This document shows, piece after piece, positions 1 through 64,000 of a stretch of 64,000 bases of DNA; positions within the stretch are counted from its first letter, which is position 1; every line of letters starts with the position of its first letter. The notes beneath the pieces were generated by a model that saw only the letters and a list, made by a program, of their open reading frames with translations, ran no database searches and was not told the origin of the DNA. Position numbers and translations under genes: made by a program. The stretch is from assembly GCA_017857235.1 (NCBI GenBank), contig JAFMDN010000004.1:218-64217 (forward strand), read 5' to 3'. The stretch comes from Methanobacteriota archaeon (GTDB taxonomy: Archaea > Thermoplasmatota > Thermoplasmata > Thermoplasmatales > GCA-001856825).

Positions 1-1
1 A

Positions 2-118
2 TATACTTCCAGTCCAGCATCATCATCTGTGGGTTATGTCCAGGATTACTATTATGTTTCTGGAACACTTTACAACGATAACAGCTATCCAGATATATTT
101 ACCATTGGGTTCTACTAA
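2..118 (+). CDS. 3' end of an unidentified ORF entering from the left edge (last 38 codons, Ser/Tyr-rich)
   Basis: Frame 2 is open from the window edge to TAA at 116-118. A T-rich spacer and a convergent gene follow. No recognisable motif. Confidence 0.2.
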   Translation, partial: YTSSPASSSVGYVQDYYYVSGTLYNDNSYPDIFTIGFY

Positions 119-120
119 CT

Positions 121-164
121 CTTATATTTTTTAATTTATTTTACATATTTTTCAAATTTTTGTT
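121..164. terminator. T-rich spacer between convergent genes; candidate bidirectional oligo-T terminator region
   Basis: T5-T6 runs at 127-132, 148-152 and 157-161 lie between the + stop at 118 and the - stop at 165. Archaeal termination typically uses oligo-T tracts. Confidence 0.3.
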
Positions 165-1154
165 TCACTTATTTAGATTGTTTAAAATTTCATTTGCTTG
201 TTGCCCACCTAAATCTTGAAAATCCCTGGAGACCCTTTCCAGAAATCTGTCATCATTGAAAATGTTAAAGTGGGCCATTACTGCATTTCTCCTTACACCT
301 TGAATTTTTGCCCTCTTAATAGGAGTATCTCCAAATTTTTCTAGAAAATTCTCCTCGTCAATATAAACAAGATCTTCAACCTTCAAATTTTCAAATTCTT
401 TTTTCCTGTTCTTAAATATGGTTAATCCTTTCTTAGACCTGTTCCATGGACAAACATCATTGCAAATATCGCATCCGAAAACCATATTTTCCATTTTCCT
501 GCCTATTTCCATTGGTATAACTTTCCTTGATTCAATTGTGTGATAGCTGATGCATTTATTGGAGTCAACCTTTCTATTATTATCGATGGCATTTACGGGA
601 CAAGACCTAATACAAAGGTCACATTTACCGCACATGTCAGGTGTTATTTCAAGGTTTCTATCCAGTTTAATATCTACCAAGGCTTCACCAAGAAAAGTAT
701 AACTCCCCAATCTCCTGTTTATAAGCATTGAATTTTTACCAATCCAACCCAATCCAGCAACCCTTCCTATTTCCCTCTCCATTATGGGGCCAGTGTCCAC
801 ATAAATCATCTTTTTATTCAAAAATAGACCATATTCGGTCAAGAAGTTTTCAATATATTCTTTTAAGATTCGATGATAGTCCCTGAGCATGGAATACATG
901 GCAAACCTTGCATAAGGTGGTTGGACTTTTCCCTTTTCAAACTTGTAAAGGATTTTGAAAACAATAATGCTTTTGGCCCACCCTGCAATGAGGTATGGGG
1001 ACTCCCTCTTCATTATAGAATCTTTTCTGCTTAAATAGTTCATATCAGCGGCATAACCAATATTTAAATAATCTAAGTAGGGTTGTATGTCGAAATCCCT
1101 TATACCAATAGATGATACTTCAATCCCCTCACCAGATTTATAGTCGATGATCAA
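165..1154 (-). CDS. queG: Epoxyqueuosine reductase (QueG)-like iron-sulfur protein
   Basis: 329 aa. It has two ferredoxin-type motifs (CGKCDLCIRSCPVNAI and FGCDICNDVCPWN) with the CISYHTIE signature between them, the arrangement I recognise from the QueG/DUF1730 family. Confidence 0.6.
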   Translation of the reverse strand: MIIDYKSGEGIEVSSIGIRDFDIQPYLDYLNIGYAADMNYLSRKDSIMKRESPYLIAGWAKSIIVFKILYKFEKGKVQPPYARFAMYSMLRDYHRILKEYIENFLTEYGLFLNKKMIYVDTGPIMEREIGRVAGLGWIGKNSMLINRRLGSYTFLGEALVDIKLDRNLEITPDMCGKCDLCIRSCPVNAIDNNRKVDSNKCISYHTIESRKVIPMEIGRKMENMVFGCDICNDVCPWNRSKKGLTIFKNRKKEFENLKVEDLVYIDEENFLEKFGDTPIKRAKIQGVRRNAVMAHFNIFNDDRFLERVSRDFQDLGGQQANEILNNLNK

Positions 1155-1202
1155 TAGGATGATAAATAAAAATAGATTAAAAGAAATTACGTCAGGAAAT
1201 AG

Positions 1203-2096
1203 ATGGGAAAGATAGCATTGGATAAATTGAGTTATCTATTGAGGAAATACAAGACTACGATGGTTAAGGATAACGGAATCGGATGGGACTATTCCCACGC
1301 TGTGAGAAACAATATCGATATAATAGCGAAAATAGAACCCATGATGTTCTATAAATTCCTTAGGCCCGAAGAGAATGCTCAACTGTCATTTATATTCGCC
1401 CATAATGACTTTCTAACCTCAGGAGTAAGGCCAGAGTATGCATTAGTAGATTTTGAAAAAGTGAAAGATGCAGGCATTGATTTTGAATATTTCTTGGAAT
1501 CTATGTTAGGGATCTTCAATGAAAGAGGAATAAAATTACTATCAGCGCATACTGGGGACTATGGAAATGCAGAAGAGGGAATTTCTGGTTCACTGGCGCT
1601 CTTAACTATCGCAAAAAAACCTAAATTCGGATTAAAAAGAATAAAAAAGCCATACAAGATTATATTGATAGGAGAATTAGGTTTGGAATACAAGTTTTTC
1701 AATGAAAGGATAAATAAGCAAAATAGCACTGTTAAAATCTCCGATCTAAGTGTTGAAAATTATATTTCACTGTTAGATAAAAGAGTTTATTACGTCCACG
1801 ATTTGGCCGAGGGTGGATTGCTAAGAGCACTATATGAGCTAAAGTATGTATTGCGGCATGGCTTCGAAATAAATTCGGTCAATATTGAAAAAATTTTGGC
1901 TCCTGATTTACCAATTGAAAGTGCCCTGGAAGTTAGTTCTTCAGGTGCCATTATAATAATAACGGAAAATAAATTCGAACTACCTTCTCATATCCCACAC
2001 ATTCCAATTCTAGCTAGTGATCATGAAATTTTATTGGACGGTAAACCAATAGAGCCAAAGGGAGACATTATCCAGGAATTATTCAAAAATAAATAA
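1203..2096 (+). CDS. PurM/AIR-synthase-related superfamily protein (divergent; HypE/ThiL/SelD-like fold)
   Basis: 297 aa. An N-terminal GKIxxxxL start, HTGDYGNAEEGISGS and DLAEGGLLRALYEL resemble PurM-superfamily N- and C-domain motifs. The match is weak. Confidence 0.35.
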   Translation: MGKIALDKLSYLLRKYKTTMVKDNGIGWDYSHAVRNNIDIIAKIEPMMFYKFLRPEENAQLSFIFAHNDFLTSGVRPEYALVDFEKVKDAGIDFEYFLESMLGIFNERGIKLLSAHTGDYGNAEEGISGSLALLTIAKKPKFGLKRIKKPYKIILIGELGLEYKFFNERINKQNSTVKISDLSVENYISLLDKRVYYVHDLAEGGLLRALYELKYVLRHGFEINSVNIEKILAPDLPIESALEVSSSGAIIIITENKFELPSHIPHIPILASDHEILLDGKPIEPKGDIIQELFKNK

Positions 2097-2118
2097 TATG
2101 TGAATGTCATTGTGAATT

Positions 2119-2946
2119 ATGAAAATTGGTGATTATGAAATTCTCATGGCTGACGACGGGACATTCAAATTGGATGGCGGTGCAATGTTCGGTGTTGTTC
2201 CTAAGACCATATGGCAAAAATTTTTCAAGCCGGATGATCAAAACAGAATTGAATTGAGCACAAATACCTTAATTATTAGATACAAAAAATTTACAGCGTT
2301 GGTTGACCTAGGAATGGGAGATAAATTTGACGAAAAACAATTGGCCATATATGATATAAAAAGAGAAAAAAATTTAATTCAAAATTTGGAAGGCATGGGA
2401 ATTCATAGAGATGATGTCACGCATGTAATTATTACACACGGGCATCTAGATCATACAGGATGGGCCACAATGAGAGTTAAAAATTCTATTATCCCAACAT
2501 TTCCGAATGCCAAATATTATTTTCAGGAGGATACATACGAGGAGATAAAGTTCCCAAATGAAAAAACAAGGCCAAATTACAATTACTTGAACTTTGAAAA
2601 TTTGGACGATCAACTCGAAATTATTAGAGGGGATGAAGAGATATTTCCAGGTCTGGAACTAATGAAGACCGGTGGACATACAAAGGGTCATCAGGTTCCA
2701 ATATTAAGGGCTGGAAACAGAACTGTAATATACTTTGGAGATCTTCTCCCAACAGCCAGTCATATAAAACCTGCTTACATTATGGCTTACGATCTCTATC
2801 CCATGGATACTTTTTATAAAAAGAAGGAGCTATTAGAAAAAGCCAATGAAGAGCAATGGATAATAACACTGGAGCATGAACCTGTGAAGAAGGTGGTAAA
2901 ACTATTGGATGTAGAGAAATACAATTTAGAACAATTAAGTCTCTAG
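2119..2946 (+). CDS. Metallo-beta-lactamase fold hydrolase
   Basis: HGHLDHTGW (HxHxDH) zinc-binding motif and a downstream GGHTKGH. 275 aa. Confidence 0.75.
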   Translation: MKIGDYEILMADDGTFKLDGGAMFGVVPKTIWQKFFKPDDQNRIELSTNTLIIRYKKFTALVDLGMGDKFDEKQLAIYDIKREKNLIQNLEGMGIHRDDVTHVIITHGHLDHTGWATMRVKNSIIPTFPNAKYYFQEDTYEEIKFPNEKTRPNYNYLNFENLDDQLEIIRGDEEIFPGLELMKTGGHTKGHQVPILRAGNRTVIYFGDLLPTASHIKPAYIMAYDLYPMDTFYKKKELLEKANEEQWIITLEHEPVKKVVKLLDVEKYNLEQLSL

Positions 2947-4071
2947 GAAACTTTCTTTATTTCTAATTAATTCTCTTGCGATGACAAGCCTCTGAATTTC
3001 ATTTGTTCCTTCATATATTTGAGTTATTTTTGCTTCTCTGAATCTTCTCTCTGTTGGGTATTGTGCATCAAAACTCTTCACACCCAAAATGCTCAAGGCG
3101 GTAGTAGTCACATCAACTGCATTATCTCCGGCAGAAAGTTTTGATACAGAACTTAGAGTCGGTGAATTCTTACCGGATTCAGAATATTCTACGGCGGCCT
3201 CATAATTCCTGACAGAAGACATTACCTTGTTAATCATATCTGCTATTTTGAACTGGTTGTACTCCCTTATCTTAGGATTGGTTTTAACATATTCGATAAT
3301 ATCTTTAAGGGCCCCCTCTGAAATACCAATGGCCTGAGAAGCAATTCCTATTCTTCCCACATTTAATGTTTCCATTTCAATTCTAAAACCTTCCCCCTCT
3401 TTGTAGAGGAGATTTTCCTCAGGCACCTCTACATTTTCGAAAATTACCTCTGTTGTACTTGAGCCCCTGATCCCTAATTTATGGAACTCAGCCCCTATTC
3501 TTACTCCCGGGAAATTTCTTTCCACCACAAATAGGCTCATACCTTTGTGCCTCATTGATGGGTTTGTCATTGCGCTGACTAGGTAATATCTCGCTTCCTT
3601 TCCATTAGTTATAAAAGTCTTCATACCATCAATTATGTAGTTGGAGCCTTTCTTTTTTGCCGTGGTTTTAATCGCAACTGCATCTGAACCTGTACTAGGT
3701 TCTGTTATTGCAAGTGCTCCTATATGGCCCTTCGCTATATTGGCCAGATATTTGGATTTTAACTCGGGTGAGCCGAACTGAATAATTGGCTCAGCGAATA
3801 GAGATACCGTGACATCCAGAATTAATGAGGTAGAGGCACAATATCTCGAGATTATCCTAACAGTTTCCATCAACGATGAGAGTGAGTAACCCAGACCCCC
3901 ATATTCTTTGGGAATGTACATTGCAAATAATCCCATGTTTATCATATCATTTACAAGATCAGATGGAAATTCAGCACGAATATCTATTTCTTCGGCCCTC
4001 TTCTTAACCTTGTTTTCTGAAAATTTCTTAACCTCTTCTAATAACTTTTTCTCATTTTCATTAAGCTTCAT
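2935..4071 (-). CDS. Acyl-CoA dehydrogenase
   Basis: 378 aa with ITEPSTGSD and a C-terminal YEGTNEIQRLVIAREL signature typical of ACAD flavoproteins. Confidence 0.9.
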   Translation of the reverse strand: MKLNENEKKLLEEVKKFSENKVKKRAEEIDIRAEFPSDLVNDMINMGLFAMYIPKEYGGLGYSLSSLMETVRIISRYCASTSLILDVTVSLFAEPIIQFGSPELKSKYLANIAKGHIGALAITEPSTGSDAVAIKTTAKKKGSNYIIDGMKTFITNGKEARYYLVSAMTNPSMRHKGMSLFVVERNFPGVRIGAEFHKLGIRGSSTTEVIFENVEVPEENLLYKEGEGFRIEMETLNVGRIGIASQAIGISEGALKDIIEYVKTNPKIREYNQFKIADMINKVMSSVRNYEAAVEYSESGKNSPTLSSVSKLSAGDNAVDVTTTALSILGVKSFDAQYPTERRFREAKITQIYEGTNEIQRLVIARELIRNKESFLET

Positions 4072-4137
4072 TCAATAGTGTATACTTTTTTGAATTTATT
4101 TTTTTGTAGGAGTTTGTATTTATTTACAAAGGGTTCG

Positions 4138-4164
4138 TATGACGAAAATCTTAAATTCGTCATA
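4138..4164. promoter_or_regulatory. Perfect 9-bp inverted repeat (TATGACGAA-N9-TTCGTCATA) immediately upstream of xerA
   Basis: Arms at 4138-4146 and 4156-4164. A nested TTCGT-ATG-ACGAA palindrome sits at 4134-4146. The repeat lies 17 nt before the xerA ATG, next to an AT-rich TATA-like stretch. Confidence 0.4.
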
Positions 4165-4181
4165 TAATTTATTATATTAAT

Positions 4182-5039
4182 ATGACAGACCAACAACTAC
4201 TACAGGCTGATATTGTGGAAAAGTTCAAAAACAGGATGCTTGCAAATGGAAAGAGCAAAAATACTGTCAAAATGTATTCATATGTTTCTGAAAAATTTTT
4301 AGAATTTATAGGCTATGACAAATCAAGAATAAATTTGGAAACAGTGGAAAGATACAAGGAGTATTTGGTTATAGAAAGAGGCTATTCAAAGTCTTCTGTT
4401 TACTTACATATAAGGGCACTAGAGTCGTTCTTCTCATTTTTGGGTTTAAACGAGCTTTCTAAACTAAAACCTCCTAAGCGTCCTCAAAGGGTTCCAACAT
4501 ATTTGACAGATGAGGATGTAAGGGCTTTGATTAGGAATGCAGAATCACTTAGAGACAAAGTAATAATAGAAATGCTAGCTTACACTGGAGTCAGAGTTTC
4601 AGAGCTGTGCCACCTGAGGATAAGTGACATTGATCTTACTAGAAAATCTATAAGAATAAGGTCAGGAAAAGGAGACAAAGATAGGATAGTGTTATTTAAA
4701 GATAATATTCTCACAGATCTCAATCTATACATACATGAAATAAAGTCACAGAATCCTAAGGCAGAATTTCTTTTTCCCACAAAGAAGAGTAAATACATAT
4801 CACCCATATCTGTGGAGAGAATTATAAGAAAATTGGCAAAATCAGCAGGAATGGACAAAAAGGTTACGCCACATGTCTTAAGGCACACTTTTGCTACATC
4901 TCTTCTTAGGAACGGCGCAGATATAAGGATCATTCAGGTACTACTGGGGCACTCGAGTATAAGTACTACCCAGATATATACTCATGTAGATAACAATGAC
5001 CTCAGAAAAAGTTACGAAAAATATGCGCCAGATTACTGA
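4182..5039 (+). CDS. xerA: Tyrosine recombinase XerA (Xer/integrase family)
   Basis: 285 aa with an N-terminal SAM-like domain. The catalytic C-terminus reads ...TGVRVSEL..., HVLRHTFATSLLRNGADIRIIQVLLGHSSISTTQIYTHV (R-H-R-Y pattern). Confidence 0.9.
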   Translation: MTDQQLLQADIVEKFKNRMLANGKSKNTVKMYSYVSEKFLEFIGYDKSRINLETVERYKEYLVIERGYSKSSVYLHIRALESFFSFLGLNELSKLKPPKRPQRVPTYLTDEDVRALIRNAESLRDKVIIEMLAYTGVRVSELCHLRISDIDLTRKSIRIRSGKGDKDRIVLFKDNILTDLNLYIHEIKSQNPKAEFLFPTKKSKYISPISVERIIRKLAKSAGMDKKVTPHVLRHTFATSLLRNGADIRIIQVLLGHSSISTTQIYTHVDNNDLRKSYEKYAPDY

Positions 5040-5043
5040 CGTA

Positions 5044-5664
5044 ATGGAATTCATTGGGTATGATGAAGAGCTGTTGAAAGAGCAAGTTCTACCACTCTTA
5101 TTCAGCTATATTTCTCTCGTTCCAGGTAGGACCGATATCGGGATAGGTAAGTTAACAGGTACTGATGCTAAGATCGTGGATTGGCATTCGAGAAAATTGG
5201 TTGAAAATAGATTAATAGAGTATGATCACGAGTTTAATGGATACTTTGAATATGCCACTTTTGACAGGGAGATGAAAAGATTGCTATCTTATGCCTCTAA
5301 GGGAGCATCTTTCTTTATATTGAAGAAGGTTGTAACTGATAAAAAGATTAATTTAAAGGAGATTAAAAACTTCACAAAAATAACTTTGGAAAGGAGAATA
5401 ATTCCCTTAGTTGAAATGAATGTTTTAGAAAATGTCAGAGACGATATTTATGAACTTACAGATCATGGCCATAATCTTTTTGCAAGTATAAAGCACAACC
5501 AATTGGATTACAATGTGGCCCTGCTAACAAGATTAAGGCAAGAAAAGATCGAATTGGATATAAGCCAAAAAGAAATTGAGCTTTTGGTGGCCCCCTCCAT
5601 AGGTTATCCTTTTATGCTTTCTCTAGATCCAGTTAAGACGTTGATTCAATATGGAGAACCCTAA
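5044..5664 (+). CDS. Hypothetical protein with two winged-helix-like segments
   Basis: The ATG at 5044 lies just after the xerA stop. The ORF-track start at 4996 would overlap xerA by 44 nt. HTH-like stretches are GIGKLTGTDAKIVDWHSRKLVENRLIEY and IKNFTKITLERRIIPLVEMNVLE. No family recognised. Confidence 0.5.
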   Translation: MEFIGYDEELLKEQVLPLLFSYISLVPGRTDIGIGKLTGTDAKIVDWHSRKLVENRLIEYDHEFNGYFEYATFDREMKRLLSYASKGASFFILKKVVTDKKINLKEIKNFTKITLERRIIPLVEMNVLENVRDDIYELTDHGHNLFASIKHNQLDYNVALLTRLRQEKIELDISQKEIELLVAPSIGYPFMLSLDPVKTLIQYGEP

Positions 5665-6313
5665 AGAAATTGTTGCAAAATCAGCTTTAAGGTATATTAC
5701 GTCCGGAGATGTAGTAGGTCTTGGAACAGGCACTACCGCATCTGAATTTATAAAAGCCCTTGGAGCCTCTCCACTCTCTAAGGAAGTTACTTGCGTTCCC
5801 ACATCACTTGAGACTGAAAGTCTCGCCAAAAGACTAGGTTTAAATCTAGTAAGTTTAAACAGTGTTGAAAGAATAGATATAACTGTTGATGGTGCGGATG
5901 AAGTAGACAATAATAAGAACCTTTTAAAGGGTGGTGGTGGAGCCTTAACAAGGGAGAAGATAGTTGCTCACTATTCAAAAAGATACGTTATTGTGATTAC
6001 AGAAGAAAAATTGGTAGAGAATTTAGGATCGAGGATGCCAATTCCGATAGAGGTTCTTCCTTTTTCATATGTTCAAATCATTAGAGAGCTCAATCAAATG
6101 GGTTTAAGTTGCCAATTGAGGAAAAATTTTACAACAGACAATGGAAATTACATAATTGATTGCAAGCCTAATCAAAAGGTATTAAAGGGATCCTTGCAAG
6201 ATCTAAACAAAGCAATAAAGCTCTTACCGGGTGTGGTAGAGACTGGTATATTTATAAACTTCAATCCAGAAATTCTTTACCATAAAAACGGACAGGTATT
6301 AGAAATCAAATAA
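5651..6313 (+). CDS. rpiA: Ribose-5-phosphate isomerase A
   Basis: GLGTGTTA, DGADEVD and KGGGGALTREKIV motifs. 220 aa. Confidence 0.9.
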   Translation: MENPKEIVAKSALRYITSGDVVGLGTGTTASEFIKALGASPLSKEVTCVPTSLETESLAKRLGLNLVSLNSVERIDITVDGADEVDNNKNLLKGGGGALTREKIVAHYSKRYVIVITEEKLVENLGSRMPIPIEVLPFSYVQIIRELNQMGLSCQLRKNFTTDNGNYIIDCKPNQKVLKGSLQDLNKAIKLLPGVVETGIFINFNPEILYHKNGQVLEIK

Positions 6314-6318
6314 TAAAA

Positions 6319-6687
6319 TTAAACTAAATTTTGTAGTTGCCCAAGGACATTCTGCATATCTTCGATTTTCTTCTTCTGCTCCTCCTCAAGTTCTTTTATT
6401 ATTTCATTAAAGGGTTTAGCAAGTCTATAACCGTGAATAGGTCTCCCTTTGCCCTCTTTTTTAATATCCCTTTTCATTATCCAGCCATGTTCCTTTAGTA
6501 TTCTCATGGCTATCGATACCTCTGGTTGCCTTAAATTCGCATTCTTTTCAATTTCAACTGAGGTAACTTCTTCCTTCCCTTTCAAATATACTAAAGCCTT
6601 AGCAACATTTCTTGGAACTCCCATTTGAATTAACAAGGCAGATAATTTTTCATCTTCTGGTGTAAATCCAACTGACATAGAGTTCAT
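6319..6687 (-). CDS. Small winged-helix (ArsR-like) transcriptional regulator
   Basis: 122 aa. It has an HTH core (VTSVEIEKNANLRQPEVSIAMRILKEHGWI), a wing (GRPIHGYRL) and a C-terminal coiled-coil-like tail. Confidence 0.6.
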   Translation of the reverse strand: MNSMSVGFTPEDEKLSALLIQMGVPRNVAKALVYLKGKEEVTSVEIEKNANLRQPEVSIAMRILKEHGWIMKRDIKKEGKGRPIHGYRLAKPFNEIIKELEEEQKKKIEDMQNVLGQLQNLV

Positions 6688-6813
6688 AATATAAATTTTA
6701 TACTTATATTTTATCTTAATTATTTTGATAAAAAATATTCCTTAAGGTTTAGAATTAAGCCGGTATATGAATTCAGTTAGCCTGATACGTTTACTCGGGA
6801 AATTTTATATCTA

Positions 6814-6833
6814 AATTACCAAATCTGGTAATT
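6814..6833. promoter_or_regulatory. 8-bp perfect inverted repeat AATTACCA-N4-TGGTAATT in the regulator/nrdJ intergenic region
   Basis: Read directly. GTAATTAAATTA at 6828-6839 is repeated at 6901-6912. Confidence 0.3.
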
Positions 6834-6890
6834 AAATTACTCTCATAATATTAATAGAGGAGTTATAATAAAGTAAACAATAAATACCCT

Positions 6891-6914
6891 GATAATTTAT
6901 GTAATTAAATTATC
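6891..6914. promoter_or_regulatory. 9-bp perfect inverted repeat GATAATTTA-N6-TAAATTATC upstream of nrdJ
   Basis: Arms at 6891-6899 and 6906-6914. The AT-rich context raises the chance expectation. Confidence 0.3.
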
Positions 6915-6996
6915 TGTAAATCTATATTCATAGTTTGATAGAAAAATATGTTTATAATGGATAATGCATAAGCTAAACTTACCTAGGGATGGTTGA

Positions 6997-9309
6997 TTGA
7001 ATATGTCTGATGAGAATGCTGAGCTAAGGATTGAGAAATTGCCTGAGGAAACTCTAGCATGGTTTGGCGGAGATGAATTGAGGGCAAGGATATTTATTGA
7101 TAAGTATGCTATGAAAGATCGTGAGGGTAACCTTATAGAAAAATTGCCTGAGGAAATGTGGGAAAGGGTTGCTAATGAAATTTCTTCTGTTGAACCAGAG
7201 AACATTAGAGGCGAATGGAAAAAGAATTTCTATTGGTTATTGGAAGATTTCAAAATGGTACCGGGTGGAAGGATACTTTTTGGAGCCGGACAAGAAAAAT
7301 ATGGTAGGAGAGCCACTCTGAATAATTGTTATGTAATACCAGTGAAGGACGACTCTTTAGAAGCCATATTCGAATGGACTAAGGAAGCTGCGAGAACATA
7401 TTCACTGGGTGGAGGTGTAGGCACTGATATATCAATTTTGAGGCCAAAAGGTGCACCTGTCAATAATGCCGCTTTAAAGTCAACTGGTTCAGTATCTTTC
7501 ATGAATATTATGTCAGAAACCACGGGCACAATAGGCCAGGCAGGCAGAAGGGGGGCCTTAATGATTACCATAAGAGTTGATCATCCAGACATATTTGATT
7601 TCATCAAGGTAAAAAGAGATCTTAAGACAGTAAGATATGCCAACATTTCCGTAAAGATAACAGACGAGTTCATGAATGCAGTCATTAATGATGAAGATTT
7701 CACATTAAGATTTGAAAATGATAAAGTGGGAAAGATTGAAAGGAAGGTAAGAGCTAGGGAATTATGGAATGAACTTATTAAATCAGCTAGGGACTGGGCC
7801 GAACCAGGTTTAATATTCTGGGACACTATGAAAAGAGAAAGCACATCAGAATACAACGGAATGGAAATATTAACAACGAATCCTTGCTCAGAAATACCAT
7901 TGGAACCATACGGTGCATGCAATCTTGGTAATGTAAACCTTTCTTATTTCGTAAAAAATCCATTCGAAAATCCAGAAATAGATTGGACCTCTTTGGAAAA
8001 GGCTCTTAGATATACTGTTAGATTCTTGGATGATGTGGTTGATTACAACTTGTATAAACATCCATTAAAACAGCAAACTGAAGAGGCAAAAAAGAGCAGG
8101 AGGATTGGTGTTGGTTTTACTGGCCTGGGTGACATGCTAGCTAAAATGAGGATAAAGTATGATAGTGAGGAGGCATTGGCTTTTGTTGATAATCTATTCA
8201 GAAACATAATGATAATTGTGTATGACGAGGGTACCGAACTGGCTAAGGAAAAGGGTACTTTTCCAGCATTTGATCTAGAAAAGCACATGAAAAGTCCATT
8301 TATACAGAGACTACCCGAAGAGTTAAAGAAGAAAATTGAAAAGTACGGGTTGAGAAATGTTGCTATGTTGACGATTCCGCCAGTGGGTAGCGGATCAATA
8401 TTGGCTGGAACATCTTCTGGAATAGAGCCCATATTTGCTTTCTCATACAAAAGGAGGTCAGAATCATTAAGTAAAGCTGAATTCAAAGTATACCATCCAT
8501 TGGTAAAGCAGTATATGGAACTTTATGGTATAAAAGATGAGAAAGACCTTCCTGATTACTTCATAGAAGCCCATAAGATAGACCCATTTTTCAGAGTCAA
8601 GTTGCAGGGGGTAATACAGAGATATATAGATCATTCAATATCATCTACAGTTAATTTACCGAGTGAAACAACAGTTGAAGAAGTTGCTAATATTTATCTT
8701 GAAGCATGGAAACAGGGATGCAAGGGTATAACAGTATACAGAGAAGGTTCCAGGGAAGGCATACTGATAACAGAAAAGAATGAAGCTAAGAAAGAAACTA
8801 AGGCACAGGTAGAATATGAGAGACCAGTGGTTCTAACAGGGAAAACTATTGTTTATAACTTAGTAGACATTGGGAAAGTATACATTACAGTTAATTTTGA
8901 TGAGAAAGGAAAACCTGTTGAAGTATTTGTCAATGTCGGCAAATCCGGATCTGAAGAAAAAGCATATTCTGAGGCAATTGGTAGGCTGATATCTTTATAT
9001 CTACAGCAGGGTGGAGATATTTCAAAGATAGTAAAGGCTCTCTCAGGTATAAAAGGAAAAAGTACCACTTTTGTGGAGGGTGCCAAGATAACATCAGTAC
9101 CTGACGGTGTAGCAAAGGCCATTGAGTTCGCCATGAAGGGATATTCACCCCAAACTACATTAACTCAAGAAATATTCTTCGGTGTACAACAGGAAAAAGA
9201 GGAAAAGAAACCTAAATTAATGACCTGTCCAAAGTGTGGTAATGATACTTTGGTGAACGAAAATGGTTGCCTGACTTGTAAAAGCTGCGGATATTCAAAA
9301 TGCGAATGA
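6997..9309 (+). CDS. nrdJ: Adenosylcobalamin-dependent (class II) ribonucleotide reductase
   Basis: 770 aa with the active-site region TNPCSEIPLEPYGACNLG and a C-terminal CPKCG...CLTCKSCG zinc ribbon. No intein-sized insertion seen. Confidence 0.9.
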   Translation: MNMSDENAELRIEKLPEETLAWFGGDELRARIFIDKYAMKDREGNLIEKLPEEMWERVANEISSVEPENIRGEWKKNFYWLLEDFKMVPGGRILFGAGQEKYGRRATLNNCYVIPVKDDSLEAIFEWTKEAARTYSLGGGVGTDISILRPKGAPVNNAALKSTGSVSFMNIMSETTGTIGQAGRRGALMITIRVDHPDIFDFIKVKRDLKTVRYANISVKITDEFMNAVINDEDFTLRFENDKVGKIERKVRARELWNELIKSARDWAEPGLIFWDTMKRESTSEYNGMEILTTNPCSEIPLEPYGACNLGNVNLSYFVKNPFENPEIDWTSLEKALRYTVRFLDDVVDYNLYKHPLKQQTEEAKKSRRIGVGFTGLGDMLAKMRIKYDSEEALAFVDNLFRNIMIIVYDEGTELAKEKGTFPAFDLEKHMKSPFIQRLPEELKKKIEKYGLRNVAMLTIPPVGSGSILAGTSSGIEPIFAFSYKRRSESLSKAEFKVYHPLVKQYMELYGIKDEKDLPDYFIEAHKIDPFFRVKLQGVIQRYIDHSISSTVNLPSETTVEEVANIYLEAWKQGCKGITVYREGSREGILITEKNEAKKETKAQVEYERPVVLTGKTIVYNLVDIGKVYITVNFDEKGKPVEVFVNVGKSGSEEKAYSEAIGRLISLYLQQGGDISKIVKALSGIKGKSTTFVEGAKITSVPDGVAKAIEFAMKGYSPQTTLTQEIFFGVQQEKEEKKPKLMTCPKCGNDTLVNENGCLTCKSCGYSKCE

Positions 9310-9322
9310 GGCAAAAATTTTT

Positions 9323-9622
9323 ATGGACTCTAAGGAATTTCTAATTTCAAATATAATTTTTTTATTGAACAAACACTTAGAAATACATGATTATTTAAAC
9401 GATGTTACCGAAGGTAACGAAAATTATCTCAAAATATTGGAGGCATATAAAAAATTGCTTTATGAATACAATAATTCAGACCTTTTAAGATACAGGGATT
9501 ATCTTGAAAAGTCCCTGAATGACATCCTAAATTACAGGGAACAATGGCAAAAAAACATAAGGAAGCAATTCCCCCATATCTTTCCAGATCCAATAACTAA
9601 AATGTATGTCCATAAAAGGTAA
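9323..9622 (+). CDS. Hypothetical small helical protein
   Basis: 99-aa ORF directly downstream of nrdJ on the same strand. No recognisable motif. Confidence 0.4.
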   Translation: MDSKEFLISNIIFLLNKHLEIHDYLNDVTEGNENYLKILEAYKKLLYEYNNSDLLRYRDYLEKSLNDILNYREQWQKNIRKQFPHIFPDPITKMYVHKR

Positions 9623-9653
9623 CTTAAATCAAGAAAAGGATATAACTTTAAAA

Positions 9654-10937
9654 TTAAAATATAAATTCTTCTTTTTCATGATCTCTATTTTCTATGGTTA
9701 AAGCATCACTCCTAACGTATTCCCCCCCATACAATTCGGTTATTTTCTCACCTGTGATCAACGAAGAAGCAATTCTTCCAATGGCATCTGCCTTCATAAT
9801 ACCACTGCCTGATGATCCAGACACGATGTAAATCCCATTGTCCCCAAATATTATGGGTTGTAAATCTATATAGTTCATTGAGTACTGTCCAGCCCACATG
9901 CCTGAGAGTTCGAAATTGTTTACACCAAAGTATTGTCTGAGTATGGGAGCAAGATTATATTCAAAATACTCTTTTTCAGGTAAGGGATCATCTTCAACTT
10001 CTATTGCTCTATTTAGTTCATCAGATCCTCCAACCCATATAGAATTTTCAGTAAATGAAGGTCTCACATAAAACTCCACCATAGGTAAAAAGGTAAACGG
10101 AATCCCCGGATAGTTATTTAATTTATTTTTTCTAAAGAATTTTGATATCTGATCACCCTTAAGTTGGAAGATCTGCCTTTTCTTTGGACTTACAAAGCTC
10201 TCTATGCCCGCAGGTCTAGCAAGCTTGTTTACCCATACATCATTGGCAAGTATAACATTCCCATTCAATTCCAAATCGTTCGCTATTACACCGGAAATCT
10301 TAACGTCTTGCCAAGTAAAGGGCTCTCCTTCAATCCCCAGTTCAGGGTAACCCTTAATTACCAGTTTTTTCACCTCTGTATTGAATTTAAATTCAACGCC
10401 CCGTTTTAATGCCTCTTCATAATAATGTTGTGCAATTAATTCCGGATCCATAACACCGCAATTTCGTCCAAAAATACCACGGACAATATGTGGAAGTTCC
10501 ATCATTCTAGCTTCATCATCGGAGGGGTTTGTATTAAGGCCTGTCTCTATTAGGTCGGACTCATCAACTAAGTCAACGCCAGTATGGGACTTTAACTTGG
10601 GGATAATTTTATCATGCCTTCTAGCTGATTGTTCATCCTCCAATATCAGATACCCTATCTTTTCTAAACCGAGATTCTTTAAATTCTTATGAACATACTC
10701 GTAATAAGCTATAGAGGATTTACTAACCTTAATGTTTAATTCACTTGTGAATAGGTCTCTGAATCCCGCGGCACTTTTGCTGGTATTACCCTGACCAATA
10801 GATCCATGCTTCTCCAGTACCAGTATCTTAAAATTCCCTTTTCTTGATAGATAATTTGCAACTGAAAGACCTAAAACTCCGGCACCAACTATTATGTAAT
10901 CATATGTATGGGCCATTGGGATGAATAAATTTTCCAC
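9654..10937 (-). CDS. FAD-dependent oxidoreductase (DAO/glycine-sarcosine oxidase-like family)
   Basis: N-terminal Rossmann dinucleotide motif YDYIIVGAGVLGLSVANYLSRKG. 427 aa. Confidence 0.8.
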   Translation of the reverse strand: MENLFIPMAHTYDYIIVGAGVLGLSVANYLSRKGNFKILVLEKHGSIGQGNTSKSAAGFRDLFTSELNIKVSKSSIAYYEYVHKNLKNLGLEKIGYLILEDEQSARRHDKIIPKLKSHTGVDLVDESDLIETGLNTNPSDDEARMMELPHIVRGIFGRNCGVMDPELIAQHYYEEALKRGVEFKFNTEVKKLVIKGYPELGIEGEPFTWQDVKISGVIANDLELNGNVILANDVWVNKLARPAGIESFVSPKKRQIFQLKGDQISKFFRKNKLNNYPGIPFTFLPMVEFYVRPSFTENSIWVGGSDELNRAIEVEDDPLPEKEYFEYNLAPILRQYFGVNNFELSGMWAGQYSMNYIDLQPIIFGDNGIYIVSGSSGSGIMKADAIGRIASSLITGEKITELYGGEYVRSDALTIENRDHEKEEFIF

Positions 10938-11023
10938 TATTATAGGTTACTGTATTAATCTCCATTAAATGAGCTTGGATAATGGTTTATGGATCATAAA
11001 TAAATCTGTTTTCATATGATAGG

Positions 11024-11032
11024 TTTATATAA
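11024..11032 (+). promoter_or_regulatory. TATA-box candidate (TTTATATAA) for the ribosomal-protein operon
   Basis: It lies about 120 nt upstream of the rpl3 ATG, which implies a long leader. Confidence 0.35.
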
Positions 11033-11071
11033 GATTATGTGTTATCAGGTAAGCATTAGCCTCACGTCTAT

Positions 11072-11145
11072 GGGCCTATAATGCCCGTTAGTCGGTGCTT
11101 AATGATTAAACCGACTGAAGACGCAACGGCTATGCAATCGGTGAT
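11072..11145 (+). promoter_or_regulatory. Structured 5' leader of the rpl3 operon (two hairpins plus GGTGAT Shine-Dalgarno)
   Basis: Hairpin GGGC-ctataat-GCCC at 11072-11086. Hairpin AGTCGGT-N13-ACCGACT at 11090-11116. SD GGTGAT at 11140-11145. The region is visibly more GC-rich than other spacers. Confidence 0.4.
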
Positions 11146-11150
11146 AATAT

Positions 11151-12140
11151 ATGGCGACACCTAATCATTCGAGACATGGGTCTATGGGATACTATCCCAG
11201 GAAGAGGGCAGCGTCTTTAATACCGCATGTTAGGTCATGGCCTGAAATTAAGGATGGTCCGAAACTATTGGGTTTCGTTGGTTTCAAGGCAGGTATGACG
11301 CATGCTCTATTTGTTGATTATAGGAAATACAGCAACACAGCGGGAACTGAGGTAGCTTCTGCTGTAACGGTGGTTGAGGTTCCACCAATAAAAATAGTCG
11401 GAATTCGATATTACGGAGAAGGTACGTACGGTGAGTATGTTGTTGGCGAAGAAGTTGATAAGAATTCGCTAAAAGATCTCAAAGGCATAATGCCAATCCC
11501 GAAAGAATTGAAGGAAAAGCAGATTGATTTTTCGAAAGTGTTTCAAGTTAATGTTATTGCACTTATTCAGAATAGGAAAGTTAAAGGCCTTGGAAAAAAG
11601 AAAGGTGATATAACAGAAATAAGAATAGGCGGAGGAAGCGTAAAGGAAAGAATAGATTATGCTAAGTCAATTCTTGGTAAGGAGGTAACATTCGAACAGT
11701 TTTCTGGCGCAGGAAAATTCGTAGATATCATTGCCGTAACTAAAGGTAAAGGATTCCAGGGTCACGTTAAGAGATGGGGTGTAAAATTACTTCCAAGGAA
11801 AAACAGGAAACATAGAAGAATGATAGGTACTTTAGGACCATGGCACCCGGATTGGGTTAGGAATACTGTTCCGCAGGCAGGTCAAACAGGTTTCCACCAG
11901 AGAACTGAGTTTAATAAGAGAATATTACTTATTGCAGATCCAAGGGAGAAACCAATAACTCCCAAAGGTGGGTTTGTTAATTACGGGGAAGTCACAAATC
12001 AGTACGTAGTTTTGCACGGATCTATTCCAGGTCCCGTTAAAAGAATCGTAAAGTTCAGATATCCAGTTAGGCAAACTGTACCTGATGTGGAAGATATAAA
12101 GATAACTTATCTCTCCACAGAAAGCAAACAGGGGGTGTGA
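11151..12140 (+). CDS. rpl3: 50S ribosomal protein L3
   Basis: 329 aa with GFKAGMTH and KGKGFQGHVKRWG motifs. First gene of the conserved archaeal L3-L4-L23-L2 cluster. Confidence 0.95.
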   Translation: MATPNHSRHGSMGYYPRKRAASLIPHVRSWPEIKDGPKLLGFVGFKAGMTHALFVDYRKYSNTAGTEVASAVTVVEVPPIKIVGIRYYGEGTYGEYVVGEEVDKNSLKDLKGIMPIPKELKEKQIDFSKVFQVNVIALIQNRKVKGLGKKKGDITEIRIGGGSVKERIDYAKSILGKEVTFEQFSGAGKFVDIIAVTKGKGFQGHVKRWGVKLLPRKNRKHRRMIGTLGPWHPDWVRNTVPQAGQTGFHQRTEFNKRILLIADPREKPITPKGGFVNYGEVTNQYVVLHGSIPGPVKRIVKFRYPVRQTVPDVEDIKITYLSTESKQGV

Positions 12141-12144
12141 TTGA

Positions 12145-12903
12145 ATGGTTGCAGTAGTAAATGTAAATGGGGAAAAGATTAAAAATGTGGATTTACCACC
12201 TGCATTCTCTTATCCAATAAGGAGGGATTTGATAAATCTATTTGTAAACGCATATATGTCAAATTCAAGAACTCCTTATGGTACATATTGGTTCGCAGGC
12301 AACAGAAGAGTAGGCCATAATTTAGGACCTAATCACGGTATAGCTAGATACCCGAGGGTTGCTGGGACAACAAGGGGAGTAATGTTAGCAAATGCAAGGG
12401 GAGGTAGGAGTGCCCATCATCCTGTCGTAGAAAAAGTATGGGAAATGAAAATTAATGAAAAACAGAAAAAGCTAGCTAAATTATCTGCACTATCAGCAAC
12501 TTCCATGATAGAATTAGTTAGGGGAAGAGGTCACAGATTCAAGGCTGAGGAGGTTCCTGTAGTTGTTGAGAATAAAATTGAAGAGGTAGAGAAGGCTGAG
12601 TATTTAACAGAAATTCTCAAGAAAATTGGAGTTTATGATGATGTGATAAGGGCCAAGGAGGGAACAAAGATTAGGGCAGGAAGGGGAAAAAGCAGGAACA
12701 GACCATATAGAACACCCAAAAGCATCCTCCTAGTAGTTAAGGATAAGTCAAAAATTGGGAAAGCTGCAAGGAACTTGGCCGGGGTTGACGTTAAAACTCC
12801 AAATCAGCTAAATGCATACGTATTGGCCCCTGGAGCACATCCAGGCAGGCTTATGGTAATAACTGAGGGCGCGCTTGATGAAATAAGGGGGTGGAACTTT
12901 TGA
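12145..12903 (+). CDS. rpl4: 50S ribosomal protein L4
   Basis: 252 aa. Conserved position and archaeal L4/L1e-like sequence (RAGRGKSRNRPY). Confidence 0.93.
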   Translation: MVAVVNVNGEKIKNVDLPPAFSYPIRRDLINLFVNAYMSNSRTPYGTYWFAGNRRVGHNLGPNHGIARYPRVAGTTRGVMLANARGGRSAHHPVVEKVWEMKINEKQKKLAKLSALSATSMIELVRGRGHRFKAEEVPVVVENKIEEVEKAEYLTEILKKIGVYDDVIRAKEGTKIRAGRGKSRNRPYRTPKSILLVVKDKSKIGKAARNLAGVDVKTPNQLNAYVLAPGAHPGRLMVITEGALDEIRGWNF

Positions 12904-13157
12904 ATCCATATGACATTCTTATAAAACCCTATGTAACTGAAAAAACAATGCTCCAAATTGAAAGAGAGAATAAGATATGGTTCATAGTAAGTGAAAAAAG
13001 CTCGAAGCCCGAAATTAAGAAAGCTGTTGAGGAAATTTCGGGGATGAAGGTTGATAAGATAAATGTTATGAGAGATAAGGAAGGAAAAAAGGCCGTGGTT
13101 AAGCTCAAATCGGATTACTCAGCAGAAGAGCTTGCCACAAAGCTGGGGATATTCTGA
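12891..13157 (+). CDS. rpl23: 50S ribosomal protein L23
   Basis: 88 aa with IKPYVTEKTM. Conserved order. The exact start (GTG 12891 or TTG 12900) is uncertain. Confidence 0.9.
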   Translation: MELLNPYDILIKPYVTEKTMLQIERENKIWFIVSEKSSKPEIKKAVEEISGMKVDKINVMRDKEGKKAVVKLKSDYSAEELATKLGIF

Positions 13158-13166
13158 GGTGATATA

Positions 13167-13868
13167 ATGGGAAAGAGAATTATTCCACAAAGGAGAGGTC
13201 GTGGCGGATTAGTTTATAGAAGTCCGAGTCATAGATATTACACAGATCTAAAGTACCCTGAATTAGAATCCTGGGAAGGTAAAGTGATAGACTTCGTAAA
13301 AGACCCAGGGCATTATACTCCATTGGCATTGGTAGAAATGAATGACAATAAAAAGGCATTATTTTTAGCCCATAGTGGTATGTTTATTGGGCAGAAGGTA
13401 AAGGGTGGAATTAATGCTGAACCAATAGAGGGAAATACTTTACCTTTAGGTTCAATACCCGATGGAATGCTAGTTTATAATGTAGAGTTAAGACCAGGCA
13501 CTGGTGGGAACATTGCAAGAACACCCGGGTCTTTCTGTACAGTCGTAGCCCATGGTGAAAAGGTGACTTTAAAACTTCCTTCAGGTGAGTTAAAGGATTT
13601 CATTCCTTCGTGCAGAGCAACTATCGGTATAGCTGGAGGGGGAGGAAGGAATACAAGACCATTTATGAAGGCAGGTAAAAAAATCCATGCATATCAATCA
13701 AGGGCAAAGAGGCCTTACACTGTTAGGGGAGTAGCCATGAATGCAGCAAATCATCCTCACGGGGGTGGCAATCACCAGCATGTGGGTAGGCCATCTACCG
13801 TAGGTAGGAATACTCCTCCTGGTAGGAAGGTAGGAAGATTATCTCCTAAAAAGAAGAAGGTGAAATGA
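13167..13868 (+). CDS. rpl2: 50S ribosomal protein L2
   Basis: 233 aa with RGVAMNAANHPHGGG. SD AGGTGAT upstream. Confidence 0.95.
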   Translation: MGKRIIPQRRGRGGLVYRSPSHRYYTDLKYPELESWEGKVIDFVKDPGHYTPLALVEMNDNKKALFLAHSGMFIGQKVKGGINAEPIEGNTLPLGSIPDGMLVYNVELRPGTGGNIARTPGSFCTVVAHGEKVTLKLPSGELKDFIPSCRATIGIAGGGGRNTRPFMKAGKKIHAYQSRAKRPYTVRGVAMNAANHPHGGGNHQHVGRPSTVGRNTPPGRKVGRLSPKKKKVK

Positions 13869-13869
13869 A

Positions 13870-14325
13870 ATGGCAGAGGATAAAAAGTTAAAATCCACTA
13901 AAGCTATTAAAAGAACAAAAAGGAAGAGTGCGAAAAGTATAACAGAGAGAGGGAAGGAATTATTATTCAAGGGTAAAACTCTGGAAGAACTTCTAGAGAT
14001 GAAGATGGAGGACCTCCTTAAAATTCTTCCCGCAAGGGCAAGGAGATCATTGAAGAGAGGTTACAATTCAGAGCAGAAAAAATTGCATGAGAAATTGTTG
14101 GAGAGGGATCAGGTTAAGACGAGAGTAAGGGACTTAATCATACTCCCCCAATACGTAGGAAAAGTTGTTTCTGTGTATGACGGTAAACAATATCAGACGT
14201 TTACGATTAAAGAGGAAATGATAGGTCATTATCTTGGTGAATTCGTTATGACCAGGAAGGAAGTTAAACACTCTGGCCCTGGAGTTGGAGCAACAAGAGG
14301 CTCAAAGTTCCTGCCACTTAAGTAA
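13870..14325 (+). CDS. rps19: 30S ribosomal protein S19
   Basis: 151 aa with YDGKQYQTFTIKEEMIGHYLGEF. Conserved order. Confidence 0.93.
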   Translation: MAEDKKLKSTKAIKRTKRKSAKSITERGKELLFKGKTLEELLEMKMEDLLKILPARARRSLKRGYNSEQKKLHEKLLERDQVKTRVRDLIILPQYVGKVVSVYDGKQYQTFTIKEEMIGHYLGEFVMTRKEVKHSGPGVGATRGSKFLPLK

Positions 14326-14334
14326 GGTGATAAG

Positions 14335-14778
14335 ATGAAGTATGTAATTGAAGTTGATGAAAAGAAATCCGCGAAAGCAACTTACCCAAACTCTCCCATA
14401 TCACCAAGGGATGCGCTTGAGGTTGCCAGGACTATAAAGGGTATGAAACTTGAAGATGCAAAGGAATTCTTGGAGGATGTAATTGCAAAAAAGAGGGCAG
14501 TCCCTTACAGAAAATTCCTTGATTCGGTTTCCCATAGAAAGGGTGTTGGTTCTGGTAGATACCCGGTAAAAGCAGCTAAATATTTCCTGGAGACATTAAA
14601 AAATGCTGAAAACAATGCCGAATTTAAACAGCTTGATGTTGATAAACTAGTAATTAAAAGTGCAGTGGCCAATTTAGCACCTCCTATTAAATATTATACT
14701 TTCAAAGCCTTTGGATCTAGTGGAAAATTCTATAGGGAAAGGGTCCACATTCAAATAATATTGGAGGAGTTAGAATGA
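14335..14778 (+). CDS. rpl22: 50S ribosomal protein L22
   Basis: 147 aa. Conserved order and L22/L17e-like sequence. Confidence 0.92.
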   Translation: MKYVIEVDEKKSAKATYPNSPISPRDALEVARTIKGMKLEDAKEFLEDVIAKKRAVPYRKFLDSVSHRKGVGSGRYPVKAAKYFLETLKNAENNAEFKQLDVDKLVIKSAVANLAPPIKYYTFKAFGSSGKFYRERVHIQIILEELE

Positions 14779-15407
14779 AGGAATTAAAATTTTTAAAAGA
14801 AAATATACGAAACCAGCTGATAAAGGAATATTTAATAAAGGAAATAGGGGATGCTGGGTTTGGAGGTCTTGAAATACAGAGAACTCCACAGAATACCATT
14901 GTACTGCTAAAAGTTGAGAAACCGGGGCTTGTAATTGGAAGAAGGGGTCAAAAGATAAGGAGTATGGAAGAGTATCTTGAAAGAACTTTCAATTTGAATA
15001 GTCCATTAATTAAGGTTGAACCAGCAGAACAACCAGCGCTAAATGCCCAAATTATGGCGGAAAGACTTGCCAGATCAATAGAAAAAGGTTGGCACTATAG
15101 GAGGGCAGGGCACAGTATATTGAAGAGGATTATGGATGCAGGTGCAAGGGGCGGTCAGGTTAGGATAGGGGGAAAATTGAGTGGTGAAAGAGCTAGAGCT
15201 GTGAAATATACCGCCGGAAAAATAATATCATCTGGCTATCCATCAGAATACATAGATGAGGGAAGGGCAACCGCAATGACAAAACCCGGTATAATTGGAG
15301 TTACTGTTAAAATATTGAGGAATGATATTAAGCTACCTGACGACATTGTTATTAGGGAATTGGAGGGGGGTGAATCCAATGGCGGAAATCAAGATCAAAC
15401 AACTTAG
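14775..15407 (+). CDS. rps3: 30S ribosomal protein S3
   Basis: 210 aa with a KH-domain segment (VLLKVEKPGLVIGRRGQKI). Conserved order. Confidence 0.93.
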   Translation: MKELKFLKENIRNQLIKEYLIKEIGDAGFGGLEIQRTPQNTIVLLKVEKPGLVIGRRGQKIRSMEEYLERTFNLNSPLIKVEPAEQPALNAQIMAERLARSIEKGWHYRRAGHSILKRIMDAGARGGQVRIGGKLSGERARAVKYTAGKIISSGYPSEYIDEGRATAMTKPGIIGVTVKILRNDIKLPDDIVIRELEGGESNGGNQDQTT

Positions 15408-15585
15408 GGCCATGAACAAGGATGATCTTCTAAAAAAGTACAATGAACTCAAGGAGGAGTTGATGAGGGAAAGAGGGATATCCGCTATGGGCGGTGCTCC
15501 ACCTAGTCCTGGAAAGATCGAATCTCTTAGGAGGCAGATCGCCAGGATTGAGACAATAATGAGGGAGAAGAAAAATGAGGGATGA
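15379..15585 (+). CDS. rpl29: 50S ribosomal protein L29
   Basis: MAEIKIKQLRAMNKDDL... starts at ATG 15379 behind a GGGGGTGA SD. The ORF-track start at 15322 adds an implausible 19-aa extension inside rps3. Confidence 0.9.
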   Translation: MAEIKIKQLRAMNKDDLLKKYNELKEELMRERGISAMGGAPPSPGKIESLRRQIARIETIMREKKNEG

Positions 15586-15865
15586 TAGATTCCTTAAGGA
15601 TCTGACGCCTATTGATGAAATCGCAAGAGAAACACAGACAATAAAGATAGAGTTAGATAAGAGAAGGTATGGGAAATTTGTCACCATAGTTTCAGGATTT
15701 GATACTAAAGCAGAAGATATATATGAATTGGCTAAGACATTGAAGAAAAAAACTGCTGCAGGAGGCACAGTCAAAGATAATAAAATTGAATTACAGGGGG
15801 ATCAGAGAGAAAGAGTTAAAAAGGTTCTTGAAGAAATGGGATTTAGGGTAGAGGTGGTTCAATGA
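15575..15865 (+). CDS. sui1: Translation initiation factor aSUI1 (eIF1 homologue)
   Basis: 96 aa with KRRYGKFVTIVSGFD...KKKTAAGGTVKDNKIELQGDQRERVKKVLEEMGF, a typical SUI1 fold sequence. Confidence 0.88.
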   Translation: MRDDRFLKDLTPIDEIARETQTIKIELDKRRYGKFVTIVSGFDTKAEDIYELAKTLKKKTAAGGTVKDNKIELQGDQRERVKKVLEEMGFRVEVVQ

Positions 15866-16119
15866 ATCCCTTATTCACAGATATAATAGGTGAGAATGTA
15901 AAGGTGGTCAGATCTAAAGATCCTACCATGTTAAATAGGAAAGGTGTGGTTGTAGAGGAGTCGAAGAATATGATATATATAATTGAGAACGACAGGGAAA
16001 TTGCATTACCTAAGAAAATAATTGATTTAGAAATCAAGGGCAAAATCTATGATATGTCCAGGCTGATGATCAGGCCTGAGGATAAAATTAGAAAAATGAG
16101 GAGGAAGGGTAAAATATGA
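15862..16119 (+). CDS. rnp1: RNase P protein component 1 (Rpp29/Pop4 homologue)
   Basis: 85 aa with an Sm-like core (GENVKVVRSKDPTMLNRKGVVVEESKNMIYI). Conserved position between L29 and S17. Confidence 0.85.
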   Translation: MNPLFTDIIGENVKVVRSKDPTMLNRKGVVVEESKNMIYIIENDREIALPKKIIDLEIKGKIYDMSRLMIRPEDKIRKMRRKGKI

Positions 16120-16442
16120 AGAACATAGGTATAGATGTTAAGGCACCGGAAGAAGTCTGTCATGATAAGAAATGTCCATTCCACGGTGAACTAAATGTGA
16201 AATCACCAATAATAGAGGGAGAAGTTGTAGCCGTAAACATGAAAGGAACTGTTACCGTTAAGAGGGAATATGTTAGAAAAATCCCGAAATATGAGAGATA
16301 TGAAAAGAGGTTCAGAAAGTACCATGCACATCTCCCAGGTTGCATCCATGTAAAAGTGGGGGATAAGGTTAGAATTGCTTATTCCAGGCCTTTGGCTAAA
16401 TCAGTTTCCTTTGTCGTTATAGAGAGGGTGGGATCAGAATGA
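16116..16442 (+). CDS. rps17: 30S ribosomal protein S17
   Basis: 108 aa. Conserved order and S17/S11e-like sequence. Confidence 0.92.
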   Translation: MKNIGIDVKAPEEVCHDKKCPFHGELNVKSPIIEGEVVAVNMKGTVTVKREYVRKIPKYERYEKRFRKYHAHLPGCIHVKVGDKVRIAYSRPLAKSVSFVVIERVGSE

Positions 16443-16837
16443 AGGGCTTGGCAGGTAGACAGATTAGAGGTTTACCATTAGGAGCTAAACTTGAGTGTGC
16501 AGATAACACTGGAGCTAAGGTAATTTCGCTAATTAATGTAAAGGCATACCATAATACCAAGGATAGAGTGCCGGTAGCTTCAGTAGGGGATATGATCATA
16601 GCCTCCGTAAAAAAGGGAACTCCTGAAATGAGGAGGAAAGTTGTATATGCAGTTGTAATAAGGCAAAGGAAAGCCTTTAGAAGACCTGATGGCCTAATGG
16701 TAGAATTCGAGGATAATGCCGCCGTCCTGGTTCAGGATAATGGAGAAACCAGAGGAACCGAAATTAAAGGGCCTGTAGCCAAAGAAGCTGCAGAAAGGTG
16801 GCCCAGGGTTGCTGCATTGGCAAGTACTATTATATGA
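16439..16837 (+). CDS. rpl14: 50S ribosomal protein L14
   Basis: 132 aa with LECADNTGAK and IIASVKKG motifs. Confidence 0.95.
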   Translation: MKGLAGRQIRGLPLGAKLECADNTGAKVISLINVKAYHNTKDRVPVASVGDMIIASVKKGTPEMRRKVVYAVVIRQRKAFRRPDGLMVEFEDNAAVLVQDNGETRGTEIKGPVAKEAAERWPRVAALASTII

Positions 16838-16843
16838 GGTGAT

Positions 16844-17284
16844 ATGGTGCAGAAAATAAATGTTCATTTGTCCAAGGAATTGTATGAGAAATATGGAATA
16901 AAGAAATTCCCCGTTCGTAAGGGGGATGTGGTTAGGATTGTCAGGGGGGACTCAAAGAAAGATGATAAAAACAATGTTAAAGGGAAAGAAGGGAAGGTCC
17001 TTCAGGTTCTAAGAGAGGAAGGTAAATTGATAATTGAGAACATAAACATCTCTAAGGCCGATGGTAAAATGAAACCAAGGAAAATTGATGCCTCTAATAC
17101 CATATTAGTAAAATTAAATCTTGATGATAAGCTTAGAAAGGAAAAAATCCTTCAATTGGCAAGGTCAAAGAACAAGGAAGTGGAGGATTTGGATGAAGAA
17201 TCTATTGAAGAAGAGAATCAAGATAAAAATCAGGAATCCAAAGAAAATAAAAATGCTGGGGAAGAGGTGAAGGAGGATGAGTAA
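16844..17284 (+). CDS. rpl24: 50S ribosomal protein L24 with an acidic C-terminal tail
   Basis: 146 aa with a KOW region (VRKGDVVRIVRGD). The last ~35 aa are a low-complexity Glu/Asp/Lys/Asn tail. Confidence 0.9.
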   Translation: MVQKINVHLSKELYEKYGIKKFPVRKGDVVRIVRGDSKKDDKNNVKGKEGKVLQVLREEGKLIIENINISKADGKMKPRKIDASNTILVKLNLDDKLRKEKILQLARSKNKEVEDLDEESIEEENQDKNQESKENKNAGEEVKEDE

Positions 17285-17975
17285 TCACCTGAAGAGATTG
17301 GCAGCACCTAAGACATGGAAGCAGCCCAGGAAAACCTATTATTGGGCGGTAAAAGCTGCACCGGGCCCACATCCGATAGAGCGCTCTATACCACTGCTAG
17401 TTTTCATCAGAGATATTATGAATTTAGCAGATAATTCCAAGGAAGCCAAATCAATAATAATGGCCGGTAAGGTTCTTGTGGATGGGAGAATAGTAAAGAA
17501 TTATAAATTCCCGGTCGGGTTTATGGATGTAATTACGGTTCCATCTGCAAACATTTACATGAGAGTTCTCATAGATAATAATGGAATATTAAGGTTAAAA
17601 GAAATTAAACCTGAGGAATCCACCTGGAAGCTTGTCAAAGTAACATCTAAGAAAATTACTGAAGGTGGAAAGATACAGATAGGAACACATGATGGTAGAA
17701 CAATAATTACAGAACAAAAAAATATTAAGAGAGGAGATACGCTGAAGATTTCTATACCGGACCAGAAAATTATAGACCATCACCCCTTAGTAAAGGATAC
17801 AAAAGTTTACATAACGGGAGGTGCGCACATAGGAACAATAACCGAAATTGAGGACATAGAAATAAGCAGAAGTTACCAAGAAAATACAGTGGACACAAAA
17901 GACAATTTCACTACAACAGTTTCTAATGTTTTCGTTCTGGGAAGGTCAGCTAATGAGATAGGGGGTGTAGCATAA
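17277..17975 (+). CDS. rps4e: 30S ribosomal protein S4e
   Basis: 232 aa with an N-terminal HLKRLAAPKTW signature. Confidence 0.93.
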   Translation: MSNHLKRLAAPKTWKQPRKTYYWAVKAAPGPHPIERSIPLLVFIRDIMNLADNSKEAKSIIMAGKVLVDGRIVKNYKFPVGFMDVITVPSANIYMRVLIDNNGILRLKEIKPEESTWKLVKVTSKKITEGGKIQIGTHDGRTIITEQKNIKRGDTLKISIPDQKIIDHHPLVKDTKVYITGGAHIGTITEIEDIEISRSYQENTVDTKDNFTTTVSNVFVLGRSANEIGGVA

Positions 17976-18490
17976 TGTCGATGGAAGATGTTGTAATTGA
18001 TAAGGTTACAATAAACATAGGTGTAGGGGAAGCCGGTGAAAAGATTGAAAAAGCCAAGAAAGTAATTGAATTGCTTACAGGTAGAACACCTACGGTAACC
18101 CTTGTGAAAGCAACAAATAGGGAATTTGGCATTAGAAAAGGTCAAGCTATAGGTGTAAAGGTCACTTTGAGGGGTGAAGAAGCTGATAAATTCCTGAGGG
18201 AAGCACTTTGGGTGAAAAATAATAAGGCATTGAGCTATTCCTTTTCTAATCAGGCTACTTTCAGTTTCGGCATTTCAGATTATACAGACTTCAAGGGAAT
18301 GAAATATAACCCAGAAATCGGAATATTTGGTATGGACATTAATGTTACTTTTAAGAGAAGAGGTGGGTTCAGGGTTAGCAGGAGGAGAATTAATAGAAGA
18401 CCTATCCCTAAGAAGATCAGGATAAGGAGAGAAGAAATGATGGATTACATGAGAAAAAATTATGGACTGGAAATTGTGGAGGCTGATTAA
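17975..18490 (+). CDS. rpl5: 50S ribosomal protein L5
   Basis: 171 aa. Conserved order and L5/L11e-like sequence. Confidence 0.93.
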
Positions 18491-18492
18491 CA

Positions 18493-18654
18493 ATGGCTCA
18501 ACCTGTGCTTAGACCGAAAAAGAATTACGGCAGAAACAAGGGCTGCGAAAGATGCGGAAGGAAAAGAGGGATTGTAAGAAGGTATGGCCTCAGATTATGC
18601 AGGCAGTGTTTTAGAGAAGTTGCACCTGAATTAGGATTCAAGAAGTTCTCGTGA
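18493..18654 (+). CDS. rps14: 30S ribosomal protein S14 (zinc-binding type; S29e homologue)
   Basis: Not in the ORF track (53 aa). My translation is [53 protein letters not shown], with CxxC...CxxC. It sits at the expected position between L5 and S8. Confidence 0.9.
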
Positions 18655-18655
18655 G

Positions 18656-19048
18656 GTGGAAAAAATGGGAGACACATTAAATGAGGCCTTAATTAAGATA
18701 AAAAATGCAGCAAAACTTGGAAAGCCATACGTAGAAGTGAGAACATCCAATCTAGTAGGGAATGTCCTTAAAGTATTTCAGAAGTATGGATACATTGAAG
18801 AATTTGAGTTCAGTGAAAATGGAAAGGGTGGAATATTCAGGGTTAAACTGGCGAAGACAATCAATGACTGCGGAATCATAGTACCAAGATTTTCTATTAA
18901 AAAGGATGAGATTGAAAAGTGGGAAGCTAGATACCTACCGGCCCAGGATATCGGTATTATTGTGATGACAACAACAGAGGGAGTTATAAGCGATATTGAG
19001 GCCAAGTCAAAAGGTTTAGGTGGAAGGGCATTGGCGTATATTTATTGA
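18656..19048 (+). CDS. rps8: 30S ribosomal protein S8
   Basis: 130 aa. Conserved order. The start could be GTG 18656 or ATG 18665. Confidence 0.92.
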   Translation: MEKMGDTLNEALIKIKNAAKLGKPYVEVRTSNLVGNVLKVFQKYGYIEEFEFSENGKGGIFRVKLAKTINDCGIIVPRFSIKKDEIEKWEARYLPAQDIGIIVMTTTEGVISDIEAKSKGLGGRALAYIY

Positions 19049-19058
19049 GGTGGAATAA

Positions 19059-19604
19059 ATGGAAACAGTTATTGAGGTTCCAGAAAAGGTTTCGGTTTCT
19101 TTAGATCCCAACAGCAATATACTTAATGTCAAGGGACCAAGGGGAGAAGTTAAGAAAAAGTTCCTATATGAATTTGTGAAACTGGAACTTACAGATGGCG
19201 GTAAGAGTATCAGGATATACACTCTTAGGGATAAAAGGAACGATAAGGCTGTAGTCGGAACATGGGAATCGATAATCAAGAGTTTATTTATAGGAGTAAC
19301 AAAAGGATTTGTATATACAATGAAGATTGTATACGCTCACTTCCCAGTTAAGGTAACAGTAAAAGGAGATGAAGTAACACTTGATAATTTCCTTGGTGAA
19401 AAGTCTCCAAGGAAAATTAAAATTGATCCCAGTGTAAAGGTGACGGTTAAAGGAGATACAGTTACGCTTGAAGGGAATGATCTAGAACTCTTAGGTAACA
19501 CCGCAGCCAAGATAGAGAGACTTAGCAAGATCAAAAACTTTGATCCCAGGGTATTCCAGGATGGAATTTACATTGTGAGGAAAGGTGATGTACTTGAAGC
19601 CTGA
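19059..19604 (+). CDS. rpl6: 50S ribosomal protein L6
   Basis: 181 aa with the duplicated L6 repeat (VKVTVKGDEVTL / VKVTVKGDTVTL). Confidence 0.93.
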   Translation: METVIEVPEKVSVSLDPNSNILNVKGPRGEVKKKFLYEFVKLELTDGGKSIRIYTLRDKRNDKAVVGTWESIIKSLFIGVTKGFVYTMKIVYAHFPVKVTVKGDEVTLDNFLGEKSPRKIKIDPSVKVTVKGDTVTLEGNDLELLGNTAAKIERLSKIKNFDPRVFQDGIYIVRKGDVLEA

Positions 19605-19989
19605 AATGAGTAAGGAGATGTTACGTTTATTGGAATTAAGGAATGAAATGAACAGAAAAAGACCTGAATTTCATAGACAGGAGTGGTTCAGATATAAGAA
19701 GCTCGGTGATGCCTGGAGGAAGCCCCGTGGAAAACATTCTAAATTGAGGGAGAAAAGAGGATATAGGCATGCATTTGTTGAATCTGGATACAGGGGACCA
19801 AAGCTTGTAAGGTATCTGCACCCGAGTGGTTTCAGGGAGGTTTATGTAACTAACATATCTCAATTAGATAAAGTAGATCCAAAAACTCAAGCTATACGGA
19901 TTTCTGCAACAGTGGGAAAGAAAAAGAAGTTGGAGATACTGGAAAAGGCTAAATCTATGGGAATTAAGGTTCTTAACGGGGGGATTTAA
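19585..19989 (+). CDS. rpl32e: 50S ribosomal protein L32e
   Basis: RQEWFRYKKLGDAWRKPRGKHSKLR signature. An alternative start at ATG 19606, just after the L6 stop, is possible. Confidence 0.9.
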   Translation: MMYLKPEMSKEMLRLLELRNEMNRKRPEFHRQEWFRYKKLGDAWRKPRGKHSKLREKRGYRHAFVESGYRGPKLVRYLHPSGFREVYVTNISQLDKVDPKTQAIRISATVGKKKKLEILEKAKSMGIKVLNGGI

Positions 19990-20445
19990 TTGGTAACGCT
20001 AGCAACCCAGAAGAGGATAGCTGCAGACCTATTAAAAGTTGGTCAAACTAGAGTATGGATCGATCCAAAAAGCTATGAGGAAGTTTCTGAAGCTGTAACC
20101 AGAGAAGATATTAGAAAGCTAATAAAGAGAAATGTAATTCAAAAGAAACCTAAAAAAGGTAATTCCAGGGGCCGCTATAAAAGATTGAAAGCCCAAAAGG
20201 ATAAAGGAAGGAGAAGGGGTCCTGGATCAAGAAAGGGAACTAGAAATGCCAGGGAACCATCTAAAGAAAGGTGGATCAAGAACGTAAGATCAATGAGAAG
20301 GAAACTCAGGGAGTTAAGAGATACCGGAAAAATTGAGAAAAAAGTATATAGAGAGTACTACAGGAAGATAAAAGGAGGAGTTTTCAGGAATACTTCTCAG
20401 CTATTAACCCACTTAAAAGATTACGGTTTGATAAAGGGTGATTAA
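19990..20445 (+). CDS. rpl19e: 50S ribosomal protein L19e
   Basis: 151 aa with LATQKRIAADLLKVGQTRVWIDP at the N-terminus. Confidence 0.93.
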   Translation: MVTLATQKRIAADLLKVGQTRVWIDPKSYEEVSEAVTREDIRKLIKRNVIQKKPKKGNSRGRYKRLKAQKDKGRRRGPGSRKGTRNAREPSKERWIKNVRSMRRKLRELRDTGKIEKKVYREYYRKIKGGVFRNTSQLLTHLKDYGLIKGD

Positions 20446-20943
20446 ATGCATTCAAGATATATTATGCCATTGAAAAGGAGGAGGCTTAATAAGACAAATT
20501 ATAGAAAAAGATTGGCCTTAGTAAAAACTGGAGTTCCAAGGGCTGTTATAAGAAAGTCTTTAAAGCATACCAGAGTAGATATAGTAGAGTACAGGCCATC
20601 TGGTGACAGGGTTGTCTCTCACGGATGCACCATCGAACTTAAGAAATTTGGATGGAAGGCTCCAACGGGAAATTTGCCTTCTGCGTATCTGGCAGGCTAC
20701 ATGTCGGGTCTAAGAGCTAGGAAAAAGGGTATTACAAAGGTATATGCGGACCTCGGATTGCAGAAGGTTGTAAAAGGAGGAAGGTTAATGGCAGCCATAA
20801 AAGGTCTGCTTGATGCGGGCATTGAAATCCCAGTAGATGAGGATTTACTGCCTGATGAATCTCATCTTAAAGGAGAGCATCTGGAATCTGTTGATAATAA
20901 ATCAATTGAAATAGTTAAAAAGGCTATGGAGGAATTGCTATGA
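20446..20943 (+). CDS. rpl18: 50S ribosomal protein L18
   Basis: 165 aa. Conserved order and L18/L5e-like sequence. Confidence 0.92.
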
Positions 20944-21614
20944 GTGACAGTTTAACGGATTGGACACCTAAGACAAAACTTGGGAGGATGGTCAAAGAAG
21001 GAAAATTAAAAACCATATCTGAAGTGCTTGCCACTAGGATGCCCATAAGAGAACCGCAAATAGTGGATATGCTACTTCCAAATCTGGAAGATGAAGTAAT
21101 TGATATTAAGATGGTTCAGAAAATGTCAGATTCAGGCAGGAAATCAAAATTTGCAGCTACGGTAGTGGTGGGGAATAGGAACGGTTATGTAGGAATAGGC
21201 CACGGTAAGGCAAGGGAAACAGGAGATGCAATCGAAAAGGCGCTAGAGAATGCCAAATTGAACATAATAGAAATAAAAAGAGGATGTGGCTCATGGGAAT
21301 GCGGTTGTGGAAGAAGCCATACCGTGCCTTTCGAAGTTGTTGGCAAATCGGGATCGGTTAGGGTTTATTTGAAACCTGCTCCACAAGGTGTAGGACTGGC
21401 AATAGGTGATATACCAAAGAAAGTGCTTGAATTAGCAGGAATTTCAGATACGTGGGGTTTCTCAGAAGGACATACCAAGACATCGGTAAATTTTGCCTAT
21501 GCTACTTTCAATGCCCTTAAGGAGACTGCTAGATTCAAGATAAATGATAAGCTGGTACTCTCAACCCCAATATATAAAGGTGGTGTTATGCATGTACGCA
21601 GTGGTAAAGATTAG
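20940..21614 (+). CDS. rps5: 30S ribosomal protein S5
   Basis: 224 aa with [17 protein letters not shown] and [16 protein letters not shown]. Confidence 0.93.
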
Positions 21615-22074
21615 AGGTTCAAACCATACGAAGGTTGATATAAAATATGCATTAAGAGAGCTAAGACTTCATAGGGTAAACCATCTTGTGCTAATACCAG
21701 AAGATATGATTGGCCAGCTAAAAAAGGTTAAAGACTATGTAACATGGGGAGAAATTGATAAGGAGCATCTCATAAAACTTTTGAAAGAAAGGGGCAAGTT
21801 GTTGGGCGATAAGCCAATTACTGAAGAATGGCTTAAGCAGAACGGGTTCAACAGTTTCCAGGAATTTGCAGAAAAGCTATTGGATGGAAAGATAAAACTT
21901 AAAGATTATCCAGATATTAAGCCAGTATTCAGGATGAATCCTCCTAAGAAGGGTTATGGAAAAACCAAAGAGCCATTTAAACTCGGTGGAAACCTTGGCT
22001 ACAGGGGTATAGAAATAAATAAATTGATAGATAGAATGATTGAGGGTGGTAAAATTGGTCAGGCAAAAAACTAA
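21592..22074 (+). CDS. rpl30: 50S ribosomal protein L30
   Basis: [10 protein letters not shown]... starts at ATG 21592 behind an AAAGGTGGTG SD. The ORF-track start at 21544 lies inside rps5. Confidence 0.9.
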
Positions 22075-22492
22075 GAAATATAGGGGTACTCTTTACGGAA
22101 GGGGAAAAAAGGCCGGCAGAGGAAAAGGCAAGAGGGGAGGTAGTGGAATGGCTGGCCTTGGCAAGCACAGATGGATATGGATGGTCAAATACGAACCGGA
22201 CCACTATGGATCACATGGATTTGTGAGGCACGCTGTTGAAAGGGAAATTAAGGCAATCAACGTGGGTGAATTAGACAGGAATTATGAGAAGTTCATTTCA
22301 CAAGGTCTCGTCGAAATAAAAAATGATAAGCTATATTTTGATTTAAACAAAATGGGCTATGATGTTCTACTTGGCGGAGGCCAGGTAGGGAGGCCCATGG
22401 TAATAAAAGTTGCTAAGGCCACAGAGAAGGCTGTAGAGAAAATAAAAAATGCGGGCGGCGAGGTAGAAATAGATGGAGATAAAGAGGAATAG
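22055..22492 (+). CDS. rpl15: 50S ribosomal protein L15
   Basis: A (M)[11 protein letters not shown]...GRGKGKRGGSGMAGLGKHRW N-terminus fits L15. TTG 22055 behind GAGGGTGGT is preferred. The track start is TTG 22040. Confidence 0.88.
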   Translation: MVRQKTKKYRGTLYGRGKKAGRGKGKRGGSGMAGLGKHRWIWMVKYEPDHYGSHGFVRHAVEREIKAINVGELDRNYEKFISQGLVEIKNDKLYFDLNKMGYDVLLGGGQVGRPMVIKVAKATEKAVEKIKNAGGEVEIDGDKEE

Positions 22493-24227
22493 GGCAACCG
22501 CTATACCGGTACTGGTCATATTCCTCTTTAACGTTTATCTATTTTATAGGGCTTTCCATTACGATAAAGTATATACAACGGTACTCTCGCTTTCAGTAGC
22601 TCCTTTATATTATCTTACATACCTGCTTATAAGTTACAATGGACCCGGATCTAAATTATATGGCTGGAAGAATTTGGTTAACCATCTTCCTGCTGTAAAG
22701 AAGCCAGGCAGGCATGTGAGATTTAAAGAGAAGTTTCTGTGGACTTCCATTATATTAATAATTTACTTTGCACTGTCAAACATCTATATATATGGTCTAG
22801 ATAGATCGCAAATTATTGATGTGTTTGCATCCTTCAGGAGCATATTCGCAGGTCAGGCTGGATCCATAATGGATCTTGGTATTGGGCCTATAGTAACAGC
22901 ATCAATAATAATGCAATTGTTTGTGGGTGCAAAGATAATAAATATTGACTTAACAAAATCTGAGGATAAGGCTCTTTACCAGGGGGCACAAAAGCTCCTG
23001 GTTATTCTAATGATATTTGTTGAGGCAATTCCACAGGTTTTTGGTTATTTGCCCCCAGATCCAGCATTTATTTCAGCCATGAATGGCTTCCTCCCAGGAT
23101 ATGGATTGATGCTTGCCAGGATGTTCATAATATTCCAGTTGTTCATGGGGTCATATCTTGTATTCCTTATGGATGAGGTTGTATCCAAATGGGGTATAGG
23201 TTCAGGTATATCCTTGTTCATAGCAGCTGGTGTTTCACAGGCCCTGATTACAGGTACACTAAATTGGGTGCCTACCAATACCAATCAGCCTTTGTCCTTG
23301 ACCAACCCTCCAGTTGGTACAATACCTAAAACCTTCTATCTCCTATCGCAATCCAATGCACAAGAACTATTTTCGGTTAGCCTTGAGAGGATATTGTTCG
23401 CCCAGCCAAATCCAGTAATAGCATTAATTGGAACAATATTCGTATTCTATCTGGTCGTATGGGTCCAATCTGTTAAAGTAGAGCTTCCTCTTGCACATGA
23501 AAGGGCTAGGGGAGCAAGGGGAAGATATCCTATACAGTTGATGTATGCTTCAAATATACCTGTAATATTGGCTTCAGCCGTTTTGGCTAATCTTGCCATG
23601 TGGTCTCTTCTATTCTGGACAAACCCCACATTGCAGAAAGTACCTATACTAGGGCACAACTGGTATTTAGGTGCCTATCCATCTCAGAGTCTAGCCCAGC
23701 AACTTAATATCCAACCCACAACTCCCATAGGAGGACTGGCGTGGTATCTCAGCAATCCTAATGGAATAGCAAATTGGCTTTTCCCACTTCTTGATCCCCA
23801 GGCATATACTCTTGAACTGTTCAACCACCCACCATGGGCCATGGGTGTCCATGTTTTGGCATACGTTGCCTTCATGGTAGGAGCTTCTGTATTATTTGCT
23901 AAATTCTGGATCGAGACAACTGGTATGAATTCAGAAGGTGTAGCAAAGCAGATACAGAGCTCCGGTATGCAGATACCCGGTTTCAGAAGGGACCCGAGGG
24001 TCCTTAAGAAAGTTCTTGATAAATATATACCAGCTATAACCATATTCAGCGGAGCAGCAGTGGGAGCTCTCGCTGCAATGGCAGATTTGATAGGTACAGT
24101 CGGTAATGCTTCTGGTACAGGTGTATTGCTAACAGTCGGAATCATAATACAATTCTATCAGGCAATGGGCAAAGAACAGCTTTCGGAAATGTATCCTTTC
24201 ATGAGGGATCTATTTGGAGGTATGTAA
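22473..24227 (+). CDS. secY: Protein translocase subunit SecY (with N-terminal extension)
   Basis: 584 aa. The canonical SecY N-terminus (LPAVKKPGRHVRFKEKFLWT) begins only around residue 72. Multiple TM helices. Conserved position after L15. Confidence 0.92.
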   Translation: MEIKRNRATAIPVLVIFLFNVYLFYRAFHYDKVYTTVLSLSVAPLYYLTYLLISYNGPGSKLYGWKNLVNHLPAVKKPGRHVRFKEKFLWTSIILIIYFALSNIYIYGLDRSQIIDVFASFRSIFAGQAGSIMDLGIGPIVTASIIMQLFVGAKIINIDLTKSEDKALYQGAQKLLVILMIFVEAIPQVFGYLPPDPAFISAMNGFLPGYGLMLARMFIIFQLFMGSYLVFLMDEVVSKWGIGSGISLFIAAGVSQALITGTLNWVPTNTNQPLSLTNPPVGTIPKTFYLLSQSNAQELFSVSLERILFAQPNPVIALIGTIFVFYLVVWVQSVKVELPLAHERARGARGRYPIQLMYASNIPVILASAVLANLAMWSLLFWTNPTLQKVPILGHNWYLGAYPSQSLAQQLNIQPTTPIGGLAWYLSNPNGIANWLFPLLDPQAYTLELFNHPPWAMGVHVLAYVAFMVGASVLFAKFWIETTGMNSEGVAKQIQSSGMQIPGFRRDPRVLKKVLDKYIPAITIFSGAAVGALAAMADLIGTVGNASGTGVLLTVGIIIQFYQAMGKEQLSEMYPFMRDLFGGM

Positions 24228-24776
24228 ATGAGGGTAATAATCGGAGGAATTCCAGGGGTTGGAAAAACCACCGTTCTCAACGAGCTCTCAAAGGCTGGAT
24301 TCAGAGTTGAGAACTATGGCGATGTGATGTTAAAGATTGCCACTGAAAAGGGATATGCAAAATCCAGGGATGAGATGAGGAAACTACCTATAGAAATTCA
24401 AACGGAAATTCAGACAGGTGCAGCAATGTATTTTTCAAAAATCAAGGATGTAATAATAGATACACATTTCTCCATAAAAACACCATCCGGATATCTTCCG
24501 GGCCTACCTCCTCATGTTTTAAAAGCTATAAACCCTGACCTCCTTGTTTCAATTGAAGCAGATGCTCTCGAGATATTTGAAAGAAGGAAAAAAGACTTGC
24601 AGAGGAGCAGAGATGAAGAATCACAGTCAGAGATAAGGATGCATCTTGAAGTCAATAGGACATTCGGCATTGCATATGCATCTTCTATGGGAATACCATT
24701 TATGATCGTAAATAATGAAAATAATAAACCAGAGGAGGCTGCGAAAATAATAATGGAGGTTTTGAAAAGGACATGA
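24228..24776 (+). CDS. adkA: Adenylate kinase, archaeal type
   Basis: 182 aa with the P-loop GIPGVGKTT. Conserved position after secY. Confidence 0.9.
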   Translation: MRVIIGGIPGVGKTTVLNELSKAGFRVENYGDVMLKIATEKGYAKSRDEMRKLPIEIQTEIQTGAAMYFSKIKDVIIDTHFSIKTPSGYLPGLPPHVLKAINPDLLVSIEADALEIFERRKKDLQRSRDEESQSEIRMHLEVNRTFGIAYASSMGIPFMIVNNENNKPEEAAKIIMEVLKRT

Positions 24777-25435
24777 CTCAAAATACCATGACTAAAGAGC
24801 AGCAGGAAGCAATGCGAAAGTCTGTCAGGACACAGATGACATATTTATTTATAATGATATTACTTTTATTTGTTTATACAACCCCCATCATCAGATATTA
24901 CTTTTCACTTCCCATGTTTTATATCCTCCAACCAGTAATAGGCTTTAATTACCAGAATCCAATTATTACCATATTTCTGGCAGCTCTAATTACCGCATTA
25001 ATAAACTCGGGAGCAAGACATTTCTTCATGGATTATTTTAAGATGGCGGAGATTCAGCATAGGAACAGGAAATTTTCTCAGCAAATGAGGGAAGCTATCA
25101 GGAGAAATGATAAAAAGGAAATTGAGAGAATAAGGGGAGAACAGATGAAGTATCTACCAGAAACCATGAACCTAACGCAACAGCAAATGAAGCCTACTTA
25201 TATAACACTCTTAATTTCAGTTCTCATTTTTGCATGGCTCATTAACTTTATGTTTGTAGCACACCAGCAGGGAACATCTATAGTGAAATCACCCTTTGGT
25301 GTTGGTGACCTGATGAAAGCCTATTATGGTTTTTACCTATGGATATTGCTCTACATGATTTTCAGTTTTGTTCTTTCATACCCAATCCAGTATGTTTTCC
25401 GTTTGCTATACTTGAAGAGAAGTGTTAGTTCATGA
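24773..25435 (+). CDS. DUF106 / EMC3-TMCO1-like membrane protein (archaeal YidC/Oxa1-superfamily homologue)
   Basis: 220 aa with TM helices flanking a charged coiled-coil segment (HRNRKFSQQMREAIRRNDKKEIERIRGEQMK). Conserved secY-adk-DUF106-cmk order in archaea. Confidence 0.75.
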   Translation: MTQNTMTKEQQEAMRKSVRTQMTYLFIMILLLFVYTTPIIRYYFSLPMFYILQPVIGFNYQNPIITIFLAALITALINSGARHFFMDYFKMAEIQHRNRKFSQQMREAIRRNDKKEIERIRGEQMKYLPETMNLTQQQMKPTYITLLISVLIFAWLINFMFVAHQQGTSIVKSPFGVGDLMKAYYGFYLWILLYMIFSFVLSYPIQYVFRLLYLKRSVSS

Positions 25436-25986
25436 GAATTACTATTTCTGGTCCACCGGGCAGCGGTAAAACTACTATTGCCAACAGTTTGGCAAGGGAA
25501 TACAATTTAGAGGTTATCACCGGAGGTCTCATATTTAGACGCTATGCAAAGTCTCTGGGGATAAGCCTGGAGGAGCTTGGAAAGATGGCTGAAAAGGATC
25601 CAAAAATAGATATGGAGCTCGATAGGTATCTACTGGAGGAGATGAGAAACAAAGACAATATAATTGTTGAATCAAGGCTTGCAGGCTGGTTAGCATATAA
25701 AAATGGAATTCCGGCATTTAAAATATTCATAACAGCTGATGAGGAAACGCGGGTGCAGAGAATAATAGGATCGATGAGAACTAGAGAGGGTGAATCTTCT
25801 TCAGATGTTTTGAAGGCCATGAGGACAAGGGAAAAATCTGAATCTGAGAGGTATAAAAAATACTATGGAGCAGATTACAATGACTTAACTATATACGATC
25901 TAATCATTGATTCTACAGATTTGACCACAGAGCAGGTTTTGAAGGTGATTAAAGATGCCCTGGATATTCGGCAAAAAACCGTCTGA
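25432..25986 (+). CDS. cmk: Cytidylate kinase, archaeal type
   Basis: 184 aa starting MRITISGPPGSGKTT (P-loop). Conserved position. Confidence 0.88.
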   Translation: MRITISGPPGSGKTTIANSLAREYNLEVITGGLIFRRYAKSLGISLEELGKMAEKDPKIDMELDRYLLEEMRNKDNIIVESRLAGWLAYKNGIPAFKIFITADEETRVQRIIGSMRTREGESSSDVLKAMRTREKSESERYKKYYGADYNDLTIYDLIIDSTDLTTEQVLKVIKDALDIRQKTV

Positions 25987-26842
25987 ACGCACCATAGAAG
26001 AAAGGCTCAATTTTGGGTTCGTAGTTATTGATAAACCAAGAGGTCCAACTAGCCATCAAGTATCTTCCTGGGTCAAGGAAATAGTTAGAGCCAAGAAGGC
26101 AGGACACGTAGGTACCCTGGACCCAAATGTAACAGGAGTTCTGCCTGTTGGTTTGGAGAAGGCTACCAGATTAGCAGATTACTTGCATGAAGAAGGTAAA
26201 GAGTATGTGGGCATAATGATACTTCATAAGGATGTTCCTGAAGATGTAGTAAGGGAAATTTTTAGAGAGTTTACCGGGGAGATATTTCAGTATCCACCCG
26301 TTAGGTCTGCAGTGGCAAGGACACTTAGAAAAAGGAAAATATACAAATTAACTCTTTTGGAAAAGAAAGATAGATTGGTTCTATTTAGGGCTAGTGTGGA
26401 GTCTGGAGTATATATAAGGACTCTCTGCAGGGACATAGGTGATGCTTTATTAGTTGGTGCGAATATGCTTGAATTGAGAAGAATAAGGAGCGGTCCTGTA
26501 GATGAAAATAAAATGGTTACGCTCCAGAAACTTAAAGATGCATATGAATTGTATAAGCAAGGTGATCCAGAACTTCTTAACAAAATTATAATCGATCCAG
26601 AAGAAATAACGAGGGATTTTCCATTTGTAAGGATTAAGGACAGTGCTGTGGATGCTATGGCCCACGGATCTAAGATCTATAGGTCAGGCATATTGGAGGA
26701 TTATGGCGAGGGTAATATTGTAAGAATACTCTCAACCAAGGATGAACTGCTTGCGATGGGCAAAAGGGAAGGAAATGAGATAAAGCCAGAAACGGTTTTC
26801 ATAGAGAGAGGTATCTATCCCAAAGCCTGGAAAAATAGATAA
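25955..26842 (+). CDS. cbf5: tRNA/rRNA pseudouridine synthase Cbf5 (TruB family, H/ACA RNP catalytic subunit)
   Basis: 295 aa with VVIDKPRGPTSHQV and GHVGTLDPNVTGVLPV (catalytic Asp motif) and a C-terminal PUA-like domain. Confidence 0.92.
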   Translation: MPWIFGKKPSERTIEERLNFGFVVIDKPRGPTSHQVSSWVKEIVRAKKAGHVGTLDPNVTGVLPVGLEKATRLADYLHEEGKEYVGIMILHKDVPEDVVREIFREFTGEIFQYPPVRSAVARTLRKRKIYKLTLLEKKDRLVLFRASVESGVYIRTLCRDIGDALLVGANMLELRRIRSGPVDENKMVTLQKLKDAYELYKQGDPELLNKIIIDPEEITRDFPFVRIKDSAVDAMAHGSKIYRSGILEDYGEGNIVRILSTKDELLAMGKREGNEIKPETVFIERGIYPKAWKNR

Positions 26843-26872
26843 AAAGATTAATGGGTTTTTTATAGACTTTTA

Positions 26873-28099
26873 ATGTATTCACTCCTCCTCTACCTAGCAA
26901 TCTCCTTACTCATAGGTTATCTGGCCATAGTAATTGCAAGAGTAACTGGAACTGTTTATATTCCTTATTTATTAATACTCGGTTTAATATTTGGCCCAAT
27001 ACTTGGAATATTTGAAAGGGAACAAATTGAATATCTATTTTTCAATTACATTGGCCCAATTGGTGCCATGTTCATAATACTTGCAGAATCATCTAAATTA
27101 TCTAGAGTTACTTTGAAAAGAGTCTTAAAGCCTACATTAGCATTGATAACCTTTGTTCTTTTCGTAACCGGGATCGGTGTGGCCATAATTTCAATATATG
27201 TTGTTAAACTCCCTCTTTGGGCAGGGTTTGGACTAGGGGCAATACTATCATCAACGGATCCAGCGTCTATAATACCATCATTGAAAAAGGCCAGGGTAAA
27301 GGAAATCCCCTCAACTCTGCTAATTACTGAAGCAGTATTCAACGATCCTTTCTCATACATGATGTTAATAATCGTGATTGCATTGTTGTTGCCCCAATAT
27401 TTACCCTATATTGAGTCAAGCGAATTTACAATTTCCAATCCGATTATTTACATAATCCTGTCACAATTTGTTTCACCAATTCTGATATCACTGGGATTGT
27501 TCTTTATTTCTTATGAATTGAGGCAATTATTCCCCACAGATTTCAAAAGTTACTATACTGAAATTTTAATTCTTTTTGGTATAAGCAGCTATACATTAAC
27601 CATATTCTTTGGAGGTTCCGGATACATGGCAGTAGCTATCTTCGGAATACTGGCAGGTAACTACATGCCAAAGGACAAAGAGAAGCAGGAGTATCAAGAA
27701 TTTATGGATAAGCTCTCTTCATTTGTTGTTATATTTGTCTTTGTATTTTTGGGAGCGACAGCTTCCTTGGTTTACTTGAAAAATTTTCTATTACCTGGTA
27801 TAATTATTGGATTGGCGCTAATATTCGTAATTAGGCCACTAGCTACTATTCTGGCAGTAAGCATTGATAGGAATATAACATTTCAAGAGGGGATATTAAT
27901 TGGCCTAGAAGGGACACGCGGTGTATTTCCTGCTATACTAAGCACAACTTTCCTATATCTTGGATTTGTGTCCAAAGATCAAACATTAATAACTTACGGT
28001 GAAGTCGTACAAGCACTAGTGACTATTATAATATTCCTATCTTTAACCATTCAACCCCTTATGCTAAAGAGAATAGCGAAAATAACACAAAAATTTTGA
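26873..28099 (+). CDS. Cation:proton antiporter (CPA1 / NhaP-type Na+/H+ antiporter)
   Basis: 408 aa, polytopic membrane protein with LSSTDPASIIPSL and AVFNDP motifs typical of NhaP-type exchangers. Confidence 0.8.
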   Translation: MYSLLLYLAISLLIGYLAIVIARVTGTVYIPYLLILGLIFGPILGIFEREQIEYLFFNYIGPIGAMFIILAESSKLSRVTLKRVLKPTLALITFVLFVTGIGVAIISIYVVKLPLWAGFGLGAILSSTDPASIIPSLKKARVKEIPSTLLITEAVFNDPFSYMMLIIVIALLLPQYLPYIESSEFTISNPIIYIILSQFVSPILISLGLFFISYELRQLFPTDFKSYYTEILILFGISSYTLTIFFGGSGYMAVAIFGILAGNYMPKDKEKQEYQEFMDKLSSFVVIFVFVFLGATASLVYLKNFLLPGIIIGLALIFVIRPLATILAVSIDRNITFQEGILIGLEGTRGVFPAILSTTFLYLGFVSKDQTLITYGEVVQALVTIIIFLSLTIQPLMLKRIAKITQKF

Positions 28100-28120
28100 G
28101 AAAAGAAGATATTAATAAAT

Positions 28121-29089
28121 ATGGAATTCGGCATTGTTTCATTGGGAAATCATGCAATAAATAGAGTAATCCCAGCCATTGTGAGCACCGACAACAAGAT
28201 AACAGCAATATACTCCACAGATAAGCAGAAAGGGACAAAATTTGCCAGGGAGTTAGGAGCCCATTATTACGATGATCTGGAAAAAATGATGCATGAAAGT
28301 TTCCAGGCAGTTTATATATCCTCCCCAAACTACCTCCACTATAAATATACGAAAATAGCCCTAACGCATGACAAACACGTACTATTGGAAAAACCAATGA
28401 CACTTAGCGTAAGGGAATCAAGAGAACTTCATGATATAGCTAACCAGAAGGGTCTTAGATTGTCTATAGGGTTCCATCTAAGGTTCCATCCATCTCTTGA
28501 TTATATTAAGGACGTATTATCAAAAGGAGGATTAGGTGAAATTAGATTAGTGAGTGGGCAGTGGTCTCATTTTTCATCCAGAAATCTTGATAATTCATGG
28601 TGGGGTGTGGACTATATGGTCGGTGGTGGATCCATTGTTGGAACGGGTGTACACGTTATGGACACAATTTATAACATTTATCATGAACTCCCCAGAGGAT
28701 TAATCGCTATAAGTTATCCAAATGGAAAAACCATTGATGAACATTTCAACATTATTTTTGATTATGGGGAGTCAAAAACAGGGATCGCCATTAGCAGCAG
28801 GAAGATACCTGATGGAAACAATGACCTTTTGATACAGGGTGAAAGCGGATACATAAGAGTTAAAAATTTCTTTTCAACGAGTGTGGATTCAAGGATAGAA
28901 ACAGGTGAAAAAACCTTAGATGTCCCCAAAGTAGACATGTATAGGGAAGAAATAAGGGACTTCGTAGGAAAGGGAATAAAGATAGCAAACTCATATGACG
29001 GGGTTGTTTCAACTGCTATGCACCTGGGAGCTCAATTTTCATCAAAAGAAGGGAGGTACATCACTTTGAAAGAGATTCTGGGCATATAG
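28121..29089 (+). CDS. Gfo/Idh/MocA family NAD(P)-dependent oxidoreductase
   Basis: 322 aa with an N-terminal Rossmann start (FGIVSLGNHAINRVIPAI) and an EKP motif (VLLEKPMTL). Confidence 0.8.
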   Translation: MEFGIVSLGNHAINRVIPAIVSTDNKITAIYSTDKQKGTKFARELGAHYYDDLEKMMHESFQAVYISSPNYLHYKYTKIALTHDKHVLLEKPMTLSVRESRELHDIANQKGLRLSIGFHLRFHPSLDYIKDVLSKGGLGEIRLVSGQWSHFSSRNLDNSWWGVDYMVGGGSIVGTGVHVMDTIYNIYHELPRGLIAISYPNGKTIDEHFNIIFDYGESKTGIAISSRKIPDGNNDLLIQGESGYIRVKNFFSTSVDSRIETGEKTLDVPKVDMYREEIRDFVGKGIKIANSYDGVVSTAMHLGAQFSSKEGRYITLKEILGI

Positions 29090-30044
29090 ATTTCCTGAAG
29101 CATCCAGCACATTTACCCTCATTGTTGTGGTTGCGGTGCGCTACATCTGTTTCTACCATTTTATCCATATCTTTAAGAATTTTCTTCAGCAGGAATTTTA
29201 AATGTTCGGTAATTTCAATTCTATATGTCCCATTTGGATAATTTAGAATTCCGTATTTAACCTCATAATTATAATTGTCCTCTATTAAAACAGCGTAACT
29301 TACAAGCTGCATTAGGTGTGAAAATGGGATTGAGGATGGCTTTTTACTACTCTTGATCTCCACTGGTATGAGCTGGGAATCTTCTTTCAGTATTAAATCC
29401 GGAACTCCCCTGAGCCTCCATTTTTCACTTATGAGAACTGGATTATCTCCATCTTCCATATAATATATCTTATCGGGATCGATTTCATTTACAATTATAA
29501 TTTCAGATGAGGTCAATATCTTGTAAAAGTTATAGGTGTCTAAGAGTATTATGATGTTCGAGAGAGCTATAGTAAAAAATGCAAAATCATTCCTAAAGGA
29601 ATAATAAAAATAGAGGATTAGAGTCAAAATTAAGCTCGATATGCTCAGATAAAGAATAAGATCTTCAAGTTTTTTAGATTCTTTAAGCTTCCTGATCAAA
29701 GAAGTTGCCAGATAGATTGCTGTCCCGAATAGCAAAGACGAAAGGGAAGCAATTAAAATAATGAGAACTAAAATACTGGAACCGATAAACATTAAGGGAA
29801 TTGTGGCTCCCACTAAAACTATAGTGGCAATATATAGGGCTAGGAATAACCTATTGTAAATTTTAAAAAGTTTCTTATTATTTATGGCATGTTTTATTCT
29901 TTTGAAAAAATTATTTTGGTATTCAATTCCCTGAGAAATTTCTACCTTGCTTCCTTTAAGTGCTAAATATAGATTTAGGGGGCAGTATGCGAATTTTTCC
30001 ACATCCCCCGCTGACCAATATCTTTTATCATTATAAATTTTCAA
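29061..30044 (-). CDS. Cas4/DUF83-family PD-(D/E)xK Fe-S nuclease homologue with an internal ~4-helix transmembrane insertion
   Basis: 327 aa. Motifs are Cys21 (FAYCPLNLYL), D216 (RGVPDLIL), E229/K231 (PVEIK), QhxxY (MQLVSY) and a C-terminal C312-x2-C315-x5-C321. Residues ~66-172 form four long hydrophobic stretches. TTG start at 30044. No in-frame ATG lies near the N-terminus. Confidence 0.7.
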   Translation of the reverse strand: MKIYNDKRYWSAGDVEKFAYCPLNLYLALKGSKVEISQGIEYQNNFFKRIKHAINNKKLFKIYNRLFLALYIATIVLVGATIPLMFIGSSILVLIILIASLSSLLFGTAIYLATSLIRKLKESKKLEDLILYLSISSLILTLILYFYYSFRNDFAFFTIALSNIIILLDTYNFYKILTSSEIIIVNEIDPDKIYYMEDGDNPVLISEKWRLRGVPDLILKEDSQLIPVEIKSSKKPSSIPFSHLMQLVSYAVLIEDNYNYEVKYGILNYPNGTYRIEITEHLKFLLKKILKDMDKMVETDVAHRNHNNEGKCAGCFRKSICPESLSK

Positions 30045-30195
30045 GTTCTTCCAATATATCTAATGCAACTATCTCCATAAGTTTTTCTAGTGTTTTCGCA
30101 GAGTATTCCCTAAGTCCGCCAAGCTCGCTTTTAACCTTGGCATAATATTTTTTATTATCTTTATAGACATCAAAATGAACCAGGAGCTCCTCCAT
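30031..30195 (-). CDS. 54-aa HicB/UPF0150-like small protein, overlapping the start of the Cas4-like gene
   Basis: Not in the ORF track. My translation is MEELLVHFDVYKDNKKYYAKVKSELGGLREYSAKTLEKLMEIVALDILEELENL. An in-frame stop lies 5 codons upstream of the ATG. The beta-beta-(L)GG-helix pattern resembles HicB N-domains. It overlaps the downstream TTG start by 14 nt. Confidence 0.45.
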   Translation of the reverse strand: MEELLVHFDVYKDNKKYYAKVKSELGGLREYSAKTLEKLMEIVALDILEELENL

Positions 30196-30297
30196 ATGCC
30201 TGCAATTGTATTAAATATATAATTTTTGAGTAAGAATTAATAGAGCTATAATCATCTAAATCGAAGACCATAAATATATCGGAATGATTCACCCTGC
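30196..30297. promoter_or_regulatory. Divergent promoter region (HicB-like/Cas4-like operon leftwards, rpl40e rightwards)
   Basis: AT-rich TATA-like elements sit about 20-30 nt upstream of each start codon: AAATATATAATTTTT at 30218-30232 for the minus strand and ATAAATATAT at 30270-30279 for rpl40e. This suggests near-leaderless transcripts. Confidence 0.4.
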
Positions 30298-30447
30298 ATG
30301 CCATTCAAGGAAGCTATGGATAGAATATTCAACAAGAAAATATGCATGAAATGTGGAGCATCGAATCCAATAAGGGCAGAAAAATGCAGAAAATGTGGGA
30401 GCAAGCAATTAAGATTGAAGGTCAGGGAGAGGAAGAGTGGTCAATAA
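30298..30447 (+). CDS. rpl40e: 50S ribosomal protein L40e
   Basis: Not in the ORF track (49 aa). My translation is [49 protein letters not shown], with the RIFxKKICMxC...CRKC zinc-ribbon signature of L40e. Confidence 0.85.
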
Positions 30448-30829
30448 AATTTAAATTTATTAATCTTGAGATTATAGTTTCAAGAAATTTTATTTCCAAT
30501 TCAAGACACATAGTCGGATTATTACCATCGAGATCGAATTCTGGAAGCTTTGGAATGATTAATTTTATTTTTTCCGTTTTAACAGTTGATTGGTAAGTAC
30601 ATGGTATTGATTGGGACTTGGCTGAATGGCAAAGGTCTCTTGCTAATTCATCCAAAGATTCAATTGTAGGTGCATTTACATTCCCGCTTGAAATTTCTAT
30701 ACAATTATTGGAGAAATTATTTTTGGCTTCAATTTTATAACCTCTGATTACAATTCCATTTAATATTCTAATTAATTTTTTGGCAGTTTCATCGTTTTCA
30801 CTATAACACAAACTTATAGTTCGAACCAT
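30422..30829 (-). CDS. Hypothetical protein (135 aa) downstream of and overlapping the NAPRTase gene
   Basis: The ORF overlaps the upstream gene's stop by 16 nt and the 3' end of rpl40e by 26 nt (convergent). No recognisable motif. Confidence 0.4.
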
Positions 30830-31974
30830 TTTAGTTGCTCCAAAACATACGTTCTCGTGGATTTGAGGTCTTCCTTGTAGATAACTTCGCCATTATCAAC
30901 TACTTTCTCAAGTAAACTTTCCATTATCTCTTGATCCCTAGGACATTTTTCAATTCTTTCGGTACTGACCTTAAAAAGATGGCATTTTGGACATCTAAAG
31001 ACATTTTTCTTGCCAGAAAATTTCCCTCTCTTGGTAACCGGGAGGCCATCCATCTCTACAATATCCATGGCAAAATCTATTGAAGGGGCGCTTGAAATTG
31101 AAGTACCGATACCAAATCCCGTAGCTCCTGCCTCTTTAAGTGTTTCAATATCTTCCTCTTTTATGCCTCCGCTCACTATTATTCCCACATGATTAAAACC
31201 GTTACGATCTAATTCCCAACGAACTTCCCTAATAATATCAGCAAAGTTACCCCTTCTTGAAGATGGAGTATCCAGCCTAACTGCAGATAACTTTTTAATA
31301 ACTTTAGCTGCTCTTACCGCTGCCTCCTTTTCATCACAGAAAGTATCTACCAGGGCAATTCTGGGGGCATTTTTATCTAATATTTCATCGTACATTCTCC
31401 ATCCATTCTCTTCGCCCATAATAATCAGGAGAGAATGGGGCATTGTACCTTCCGGTTTAATTCCTACTCTTTCGGCTCCAATAATACTGGACACCTTATC
31501 GCACCCTCCAATGTATGCATTCCTATCTATAAATGGTGCAAGGCTAGGGTGCATCCTTCTTACGCCGAAGGATGAAAGTGGCAAATCACCTATCCTTTTC
31601 TTGAATCTTGCAGCCTTGGTGGCAATACCAGATGCTTGGGATATTGATCCTAATAAAGGAGTTTCATAAAGGCCAAATTCAAGGTATTTTCCAGATACGC
31701 TTACTGCAGGTATGGGAATTCCATTTACATCCCGTGGTGGAAAAATTGTTCCTTCCTTTAGGGAATATACATCAACCTTCTTTCCTTCTAAAATCGCTGT
31801 AAAATCATCCAGGCCTGAAAGTACTAGCCATGGCAAATCCCTGCTTGACAAGGTTATATCCATTACTACATGGGGATTTTTACCAGCTCTGCTTAGGATT
31901 TCATTTACCCTCATAAAATAAATGTCCGTAGTTTTGAGGTTGATTATGTCTTGGAAGGATGCTATATTTTTCAT
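30814..31974 (-). CDS. Nicotinate phosphoribosyltransferase (archaeal type with C-terminal zinc knuckle)
   Basis: 386 aa. The PRTase barrel has GGCDKVSS, GTMPHSL, VRLDTPSSRRG and IIVSGG. The C-terminus reads CPKCH...KCPRD. Confidence 0.85.
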   Translation of the reverse strand: MKNIASFQDIINLKTTDIYFMRVNEILSRAGKNPHVVMDITLSSRDLPWLVLSGLDDFTAILEGKKVDVYSLKEGTIFPPRDVNGIPIPAVSVSGKYLEFGLYETPLLGSISQASGIATKAARFKKRIGDLPLSSFGVRRMHPSLAPFIDRNAYIGGCDKVSSIIGAERVGIKPEGTMPHSLLIIMGEENGWRMYDEILDKNAPRIALVDTFCDEKEAAVRAAKVIKKLSAVRLDTPSSRRGNFADIIREVRWELDRNGFNHVGIIVSGGIKEEDIETLKEAGATGFGIGTSISSAPSIDFAMDIVEMDGLPVTKRGKFSGKKNVFRCPKCHLFKVSTERIEKCPRDQEIMESLLEKVVDNGEVIYKEDLKSTRTYVLEQLKWFEL

Positions 31975-32012
31975 AATGGTAAATTAGGAATAACATTAAT
32001 TACCTTTCTTAT

Positions 32013-33362
32013 TCACCACCATGCAAACGATTCGTTTCCTCTGTCCTCTATTTTTATACCTAATTTTGACAAATCTGATCTAATTTTATCAGATGTGGCA
32101 TAGTCACCCTTTGCCCTAGCACTCTTTCTTATCTCAAGAATTGTATTTACAATTGCTTCAGGAATTGGAGCTTTTCTTACTATGCCGAATATTGAATCTA
32201 GATCATCAAGTATAGCTTTGATTTCACCATTTTTTCCTTCAGTTTTGTTTAGTTCATTGCTTGCCCATTTTATGAAATCATTTATTGCGACAAGAGAATC
32301 AGGGGTGTTCATATTTTTTTCTAGCGGCTCTTTAATTTCTTTCATAAATGCGTCATAATTTTCTTTTTCCTGGGCTTCAGTATCAGCTACTCTTCTATAG
32401 ATCCAGGTAAGTTTTTCTGCTATAGTTTGAGAACCGTTCAATCCATCCATGATGAAGTTTGAAGTATCCCTATAATTCATTCCGATGAACATCAACCTTA
32501 CGGATTCCGGCCAATAGCTTTTCAATATTTCCTCCACCGTAATGAAATTTCCAAGACTCTTACTCATTTTAACGTTCTCCACAGACAAATGTCCTGTGTG
32601 CACCCAGTAGTCTACAAGAGGTGGTTTTCCGGATATTGCCTCCATTTGTGCTATTTCTGCCTCATGGTGTGGAAATACAAGGTCAATCCCTCCACCATGC
32701 AAATCATAGTGGTAACCGAAGAACCTTTCTGTAATAGCGGTATCTTCAATATGCCATCCGGGTCTGCCCTCCCCCCATGGGGAGTTCCAATAAGGTTCGT
32801 TCGGCTTCCTTTTTTTCCAAAGTGCAAAATCTAATGGATTTTTCTTGTTTTCATTTGTTTCAACACGTGCCCCAGCCTTTAATTGTGTGATATCTTGATG
32901 GGATAATTTACCATAATCCTGGAATTTTTCAACACTGTAATATACTCCGTCAGAAGTTTCATAGGCATACCCTTTTTCCATAAGACGTTCTATCTGGCTT
33001 ATTATTTCATTTATGAAGTCGGTGGCAAAAGCATAATAGTTTACGCTTTCGTTCCGCAACGCCTTCATTATTTTGAAAAATTCAGTTGAATACCTTCTCG
33101 ATATTTCATTGTATGGAACATTTTCAGAATTAGCTCTATTTATAATTTTATCATCTATATCCGTGATGTTCATCAGATAAAATGGACGGAGACCTTTATA
33201 TCTCAAGTATCTGATAAATATATCAAAAAAGATGTAGGTTCTGGCGTGCCCTAGATGAGGCTTGTCATATACAGTGGGCCCGCACACGAAGACGTTTAAG
33301 CGCTTCCCATTTACAGTTTTTAATTCCTTAAAGTCTCTACTGAGGGTATCAAATATTTGCAT
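32013..33362 (-). CDS. cysS: Cysteinyl-tRNA synthetase
   Basis: 449 aa with the HIGH-type motif HLGHARTY and KMSKSLGN. Confidence 0.95.
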
Positions 33363-33417
33363 CCATGATGCATATAAACAGCATTAAAATTTTTTATCGT
33401 AGACACAATACTAAAAC

Positions 33418-34611
33418 GTGGATTTTGAAAATAATAAAACAGAATTAATTTCAAAAAGCAAACTATTGAGCGGGAAGAGGATCGTTTTAGGGGTCACAGG
33501 TTCTATTGCGGCGGTTGAAGATGTAAAGCTTATACATGAATTAAGGAGACATGGAGCAATAGTTTTCCCAGTAATGACACAATCAGCAATGAAGATTATA
33601 CATCCATATTCACTCCAGTACGCGAGTGAAAACGAAGTTGTTACCGAAATCACAGGTAGGATAGAACACGTAACTTTGGTGAACAATTCGGATTTGATTC
33701 TGATCGCTCCTGCTACTGCAAATACGATTTCCAAGGCTGCTAACGGTATCGATGACACAACAGTCACATCGGTTCTTTCAAATGCCATTGGAAGAAAACC
33801 CATCATAATGGTTCCGGCTATGCATCAGGGAATGATGGATAATCCAATACTCAAGGAAAATATGCAGAATTTAATAAAAAACGGGGTAGTGTTCTTAGAT
33901 CCAATAATAGAAGAGAATAAGGCTAAAATGGCTGACATTGAATACATTACTGCCAGCGTTATTAGAGTACTTAACCCACTCTGCATTGGAAAGAAAGTCG
34001 CCGTGGTGGGAGGTTCAAGCGCTGAACCCATAGATGATGTTAGGGTTATAACAAACTTATCATCAGGGGAAACAACTGTTAGCTTTATGAAGGCATTCTA
34101 TTATTTTGGCGCAGAACTGCACAATTATCTTGGATTAATGAGAACTCAGGTTCCAAGCTATTTAAAATATGAAAGCTTTAAAACCGTTGATGATCTAATA
34201 TCTCTCATACCAAAGATAAGAGAGAACGATCTAGTTATAGTGCCAGCAGCATTATCGGATTTCACTTTAAAGAAGCAATCCGGTAAAATATCATCAGAAG
34301 AGGAATTGAATCTCAAACTATTTCCGGCAAAGAAATTCCTAAAGGAATTGGGAAGAAATTACGATGGAATCCTAATAGGTTTTAAGGCTGAATATGGTGT
34401 TTCTGAAAAAGATCTTATTAACAGGGCCAAGAAAAGACTCGAAGAATACAATTTAGATTACATCATAGCCAATAGGCTAGAGGATGTTAAACATGCAAAT
34501 ACAATAGTTTATCTTATAGGTGAAAATATTGTTGAAAAATTCAAAGGTGATAAGGATGACGTCTCAATCTCAATCGTCAAAAAGCTATGTGAAAGCCTTT
34601 TCCCCAGGTAG
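33418..34611 (+). CDS. coaBC: Bifunctional phosphopantothenoylcysteine decarboxylase / phosphopantothenate-cysteine ligase
   Basis: 397 aa. The N-terminal flavoprotein domain has LGVTGSIAAV and PATANTISKAANGIDD. The C-terminal CoaB domain has ITNLSSGE. GTG start. Confidence 0.9.
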   Translation: MDFENNKTELISKSKLLSGKRIVLGVTGSIAAVEDVKLIHELRRHGAIVFPVMTQSAMKIIHPYSLQYASENEVVTEITGRIEHVTLVNNSDLILIAPATANTISKAANGIDDTTVTSVLSNAIGRKPIIMVPAMHQGMMDNPILKENMQNLIKNGVVFLDPIIEENKAKMADIEYITASVIRVLNPLCIGKKVAVVGGSSAEPIDDVRVITNLSSGETTVSFMKAFYYFGAELHNYLGLMRTQVPSYLKYESFKTVDDLISLIPKIRENDLVIVPAALSDFTLKKQSGKISSEEELNLKLFPAKKFLKELGRNYDGILIGFKAEYGVSEKDLINRAKKRLEEYNLDYIIANRLEDVKHANTIVYLIGENIVEKFKGDKDDVSISIVKKLCESLFPR

Positions 34612-35413
34612 CGCCACGCTTTTCTTCATTCCCAACAGGTACAATGATGCATTGAAGAAGGGATCTCAGGGGGTAGCTATTTGCATAGAATCAGGTATGA
34701 CCACTAGGATTGAACCGTCAGAAGAGCTTGAGGTAAGGTTCAATGGAATCCCTTTGGATAAGTCCATACAGGAGGAAGTAGCGAAAAGGCTTAAATTTAA
34801 AGGTAAGATTTATTCAACTTCGGAACTGCCCCCTTCATCCGGTTTTGGATTAAGTGCGGCGGCAGCGTTGACAACTATCGCTGCAATTAAAGGTAATTAT
34901 ACCAGGATAGGAGAAATATATAAGATGGCTCATCAGATTGAAATAAAGAAGGGGACAGGCCTTGGAGACGTCCAGTCTCAGATTAGCGGTGGTCTTCACA
35001 TAAGGATAAAAGGTGGTAGCTTCCCGTATTCTATAACGGACAGAATATTGGTAAAAGATACTGAGCTTTTGGTTCTTCCATTTAAGAAGAAGGTTCCCAC
35101 CGGAGAAATAATAAGTTCAGAAAGCATCGTAAAGAAAATAATAAAAAATGGTAAAGAATCATTAAAAGAATTCATTAAAAGGCCAACACTAGAAAATGGC
35201 CTTAACATTGGAAGAAAATTCGCTGTAGATTCAGAATTGGTATCTCCTAACTCACTAAAAATTCTTGAAGATTTGGATAAAATTCCATCTAGTGTTTCCC
35301 TAATAGGCGATAGCATAATATCCATTTACAATGATGAAGCTTATGAGATATTAAGGAAGTATGGAAATCCAATAATCACAAAAATATCGAGAACAGGGCT
35401 AACCATTTATTGA
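34556..35413 (+). CDS. Pantoate kinase (archaeal GHMP-family kinase of CoA biosynthesis)
   Basis: AFSPGSATLFF, PPSSGFGLSAAAAL (GHMP motif) and KGTGLGDVQSQISGG match the archaeal PoK pattern as I recall it. ATG 34556 behind GGTGAT is preferred over the track start at 34520. Confidence 0.7.
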   Translation: MTSQSQSSKSYVKAFSPGSATLFFIPNRYNDALKKGSQGVAICIESGMTTRIEPSEELEVRFNGIPLDKSIQEEVAKRLKFKGKIYSTSELPPSSGFGLSAAAALTTIAAIKGNYTRIGEIYKMAHQIEIKKGTGLGDVQSQISGGLHIRIKGGSFPYSITDRILVKDTELLVLPFKKKVPTGEIISSESIVKKIIKNGKESLKEFIKRPTLENGLNIGRKFAVDSELVSPNSLKILEDLDKIPSSVSLIGDSIISIYNDEAYEILRKYGNPIITKISRTGLTIY

Positions 35414-36144
35414 AAATATGGGCCCTTTGGCACAATAAATTTGCCATCAAGTATTTCATATTCAATTTGATAAATTCTGGAAATAGCATCAACAAACTCT
35501 TTAGATTTCCCACTGAATATCCCATATAATTGCCCATTTGCCATTATCATTATTTTACTGTATAAATTAAAAGCTGCATTTATATCATGAACAACAGAAA
35601 TTACTGTTTTTTCCAAATTTATTATTGTTCGATTTAATTCAAACACTGCCTTTGGGTCTAAATGAGATGTAGGTTCGTCAAGCATTATTATTCTAGGATT
35701 CTGAGCTAATGCTCTTGCAATGAGCACCTTTTGTAATTCTCCACCGGAAATGGTATTTACATACCTTGCTTTTAAATTCAAAATTCCTACCTCATCGAGA
35801 TATCTATCTATTCCCTCAGCATTCCACCAATTTCTTATGCTTATGTACTTTCCCATTTTTACAAATTCTTCGACAGTGAAAGTATAAGGAGTGTAAAAAA
35901 TCTGGGGCACATAGGATATTAGTTTGGCTAAATCTTGCCTCCTGTATTCACTCATTTCTTTTCCATTTATAATTAATTTACCTTCATATGGGAGCATACC
36001 GCCCAATACCCTCATAAGTGTTGTTTTGCCAGCTCCATTAGGTCCTATAATGGCAATTTTTTCCCTTTCATGAATTACGAAATTCAGATTTTTCAGTATT
36101 TGTTTTTTCCCAATTTTTACAGAAAGGTCAATTGCCTCTATCAA
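35407..36144 (-). CDS. ABC transporter ATP-binding protein (FecE/BtuD-like)
   Basis: 245 aa with Walker A GPNGAGKTT, signature SGGELQ and Walker B IIMLDEPTSHLD. Confidence 0.88.
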   Translation of the reverse strand: MIEAIDLSVKIGKKQILKNLNFVIHEREKIAIIGPNGAGKTTLMRVLGGMLPYEGKLIINGKEMSEYRRQDLAKLISYVPQIFYTPYTFTVEEFVKMGKYISIRNWWNAEGIDRYLDEVGILNLKARYVNTISGGELQKVLIARALAQNPRIIMLDEPTSHLDPKAVFELNRTIINLEKTVISVVHDINAAFNLYSKIMIMANGQLYGIFSGKSKEFVDAISRIYQIEYEILDGKFIVPKGPYFQ

Positions 36145-37153
36145 AAAACCTCCTCCTGATCAAAAGGTATATTAATAAAGGTGCTCCCACAAATGATGTT
36201 ATAATCCCCACGGGTATTTCCCCCCCAGGATTGGACCTCGCTATGGTATCGCTTGCCAGGAGTAGGTTTGCCCCTATTAGTATTGATGCTGGCAACAGGA
36301 AACGATGGCTTTCTCCAATTATCTTTCTGCCAATATGGGGGGACACAAGGCCTATAAATCCAATAATTCCAACCATTGAAACCGCAAAGGACGTAACTAT
36401 GGAGGAAGATAACAATGTGATCAATTTGACTCTCTTGGTATCTACACCCATGGATTTTGCTTGCTCGTCCCCCATTAGCATTAGGTCAAATTCCGGCACA
36501 AAATATAAAATTAGAGGAAATAGAATCAGGGATGCAATGGTAAGGTAGAATACATCATTCCAATTTGCTCCATACAATCCTCCGAGCAGCCAGAATAGGA
36601 CCCCTCTTAAATTTACCTCCTTCAAATAAATAAGATAAGAGGCTAAAGCAGAAAATAGGAATGAAACGGCAATTCCAGCCAGAATCATAATTTCAGGGCT
36701 GAATTCACCGTCTACTCTTGAGATTATGAATGTAATAAAGACAGCCAGCATTGCAAATGCAAATGCAAGAGGCTCAACCACGAAAGGTGATATAAGAAAT
36801 CCTATTGAAGCACCTAGGGCTGCCCCGCTGGCTATACCAGTAAGATATGGATCACCTAATGGATTTCTAAAAATAGTTTGGGTTATAAGACCCGAGATAG
36901 CAAGTACTGCTCCAATGAGTACTGCCAAAAAGACCCTAGGCATCCTTATGTAAAATATAATAAGCATGTATATTCTGTTATAAGGATCCCCCATGAAATA
37001 ATAAAAAATCGTAGAGGTCACAGAATCAAATGGGATCCTGACAGGACCTATACTTATTGAAAATAAAATATTGAGTATCAATAAAATTAAAAGTGAAAAT
37101 AAAATTAGAAATTTAGGTTTCATTGAATACCTGTGGGTACAGGAACTGGGCAA
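36128..37153 (-). CDS. ABC transporter permease, FecCD/BtuC family
   Basis: 341 aa, polytopic, with the FecCD-type sequence (PRVFLAVLIGAVLAISG...RNPLGDPYLTGI). Confidence 0.85.
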   Translation of the reverse strand: MPSSCTHRYSMKPKFLILFSLLILLILNILFSISIGPVRIPFDSVTSTIFYYFMGDPYNRIYMLIIFYIRMPRVFLAVLIGAVLAISGLITQTIFRNPLGDPYLTGIASGAALGASIGFLISPFVVEPLAFAFAMLAVFITFIISRVDGEFSPEIMILAGIAVSFLFSALASYLIYLKEVNLRGVLFWLLGGLYGANWNDVFYLTIASLILFPLILYFVPEFDLMLMGDEQAKSMGVDTKRVKLITLLSSSIVTSFAVSMVGIIGFIGLVSPHIGRKIIGESHRFLLPASILIGANLLLASDTIARSNPGGEIPVGIITSFVGAPLLIYLLIRRRFFDRGN

Positions 37154-38060
37154 CCATCCTTACAGCATATATGGTTAAGGGGCCTGGTTCATTCATCCAA
37201 TTGGATTCAGTTTGGTTGAAAATGTATACCCTGTTATTTTGAACGGCAGATATATTCTCCCAAACAGGATTATTCTTGAAATATGAGATGTTGGAAATCC
37301 CTGTATCATTGTCCACCAATATAACCTGTGGGTTATCCTGGAGAACTGTTTCATTGTTTATGATGGGCCAGGGGCCTGTTAAGTTTGCAGCCACGTTTAT
37401 GCCTCCAGCGGTTGTTATTATGTTGTTAATAAATGTGTTATTTCCGGCCGTGTAAATTGGGTCTGGCCATAGCATATAAAGTACTCTTAGTCTTGGCAGA
37501 TTAGCGATCTTAGATGTAATGTTTCCAATGTAGCTCTTCATATAATTGACTTCGTTAATTGCGCCAGTTTTATGGCCTGTTATGTTACCTAAAAGATACA
37601 TATCCCTGTATATGCCACTAATATTGTTTGGTTCTAGCACCAGAACAGGGATCCCAAGGCTCTCCAACTGGTCTATGATTTGAGTGCTTTGGATGGTAGT
37701 TGCCAATACAAGGTTAGGATTGTAGCTTACTACCTCCTCAACAGAAGCAGTTCCATTATCCATTTCGACTTTCGGCAAGCTTTTAGCCTGCGCTGGCCAC
37801 CAGTCATAGGATGTATCAGCTACCAGTAAATTTCCTGCCCCAATTGCGTACATCATCTGTGTATTTGACGGATCCATGGAAACGACTCTTTTGATGGGAA
37901 GATATATAGTAACGTTTCTTCCTAGATCATCAGTTACCACTATTTTTTGTGGTGCCTGAATTGTGTGATTATTTAGCTGGCCTGCATAGTATCCAATTGA
38001 CAAGAATACTAGGGCCACTATTATGATGGCTAAAACATTCGACCATTTCATAGTGTACAC
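37113..38060 (-). CDS. ABC transporter substrate-binding protein (BtuF/FepB-like, class III PBP), N-terminally membrane-anchored
   Basis: 315 aa with an N-terminal hydrophobic anchor followed by a periplasmic-binding-protein-like sequence. It lies in an operon with FecCD and FecE homologues. Confidence 0.75.
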   Translation of the reverse strand: MYTMKWSNVLAIIIVALVFLSIGYYAGQLNNHTIQAPQKIVVTDDLGRNVTIYLPIKRVVSMDPSNTQMMYAIGAGNLLVADTSYDWWPAQAKSLPKVEMDNGTASVEEVVSYNPNLVLATTIQSTQIIDQLESLGIPVLVLEPNNISGIYRDMYLLGNITGHKTGAINEVNYMKSYIGNITSKIANLPRLRVLYMLWPDPIYTAGNNTFINNIITTAGGINVAANLTGPWPIINNETVLQDNPQVILVDNDTGISNISYFKNNPVWENISAVQNNRVYIFNQTESNWMNEPGPLTIYAVRMVAQFLYPQVFNET

Positions 38061-38133
38061 AAATAAACTTTATTTATTTAAAATTTATTTTACTTAAACT
38101 AATATTATTAATAGATGTAGCCTATCCTAAAAT

Positions 38134-38400
38134 ATGCAAGTTCATATAATATTCAAGGGGATTGTTCAGGGTGTAGGATTCAGGGAAAGGACCAGAAGAA
38201 TGGCTAGGTCACTCAATGTTTTTGGATGGATAAGGAACAACCCAGATGGAACCGTTGAAGCCATTTTCAAAGGAAGTCCAGAATCAGTCGAAAAATTAAT
38301 ACAATACTGTGAAAATGGAATCCCCGATGCGATTGTAACTGAAAAAATTATGGAATACCAAGAAGAAGGAAATTTTGAAGATTTTAAAATATTAAAATAA
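38134..38400 (+). CDS. acyP: Acylphosphatase
   Basis: 88 aa with VQGVGFRERTRRMA...GWIRNNPDGTVEA, the classic acylphosphatase signature. Confidence 0.88.
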   Translation: MQVHIIFKGIVQGVGFRERTRRMARSLNVFGWIRNNPDGTVEAIFKGSPESVEKLIQYCENGIPDAIVTEKIMEYQEEGNFEDFKILK

Positions 38401-38411
38401 AGTAAGATCGA

Positions 38412-38942
38412 TTAAATTTTGAGTGTTGGCTGGCCAGGTTCCCAATCTACTGGGCAAAGGCCTCCGGACTGGAGTGCTGCGAGAACCCTTTTGGTCTCTT
38501 CTGTGCTTCTTCCCACATTGTCATCTGTTACAACCATGTACTTGATTATTCCATGAGGATCTATTATAAATAAGCCTCTCAAAGCATTTCCTGTTTTCTC
38601 GTTGTAAACTTGATAGGCCTTTGATATTTGTCCTGTTCTATCCTCAACCATTGGGTATTTAGCTTTGGAAACCCTTGGGTCATGCTCAATCCATGCCTTA
38701 TGTGTATATACTGTATCTGTGCTTACAGCAATGACTTCAGCTCCCATTTTTTGGAATTCATGGTACTTCTCTGCGAATCCTTCTACTTCCGTCGGACAAA
38801 CGAATGTAAAGTCTGCAGGGTAGAAGAAAAGCACTACCCACTTCCCGCTCTTATACACGTCAGAAAGCTTCAATGGGTTCTTTGCAATTTCTCCGTTTAC
38901 TACATAGTTGGCCTCAAAATCAGGTGCTAATTTACCTATCAT
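38412..38942 (-). CDS. Peroxiredoxin (typical 2-Cys, AhpC/Prx1-like)
   Basis: 176 aa with the peroxidatic Cys in FTFVCPTE and a candidate resolving Cys in GGLCPVDW. Confidence 0.88.
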   Translation of the reverse strand: MIGKLAPDFEANYVVNGEIAKNPLKLSDVYKSGKWVVLFFYPADFTFVCPTEVEGFAEKYHEFQKMGAEVIAVSTDTVYTHKAWIEHDPRVSKAKYPMVEDRTGQISKAYQVYNEKTGNALRGLFIIDPHGIIKYMVVTDDNVGRSTEETKRVLAALQSGGLCPVDWEPGQPTLKI

Positions 38943-39002
38943 TTAACCACCCTTAAATTTGATTCGAAATCACGAGGTTTATAATAAATATTACTTAGAA
39001 AT

Positions 39003-40001
39003 TCAGTAATAGCTTTCATATCTCAAATTATGAGGATTAATAACTATTCCTTGCCCTCTCTTTACCTCGCCTATCTTAATCAAGTTTTGGTATTCGTTAG
39101 ATAAATTTCTAGCTTCTTTTGCTTCTAAAATTAGCATAAACCCTATTCCCATGTTGAAAGTCTGGAACGCCTCATTATAATCAATGTTGCCAGCCTTAAT
39201 GATCTCCTGGAAAATTGGGGGAATTTCGTAATCTATGTTGAATTCATAAAGCATATTCTTAAGTCTAAGGATATTCCTAAATCCTCCTCCTGTTATATGG
39301 GCCATACCTTTTATTTCATATTTTTCATTAATTTCCAAGATCAAATCGCGGTAAATTTTTGTACCTTTTAATAAAAGCTTCCATAATTTTTCACCATTCA
39401 AAATTTCGTTATCTAATCCCAAATTACTTTCAAGAACTTTTCTAATTAGAGAATATCCATTGGAATGAAAACCAGAACTTTCTATTCCAAGAATTACATC
39501 TCCTTCCGCAATCTTAGATCCGTCAACTAACTTAGATTTCTTTACTATGCCAAGAACTGTTCCTGCAATATCAATCCCATTTATAATATCAGGTATAGAT
39601 GCCGTTTCCCCGCCTATTATAGATATTTTAGATTGTGTTAGAGCTTGATCCAATGATGCCCCCAAATCATTAGCCAAATCAACATCAAATATGGAAGATG
39701 ATATATAATCTACCATGGCCACGGGTTCTATATTCATAGCGAGAAGATCATTTACATTCATGCCAACAAGGTCAAAACCTAACTCCTTGAAATATCTGTA
39801 TTTTAATGCCAGCAAAGTTTTAGTTCCAATCCCATCGGTGTGGAGTGCCAGGTAATTATCTCCATACTCAATGAGACCTGCATAATGCCCAATACCTATT
39901 GGTACCTTCCAATCTCCATGCAAATTTAACTTCGAAATTAGTGCTCTCCTGAATTTTCCTATTGCATCAAAGTCCACACCTGCATCTTTGTACTTTACCA
40001 T
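39003..40001 (-). CDS. purM: Phosphoribosylformylglycinamidine cyclo-ligase (AIR synthetase)
   Basis: 332 aa with YKDAGVD, HTDGIGTKT and GGETA motifs. Confidence 0.92.
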   Translation of the reverse strand: MVKYKDAGVDFDAIGKFRRALISKLNLHGDWKVPIGIGHYAGLIEYGDNYLALHTDGIGTKTLLALKYRYFKELGFDLVGMNVNDLLAMNIEPVAMVDYISSSIFDVDLANDLGASLDQALTQSKISIIGGETASIPDIINGIDIAGTVLGIVKKSKLVDGSKIAEGDVILGIESSGFHSNGYSLIRKVLESNLGLDNEILNGEKLWKLLLKGTKIYRDLILEINEKYEIKGMAHITGGGFRNILRLKNMLYEFNIDYEIPPIFQEIIKAGNIDYNEAFQTFNMGIGFMLILEAKEARNLSNEYQNLIKIGEVKRGQGIVINPHNLRYESYY

Positions 40002-40055
40002 TCGAATCTATATGTATACCGGATAAATAAATTAATCATAATTTAATGATGCACA

Positions 40056-40976
40056 GTGCAATATGTTGCCCTTGTTACTGGAGATCAAACTTCTTTGGCT
40101 GTATCTGAGTTAAAATCACTTGTGGGACTGACAGGAGGAAAGATAGAAAGTGTTAATGAAAGGGTTGTTATTTTCAGTACCACATCATTAGATGAAATAG
40201 TCAAAAGGGTTACTTTCACAAAATACATAGCTGATTTATCTCCAGAGGCCAGCAAAATGAAGAGATATAAAATATTGGAGATAATAATGGATGATTCACC
40301 TTCAAAATTGCATGACGTGGCAATGCATATCCCGGGTAGAGTGGATCTGACAAATCCCGAAGAAGTTTATTTATTGTTGACAAATTCAGACGGATTCATT
40401 ATGGGCAGGTTAATATTTGAAAGGGATGTATCTGAAATAGTTTCCTCTTTTAAAAAAAGGCCATTCAATCACCCATCGAGCATAAATCCTCTATTGGCAA
40501 GGGCAATGATAAATATATCGGGTGTAAAAATAGGAGGGACCATCATTGATCCATTTGCAGGAACTGGTACATTCTTAAGTGAAGCACAAAGAATGGGTAT
40601 AAGGGCTATCGGCATTGATTTGAGCGTTAAAATGGTAAATGGGGCCATTGAAAATATGAAGTACTATGGTTTCAATAATTATACAATTAAGCCGGGAGAC
40701 TTTTCACAGATTGGCGAGTACAATTTCGATGCCATTGTAACTGATCCCCCGTATGGAAGGGGATCAAAGATTTTTTCAGAAACTAGGATCAAATTATATA
40801 GGGATTTATTTAGCATTATAATTAGGGGCAATTACCATTATTCTATGGCATTACCAAACAAGGAAATCTTTGAACTGGCAAACGACTACCTATCCCCTAG
40901 GCTGGCGGCTGAAATATTTGTTCACAGGTCGCTCACCAGGTACATAATCACGGACAACCGTTCACTGAATATGTGA
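40056..40976 (+). CDS. THUMP-domain tRNA (guanine-N2)-methyltransferase (Trm-G10/Trm11-like)
   Basis: 306 aa. The N-terminal region is THUMP-like. The SAM-binding motif is DPFAGTGT and the catalytic motif is DPPYGR. Confidence 0.75.
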   Translation: MQYVALVTGDQTSLAVSELKSLVGLTGGKIESVNERVVIFSTTSLDEIVKRVTFTKYIADLSPEASKMKRYKILEIIMDDSPSKLHDVAMHIPGRVDLTNPEEVYLLLTNSDGFIMGRLIFERDVSEIVSSFKKRPFNHPSSINPLLARAMINISGVKIGGTIIDPFAGTGTFLSEAQRMGIRAIGIDLSVKMVNGAIENMKYYGFNNYTIKPGDFSQIGEYNFDAIVTDPPYGRGSKIFSETRIKLYRDLFSIIIRGNYHYSMALPNKEIFELANDYLSPRLAAEIFVHRSLTRYIITDNRSLNM

Positions 40977-41050
40977 TTGGTTGATTTGGACTAAAGTTAG
41001 TATGCTAATAAATTTAAAAAAGGATTTATAAGAATAGTACATTTACCCGC

Positions 41051-41284
41051 ATGGGGAGAAAAACATATCTAACAATAATATTCAGCTCCGAAGGAGAGCG
41101 CCCATCGGAGATACTGACGCGCCTAAGATCCCTAGGTTTCAAACCCATAACCGGAAGCAGAGATATGGTTTATGAATGGGGAAACCACGCAAATGTCGAA
41201 GATGCAATATCTCTGCTGGATAAAGTGTATGCAACCTTACAGGGTTATAATGTGCTATTTAGTGCAGAAACCATTGAAGAATGA
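41051..41284 (+). CDS. Hypothetical small protein (77 aa)
   Basis: ORF with a TATA-like element upstream. Its 3' end overlaps the convergent Rpp21 gene by 40 nt. No motif recognised. Confidence 0.35.
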   Translation: MGRKTYLTIIFSSEGERPSEILTRLRSLGFKPITGSRDMVYEWGNHANVEDAISLLDKVYATLQGYNVLFSAETIEE

Positions 41285-41574
41285 TTGATCTTATACCTTC
41301 TTATATATCCACACTTTCCGCACTTAACTATTAGAGCCGACCTTCTAAGTCTAATTGAACCCCCGTTGGGTATTATAGAATATTTGCACTTTCTGCAGAC
41401 CCAAACTTTAAATCCCTCAGGTCTTCTAACTCTGTATTTGGTAGAATATTTGAAAATCAGTTCATATTTTATGTGAGAATACTCTGTAAGGCCCATTTTA
41501 TCATCAATAAGCGCCAATTGGAAAAGTTCATTCATTCTGCTCTTAATTATTCTTACTTCTCCCCCTTTTCCCAT
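41245..41574 (-). CDS. rnp4: RNase P protein component 4 (Rpp21/Rpr2 homologue)
   Basis: 109 aa with a zinc ribbon (CRKCKYSIIP...KCGKCGYIRRY) after an N-terminal helical region. Confidence 0.8.
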   Translation of the reverse strand: MGKGGEVRIIKSRMNELFQLALIDDKMGLTEYSHIKYELIFKYSTKYRVRRPEGFKVWVCRKCKYSIIPNGGSIRLRRSALIVKCGKCGYIRRYKINHSSMVSALNSTL

Positions 41575-42775
41575 CTATGAATTCACCCCTGGGTTGTTCC
41601 ACTATTTCTCTTTCAATCATGATTTCTTCCCCCCTAAGAATTAAGCCATTAGGAAATATGCCATTAAAACCTTCGAAAGCAGTCCATCTGCACTTATAAT
41701 GAAGATTTTCACTTTTTATGGGTTCCTCTTCAAAATCCACGATGACTAGATCCGCATCATATCCCGGGGCTATTCTTCCCTTTGGAATTCCAATTATTTC
41801 CGCTGGATTTGTGGATAATAATTTCACTGCATAATTCAAATTAATAATGCCCCTCTTGAATAGCATTAATATTAAAGGCAACCTGGTTTCAACACCGGGC
41901 ATCCCGGATGGGGCAGAGTCAAATACCTCCTTTTCTTCAAGTGTATGTGGTGCATGATCCGAGGAGACAACATCTATCAATTCTTTTGATAGGTAATTCA
42001 TAAGATCTTCTTGTATTATATTCTTCCTTAGAGGCGGATTCACCTTTCCCAGAGATCCTAATTTCATATCTCTGTTCAAAAGTAAATGATGAGGTGTGAC
42101 CTCAACCCTGAAACCGAATGATTTTGATATTTCGGCCAGTGTTCTTGATGTTGCATGTGCTATAAGTACATTGTTCAGAGAAAGGCGAGAAATAATTTCC
42201 ACAGCCTCAAGTTCACATTCCAGAGGTCTGGAATTATCATGTGCTTTTAAGTCTTTATCATCTATTTTGTATTTATCCAGACATGATTGATTTTCGGCGT
42301 GGAACACTTTAATCTTCTCATTGTTGATTATCTTTGTAAGGTCAGAAATTATTCCGCCAGTGGATTTGCCCATGAATACCTTTTGTCCAATTGCCCCATC
42401 AATCTCATATCCCGCAGGGAGCTGATACAATGCAAAGTCTGTAAAACTTCTACCAGTTATTGTTTTTAATTTTTCATTGAACACTTCTTGTGAATTTATG
42501 GGTTTAATATTATTGGGCATGTCGGCTACTGTGGAAGTCCCTCCATAAATTGCACTCTTGGATCCAGAATAAAAATCTTCCTTTCTTTCTTCGCCCGGGT
42601 CCCTGAAATGTACATGGATGTCCACACCAGCAGGTAAAATGAAACCTTCTAATGTTCTTACGGTTCCATTTCCCCTTTCAACACCAATATTCTTAATTTT
42701 GCCGTTTTCAACTTCCAGGTATCTATCCTTGAATTCTCCATCAATGAAGAATTTCCCTCGGAAGTATTCAGTCAA
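41543..42775 (-). CDS. pyrC: Dihydroorotase
   Basis: 410 aa amidohydrolase with GVDIHVHFRDPG and a downstream SDHAPH. Confidence 0.88.
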   Translation of the reverse strand: MTEYFRGKFFIDGEFKDRYLEVENGKIKNIGVERGNGTVRTLEGFILPAGVDIHVHFRDPGEERKEDFYSGSKSAIYGGTSTVADMPNNIKPINSQEVFNEKLKTITGRSFTDFALYQLPAGYEIDGAIGQKVFMGKSTGGIISDLTKIINNEKIKVFHAENQSCLDKYKIDDKDLKAHDNSRPLECELEAVEIISRLSLNNVLIAHATSRTLAEISKSFGFRVEVTPHHLLLNRDMKLGSLGKVNPPLRKNIIQEDLMNYLSKELIDVVSSDHAPHTLEEKEVFDSAPSGMPGVETRLPLILMLFKRGIINLNYAVKLLSTNPAEIIGIPKGRIAPGYDADLVIVDFEEEPIKSENLHYKCRWTAFEGFNGIFPNGLILRGEEIMIEREIVEQPRGEFIDGKRGRSKNN

Positions 42776-42777
42776 TT

Positions 42778-43392
42778 CTATCCATTCTCCAATAGCTTTC
42801 TAAATACCGGACCGTTTGGCTCAACTTCATAGAATATTTCTGCAGTAAAAGTCTTAATTTCTACGTCTTTATCTTTCCAGCATCCCTTTTCCATTCCTGC
42901 CTTCCAGCAAACCGCGTCTAGGAATTCCTTAGAATCCATTTTCTCTTCAACAGCTACTTGGGGGAGCAAAAGACCGCTAAAAGGACCTGAACTTGCAATT
43001 AATCCATGTATACCCACAATTATCTTTTCTGGAAGTTTTGACCTATCTTCCACATTTACAGGGATAGGTTTTGTTAAAAGGGACACTTCAACAACTATCT
43101 CATCTAGCTCCCTTTTAGTAACAGGCGGGAAACGGGGATCCTCTACAGCTGCAGCAATGGCGCTTTTTATTATAGCCTCCCCCAAAGGATATATAGGTTC
43201 CGGGAAGCCAATGCACCCACGTAATTCTCCACTGGTTTTATTAATTGTGGTGAAGACACCACGCTTTTCTACGAATTTTCCACCGTAACTGTTCTTGACA
43301 ACTAGCTTTATATCCACATACTCCTCAATGGCTTTTCTTGCAAGTTTAACAGCTATAGTTCCCTCTTCATCAGTGTACTCGTAAAAATTCAT
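42778..43392 (-). CDS. AMMECR1-domain protein
   Basis: 204 aa with LRGCIGFPEP and DPRFPPV signatures. Confidence 0.85.
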   Translation of the reverse strand: MNFYEYTDEEGTIAVKLARKAIEEYVDIKLVVKNSYGGKFVEKRGVFTTINKTSGELRGCIGFPEPIYPLGEAIIKSAIAAAVEDPRFPPVTKRELDEIVVEVSLLTKPIPVNVEDRSKLPEKIIVGIHGLIASSGPFSGLLLPQVAVEEKMDSKEFLDAVCWKAGMEKGCWKDKDVEIKTFTAEIFYEVEPNGPVFRKLLENG

Positions 43393-44021
43393 ACTCCCCT
43401 CCTATCTCCCCAAATTATCTTGTGAAGCTGGGGCAACACTCTTACATTAATTCTTTTATCTAAAACCTTTTCTACCAGCCATTTAAGATTTGTTCCACCT
43501 TCAGGTTGAAAAATCACCTCACCTTCAAATGGATATTTCTCCATTATGGCAACCGAAAAGTCGAAGTCTTTTTCATCAGCAATGACAAATTTCAAATAAT
43601 CCTTGTTTCCGAGAAGTTCTATATTAGAGTATAGGTTATGTTCAACCATTTTTGATGAAGGGGTCTTGATATCCATAGAAATTATCAAGTTATCTTCTGT
43701 AGGAACCTCCTCTATGGATATAGATCCACTCGTCTCCAATATTATTTTGAAATCAAGGTCTAAAAGCTTATACATGAGCGGATAAACGTCCTTTTGAATC
43801 AACGGTTCTCCTCCTGTTATAGATACATACTTAACCCCTGATCTAACTGCCTCCTGCACAAGGTCGTCAACTTCCATCTTTGTTCCACCATAAAAGGAAT
43901 ACTTTGTATCGCACCATTCACATCTCAAATTGCACCCAGTTAATCTGATGAAAAATGTCGGTATGCCTATAAAAGGCCCTTCACCCTCTATGGATAGAAA
44001 AGTTTCGGTAATTGTAAGCAT
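43389..44021 (-). CDS. queE: 7-carboxy-7-deazaguanine synthase (radical SAM)
   Basis: 210 aa with EGEGPFIGIPTFFIRLTGCNLRCEWCDT (CxxxCxxC). Confidence 0.85.
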   Translation of the reverse strand: MLTITETFLSIEGEGPFIGIPTFFIRLTGCNLRCEWCDTKYSFYGGTKMEVDDLVQEAVRSGVKYVSITGGEPLIQKDVYPLMYKLLDLDFKIILETSGSISIEEVPTEDNLIISMDIKTPSSKMVEHNLYSNIELLGNKDYLKFVIADEKDFDFSVAIMEKYPFEGEVIFQPEGGTNLKWLVEKVLDKRINVRVLPQLHKIIWGDRRGV

Positions 44022-44072
44022 TATAACGTAATGAATTTCTGCGAAATAATCTTTATGAATTAATTGTAAGTG

Positions 44073-44732
44073 TTAAGTAGATTTTTCATTTTTTTCTCCT
44101 ATTATTATTTCACAGTCAAACTTTCCTGGTCTCACAGTATCCTTTTTAACGATCTTATAGGAAGGGAAAAGCTTGTTTAATATGGAATCCTCAAAACTTT
44201 CACACACCAGGTTCTCACGATCCACAGCTAAATTATAGTATATGCAGTTCTTCCTTTTAATTACAATGTTCCCATTTACCTCTGAAATTGATGCCATACA
44301 ACCTAGGCTATTATAAAAATTTAAAAGTCCATTTATTCCAGCATTTGGACTTATTCCTGAAACAACATTGGAGCCTGCTCTTTCAAGGAATGATTTTACC
44401 CACTCCTTTCCCATTTCCATCTCTAACTGGTCTAGAAAAATCTTTAATAATAGGTCATACCTTTTAGGAAACAGATCAGCTCCTTTCTTTGTAATTTGAT
44501 AAACCTTTTTTGGCCTTCCCCTTTTAGTATTTACAAAGTTGTAAGTTACCAAATTACCATTTTCTAAAGATGCAAGATGTTCTCTAACAGCATTTATTTG
44601 AATTTTTAATTTTTTGGACATCTCCTGGGCAGTCATTGGCCCATCTAACAGCATTTCCAGGATTTCTCTTTTAGTGCCTGTTAGTACATTTTCATCAAGC
44701 ACATATAATGTATCAATCAAGGGTATATACAT
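44073..44732 (-). CDS. Winged-helix transcriptional regulator, SufR-like (COG2345-type) with a Cys-containing C-terminal domain
   Basis: 219 aa. HTH segment REILEMLLDGPMTAQEMSKKLKIQINAVREHLASL and wing RGRPKKVYQITKKGADLF. Four Cys lie in the C-terminal half. It is divergent from sufC. Confidence 0.55.
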   Translation of the reverse strand: MYIPLIDTLYVLDENVLTGTKREILEMLLDGPMTAQEMSKKLKIQINAVREHLASLENGNLVTYNFVNTKRGRPKKVYQITKKGADLFPKRYDLLLKIFLDQLEMEMGKEWVKSFLERAGSNVVSGISPNAGINGLLNFYNSLGCMASISEVNGNIVIKRKNCIYYNLAVDRENLVCESFEDSILNKLFPSYKIVKKDTVRPGKFDCEIIIGEKNEKST

Positions 44733-44793
44733 TTTATCATTTTAGACAGTAAAAAATGTTTAAATATGAATCATAGATAATCCTGGGATTAAA

Positions 44794-45570
44794 ATGACAG
44801 ACAAGCAGAACAATGTCCTGAATATAGAGAACCTTTCTGTAAAAGTAGGTGACAAAAATATACTGAAATCCCTAAACTTGACCATTAAAAGTGGAGAAAT
44901 ACACGCATTAATGGGTCCCAATGGCGCAGGGAAAAGCACACTTGCACAGGCAATAATTGGTAATCCTAAATATACGGTAACAACCGGGAAGATACTAATC
45001 AATGGAAAAGATATAACCGATCTTCAGCTCTATGAGAGGGCGAGAGAAGGGATATTTCTTGCATTCCAGGAACCGGTATCCGTTCAAGGATTGAAATATA
45101 TAAATTTCCTGAGAACAGCTTATATGTCACTTCATCCCAATGAAAAATTGGAGTATAAGAAGTTCATAGAACAGGTACAAGAACTCCTGGGATTGTTCAG
45201 GCTAGATAAATCCTTTATAGATAGGAGTTTAAACGACGGATTATCTGGCGGAGAGAAAAAAAGAATGGAGGCATTGCAGATGCTTCTGTTCAAGCCTAAA
45301 TTTGTAATTCTCGATGAGATAGATTCGGGACTTGATGTTGATGCTCTCAAGATTGTAGCGGAAGCAGTAAAAAAGGCTAAGGAGAGCGGTACAGGAATTC
45401 TAATTATTACGCATTATAAGAGGATTTTAGATTACGTTTCTCCAGATTTCATTCATGTTCTTGTGGATGGAACTATAGTTGAGAGTGGTAAAGCCGAGAT
45501 AGCGAAGAAGATAGAAGAGTATGGATATGATTATTACAGAAGGGGGGAGGTAAATGCAAAAGTTGGATGA
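44794..45570 (+). CDS. sufC: Fe-S cluster assembly ATPase SufC
   Basis: 258 aa with Walker A GPNGAGKST, LSGGEKKR and ILDEIDSGLD. Confidence 0.93.
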   Translation: MTDKQNNVLNIENLSVKVGDKNILKSLNLTIKSGEIHALMGPNGAGKSTLAQAIIGNPKYTVTTGKILINGKDITDLQLYERAREGIFLAFQEPVSVQGLKYINFLRTAYMSLHPNEKLEYKKFIEQVQELLGLFRLDKSFIDRSLNDGLSGGEKKRMEALQMLLFKPKFVILDEIDSGLDVDALKIVAEAVKKAKESGTGILIITHYKRILDYVSPDFIHVLVDGTIVESGKAEIAKKIEEYGYDYYRRGEVNAKVG

Positions 45571-46963
45571 AAATTTTGAAATAAAAAAGGATAAGTACGA
45601 TTTTAAGACAAATATTAAGCCTGTATATCAGGTTGGCCAAGGATTAACTAGGTCAGTGGTTGAAGAGATATCAAGGGTAAAAAAGGAACCGGAGTGGATG
45701 AAGAACATCAGGCTTAGGGCCCTGGAAATATTTAATTCAAAACCATTGCCAACATGGGGTCCGGATCTTTCGGAATTAAACTTTGATGAAATAACATATT
45801 ACATAAAACCAGAAGACAGGAAGTCTTCCAGTTGGGATGAGGTTCCAAAGGAGATAAAGGAAACCTTTGATAAACTCGGCGTCCCGGAGATGGAAAGAAA
45901 ATATCTTGCTGGAACTGTTGCGCAATTTGAGTCCGAAGGTGTATATTCTAAAATAAAAAAGCAGTGGGAAGAAAAGGGTGTTATATTTATGGATATGGAC
46001 TCAGCCCTACAGAAATATCCTGAAATTATCAGGGAGCATTTTGGAAAAGTAGTTCCTGCTAGCGACAATAAATTTGCCGCGCTAAATACTGCTGTTTGGT
46101 CAGGTGGATCATTCCTATACATCCCCAAAGGCGTTCATGTGGACCTTCCAGTTCAAGCTTACTTCAGGATGAATGGAGAGCTTGAAGGACAGTTTGAGAG
46201 AACACTGATCGTTGCAGAAGAGGGTGCATCGGTTCATTATATTGAAGGGTGTACCGCTCCTACTTACAGTAGATATGCACTCCATGCAGCTGTAGTTGAA
46301 GTCTACGCTAAGAAAAATAGCAAGGTTAGATATACATCAATCCAGAACTGGTCAGATAATGTAATAAACCTCCCAACTAAGAGGGCATGGGTGGAGGAAA
46401 ATGCAAGAATGGAGTGGGTCCAGGGAAGCTTAGGATCTAAGATTACCATGACATATCCTTCCTCAATACTTAGGGGTGAATATGCGTCCACTTCAAACCT
46501 CAATGTGGCTCTGGCCATGGGTGAGGTATGGAAGGACAACGGGGCTAAAGTGGTTCATGCCGCACCAAACACTAGTTCAAAGGTTGTTGCCAAAAGTATA
46601 TCTGGTAGAGGAGGAATGTCAGTTTACAGGGGACTTTTAAGGATAAACCAGGGTGCTTACAATTCAAAGTCCTCAGTGCAATGTGACGCTCTCATAGTGG
46701 ATGACATATCAAAGAGCAATACTTATCCACATAACGAGATACTGGATGATACAGCAGTTTTCTCACACGAGGCATCAGTAGGAAAAATATCAGAGGAACA
46801 GATAAATTACCTCATGAGCAGAGGCATAAGGGAAGAGGATGCAAGATCGCTCATTGTACTTGGCTTCCTGGATGATGTTCTTAAAGAAATCCCGCTTGAA
46901 TATTCCATAGAATTCAACAAACTCATTAGGCTAGAAATGAGCAAGATGGGTGCGGTTGGATGA
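45554..46963 (+). CDS. sufB: Fe-S cluster assembly scaffold SufB
   Basis: 469 aa, SufB-like along its length, including HEASVGKISEEQINYLMSRGI. Confidence 0.93.
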   Translation: MQKLDENFEIKKDKYDFKTNIKPVYQVGQGLTRSVVEEISRVKKEPEWMKNIRLRALEIFNSKPLPTWGPDLSELNFDEITYYIKPEDRKSSSWDEVPKEIKETFDKLGVPEMERKYLAGTVAQFESEGVYSKIKKQWEEKGVIFMDMDSALQKYPEIIREHFGKVVPASDNKFAALNTAVWSGGSFLYIPKGVHVDLPVQAYFRMNGELEGQFERTLIVAEEGASVHYIEGCTAPTYSRYALHAAVVEVYAKKNSKVRYTSIQNWSDNVINLPTKRAWVEENARMEWVQGSLGSKITMTYPSSILRGEYASTSNLNVALAMGEVWKDNGAKVVHAAPNTSSKVVAKSISGRGGMSVYRGLLRINQGAYNSKSSVQCDALIVDDISKSNTYPHNEILDDTAVFSHEASVGKISEEQINYLMSRGIREEDARSLIVLGFLDDVLKEIPLEYSIEFNKLIRLEMSKMGAVG

Positions 46964-48105
46964 ACATCGAACTAATAAAAAAGGAAAGGGAGAAATTACT
47001 GGAGAAGCTTCCTCTCAGGGGGGAGCCTGATTCTCCATCATTCAAATACTACACTCCCCTAAGAGAGGATGAAATATTGCCACTATATAGAACAGATCTT
47101 AAAAAATGTGCAGGGATGCAAACAAGATATACCCTTCACAACGGGTCACCCTGTAGGTTCCTAGGGTCAGAGAAATTCCAATACGGCAGTATATTGGAAC
47201 ATGAAAGCGATATTGATCCGGATATTTTCTTTCCAAAATCAGACAATAAGCTGGAAATTTTAAATCAGGCAAAATTTAAAGATGGCATGTTTTTGAAAAT
47301 ACCTTCTAATTTTTCCTCTGATAAATTGTATGAGATCATATCAACAAATGAGGAAAACCATGTATCGAGACATTATATGGAAATAGGGGATAATGCCCAG
47401 GTTAACTTCATAATAAATCATATAATTTCATTAAATACTACAGTATCTAATTCTTCTGTAATTAAAGTGGGTGAGAACTCCAACCTTACCATTTACCTGC
47501 TGGAAGATTCATCCCTTTCATTTTTTAATAATTTGAATTTGCATTTATATTTAGGAAGATATTCAACCGTAAAGATCTTCCACTTAGCAGTTTATGGAAA
47601 AAAAGATGTAACAAAAATAATAATGAATCATATTGATCAATACTCCGATTCTAACTATTTTGGATCAGCGATAGGAAAGAAGAGTAATCATCTTGATCTT
47701 GAAGTTCTATCAAATCACCAGAGTCCCCTTGAGAGAAATAACATAAATTTCAAGGGAATACTTGGCAATAAGAGTTCAATCATATTCAGGGGCAATATAA
47801 AAATATCAGAAGGATCAAGAGGAACGGAATCATTCCTCATGGCAAATTTATTGCTCCTCTCAAAAGATGCGGTGGGAAATGCTATTCCCACACTTGAGAT
47901 ATACAATGGAAATGTACGATCCAAGCATGGAGAAACTGTATCTTCCTTACCGGATGAACAAGTTATGTATCTGGAGTCTAGAGGGATAGAAACAAAGGAG
48001 GCTAAAAAACTTATCCTGGAGGGATTCATATATCCCATAATTGAACCGGTACCGGATAACATTAAGGAAAAGTATTTATCGCTTGTTGATGAGATAGTGG
48101 AATAA
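46960..48105 (+). CDS. sufD: Fe-S cluster assembly protein SufD
   Basis: 381 aa SufB/D paralogue at the conserved position, with a C-terminal SKHGETVSSLPDEQVMYLESRGI. Confidence 0.85.
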   Translation: MNIELIKKEREKLLEKLPLRGEPDSPSFKYYTPLREDEILPLYRTDLKKCAGMQTRYTLHNGSPCRFLGSEKFQYGSILEHESDIDPDIFFPKSDNKLEILNQAKFKDGMFLKIPSNFSSDKLYEIISTNEENHVSRHYMEIGDNAQVNFIINHIISLNTTVSNSSVIKVGENSNLTIYLLEDSSLSFFNNLNLHLYLGRYSTVKIFHLAVYGKKDVTKIIMNHIDQYSDSNYFGSAIGKKSNHLDLEVLSNHQSPLERNNINFKGILGNKSSIIFRGNIKISEGSRGTESFLMANLLLLSKDAVGNAIPTLEIYNGNVRSKHGETVSSLPDEQVMYLESRGIETKEAKKLILEGFIYPIIEPVPDNIKEKYLSLVDEIVE

Positions 48106-48107
48106 CT

Positions 48108-49352
48108 ATGGACATCAACTCCATAAGGAAAGATTTTCCAATATTAAATAGAAATTTTATTTATCTGGATTCTGCAGCAACATCACAAAAGCCTCGTCAG
48201 GTGATTGATGCAATAAGGAACTATTATGAGAATTATAACGCAAACGTACATAGATCCATTTATAGCCTGGCGAGCGAAGCCACGGAGATATATGAGAGTT
48301 CCAGGAAGAATATAGCCGATTTCATCGGAGCCAGGGATAATGAAATTATTTTTACGAGGAATACCACAGAAGCACTGAACCTCTTATCCTATTCACTACA
48401 GAGTAAACTGGAGAAGGGAGATGAAGTATTATTAAGCAGAATGGAGCACCACAGCAATCTGCTACCATGGTTAAGATTAGAATCTCACGGTATCAAAGTA
48501 AAATTCATAGAATTAGATAGTGAAGGAAATATGGATGAAGAAGATTTCAAATCTAAACTCACAAAGAATGTAAAACTAGTAAGTATTACTCATGTTTCGA
48601 ATGTTCTCGGTACCATAAATAATATTGAGTTTTTTGGTAAGATGGCAAAAGAAAATGAGTCACTTTTCGTTGTGGATGGGGCCCAATCCATACCTCATTT
48701 ACCTTTCAAAATAAATGATTATATAGATTTCTTGGCCTTCTCAGGACATAAAATGCTCGGACCAATGGGTATAGGAGTCCTTTATGGAAAGTATTCCTTG
48801 CTAGAAGGGCTCCCTCCATTCATGCAGGGGGGTGAAATGGTAAAGAGCGTATCTTTAGAAAGAGTAATCTATGAAGATCCGCCGGTAAAATTTGAGGCAG
48901 GCACTCCAAATGTTGAAGGTGCGGTGGGCCTCTCTGCTGCAGTAGATTATTTGAAAAAAATTGGTATGGATAATATAAGAAAACACGAGTACGAGTTAGG
49001 AAAAAGGGCTCTAGAATTAGCAGAATCAAATAAACTTATAGAATATTATGGCCCAAGGGATTCTAGAAAGAGGTCGGGGTTAATATCATTCAACTTAAAG
49101 TCAAAAAAGTATGATAGAATAGTCAAAGATCTGCAATCAAAATCCATTATTGCCGGAAAATTAATCCATTCCCACGATGTTGCAGAGTTCCTAGGCGACA
49201 AATCAGTTTTTGCCAGGAGTGGATATCATTGTGCTGAGCCTCTATTCAAGTATCTCGGAATCAATGGTTCTGTAAGGTTCTCATGGTATCTCTACAATAC
49301 TATCCAAGAAATAGAAAAGGCTTTTGAATCTTTGGGTGAGATAAATGTCTAA
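48108..49352 (+). CDS. sufS: Cysteine desulfurase SufS (class II aminotransferase V)
   Basis: 414 aa with the PLP-Lys region FSGHKMLGPMG and the active-site region ARSGYHCAEPL. Confidence 0.9.
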   Translation: MDINSIRKDFPILNRNFIYLDSAATSQKPRQVIDAIRNYYENYNANVHRSIYSLASEATEIYESSRKNIADFIGARDNEIIFTRNTTEALNLLSYSLQSKLEKGDEVLLSRMEHHSNLLPWLRLESHGIKVKFIELDSEGNMDEEDFKSKLTKNVKLVSITHVSNVLGTINNIEFFGKMAKENESLFVVDGAQSIPHLPFKINDYIDFLAFSGHKMLGPMGIGVLYGKYSLLEGLPPFMQGGEMVKSVSLERVIYEDPPVKFEAGTPNVEGAVGLSAAVDYLKKIGMDNIRKHEYELGKRALELAESNKLIEYYGPRDSRKRSGLISFNLKSKKYDRIVKDLQSKSIIAGKLIHSHDVAEFLGDKSVFARSGYHCAEPLFKYLGINGSVRFSWYLYNTIQEIEKAFESLGEINV

Positions 49353-49707
49353 TTGGGATTTTATAAACAATTATGGGGATCTTAGAAACTGGGGTAAATT
49401 GGATTCAGCAGATATAAAAATAGAAGGAGCAGGAACGCAATGTGGGGATGTGATAAACCTTTATATAAAACTGGAAAACGGTATTATTAAAGATGCCAAA
49501 TTTGATGGTGATGCCTGCATTCTTTCAACTATCTCTGCTGACATCTTCCTTTCTAAAATAATTGGCATGAATATTAAAGACGCTGTGAAGATTTCAGAGA
49601 ACTCATATCTTGAAGAATTCCCCATAAATGTTTCTCCGGGAAGAATAGGATGTGTCCTTTTGCCTTTAAGGACGCTTAAGAGAAGCGAATATGGGAAATA
49701 TTGTTAA
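49345..49707 (+). CDS. sufU: SufU/IscU-like sulfur acceptor
   Basis: 120 aa with three conserved Cys contexts (QCGDVI, GDACILS, RIGCVLLPL). Confidence 0.8.
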   Translation: MSNWDFINNYGDLRNWGKLDSADIKIEGAGTQCGDVINLYIKLENGIIKDAKFDGDACILSTISADIFLSKIIGMNIKDAVKISENSYLEEFPINVSPGRIGCVLLPLRTLKRSEYGKYC

Positions 49708-49768
49708 ATTTATTCACCATTTTATTGAATATATTAAAGAATATTAAATAAGAACGGATACAACATAA

Positions 49769-50671
49769 ATGACTCAAATTGAAGATCTCATTCAAAAGGC
49801 GATTTCCGGGGATCGAAGAGCTATTGGGAAATTGATCACAATATTGGAAAACAGGTTAGAGGGGTACAATGAATTAAGAAGCATTATTGATAAAAATCCC
49901 GGAAAATCATTCATTCTGGGAATAACCGGCCCCCCAGGGGCTGGAAAATCCACACTAATATCAAAGTTGGTTAGAGCCTTCTCCGGTGAAGAAAAACTGG
50001 CAGTGGTCATGATTGACGCAACCAGTCCTTTCAGTGGGGGCTCCTTACTTGGAAATAGACTGAGGATCATGGATGAGGGTGATGCTTATATTAGAAGCAT
50101 GTCCACAAGGGGGCAGAGTGGGGGTTTGAATTTCGCTATTGGGGATGTTTTGGACCTTCTGGCTTATCTTGGATACAGCATGATAATTGTTGAATCGGTT
50201 GGTGCGGGACAGGATGAAGTTGATATAATGTATTTTTCAGACCTTGTAACTCTGGTTCTGGCACCAGGGCTGGGTGATGAGATACAGGCAATGAAAGCAG
50301 GCCAAATGGAAATAGGAGATTTTATTGTTTTAACAAAGTCTGACCGGCCAGAGGCTTATGTTGCTGAAAAGCAATTGATGGAAATACTGAGTATTCCGGA
50401 TAATGCTAAGTCTCACAAATTTTTCAAGGTTTCATCCATAAACGGCTCGGGAATTCAGAATTTGGTAGATGCCATAAAGGATTTCAAAAAAAACATGTCT
50501 CGTGATGAGAGTAGAATAAGGAATAAAGAAAAATTGAAAAATAATATACTTGCAATAATAAATTCCAATGACAAGAAGATAGAAGAACTTGCAGATATGA
50601 TTACTAGAGGTGAAATTTCATTGACTCAGGCAACCAGATCTTTTCTTAGATCAGTTTCTGATAATCAATGA
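49769..50671 (+). CDS. meaB: MeaB/ArgK-family G3E GTPase (methylmalonyl-CoA mutase chaperone-like)
   Basis: 300 aa with the P-loop GPPGAGKST, VESVGAGQDE and TKSD motifs. Confidence 0.75.
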   Translation: MTQIEDLIQKAISGDRRAIGKLITILENRLEGYNELRSIIDKNPGKSFILGITGPPGAGKSTLISKLVRAFSGEEKLAVVMIDATSPFSGGSLLGNRLRIMDEGDAYIRSMSTRGQSGGLNFAIGDVLDLLAYLGYSMIIVESVGAGQDEVDIMYFSDLVTLVLAPGLGDEIQAMKAGQMEIGDFIVLTKSDRPEAYVAEKQLMEILSIPDNAKSHKFFKVSSINGSGIQNLVDAIKDFKKNMSRDESRIRNKEKLKNNILAIINSNDKKIEELADMITRGEISLTQATRSFLRSVSDNQ

Positions 50672-50790
50672 TTTTTGTAACCGTATAAAATTTATTTTCT
50701 AGATGAAAAGGTAAATCATTTATGCTTTAATAATTTCGGCTACCATTAATATTAAGTAATAAAACAATTATATGGAAAAGGTGAAAAATT

Positions 50791-51900
50791 ATGAAGGTAA
50801 CCTTAAGTGTAATTAAAGCCGATGTTGGAGGGCTTGCCGGTCATTCCAGGGTTCATCCCGATCTAAAAAATGAAGCAAGGTTGGTATTGGAGAATGCAAG
50901 GGATGAAGGAAAGATAATAGATTTTTACGTTACCGCAGTTGGGGATGATCTCCAGCTAATAATAACGCATAATAAGGGTGAAGGCTCACCTGAAATACAC
51001 AAAATGGCCTGGGATGCTTTCATAAAAGCCACAGAAGTTGCAAAGAAATTGAAGCTCTATGGTGCGGGACAGGATCTTCTTAAGGATTCATTTTCCGGTA
51101 ATTTGAAAGGGATGGGTCCTGGAGTTGCTGAAATGGAGTTTGAAGAAAGAAAGAGTGAACCTGTTGCAATTTTTATGATGGATAAGACAGAACCAGGAGC
51201 TTTCAACCTACCCATTTACAAGATATTTGCAGATCCTTTCAACACGGCAGGTCTGGTAATTGACCCAAATATGCATCACGGATTTGATTTTGAGATATGG
51301 GATGTAATTGGCAAGAAGGCAGTTACTCTTCACAGCCCAGATGAAATTTATGACATTCTTGCCCTTATTGGGTCCAAGGGGAGATATGTAATTAAGAGGG
51401 TCTACCCTGGAAAGGAAAATAAGCACCTTCCTCATGAGCCTGTTGCAGTGGTAAGCACCGACAAATTGCAGGAAATAGCTGGCAAATATGTTGGCAAGGA
51501 TGATCCAGTGGCTATTGTAAGAGCACAGGCAGGACTGCCAGCAATGGGAGAAGTCTTGGAGCCTTTTGCTTATCCTCATCTTGTATCAGGTTGGATGAGA
51601 GGAAGCCACAATGGACCTATTATGCCAGTTTCTGAAAAGGATGCAACCCCATCAAGATTTGATGGGCCACCAAGGGTAATTGGGTTGGGATTCCAGCTTT
51701 CAGAGGGAAGATTGGTTGGACCAGCCGATTTGTTGGGAGACGTTGCTTTCGATAATGCAAGGAGATTGGCATTGGAAATAACTGACTACATTAGAAGAAT
51801 GGGCCCATTCGAACCACACAGACTTCCAGATGAAGAAATGGAATATACGACATTGAACGAAGTTAGAAATAAATTGTCGAACAGGTTCAGAGATCTATAA
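50791..51900 (+). CDS. fbp: Fructose-1,6-bisphosphate aldolase/phosphatase (class V FBPase)
   Basis: 369 aa starting MKVTLSVIKADVGG, with similarity to the archaeal bifunctional FBPA/P throughout. AGGTGA SD. Confidence 0.92.
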   Translation: MKVTLSVIKADVGGLAGHSRVHPDLKNEARLVLENARDEGKIIDFYVTAVGDDLQLIITHNKGEGSPEIHKMAWDAFIKATEVAKKLKLYGAGQDLLKDSFSGNLKGMGPGVAEMEFEERKSEPVAIFMMDKTEPGAFNLPIYKIFADPFNTAGLVIDPNMHHGFDFEIWDVIGKKAVTLHSPDEIYDILALIGSKGRYVIKRVYPGKENKHLPHEPVAVVSTDKLQEIAGKYVGKDDPVAIVRAQAGLPAMGEVLEPFAYPHLVSGWMRGSHNGPIMPVSEKDATPSRFDGPPRVIGLGFQLSEGRLVGPADLLGDVAFDNARRLALEITDYIRRMGPFEPHRLPDEEMEYTTLNEVRNKLSNRFRDL

Positions 51901-52481
51901 TGGAAGACCAAGAACTTCATGGTATTCCCTTGAAAGATCATATCCTCGAAATACTGCGGGGAGATGGGAAGTCAATATCAGGTATCTATAAAGAGCTAAA
52001 GAATACCGACAATGCTAAGATTCACAGGCTCGAACTTACAGGCTACCTTAAGGCCATGACTGATTTTGGCCTGCTAAAGGAGAAATATGTGAAGCCATCC
52101 AAAATCTATTACCTTAATAAGAAAGACGGGGAAACAATATACGATTTCATAAAGGAAAAACTCCAGAATGAAGAAGACCACAGGGCCGAAAAGACTCTAT
52201 ACGTTCTGTATAAAATATTTGAAAGACCAATTTTTTCTGCAGAGTTAGAAAAGGCAGGAGTAATTTCTATATCAAATGCTAAGAGAATCGATAAGAAGGA
52301 AAGGAAGAGAATCCTGGAGAAAATAGAAAATAAGGATGTAAGATTAACCCCGGAAATGGAGGCTTTTATACCACAGGAGCAATATCCGGATCTGGCTATT
52401 AAGGTACTTTCGGATATAATAAGCGAAAAATTCAAATTCAAAAAAGGGAGCAACGGAGTCCAGAAGAAATTAGAATTATGA
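51900..52481 (+). CDS. Hypothetical winged-helix protein, translationally coupled to fbp
   Basis: 193 aa. The ATG overlaps the fbp TAA (TAATG). The HTH-like segment is ISGIYKELKNTDNAKIHRLELTGYLKAMTDFGLL. Confidence 0.45.
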   Translation: MEDQELHGIPLKDHILEILRGDGKSISGIYKELKNTDNAKIHRLELTGYLKAMTDFGLLKEKYVKPSKIYYLNKKDGETIYDFIKEKLQNEEDHRAEKTLYVLYKIFERPIFSAELEKAGVISISNAKRIDKKERKRILEKIENKDVRLTPEMEAFIPQEQYPDLAIKVLSDIISEKFKFKKGSNGVQKKLEL

Positions 52482-52484
52482 AAT

Positions 52485-53930
52485 TTATTTTATTTTAATA
52501 ATTCTTCTTTCCTGAAGGAATGCCAGATCGTTTCTATAAATATCCCTTATGTCATCAAGATTCAAAACAAGCATAAGGAGCCTTTCCAGACCAAGCCCCC
52601 AGGCAGCAACCTGATACTTTATTCCCCAGGGCTTTAAAACCTCTGGCCTGAAAAGCCCTGCCCCGCCTAACTCCATGTATTTACCCATAAATTTTCCAAA
52701 AATCTCTAAAGACGGTTCAGTGTAAGGGAAGAAAGAAGGTTTGAATTTTAAATCATTTATTCCCAGGGAATTGTAGAATTCCCTTAGGGTCCTTATAAGA
52801 ACTCCGAAATTAACTCCCGGGCCTGATATTACGCCCTCAACCTGTGTAAATTCAGCCAGGTGTTTTGAATCCAGGTTTTCTCTCCTGAATATTCTTTCCA
52901 CCGAAAATATTTTACAGGGTTCGTGGGGATGCTCAATTAAATACCTTATGGTGTTAACAGTTGTGTGAGTTCTTAATATCTTTCTAGATGCTTCTTCAAT
53001 TGACCAGCTATAACCCCATCCCTTTCCGTTCCCCAATCCATTTTCATGAACTTCCTTTACTTTCTCAGCCATTTCTTTATCCGGAGTAGCTGAGCCCTCT
53101 ACGTAGAATGTGTCTTGCATATCCCTTGCTGGATGGTTTTGGGGTATGAATAAGACATCCATATTCCAAAAAGTATTTTCTATGTAATTACCGTAAAGCT
53201 CCTGGAATCCCATGGCTATCATTTTCTTTCTTACAATATCAATAAATTCCGATAAAGGATGAATTTTTGCAGGAAGTGCTCTAGGTGCGTATAGCATCAC
53301 ATCATAAGGCCTCAATTTTATGCTTTCATTATACCTTTCTATGAGTTCTGGAGTTATCTGGTTTATTTCCTCAGTTTCAACCAGCTCCTCTTCAGGTATT
53401 CTGTATGCTTGTTCCGTAAGCTTTATCTTCCTTCTCATCCTTACTTTTTCTTCCACGAAATCTTTTCTACCTTTAACTGGAGATACATCAATGTCCTGGT
53501 TTTTACCATTTGAAATTCCAATTAGTAAATCCTTAACTTTTGTGACGTATTCTTTAAGTGGCTCTGGATTTTCTATGTAAATTTTTCCATTCTGAGTTCT
53601 TCCCCCAAATTTATAGAATTGTGCAAGTGCAAATCTAAGATCGTCCCCCATATATTTTTGAAGTTCCTGAAGGTCTACAATTCCTTCATCAATCAATTTT
53701 AAAAGTTTTTCCTCAGGTAATCCTTTCTCCAGAACTCTTTTACCTTCCTTTCCCAACGCGTAAATCCTGAAGGGTCTTTCATCAACATTAACCAATTTTT
53801 TCTCTTTAAGCCATGATACAGCACTCGCAACTTCGTTCTTATCCATTATCTTAAAAAGTTCCTCCACATCAACAAAGTCTTTGCCTTTAAGGTACTTTAT
53901 AATTTTCTTTTCAGAATTAGTCAGTTCCAT
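52485..53930 (-). CDS. pheS: Phenylalanyl-tRNA synthetase alpha subunit
   Basis: 481 aa. N-terminal winged-helix repeats are followed by a class II core (HPARDMQDTFY, LRTHTT, GLGLERL). Confidence 0.93.
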   Translation of the reverse strand: MELTNSEKKIIKYLKGKDFVDVEELFKIMDKNEVASAVSWLKEKKLVNVDERPFRIYALGKEGKRVLEKGLPEEKLLKLIDEGIVDLQELQKYMGDDLRFALAQFYKFGGRTQNGKIYIENPEPLKEYVTKVKDLLIGISNGKNQDIDVSPVKGRKDFVEEKVRMRRKIKLTEQAYRIPEEELVETEEINQITPELIERYNESIKLRPYDVMLYAPRALPAKIHPLSEFIDIVRKKMIAMGFQELYGNYIENTFWNMDVLFIPQNHPARDMQDTFYVEGSATPDKEMAEKVKEVHENGLGNGKGWGYSWSIEEASRKILRTHTTVNTIRYLIEHPHEPCKIFSVERIFRRENLDSKHLAEFTQVEGVISGPGVNFGVLIRTLREFYNSLGINDLKFKPSFFPYTEPSLEIFGKFMGKYMELGGAGLFRPEVLKPWGIKYQVAAWGLGLERLLMLVLNLDDIRDIYRNDLAFLQERRIIKIK

Positions 53931-54021
53931 TTATTGCGTAATAAAGTACCGTTCATAAACTTTATTAAAAATTCGCTTGATTAAATATATAGGATTAAAT
54001 AACCCTAACGATTAAGGGTTG

Positions 54022-55404
54022 ATGGCTAAGGAGGATCCTGAGACCAATTTCTCAGAATGGTACAACGATATTATAGAGAGGACAGGTTTAACGGATAAAA
54101 GGTACCCAGTCAAGGGTCTTAATGTATGGCCTCCATATGGATGGAAGTTGATGAGACTTATAGATGAAAGAATAAGAAAACACTTTGAGGATTTCGGTTA
54201 TCAAGAAGTTTATTTCCCATCCCTCATACCTAAAAGTCAGTTCAATAAGGAAGCAGAACACATAAAGGGATTTACCTCAGAAGTTTATTGGATCACAAAG
54301 GGAGGGGACAATGAACTGGATGAGCAATTGGTTCTAAGGCCAACGTCAGAAACTGCCATGTACCCCATATTCTCTTTGTGGATAAGGTCCCATGCAGATT
54401 TGCCGCTAAAAACATATCAGATTGTGAATGTTTTCAGATATGAAACTAAGCAGACCAGAACATTCATCAGGGTAAGGGAGATCCACTTCATTGAAGGCCA
54501 TACAGTTCATGACAGCTATGAAGATGCTGAAAAACAAATAGCAGATGACATAGAGATATGGAAGAGGGTTTCTGAAGATATAGCAGTTCCATACATAATG
54601 GGAAAGAGACCGGATTGGGACAAGTTTCCAGGGGCTTACTATACCATAGGTGCAGATACTTTTTTCCCCTCAGGCAGATCACTTCAGATTGCCACAATAC
54701 ATCAATACAAAGACAACTTTGCAAAGCCCTACGAAATAAAGTTTGTCGATGAAAATGGAAATACCAAGTATGCCCATCAGACAACTTTTGGAATATCGGA
54801 GAGGTTGATTGCTTCCATAGTGGGAATTCATGGCGACAAAAAGGGATTAATAATACCCCCAAGGGTTGCCCCAATACAGATTGTAATAGTACCGATACCC
54901 GGAGAAGGGGTTGCAGAATATTCAAGGGAAATTTTCGAAGAATTGGAATCCATTAAAATAAGGGTAAAACTTGATGAAAGGGATCAGTACACTCCTGGTT
55001 GGAAATTTAATGATTGGGAGGAAAAAGGAGTTCCATTAAGGTTAGAAATAGGTAAGCGTGAAGTGTCTGAAGGTAAGATAACTTACGCCAAGAGAACAGG
55101 CGGAAAAGCTTCAATGCCGAAGGAAGAATTTATGCATAAGGTGAATTCGTTGCTAGAAGAAATACAATCTGAACTTTATTCCAGGGCTAAGGAAAGAATC
55201 AATTCTTACATTAAACCACTTCACAGTCTTGAAGGTGAAATGGACTTCTATCCAAACTACGTTTATTGGTGCGGTGAAAAAAGTTGTGCTGATGTCATAG
55301 AGGAAAAAACAGGAAAAAGTATTCTCTCTACTACCGAGGGCTTCGGAAAATGCATAGTATGCGGAAGGGAAGGTCAAAAAACGATTATTTCAAAGAAATA
55401 TTAG
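54022..55404 (+). CDS. proS: Prolyl-tRNA synthetase (archaeal/eukaryotic type)
   Basis: About 460 aa with class II motifs (LRPTSET, FRYE, the HQTTFGISERL region) and a C-terminal Zn-binding domain (CGEKSC...CIVCG). Confidence 0.93.
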   Translation: MAKEDPETNFSEWYNDIIERTGLTDKRYPVKGLNVWPPYGWKLMRLIDERIRKHFEDFGYQEVYFPSLIPKSQFNKEAEHIKGFTSEVYWITKGGDNELDEQLVLRPTSETAMYPIFSLWIRSHADLPLKTYQIVNVFRYETKQTRTFIRVREIHFIEGHTVHDSYEDAEKQIADDIEIWKRVSEDIAVPYIMGKRPDWDKFPGAYYTIGADTFFPSGRSLQIATIHQYKDNFAKPYEIKFVDENGNTKYAHQTTFGISERLIASIVGIHGDKKGLIIPPRVAPIQIVIVPIPGEGVAEYSREIFEELESIKIRVKLDERDQYTPGWKFNDWEEKGVPLRLEIGKREVSEGKITYAKRTGGKASMPKEEFMHKVNSLLEEIQSELYSRAKERINSYIKPLHSLEGEMDFYPNYVYWCGEKSCADVIEEKTGKSILSTTEGFGKCIVCGREGQKTIISKKY

Positions 55405-55415
55405 AAATATAAAAT

Positions 55416-55613
55416 TTAATCCTCAATTCCCTGCTTTATTTTCTCATTAAATAGGAAAAAGCCAGTTAATCCAAATCCCCCGAGCACCACAGTTATACTG
55501 TATAATCCTATATCAGTCCAATCTCCGTACGCTATACCCCAGGACAGGTAGAAAATTACGGCAACACCGAAAAGCATGAAAGACAGGAGCCGCAGTAAGC
55601 TGTTTACGCTCAT
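55416..55613 (-). CDS. Small membrane protein (65 aa, two predicted TM helices)
   Basis: Two hydrophobic stretches are separated by GIAYGDWTD. No family recognised. Confidence 0.4.
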   Translation of the reverse strand: MSVNSLLRLLSFMLFGVAVIFYLSWGIAYGDWTDIGLYSITVVLGGFGLTGFFLFNEKIKQGIED

Positions 55614-55764
55614 TTGATCAAAGCTAATGTATCCTTAATATTTATAGTTAATTTCAGGGAAAGCTTCTTGATATAATTTAAACCGGTATAAGTTCTAAAT
55701 CCCTTACTAAAAGATAGAACAGGCAATCGCAAAAATTAATTATATGTTTTTAATATAGGCTAGC

Positions 55765-55833
55765 TATTCCAGAGGTTTAATGATGATTGAAATTGATATA
55801 TGTAAAAAAATTGGTCTGACTAGCTCTGGAATA
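55765..55833 (+). promoter_or_regulatory. 10-bp-stem hairpin enclosing C-box-like (AUGAUGA) and D-box-like (CUGA) motifs in the rpoH leader/promoter
   Basis: TATTCCAGAG (55765-55774) is the perfect complement of CTCTGGAATA (55824-55833). AATGATGA ends at 55786 and CTGA is at 55816-55819. The structure ends 20 nt before the rpoH ATG. Confidence 0.35.
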
Positions 55834-55852
55834 TTGGAAGGGTGTAGGTTAT

Positions 55853-56110
55853 ATGGGTAAATATAATATTTTAAAGCACGAATTGGTACCTGCTCATGAA
55901 CTTCTAAGCAAGGAGGAGGAAGAGGAACTCTTACAGAATCTAGGAATTAAGCGGGAACAGCTTCCCAAGATTCGAAAATCCGATCCTGTTATTAAAATTC
56001 TGGAAGAAAAATATGGCCCTATTGAACCAGGAAGGATCATTAAGATTATAAGAAATAACAGCAGGACAAGTGGAATTTATATTGTTTATAGAATGGTGGT
56101 AGGTGAATAA
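55853..56110 (+). CDS. rpoH: DNA-directed RNA polymerase subunit H (Rpo5)
   Basis: 85 aa with HELVPAHELLSKEE...LPKIRKSDPV. Conserved position upstream of rpoB. Confidence 0.92.
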   Translation: MGKYNILKHELVPAHELLSKEEEEELLQNLGIKREQLPKIRKSDPVIKILEEKYGPIEPGRIIKIIRNNSRTSGIYIVYRMVVGE

Positions 56111-59100
56111 ATGGTTAAAGAAGTTTTGGATGCTATTTTTAAGGAATTTGATGCCGTTAGCCATCAGTTGACCAGTTACAACGATTTTATTCCTACAGAT
56201 GATAACCCTAACTCAGGGATGCAAGAGGTCTTAGATACTCTAAGGGTGTCGGAGGATGATCCTCCGGGAGAGATAAAACTTGACAGGTCAAAGACAGGCG
56301 GGGCGGATATCAGGATAAGGTTCGGGAGAAAGAAAGGACCAAACGGGTACGATGAACCAACAGTAAGGATAGGGCTTCCTTTGATTAGGGAGCCTACGGG
56401 TTCTGAAAATTATATTACACCGATGGAGGCCAGGCTCAGGGATTTAAACTATATGGCACCACTTTATGTGAGATTCACAATAGTGGAAGATGACCAAGTT
56501 GTAAGGCCGCCCGAGGAAGTAAAAATTGGGGAATTTCCGGTTATGGTAAGATCCAAGATATGCATTCTCAACAAGAATAATATCGATGAATTCATAAAGA
56601 GAATAAACCTCCGAAGGGGAGAGAAAATCAGGGGAAAGACAGAGGAAGAACTTTTGGCCATGAGCTATGAAGACAAACTTAAATTGCTTGGAGAAGATCC
56701 AGCAGATCCAGGAGGTTATTTCATAATCGGGGGAACGGAGAGAACACTAATTTCCATGGAAGATCTTGCACCGAATAAGATAATTGTTGAATACGAGGAA
56801 AAATACGATACTAAGGTAGAAGTGGCGAAAATTTTCTCCCAGAAAGAGGGATATAGAGCATTAATAACACTTGAGAGGAAAAGCGATGGGCTTTTGATTG
56901 TCTCTATTCCATCCATAGCCGGTACAATCCCGTTGGTAATTCTAATGAAGGCCCTGGGAGTCGAAAAGGACAGCGAAATTTATGATGCCATAGTAACAGA
57001 TGAAAGGATGGTTTCCATAGTGATGGCAAACATTGAAGACGCAAACACCCCGGACCAGTATTTGCCGGAGGGAATTAGAACTACCAAAGATGCAATTGTA
57101 TATCTGGAAAAGAGGTTTGCAGCCGGACAGGCAAAAGAATTTAGAGAGAAGAAGTTGTCCCAGATACTTGATAAAAACCTTCTTCCGCACTTGGGAGACA
57201 CTGAGGAAGATAGGTATAAGAAAGGTGTATTTTTGGGTAGAATGGCAAGGGCACTTTTAGAACTGTATCTGGGAATAAGGAAAGAGGACGACAAAGACCA
57301 CATGGCCAATAAGAGGATAAAGCTTTCAGGGGATCTATTGGAAGAGCTCTTCAGGAGCAGTGTCCAGGCACTGTTAAAGGACCTGAAAAGCCAGTTAGAA
57401 AAGACCTATAATAAGAAGAGAGGTATTAGAATTTCAGCTTCCATAAGACAGGATGTTCTAAATGAAAAACTGAAACATGCACTATCCACAGGAAACTGGA
57501 TAGGAGGAAGAACAGGTGTTTCCCAGCTACTTGAAAGGACCTCTTATATAAGCACCATATCTCACCTGAGGAGAATCTCATCCCCACTTACAAGGTCTCA
57601 ACCACACTTTGAGGCCAGAGACCTTCACCCAACACAATGGGGAAGGATGTGCCCCAATGAGACTCCTGAAGGCCAGAATTGCGGTCTTGTAAAAAATGCA
57701 GCTTTAATAGTCCAGGTAACTGAGGGTGTGCCAGAAGAAGTAATAATTAGTTATCTAAAACAAAAGGGTCTTGAAGAGGTCCTAGGCGAAAAACCTGGTT
57801 TTTCAAGGGTATATGTTAATGGAAATCTAGTGGGTTACTATGAAGATGGTGTTGAACTAGTAAATGATATTAGAAAGAAGAGAAGAAGTGGACAGATGCC
57901 TGATCAAATCAATGTAAAATATGATGAAACTACCAATGAAGTTGTTATTAATACTGATAAAGGGAGATTAAGAAGGCCTGTCTTTGTGGTTTATGATGGC
58001 AAAATAAAAATGAATAGCAAAATCAGGGAAGAAATAGTATCGGGCAAAATGGGAGTTAAAGATATGGTAAGTTCCGGTATCATTGAATGGTTGGATGCTG
58101 AAGAAGAGGAAAACGCCTATGTTGCGGTGGAACCATTTGAAAAACCAGATAGGTGTCCTAGGTGTGGAACATACCTCTATTCTGATACCATGGATTGGGT
58201 TAATCCAGGTGAAGATACTATAAAGTTAAAATGCCTGAAGTGTGGAGAAATTTTTGAAGCCAAGAAAACCTATGGGGCAGAACATACCCACCTGGAGATT
58301 AATCCCCTTTTAATCCTAGGGGCAGTGGTAGGCGTAATTCCTTATCCTGAACACAATCAGAGTCCAAGAGTAACTATGGGTGCTGCCATGACAAAACAAT
58401 CCCTAGGTCTTTCAGAGAGTAACTTCAGACTTAGGGCAGATACCAGGGGGCATGTACTTCACTATCCACAAAAGCCTATAGTTACAACAAAACAGTCAGA
58501 CTTCATAAAATATAATAGAAGACCTTCAGGTCAAAATGCTGTAGTTGCTCTCCTTTCTTATCACAATTACAACATCCAGGACGCTGTGATATTAAATAAG
58601 GCTTCTGTAGAAAGAGGATTGGGAAGGTCTGCATTCTTTAGAACTTACAAAACCGAAGAAAAGAGATATCCGGGCGGTCAAGAAGATAAATTTGAGGTTC
58701 CCCCACACGATGTCTCGGGAGTTAGGCCCGAGGGTGCCTATAGGAATCTAGATGAGAATGGATTTATTTCACCGGAAACCTTTGTGGAAGGTGGAGATGT
58801 ACTGATTGGAAAAACTTCACCCCCGAGGTTTATGGGTGAAGAGGATCAGCAGTTCATAACAACACAGAGAAGAAGAGAAAGTTCCATAACGAACAGGCCA
58901 GGAGAATCTGGCTATGTCGATAGTGTTATTCTGACAGTGTCTGAGAACAACAGCAGGATGATCAAAGTTAAGGTTAGGGGAGACAGAATTCCAGAGCTTG
59001 GTGATAAATTCGCTAGCAGGCATGGTCAAAAGGGAGTTGTTGGAGCTATCATACCTCAGGAAGATATGCCATTCACAGAAGATGGGGTAATTCCTGACAT

Positions 59101-59739
59101 TATAATAAATCCTCATTCAATTCCAAGCAGAATGACAGTAGGGCATCTTCTTGAAACATTGGGAGGCAAAGTCGGATCCCTAGAGGGCAGATTTATAAAT
59201 GGTACAATATTTAATGGAGAACCTGAGGAAAGTTTAAGGGAGGCACTGGAGAGAAACGGCTTCAAATACAGTGGAAGAGAAACAATGTATGATGGAATCA
59301 CCGGAAGGAAATTTGAAGCTGATATTTTCATTGGAGTTGTTTTCTACCAGAAACTGCACCACATGGTTGCCGGGAAATTCCATGCAAGATCTAGGGGACC
59401 GGTACAAATACTCACCAGGCAGCCCACAGAAGGAAGGTCAAGACAGGGTGGTCTTAGATTCGGGGAAATGGAAAGGGATACCCTTATTGGCCATGGAGCA
59501 GCCATGACAATAAAGGATAGGCTTCTTGATCAGAGTGATGGTTTTACCATCTGGGTATGTGGAGACCCTGAATGCGGCCATGTGGCAATTAATGATTACA
59601 ATAAAAAGGAGCTTAGATGCCCAGTATGTGGAAATACAACAAACATTCACCCAATTGAGACCAGCTATGCATTTAAGCTGATGAGGGATGAGCTGATGTC
59701 GCTTGGTGTTGTAATGAGATTAAGGTTGGGTGAGCTGAA

Positions 59740-59743
<4 letters not shown>
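56111..59743 (+). CDS. rpoB: DNA-directed RNA polymerase subunit B (Rpo2), unsplit
   Basis: 1210 aa with [39 protein letters not shown] and a C-terminal CxxC...CxxC clamp Zn site. An extra CPRC...CLKC element lies at residues 682-711. Confidence 0.97.
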
Positions 59744-63953
<4,210 letters not shown>

Positions 63954-63955
63954 AA

Positions 63956-64000
63956 TTGGACTACAACTGGGAGTTAGGAAGACTTAAAGAAACAGGAAAG
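63956..64000 (+). CDS. rpl30e: 50S ribosomal protein L30e, 5' fragment (runs off the right edge)
   Basis: A TTG start behind a GGGGTGAT SD gives (M)DYNWELGRLKETGK, which resembles the L30e N-terminus. This is the conserved position after rpoA'' in archaea. Confidence 0.5.
   Translation, partial: MDYNWELGRLKETGK

Follow-up and report, generated by a model that had tools for sequence, protein, structure and literature searches.

The window, by which we mean the whole 64-kb stretch of DNA that was analysed, holds on its minus strand a gene for a protein of 327 amino acids, which the source databases label "CRISPR-associated protein Cas4". Its 3' end runs into that of a convergent Gfo/Idh/MocA gene, and its start is overlapped by a small upstream gene. 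The convergent overlap of 29 nt had been noticed in the first-pass annotation and is borne out by the ORF coordinates; at one related locus (L001) the two 3' ends are arranged in the same way. The genes and their signals are the following:

29061..30044, minus strand: complete gene, starting with TTG, for the predicted membrane-embedded Cas4-family nuclease of 327 aa (ORF list, Cas4 profiles, full-length homologues)
29061..29089, no strand given: 29 nt shared by the 3' end of the nuclease gene and that of the convergent Gfo/Idh/MocA gene, the latter at 28121..29089 on the plus strand (ORF coordinates)
30031..30195, minus strand: gene for a micro-protein of 54 aa, which shares 14 nt with the start of the nuclease gene (ORF, conservation)
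30215..30227, minus strand: conserved TATA-like box AAAAATTATATAT, 19 nt ahead of the ATG of the micro-protein (sequence, DNA alignment of five genomes)

It was claimed earlier that the nuclease gene has its own promoter. This is wrong as stated, because the 54-aa ORF reaches 14 nt into the nuclease gene, and it is upstream of this ORF that the conserved TATA-like box is found. In the five-genome alignment the box is a conserved block while its flanks diverge. It is inferred to be an archaeal promoter, and the transcript would then be leaderless or nearly so. The 54-aa gene is probably the first cistron of a two-gene unit in which the nuclease gene is the second.

The 54-aa protein is under strong conservation: three genomes differ from each other at 25-29 nucleotides of the gene, 21-27 of them third codon positions, without a single change of amino acid. 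Its family is found in Thermoplasmata only (35 clusters). An AF2 model, made with database homologues as input, has a pLDDT of 94.6 and the order beta-beta-beta-alpha. No match to the protein was found in Pfam, PADLOC or PHROG, and the model gave no significant match to the PDB (the best, dsRBD-like, had an E of 0.2). A HicB-like antitoxin domain was considered as a candidate and is unsupported, as there is neither a profile match nor a significant fold match. The linkage to the nuclease is not obligate; in Aciduliprofundum the 54-aa gene precedes a different gene, of 115 aa, for which no homologue was found in the window or at the other loci.

Cas4 motifs and fold

The first-pass annotation listed the hallmarks of Cas4-family nucleases in their canonical order. 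All of the listed residues are present and conserved, and they are distributed over the gene (all on the minus strand) as follows:

29865..30044, minus strand: N-terminal Cas4 element, residues 1-60, with C21 and motif I (spliced family profile against 8d3l_I, motif census)
29982-29984, minus strand: C21 in FAYCPL, putative Fe-S ligand (aligned to solved Cas4)
29916-29930, minus strand: motif I, G39..Q43, with Gln in this protein (motif census)
29148..29468, minus strand: PD-(D/E)xK catalytic core, residues 193-299 (TIGR00372 positions 59-179, invariant columns, Foldseek)
29397-29399, minus strand: motif II, D216 (conserved column)
29352-29360, minus strand: motif III, E229-x-K231 (conserved columns)
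29295-29309, minus strand: QxxxY, Q246-Y250 (conserved columns)
29127..29138, minus strand: family-specific motif H303-R-N-H306 just ahead of the Cys triad (invariant in an 8-sequence alignment; 69/70 loci)
29082..29111, minus strand: C-terminal Cys triad C312-x2-C315-x5-C321, putative Fe-S ligands (70/70 loci; aligns to FCNNCSLQSIC of 8d3l_I)

C21, D216, E229, K231, Q246, Y250, C312, C315 and C321 are invariant in an alignment of 8 sequences, and remain so when 33 sequences are aligned except for E229 and Y250, which are each at least 90% conserved. A census of 70 loci found GxPD and CxxCx5C in all 70, and ExK and QxxxY in 68 each. The four cysteines C21, C312, C315 and C321 can form an Fe-S site of the Cas4 type, and D216, E229, K231, Q246 and Y250 can form a metal-dependent active site; the geometry of the cysteines, the binding of a cluster and catalysis are all inferred.

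A failure of profile searches to recover Cas4 would have refuted the assignment. They did recover it, above the curated cutoffs: the TIGR00372 model scores 82.8 bits (cutoff 65) and PF01930 45.2 bits (cutoff 22.7, E 1.4e-11), with matches confined to positions 59-179 and 53-158, respectively. The PADLOC Cas4 models match at about 1e-24. The N-terminus was not recovered in the NCBIfam profile search, either with the N-terminal 65 residues alone or with the spliced single sequence. Because the N-terminal segment alone matched no profile, its recovery needed a family profile from which the hydrophobic block had been spliced out and which was compared with the PDB. This profile matches the solved type I-C Cas4 8d3l_I from end to end (E 6.9e-11, profile positions 5-210), and the register is kept at all four cysteines as well as at motif I; the N-terminal element pairs with residues 7-60 of 8d3l_I, YCP with FCK and G..H with EGQHLH. 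HRNH aligns to HTPK of canonical type I-C Cas4, so only its first His is shared with the canonical protein.

The AF2 model of the window protein (pLDDT 83.4) contains a Cas4-like core. In a Foldseek search of this core against the PDB the best matches are Cas4 chains, with E from 3.5e-6 (8d3l) to 2e-5, followed by MGME1 (E 5e-5), Cas4/Cas1, Dna2 (E 3e-4), ACE1 and Pcal_0546, with AdnA/AddAB weaker. The ACE1 structures are only moderate fold matches (E 3e-4, rmsd 12-19 Å).

Motif I deviates in the window clade, a point that the first-pass annotation had missed. Its His is found in 62/70 relatives and is replaced by Gln (Q43) only in the window and at the loci of its two closest relatives (L004 and L005). 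In SSO0001 a metal is ligated by His62, as quoted in PMC13621843. Nuclease activity may thus be altered in the window clade. One could go further and hypothesize that this clade is catalytically impaired and that its protein is mainly a membrane-tethered DNA-binding or scaffold protein. In other nucleases Gln can ligate the metal or position a metal-bound water, and the remaining active-site residues D216, E229, K231, Q246 and Y250 are intact together with the four cysteines, for which reasons we regard an impaired enzyme as distinctly unlikely.

The membrane block, its hairpin repeat and the split forms

An insert of about 118 residues (62-179) interrupts the Cas4 fold after the helix of motif I and before the strand of motif II:

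29694..29861, minus strand: predicted TM hairpin 1, residues 62-117, helices 1 and 2 (KD19 2.34 and 2.52; AF2 helices; short uncharged loop)
29676..29693, minus strand: basic loop between the hairpins, predicted cytoplasmic, residues 118-123, RKLKES, within RKLKESKKLED (K/R count)
29508..29675, minus strand: predicted TM hairpin 2 with helices 3 and 4, residues 124-179, which repeats hairpin 1 in diverged form (KD19 2.13 and 1.44; AF2; profile-profile match)

The four hydrophobic stretches which had been described from the first reading are real by hydropathy and by AF2, with the reservation that the last of them is only marginally hydrophobic. The Kyte-Doolittle maxima over 19 residues (KD19) are 2.34, 2.52, 2.13 and 1.44 for helices 1-4 and at most 1.1 in the rest of the protein, and helix 4 of the window protein is thus under the classical threshold of 1.6. 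The AF2 helices span residues 37-85, 91-116, 124-148 and 153-179 (25-49 residues long). The mean number of K+R in the successive flanks and loops of 33 homologues is 5.3/0.33/2.6/0.45/5.0, and the window protein has 5 K/R in residues 117-127. This distribution shows, as a prediction from charge in the 33 homologues, that both halves of the nuclease are cytoplasmic; the earlier question of whether the core faces the cytoplasm is answered in this way. A nuclease domain facing the cytoplasm cannot act on DNA outside the cell. The suggestion of the first-pass annotation that the protein acts on DNA which enters or leaves the cell is speculation.

It should be noted that the mere number of hydrophobic windows does not discriminate, since 12% of composition-matched shuffles reach at least 3, and this count has been dropped as evidence. 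The TM assignment therefore rests on conservation, charge pattern and model. No dedicated TM predictor was used; the reading of the block as four TM helices is supported by hydropathy, conservation, the positive-inside distribution of K/R, the even helix number and AF2.

Hairpins 1 and 2 match each other in hhalign with a probability of 98.5% (E 2.5e-15), and the hairpin module is matched four times in 8-TM proteins, twice in 4-TM proteins and once in 2-TM proteins. As judged from these profile matches the insert is made up of one, two or four units of a two-helix hairpin, which amounts to 2, 4 or 8 predicted helices; the number of helices in the fused relatives is always even. Some relatives are split, one pair of halves (L086) having 87 aa and 173 aa. 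Of at least 45 single-TM clusters three C-terminal halves were tested, and all three are preceded by a short gene carrying YCP/FC, G..H and one TM helix, and at these three loci the Cas4 fold is divided at the hairpin loop into two overlapping genes. Each half carries one terminal hydrophobic helix, from which it is inferred that pairing of the helices in the membrane must reunite the halves of the enzyme. At one locus (L089) the short N-terminal half-gene had not been called by the annotation.

The block could instead be a buried helical bundle through which a soluble, possibly toroidal, Cas4 oligomer is assembled, without spanning the membrane. Large oligomers are known for Cas4 proteins, namely SSO0001 and the decamers of M. 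mazei solo-Cas4 (PMC12501428), and the weak helix 4, the shuffles and the missing dedicated predictor leave room for such a bundle. It is at variance with the three helices whose KD19 exceeds 2.1 and which carry no charged residues across 20-25 residues, with the alternation of K/R that fits the positive-inside rule, with the even helix numbers, with the 8-helix versions, which have about 330 residues of such hydrophobic sequence, and with the terminal hydrophobic helices of the split halves. We consider a soluble bundle very improbable.

Distribution and genomic context

The search for homologues, which the first-pass annotation had proposed, gave 2346 matches, 131 of them below 1e-30. The family is found in 476 species genomes, almost all from Thermoplasmatota, and always amid housekeeping genes. 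It forms a clade of its own with a private HRNH motif and the TM module. Synteny is kept with L004 (81% identity) and L005 (56% identity), the gene seems to be single-copy, and no viral relatives were found among 2.9 M viral contigs. These data show that the membrane Cas4 is a widespread family and not an oddity, a vertically inherited chromosomal gene of Thermoplasmatota which is unlinked to cas genes.

The neighbours at the different loci are housekeeping genes (GlmS, sugar nucleotidyltransferase, IF-2B-family, ribosomal and tRNA-synthetase genes). No neighbour gene is universally conserved across the family loci and only clade-specific couplings were found. A gene for a CDIN1-like PD-(D/E)xK nuclease adjoins in 17 loci, and at 4 loci the nuclease gene is preceded by a closely coupled gene for a membrane-anchored LTD + 2xPLD + PKD protein, which is probably extracellular and could be a nuclease. 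The partners seen elsewhere (TPD/CDIN1-like, PLD-LTD, IF-2B family and a 105-aa membrane protein) are absent from the window. No helicase partner was seen among the family neighbours. In what was scanned of the 25 largest neighbour clusters no Argonaute was recognisable, a PIWI-specific search not being part of the scan.

The absence of cas genes and repeats from the 64-kb window, stated already at the first reading, was confirmed: there are no CRISPR-like arrays, and among the 73 window proteins the ORF 29061-30044 is the only one that matches a Cas4 model, with no Cas1, Cas2 or Cas3 among the matches listed (PADLOC). No CRISPR array was found in 84 loci (the 64-kb window and 83 related loci with 10 kb flanks), nor any cas-like neighbour cluster within the 10 kb flanks of the family loci. 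As only 10 kb flanks were covered, these genomes may still have a CRISPR-cas locus farther away, and the protein could be an adaptation Cas4 which works in trans with a distant cas1-cas2 and whose tethering would couple spacer capture to the entry of DNA. The score above the TIGR00372 "equivalog" cutoff and the database label point in this direction, and Thermoplasmata often carry CRISPR-Cas (PMC10354927). It is difficult to reconcile this role with the lack of cas genes and arrays at all these loci, with a family that is kept in 476 genomes irrespective of context, or with a separate clade having its own motif and TM module. The titles of solved-complex entries place Cas4 on the Cas1-Cas2 integrase, which a membrane-embedded form may or may not be able to bind. 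Adaptation in trans appears very improbable to us.

A second possibility is that the protein is a defence nuclease, with hairpins that would position it at, or sense, the entry of viral or plasmid DNA and a cytoplasmic Cas4 domain that would degrade the incoming end. Its predicted membrane location would suit this role. Relatives of Cas4 act in defence, both in CRISPR adaptation and as the Argonaute-associated ACE1 which is among the fold matches, and the putative nuclease encoded upstream in 4 loci can be counted in its favour, as can weak DruK matches. The logic would be like that of Zorya or Kiwa, in which membrane components direct an attack on DNA nearby; membrane-embedded sensing coupled to DNA-directed defence reportedly exists, as in the Kiwa study. 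In PADLOC-DB 2.0 the window protein has, besides the Cas4 models, only weak DruK matches (E 5.6e-5), which are due to the shared PD-(D/E)xK fold, and no other defence model matches. The surroundings are not a defence island, the gene is apparently single-copy, syntenic and vertical across the phylum, and viral contigs lack it; the housekeeping context, the vertical inheritance and the absence from viral contigs do not favour a defence role. According to Hudaiberdiev 2017, in the summary given by PMC12501428, the evolution of solo-Cas4 genes is on the whole that of housekeeping genes. A defence nuclease is unlikely in our judgement, though it should be kept in mind.

The reading we prefer is that the product of 29061-30044 belongs to an integral-membrane family of Cas4 nucleases (DUF83, RecB-like PD-(D/E)xK, iron-sulfur) and works outside CRISPR; we put its probability at roughly 0.6. 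The refuting conditions named in the first-pass annotation were all checked, and none of them spoke against it. The molecular anatomy of the protein is well supported. Its biological role, a processing of DNA close to the membrane, is an inference of low confidence without direct support, as no neighbour is conserved family-wide.

Possible role and comparison with known systems

The hairpins are inferred to act as an anchor and as an assembly module. In the AF2 model helix 37-85 continues without interruption from motif I to TM1, and a further helix, 153-179, leads from TM4 towards the core. If these helices are continuous in the protein, the active site would sit at the surface of the membrane, and a mechanical coupling between it and the membrane domain would be conceivable. 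With low confidence we hypothesize a housekeeping nuclease for 5'-ends, ssDNA or nicked DNA at the inner face of the membrane, which in the window lineage would be co-expressed with the 54-aa partner and in other lineages would be coupled to the CDIN1-like PD-(D/E)xK nuclease.

In its broadest form the proposal is an undescribed superfamily of integral-membrane Cas4 proteins with 1, 2 or 4 hairpins in the middle of the fold, split in many lineages and reassembled in the membrane, which would be a core gene of Thermoplasmatota serving a membrane-coupled DNA (or RNA/DNA-hybrid) transaction not carried out by any known enzyme of the Cas4, AddB or Dna2 type. Such a transaction might be the processing of DNA ends delivered at the membrane; another example would be a nuclease gated, by way of the helix that is continuous from motif I to TM1, according to the membrane's state. 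This wider proposal is tentative, and we rate its chances as somewhat below even.

Work on the Fe-S nucleases of the Cas4, AddB, Dna2 and MGME1 types has dealt with soluble enzymes that take part in CRISPR adaptation and DNA repair. A membrane version conserved throughout a phylum points to an undescribed DNA transaction at the archaeal cell membrane, and it is a concrete candidate for the long-open question of what solo Cas4 proteins do. The modular hairpin and the natural division into two genes make it a rare case of an enzyme fold reconstituted by the pairing of TM helices, a point of relevance both to protein evolution and to the engineering of split or membrane-gated nucleases. Annotation is affected too: by giving the label "CRISPR-associated protein Cas4", the pipelines arrive at too many CRISPR components for Thermoplasmatota genomes, and the short N-terminal half-genes of split forms escape them.

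The window protein has its fold and motif order in common with the CRISPR Cas4 proteins (8d3l, the Cas4-Cas1 structures 7mi4/7mi5, 4ic1 of SSO0001 and 4r5q of Pcal_0546), the shared order being N-terminal Cys, motif I, GxPD, ExK, QxxxY and CxxCx5C. It differs in the TM block of about 118 residues, HRNH, the Gln in motif I and the lack of nearby cas1/cas2 or arrays. The usual form of Cas4 is a contiguous soluble domain of about 170-220 aa, whereas here the domain is interrupted by four predicted TM helices. We know of no characterised Cas4 protein that is not soluble. An already characterised family with this architecture would have spoken against the first-pass reading; searches of Pfam, NCBIfam, PADLOC and the literature brought up none, and no membrane, transmembrane or split Cas4 was found described in Cas4 phylogenomics, a PD-(D/E)xK survey, an archaeal membrane-protein survey or the solo-Cas4 papers.

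The window gene lies outside CRISPR-cas loci, is vertically inherited and is not on mobile elements (synteny, 476 genomes, no viral relatives), and so meets the criterion for a solo-Cas4. The described solo-Cas4 proteins (Hudaiberdiev 2017, PMC5704561; M. mazei, PMC12501428) are likewise found outside CRISPR-cas, vertical and housekeeping-like, and have four Cys; they are soluble, and membrane forms go unmentioned in both papers. The M. mazei protein is reported there to lack the RecB motif (PMC12501428), which the membrane family keeps. The iron-staple nucleases AddB, Dna2 and Exo5 and the Cas4-like MGME1 have a similar nuclease core, with an Fe-S "staple" joining N- and C-terminal segments. 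They are soluble and usually fused to or partnered with a helicase, in recombination or mitochondrial DNA maintenance, whereas no helicase has been seen with the window family.

The competence nucleases EndA of S. pneumoniae and NucA of B. subtilis are tethered to the cytoplasmic membrane, as is proposed here. Their fold is unrelated, their only anchor is N-terminal and their catalytic domain lies outside the cell, whereas the window protein has a fold interrupted by TM helices and a catalytic domain that is predicted to be cytoplasmic. Kiwa (KwaA/KwaB) and Zorya (ZorAB with ZorC/D) are conceptually alike in that a membrane component is coupled to DNA at the cytoplasmic face. These are multi-gene systems of defence islands with no sequence relationship to the window protein; in the membrane Cas4 the predicted membrane module and the nuclease are combined in one polypeptide, or in two halves of one fold.

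The nuclease domain and its hydrophobic insert

The gene and two of its motifs are located on the window as follows.

29061..30044, minus strand: nuclease gene, 327 aa, TTG start
29916-29930, minus strand: motif I segment with Gln43 in place of His
29127-29138, minus strand: H-R-N-H, residues 303-306

The ORF list bears out the position assigned to the gene by the first-pass annotation. The catalytic residues D216, E229, K231, Q246 and Y250 stand in the contexts it gave, Cys is confined to positions 21, 312, 315 and 321, and the 29-nt overlap follows from the end of the convergent Gfo/Idh/MocA gene at 29089. The motif I His is conserved except in the window clade (the window and the related loci L004 and L005), where every other catalytic residue is intact. 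The H-R-N-H, 6 residues N-terminal of the Cys triad, occurs in 69/70 loci; the split forms have R-[NDS]-H at this position, and canonical type I-C Cas4 has the first His alone in common with it.

The expectation that Cas4 profiles would match the protein without its hydrophobic block was met in part. Single-sequence profile searches detect the C-terminal half alone: PF01930 (E 1.4e-11, residues 212-321), PDDEXK_1 (E 2.5e-7), TIGR00372 (82.8 bits against a curated cutoff of 65; residues 203-322 on profile positions 59-179 of 180) and the PADLOC Cas4 models (~1e-24). Residues 1-65 alone gave no profile match, and splicing the insert out of the single sequence did not lengthen the Cas4 match. Since the N-terminus remained undetected in the single sequence, the block was cut from 18 family members and the spliced family profile was searched against PDB sequences. 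Its top match, now full-length, is the type I-C Cas4 8d3l_I (E 6.9e-11; profile 5-210, chain residues 7-202), with YCP opposite the Cas4 FCK (the N-terminal cluster ligand), G..H opposite EGQHLH (motif I) and the C-terminal CxxCx5C opposite FCNNCSLQSIC. An AlphaFold2 model built with 33 homologues (mean pLDDT 83.4, pTM 0.71) matches Cas4 chains first among PDB folds (E 3.5e-6 to 2e-5), then MGME1, Cas4-Cas1, Dna2, ACE1 and Pcal_0546. Because of the profile matches, the 8d3l_I alignment and these fold matches the window protein is, as judged from sequence and predicted structure, a genuine Cas4-family fold in which D/ExK/QxxxY and the four Cys are all intact and which is interrupted between motifs I and II.

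The four hydrophobic helices described between the nuclease halves were found again. The 19-residue Kyte-Doolittle maxima of the four segments are 2.34, 2.52, 2.13 and 1.44, the rest of the protein staying at or below 1.1, and AlphaFold2 places helices at 37-85, 91-116, 124-148 and 153-179. In the window protein helix 4 does not reach the classical 1.6 threshold, which it exceeds in most relatives. It should be noted that the hydrophobic-window count is matched by 12% of composition-matched shuffles, because the window protein is rich in Ile and Leu.

Mean K+R counts over 33 homologues (23-81% identity)
Before helix 1: 5.3
Loop 1-2: 0.33
Loop 2-3: 2.6
Loop 3-4: 0.45
After helix 4: 5.0

This alternation is the positive-inside pattern predicted for an N-in/C-in protein, which would place the two halves of the nuclease in the cytoplasm, and the Fe-S site with them. 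The first-pass suggestion that the enzyme acts on DNA entering or leaving the cell needs correction, since a cytoplasmic nuclease would be unable to meet DNA outside the cell.

Hairpin modules and two-gene forms

A word-indexed search found 7 relatives only; an exhaustive profile search of 1.84 billion representatives gave 2346 matches, 131 of them below 1e-30. Among the best 150 of the 2346, fused proteins have four hydrophobic helices in 28 (+3) cases and two in 16 (+9), 13 proteins have eight helices, and 45 are shorter than 200 aa, with a single hydrophobic helix at the start and without the N-terminal Cys. The number of helices in fused forms is even, as it has to be for the two nuclease halves to meet on one side. 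Hairpin 1 (helices 1 and 2) and hairpin 2 (helices 3 and 4) match each other in a profile-profile comparison (probability 98.5%, E 2.5e-15, 60 columns), and an HMM of either finds four copies in the 8-helix proteins, two in the 4-helix proteins and one in the 2-helix database protein P0061. It follows that the insert consists of a two-helix module amplified in tandem. Most members carry a signature of about E-x6-A-x2-A-T-x-L-A...S/A-L-x-W-L-I/L-x-A-x2-F-L-Y, which has diverged in the window clade; there is no Pfam model for the module.

Four-copy relatives are 495-645 aa long (P0031, P0041-44, P0051, P0057, P0058, P0060, P0066, P0078, P0079 and P0090) and one-copy relatives 255-290 aa (P0061, P0065 and P0067 among others). 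The 8-helix P0078 stands for a cluster of proteins from Thermoplasmatales/Thermoplasmata MAGs, which carry the annotation 'hypothetical protein' or 'Dna2/Cas4 domain-containing protein'.

The single-helix class is the C-terminal half of a two-gene version: a short N-terminal half-gene is present in all of the single-helix loci tested (3/3). In Methanothrix (L086/L087, 4745-5522) an 87-aa gene lies upstream of a 173-aa gene with an 8-nt overlap, and its product contains ...ISASEIAEYAYCPVAW...GREMH... followed by one hydrophobic helix. L088 (62-855) has an 89-aa N-terminal half-gene overlapping the C-terminal one by 4 nt, and in L089 (2747-3516) the 80-aa N-terminal ORF was uncalled in the source annotation. 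The N-terminal half-genes (80-89 aa) encode one TM helix after the N-terminal Cys and motif I, the C-terminal half-genes (171-175 aa) one TM helix, the catalytic core and the Cys triad, and the two either overlap by 4-8 nt or are separated by 11 nt. The break between the genes falls in the extracytoplasmic hairpin loop. A resemblance to C-terminal halves is seen in at least 45 representative clusters. In the split forms TM-helix pairing would have to join the half with the first cluster Cys and motif I to the half with the core and the triad. Of the internal arguments for the hairpin as a structural assembly unit, as opposed to a hydrophobic stretch arisen by chance, these forms supply the strongest.

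Distribution, neighbours and the 54-aa ORF

One genome per GTDB species was searched by pattern scan, and 476 genomes contained a relative. The best 80 of these are almost all Thermoplasmatota (Thermoplasmata, Methanomassiliicoccales, DHVE2/Aciduliprofundum, Sysuiplasma) with one Aenigmatarchaeota, and the close relatives of the window protein (window G+C ~37%) are from Thermoplasmatales/Thermoplasmata MAGs. The window gene order is retained in L001/L005, where the nuclease is 56% identical.

Gene order, window and L001/L005: CysRS, nicotinate phosphoribosyltransferase-like, 135-aa ORF, L40e, 54-aa ORF, nuclease, Gfo/Idh/MocA, Na/H exchanger, Cbf5, then SecY and ribosomal proteins

When ORFs were called and clustered in 70 loci, neither a neighbour conserved throughout the family nor a cas-like neighbour cluster was found. 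The co-directional upstream gene encodes a TPD/PF14811 protein in 17/70 loci, an IF-2B-family protein in 10/70 and the 54-aa ORF in 6 (8 distinct genomes by tblastn); downstream and convergent, GlmS is found in 18/70 and a 105-aa two-helix protein in 17/70. CRISPR-like arrays were absent from 84 sequences and, by TRF, from the window, where Rfam had no match either. Cas4 models match the nuclease alone among the 73 window proteins and Cas1/2/3 models are absent among the listed matches, in agreement with the first-pass statement that the window lacks cas genes and repeats. No relatives were found in 2.9 million viral contigs. On account of this distribution, the synteny and the lack of arrays, cas clusters and viral relatives, the gene behaves as a vertically inherited chromosomal gene.

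Other models matched window proteins as well: PADLOC Csa3 weakly in two cases (best E 5.9e-8; 73 ORFs scanned) and SspA/DndA strongly in one (~1e-55), probably a housekeeping cysteine desulfurase. The window has strong positive GC and AT skew at 12000-22000 (GC skew 0.26-0.33), in the co-directional ribosomal-protein cluster leading to SecY (22473-24224); coding-strand composition is the probable cause.

The archaeal TPD/PF14811 protein (L002 5898-6650, L015, L016, L028-L030, L044 and L047, for example) and human CDIN1 (C15orf41) are orthologues and share the TPD-18-ESK catalytic spacing, D-18-E-x-K corresponding exactly to D196/E214/K216 of the human protein. A recent report describes CDIN1 as an RNA nuclease which cuts RNA in duplexes and hybrids, and the pairing with a membrane Cas4 may inform its ancestral role. 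In 4 loci, L003 (1-2463), L022 and L076 among them, the nuclease gene has a tightly coupled upstream gene (gaps 13, -4 and 1 nt). Its product combines a lamin-tail domain, two PLD-like domains and a PKD domain with a C-terminal TM helix, and is membrane-anchored and probably extracellular. Both are nuclease-flavoured partners, which are hints and not evidence for a biological process.

Upstream of the window gene the following features are found.

30031..30195, minus strand: 54-aa ORF, 3' end 14 nt inside the nuclease gene
30215-30227, minus strand: AAAAATTATATAT, the only conserved upstream element, 19 nt before the ATG of the 54-aa ORF
30298-30447, plus strand: 49-aa zinc-ribbon ORF, ribosomal protein L40e (weak Pfam call, L001 orthologue), divergent from the 54-aa ORF/nuclease unit
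30422-30829, minus strand: 135-aa ORF, no Pfam family, conserved in L001 (132 aa)
Other loci: 54-aa ORF at L004/L005 9850-10011, L006 9830-9991, L007 9831-9992, L008 9828-9989, L009 9850-10011, L010 2056-2217

The nuclease had been assigned a promoter of its own. This cannot be maintained, as the sole conserved element precedes the 54-aa ORF, which overlaps the nuclease start; for the same reason we infer that a bicistronic mRNA, leaderless or nearly so, most likely carries the nuclease as its second cistron. When the window, L004 and L005 are compared, the 54-aa ORF shows 25-29 nt differences, of which 21-27 fall at third codon positions, and 0 amino-acid changes; the nuclease shows 62-144 amino-acid changes in these comparisons. 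The micro-protein family is restricted to Thermoplasmata (35 clusters, all annotated "hypothetical") and has no Pfam domain; AlphaFold2 gives a confident beta-beta-beta-alpha fold (pLDDT 94.6) without a significant match in the PDB. In the cultured Aciduliprofundum sp. MAR08-339 the homologue AciM339_0164 (annotated 83 aa) precedes an unrelated 115-aa gene, and the link to the nuclease is therefore lineage-specific. The stop of AciM339_0164 overlaps the start of this gene (L084 6252-6599), which is of unannotated function; homologues of it are absent from the window and the other loci.

Possible mode of action and relation to known Cas4 proteins

The molecular anatomy of the membrane Cas4 is well supported and its cellular function is open. 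The hairpins would anchor the enzyme and hold the two halves together. In the AlphaFold2 model residues 37-85 form a single unbroken helix from motif I into TM1, and residues 153-179 a single helix from TM4 towards the core; from these continuous helices we infer that the active site would be at the surface of the membrane, where the membrane domain could influence it. Characterised Cas4 enzymes are 5'-3' ssDNA exonucleases, and the M. mazei solo-Cas4 nicks plasmid (PMC12501428). By analogy the substrate would probably be a DNA end or nicked DNA.

A membrane-embedded or split Cas4 is not described in the Cas4 phylogenomics paper, the survey of uncharacterised archaeal membrane proteins or the solo-Cas4 biochemistry paper (PMC12501428); the main text of the PD-(D/E)xK survey, in which TM segments were screened, has nothing specific on DUF83. 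Full-text searches gave zero occurrences of "split Cas4" and "membrane Cas4", but most subscription journals and the arCOG annotations were outside their scope and prior notice by specialists is possible.

By sequence and by predicted fold the window protein qualifies as a member of the Cas4 family, but it is without two descriptive features, the motif I His (in the window clade) and a contiguous soluble domain. Its gene fails the genomic-context test for a CRISPR-associated Cas4, and its inheritance pattern is like that of the solo-Cas4 genes of Hudaiberdiev et al., to the extent that these are summarised in PMC12501428. The protein is best classed among the solo-Cas4 proteins, as a lineage of new architecture.
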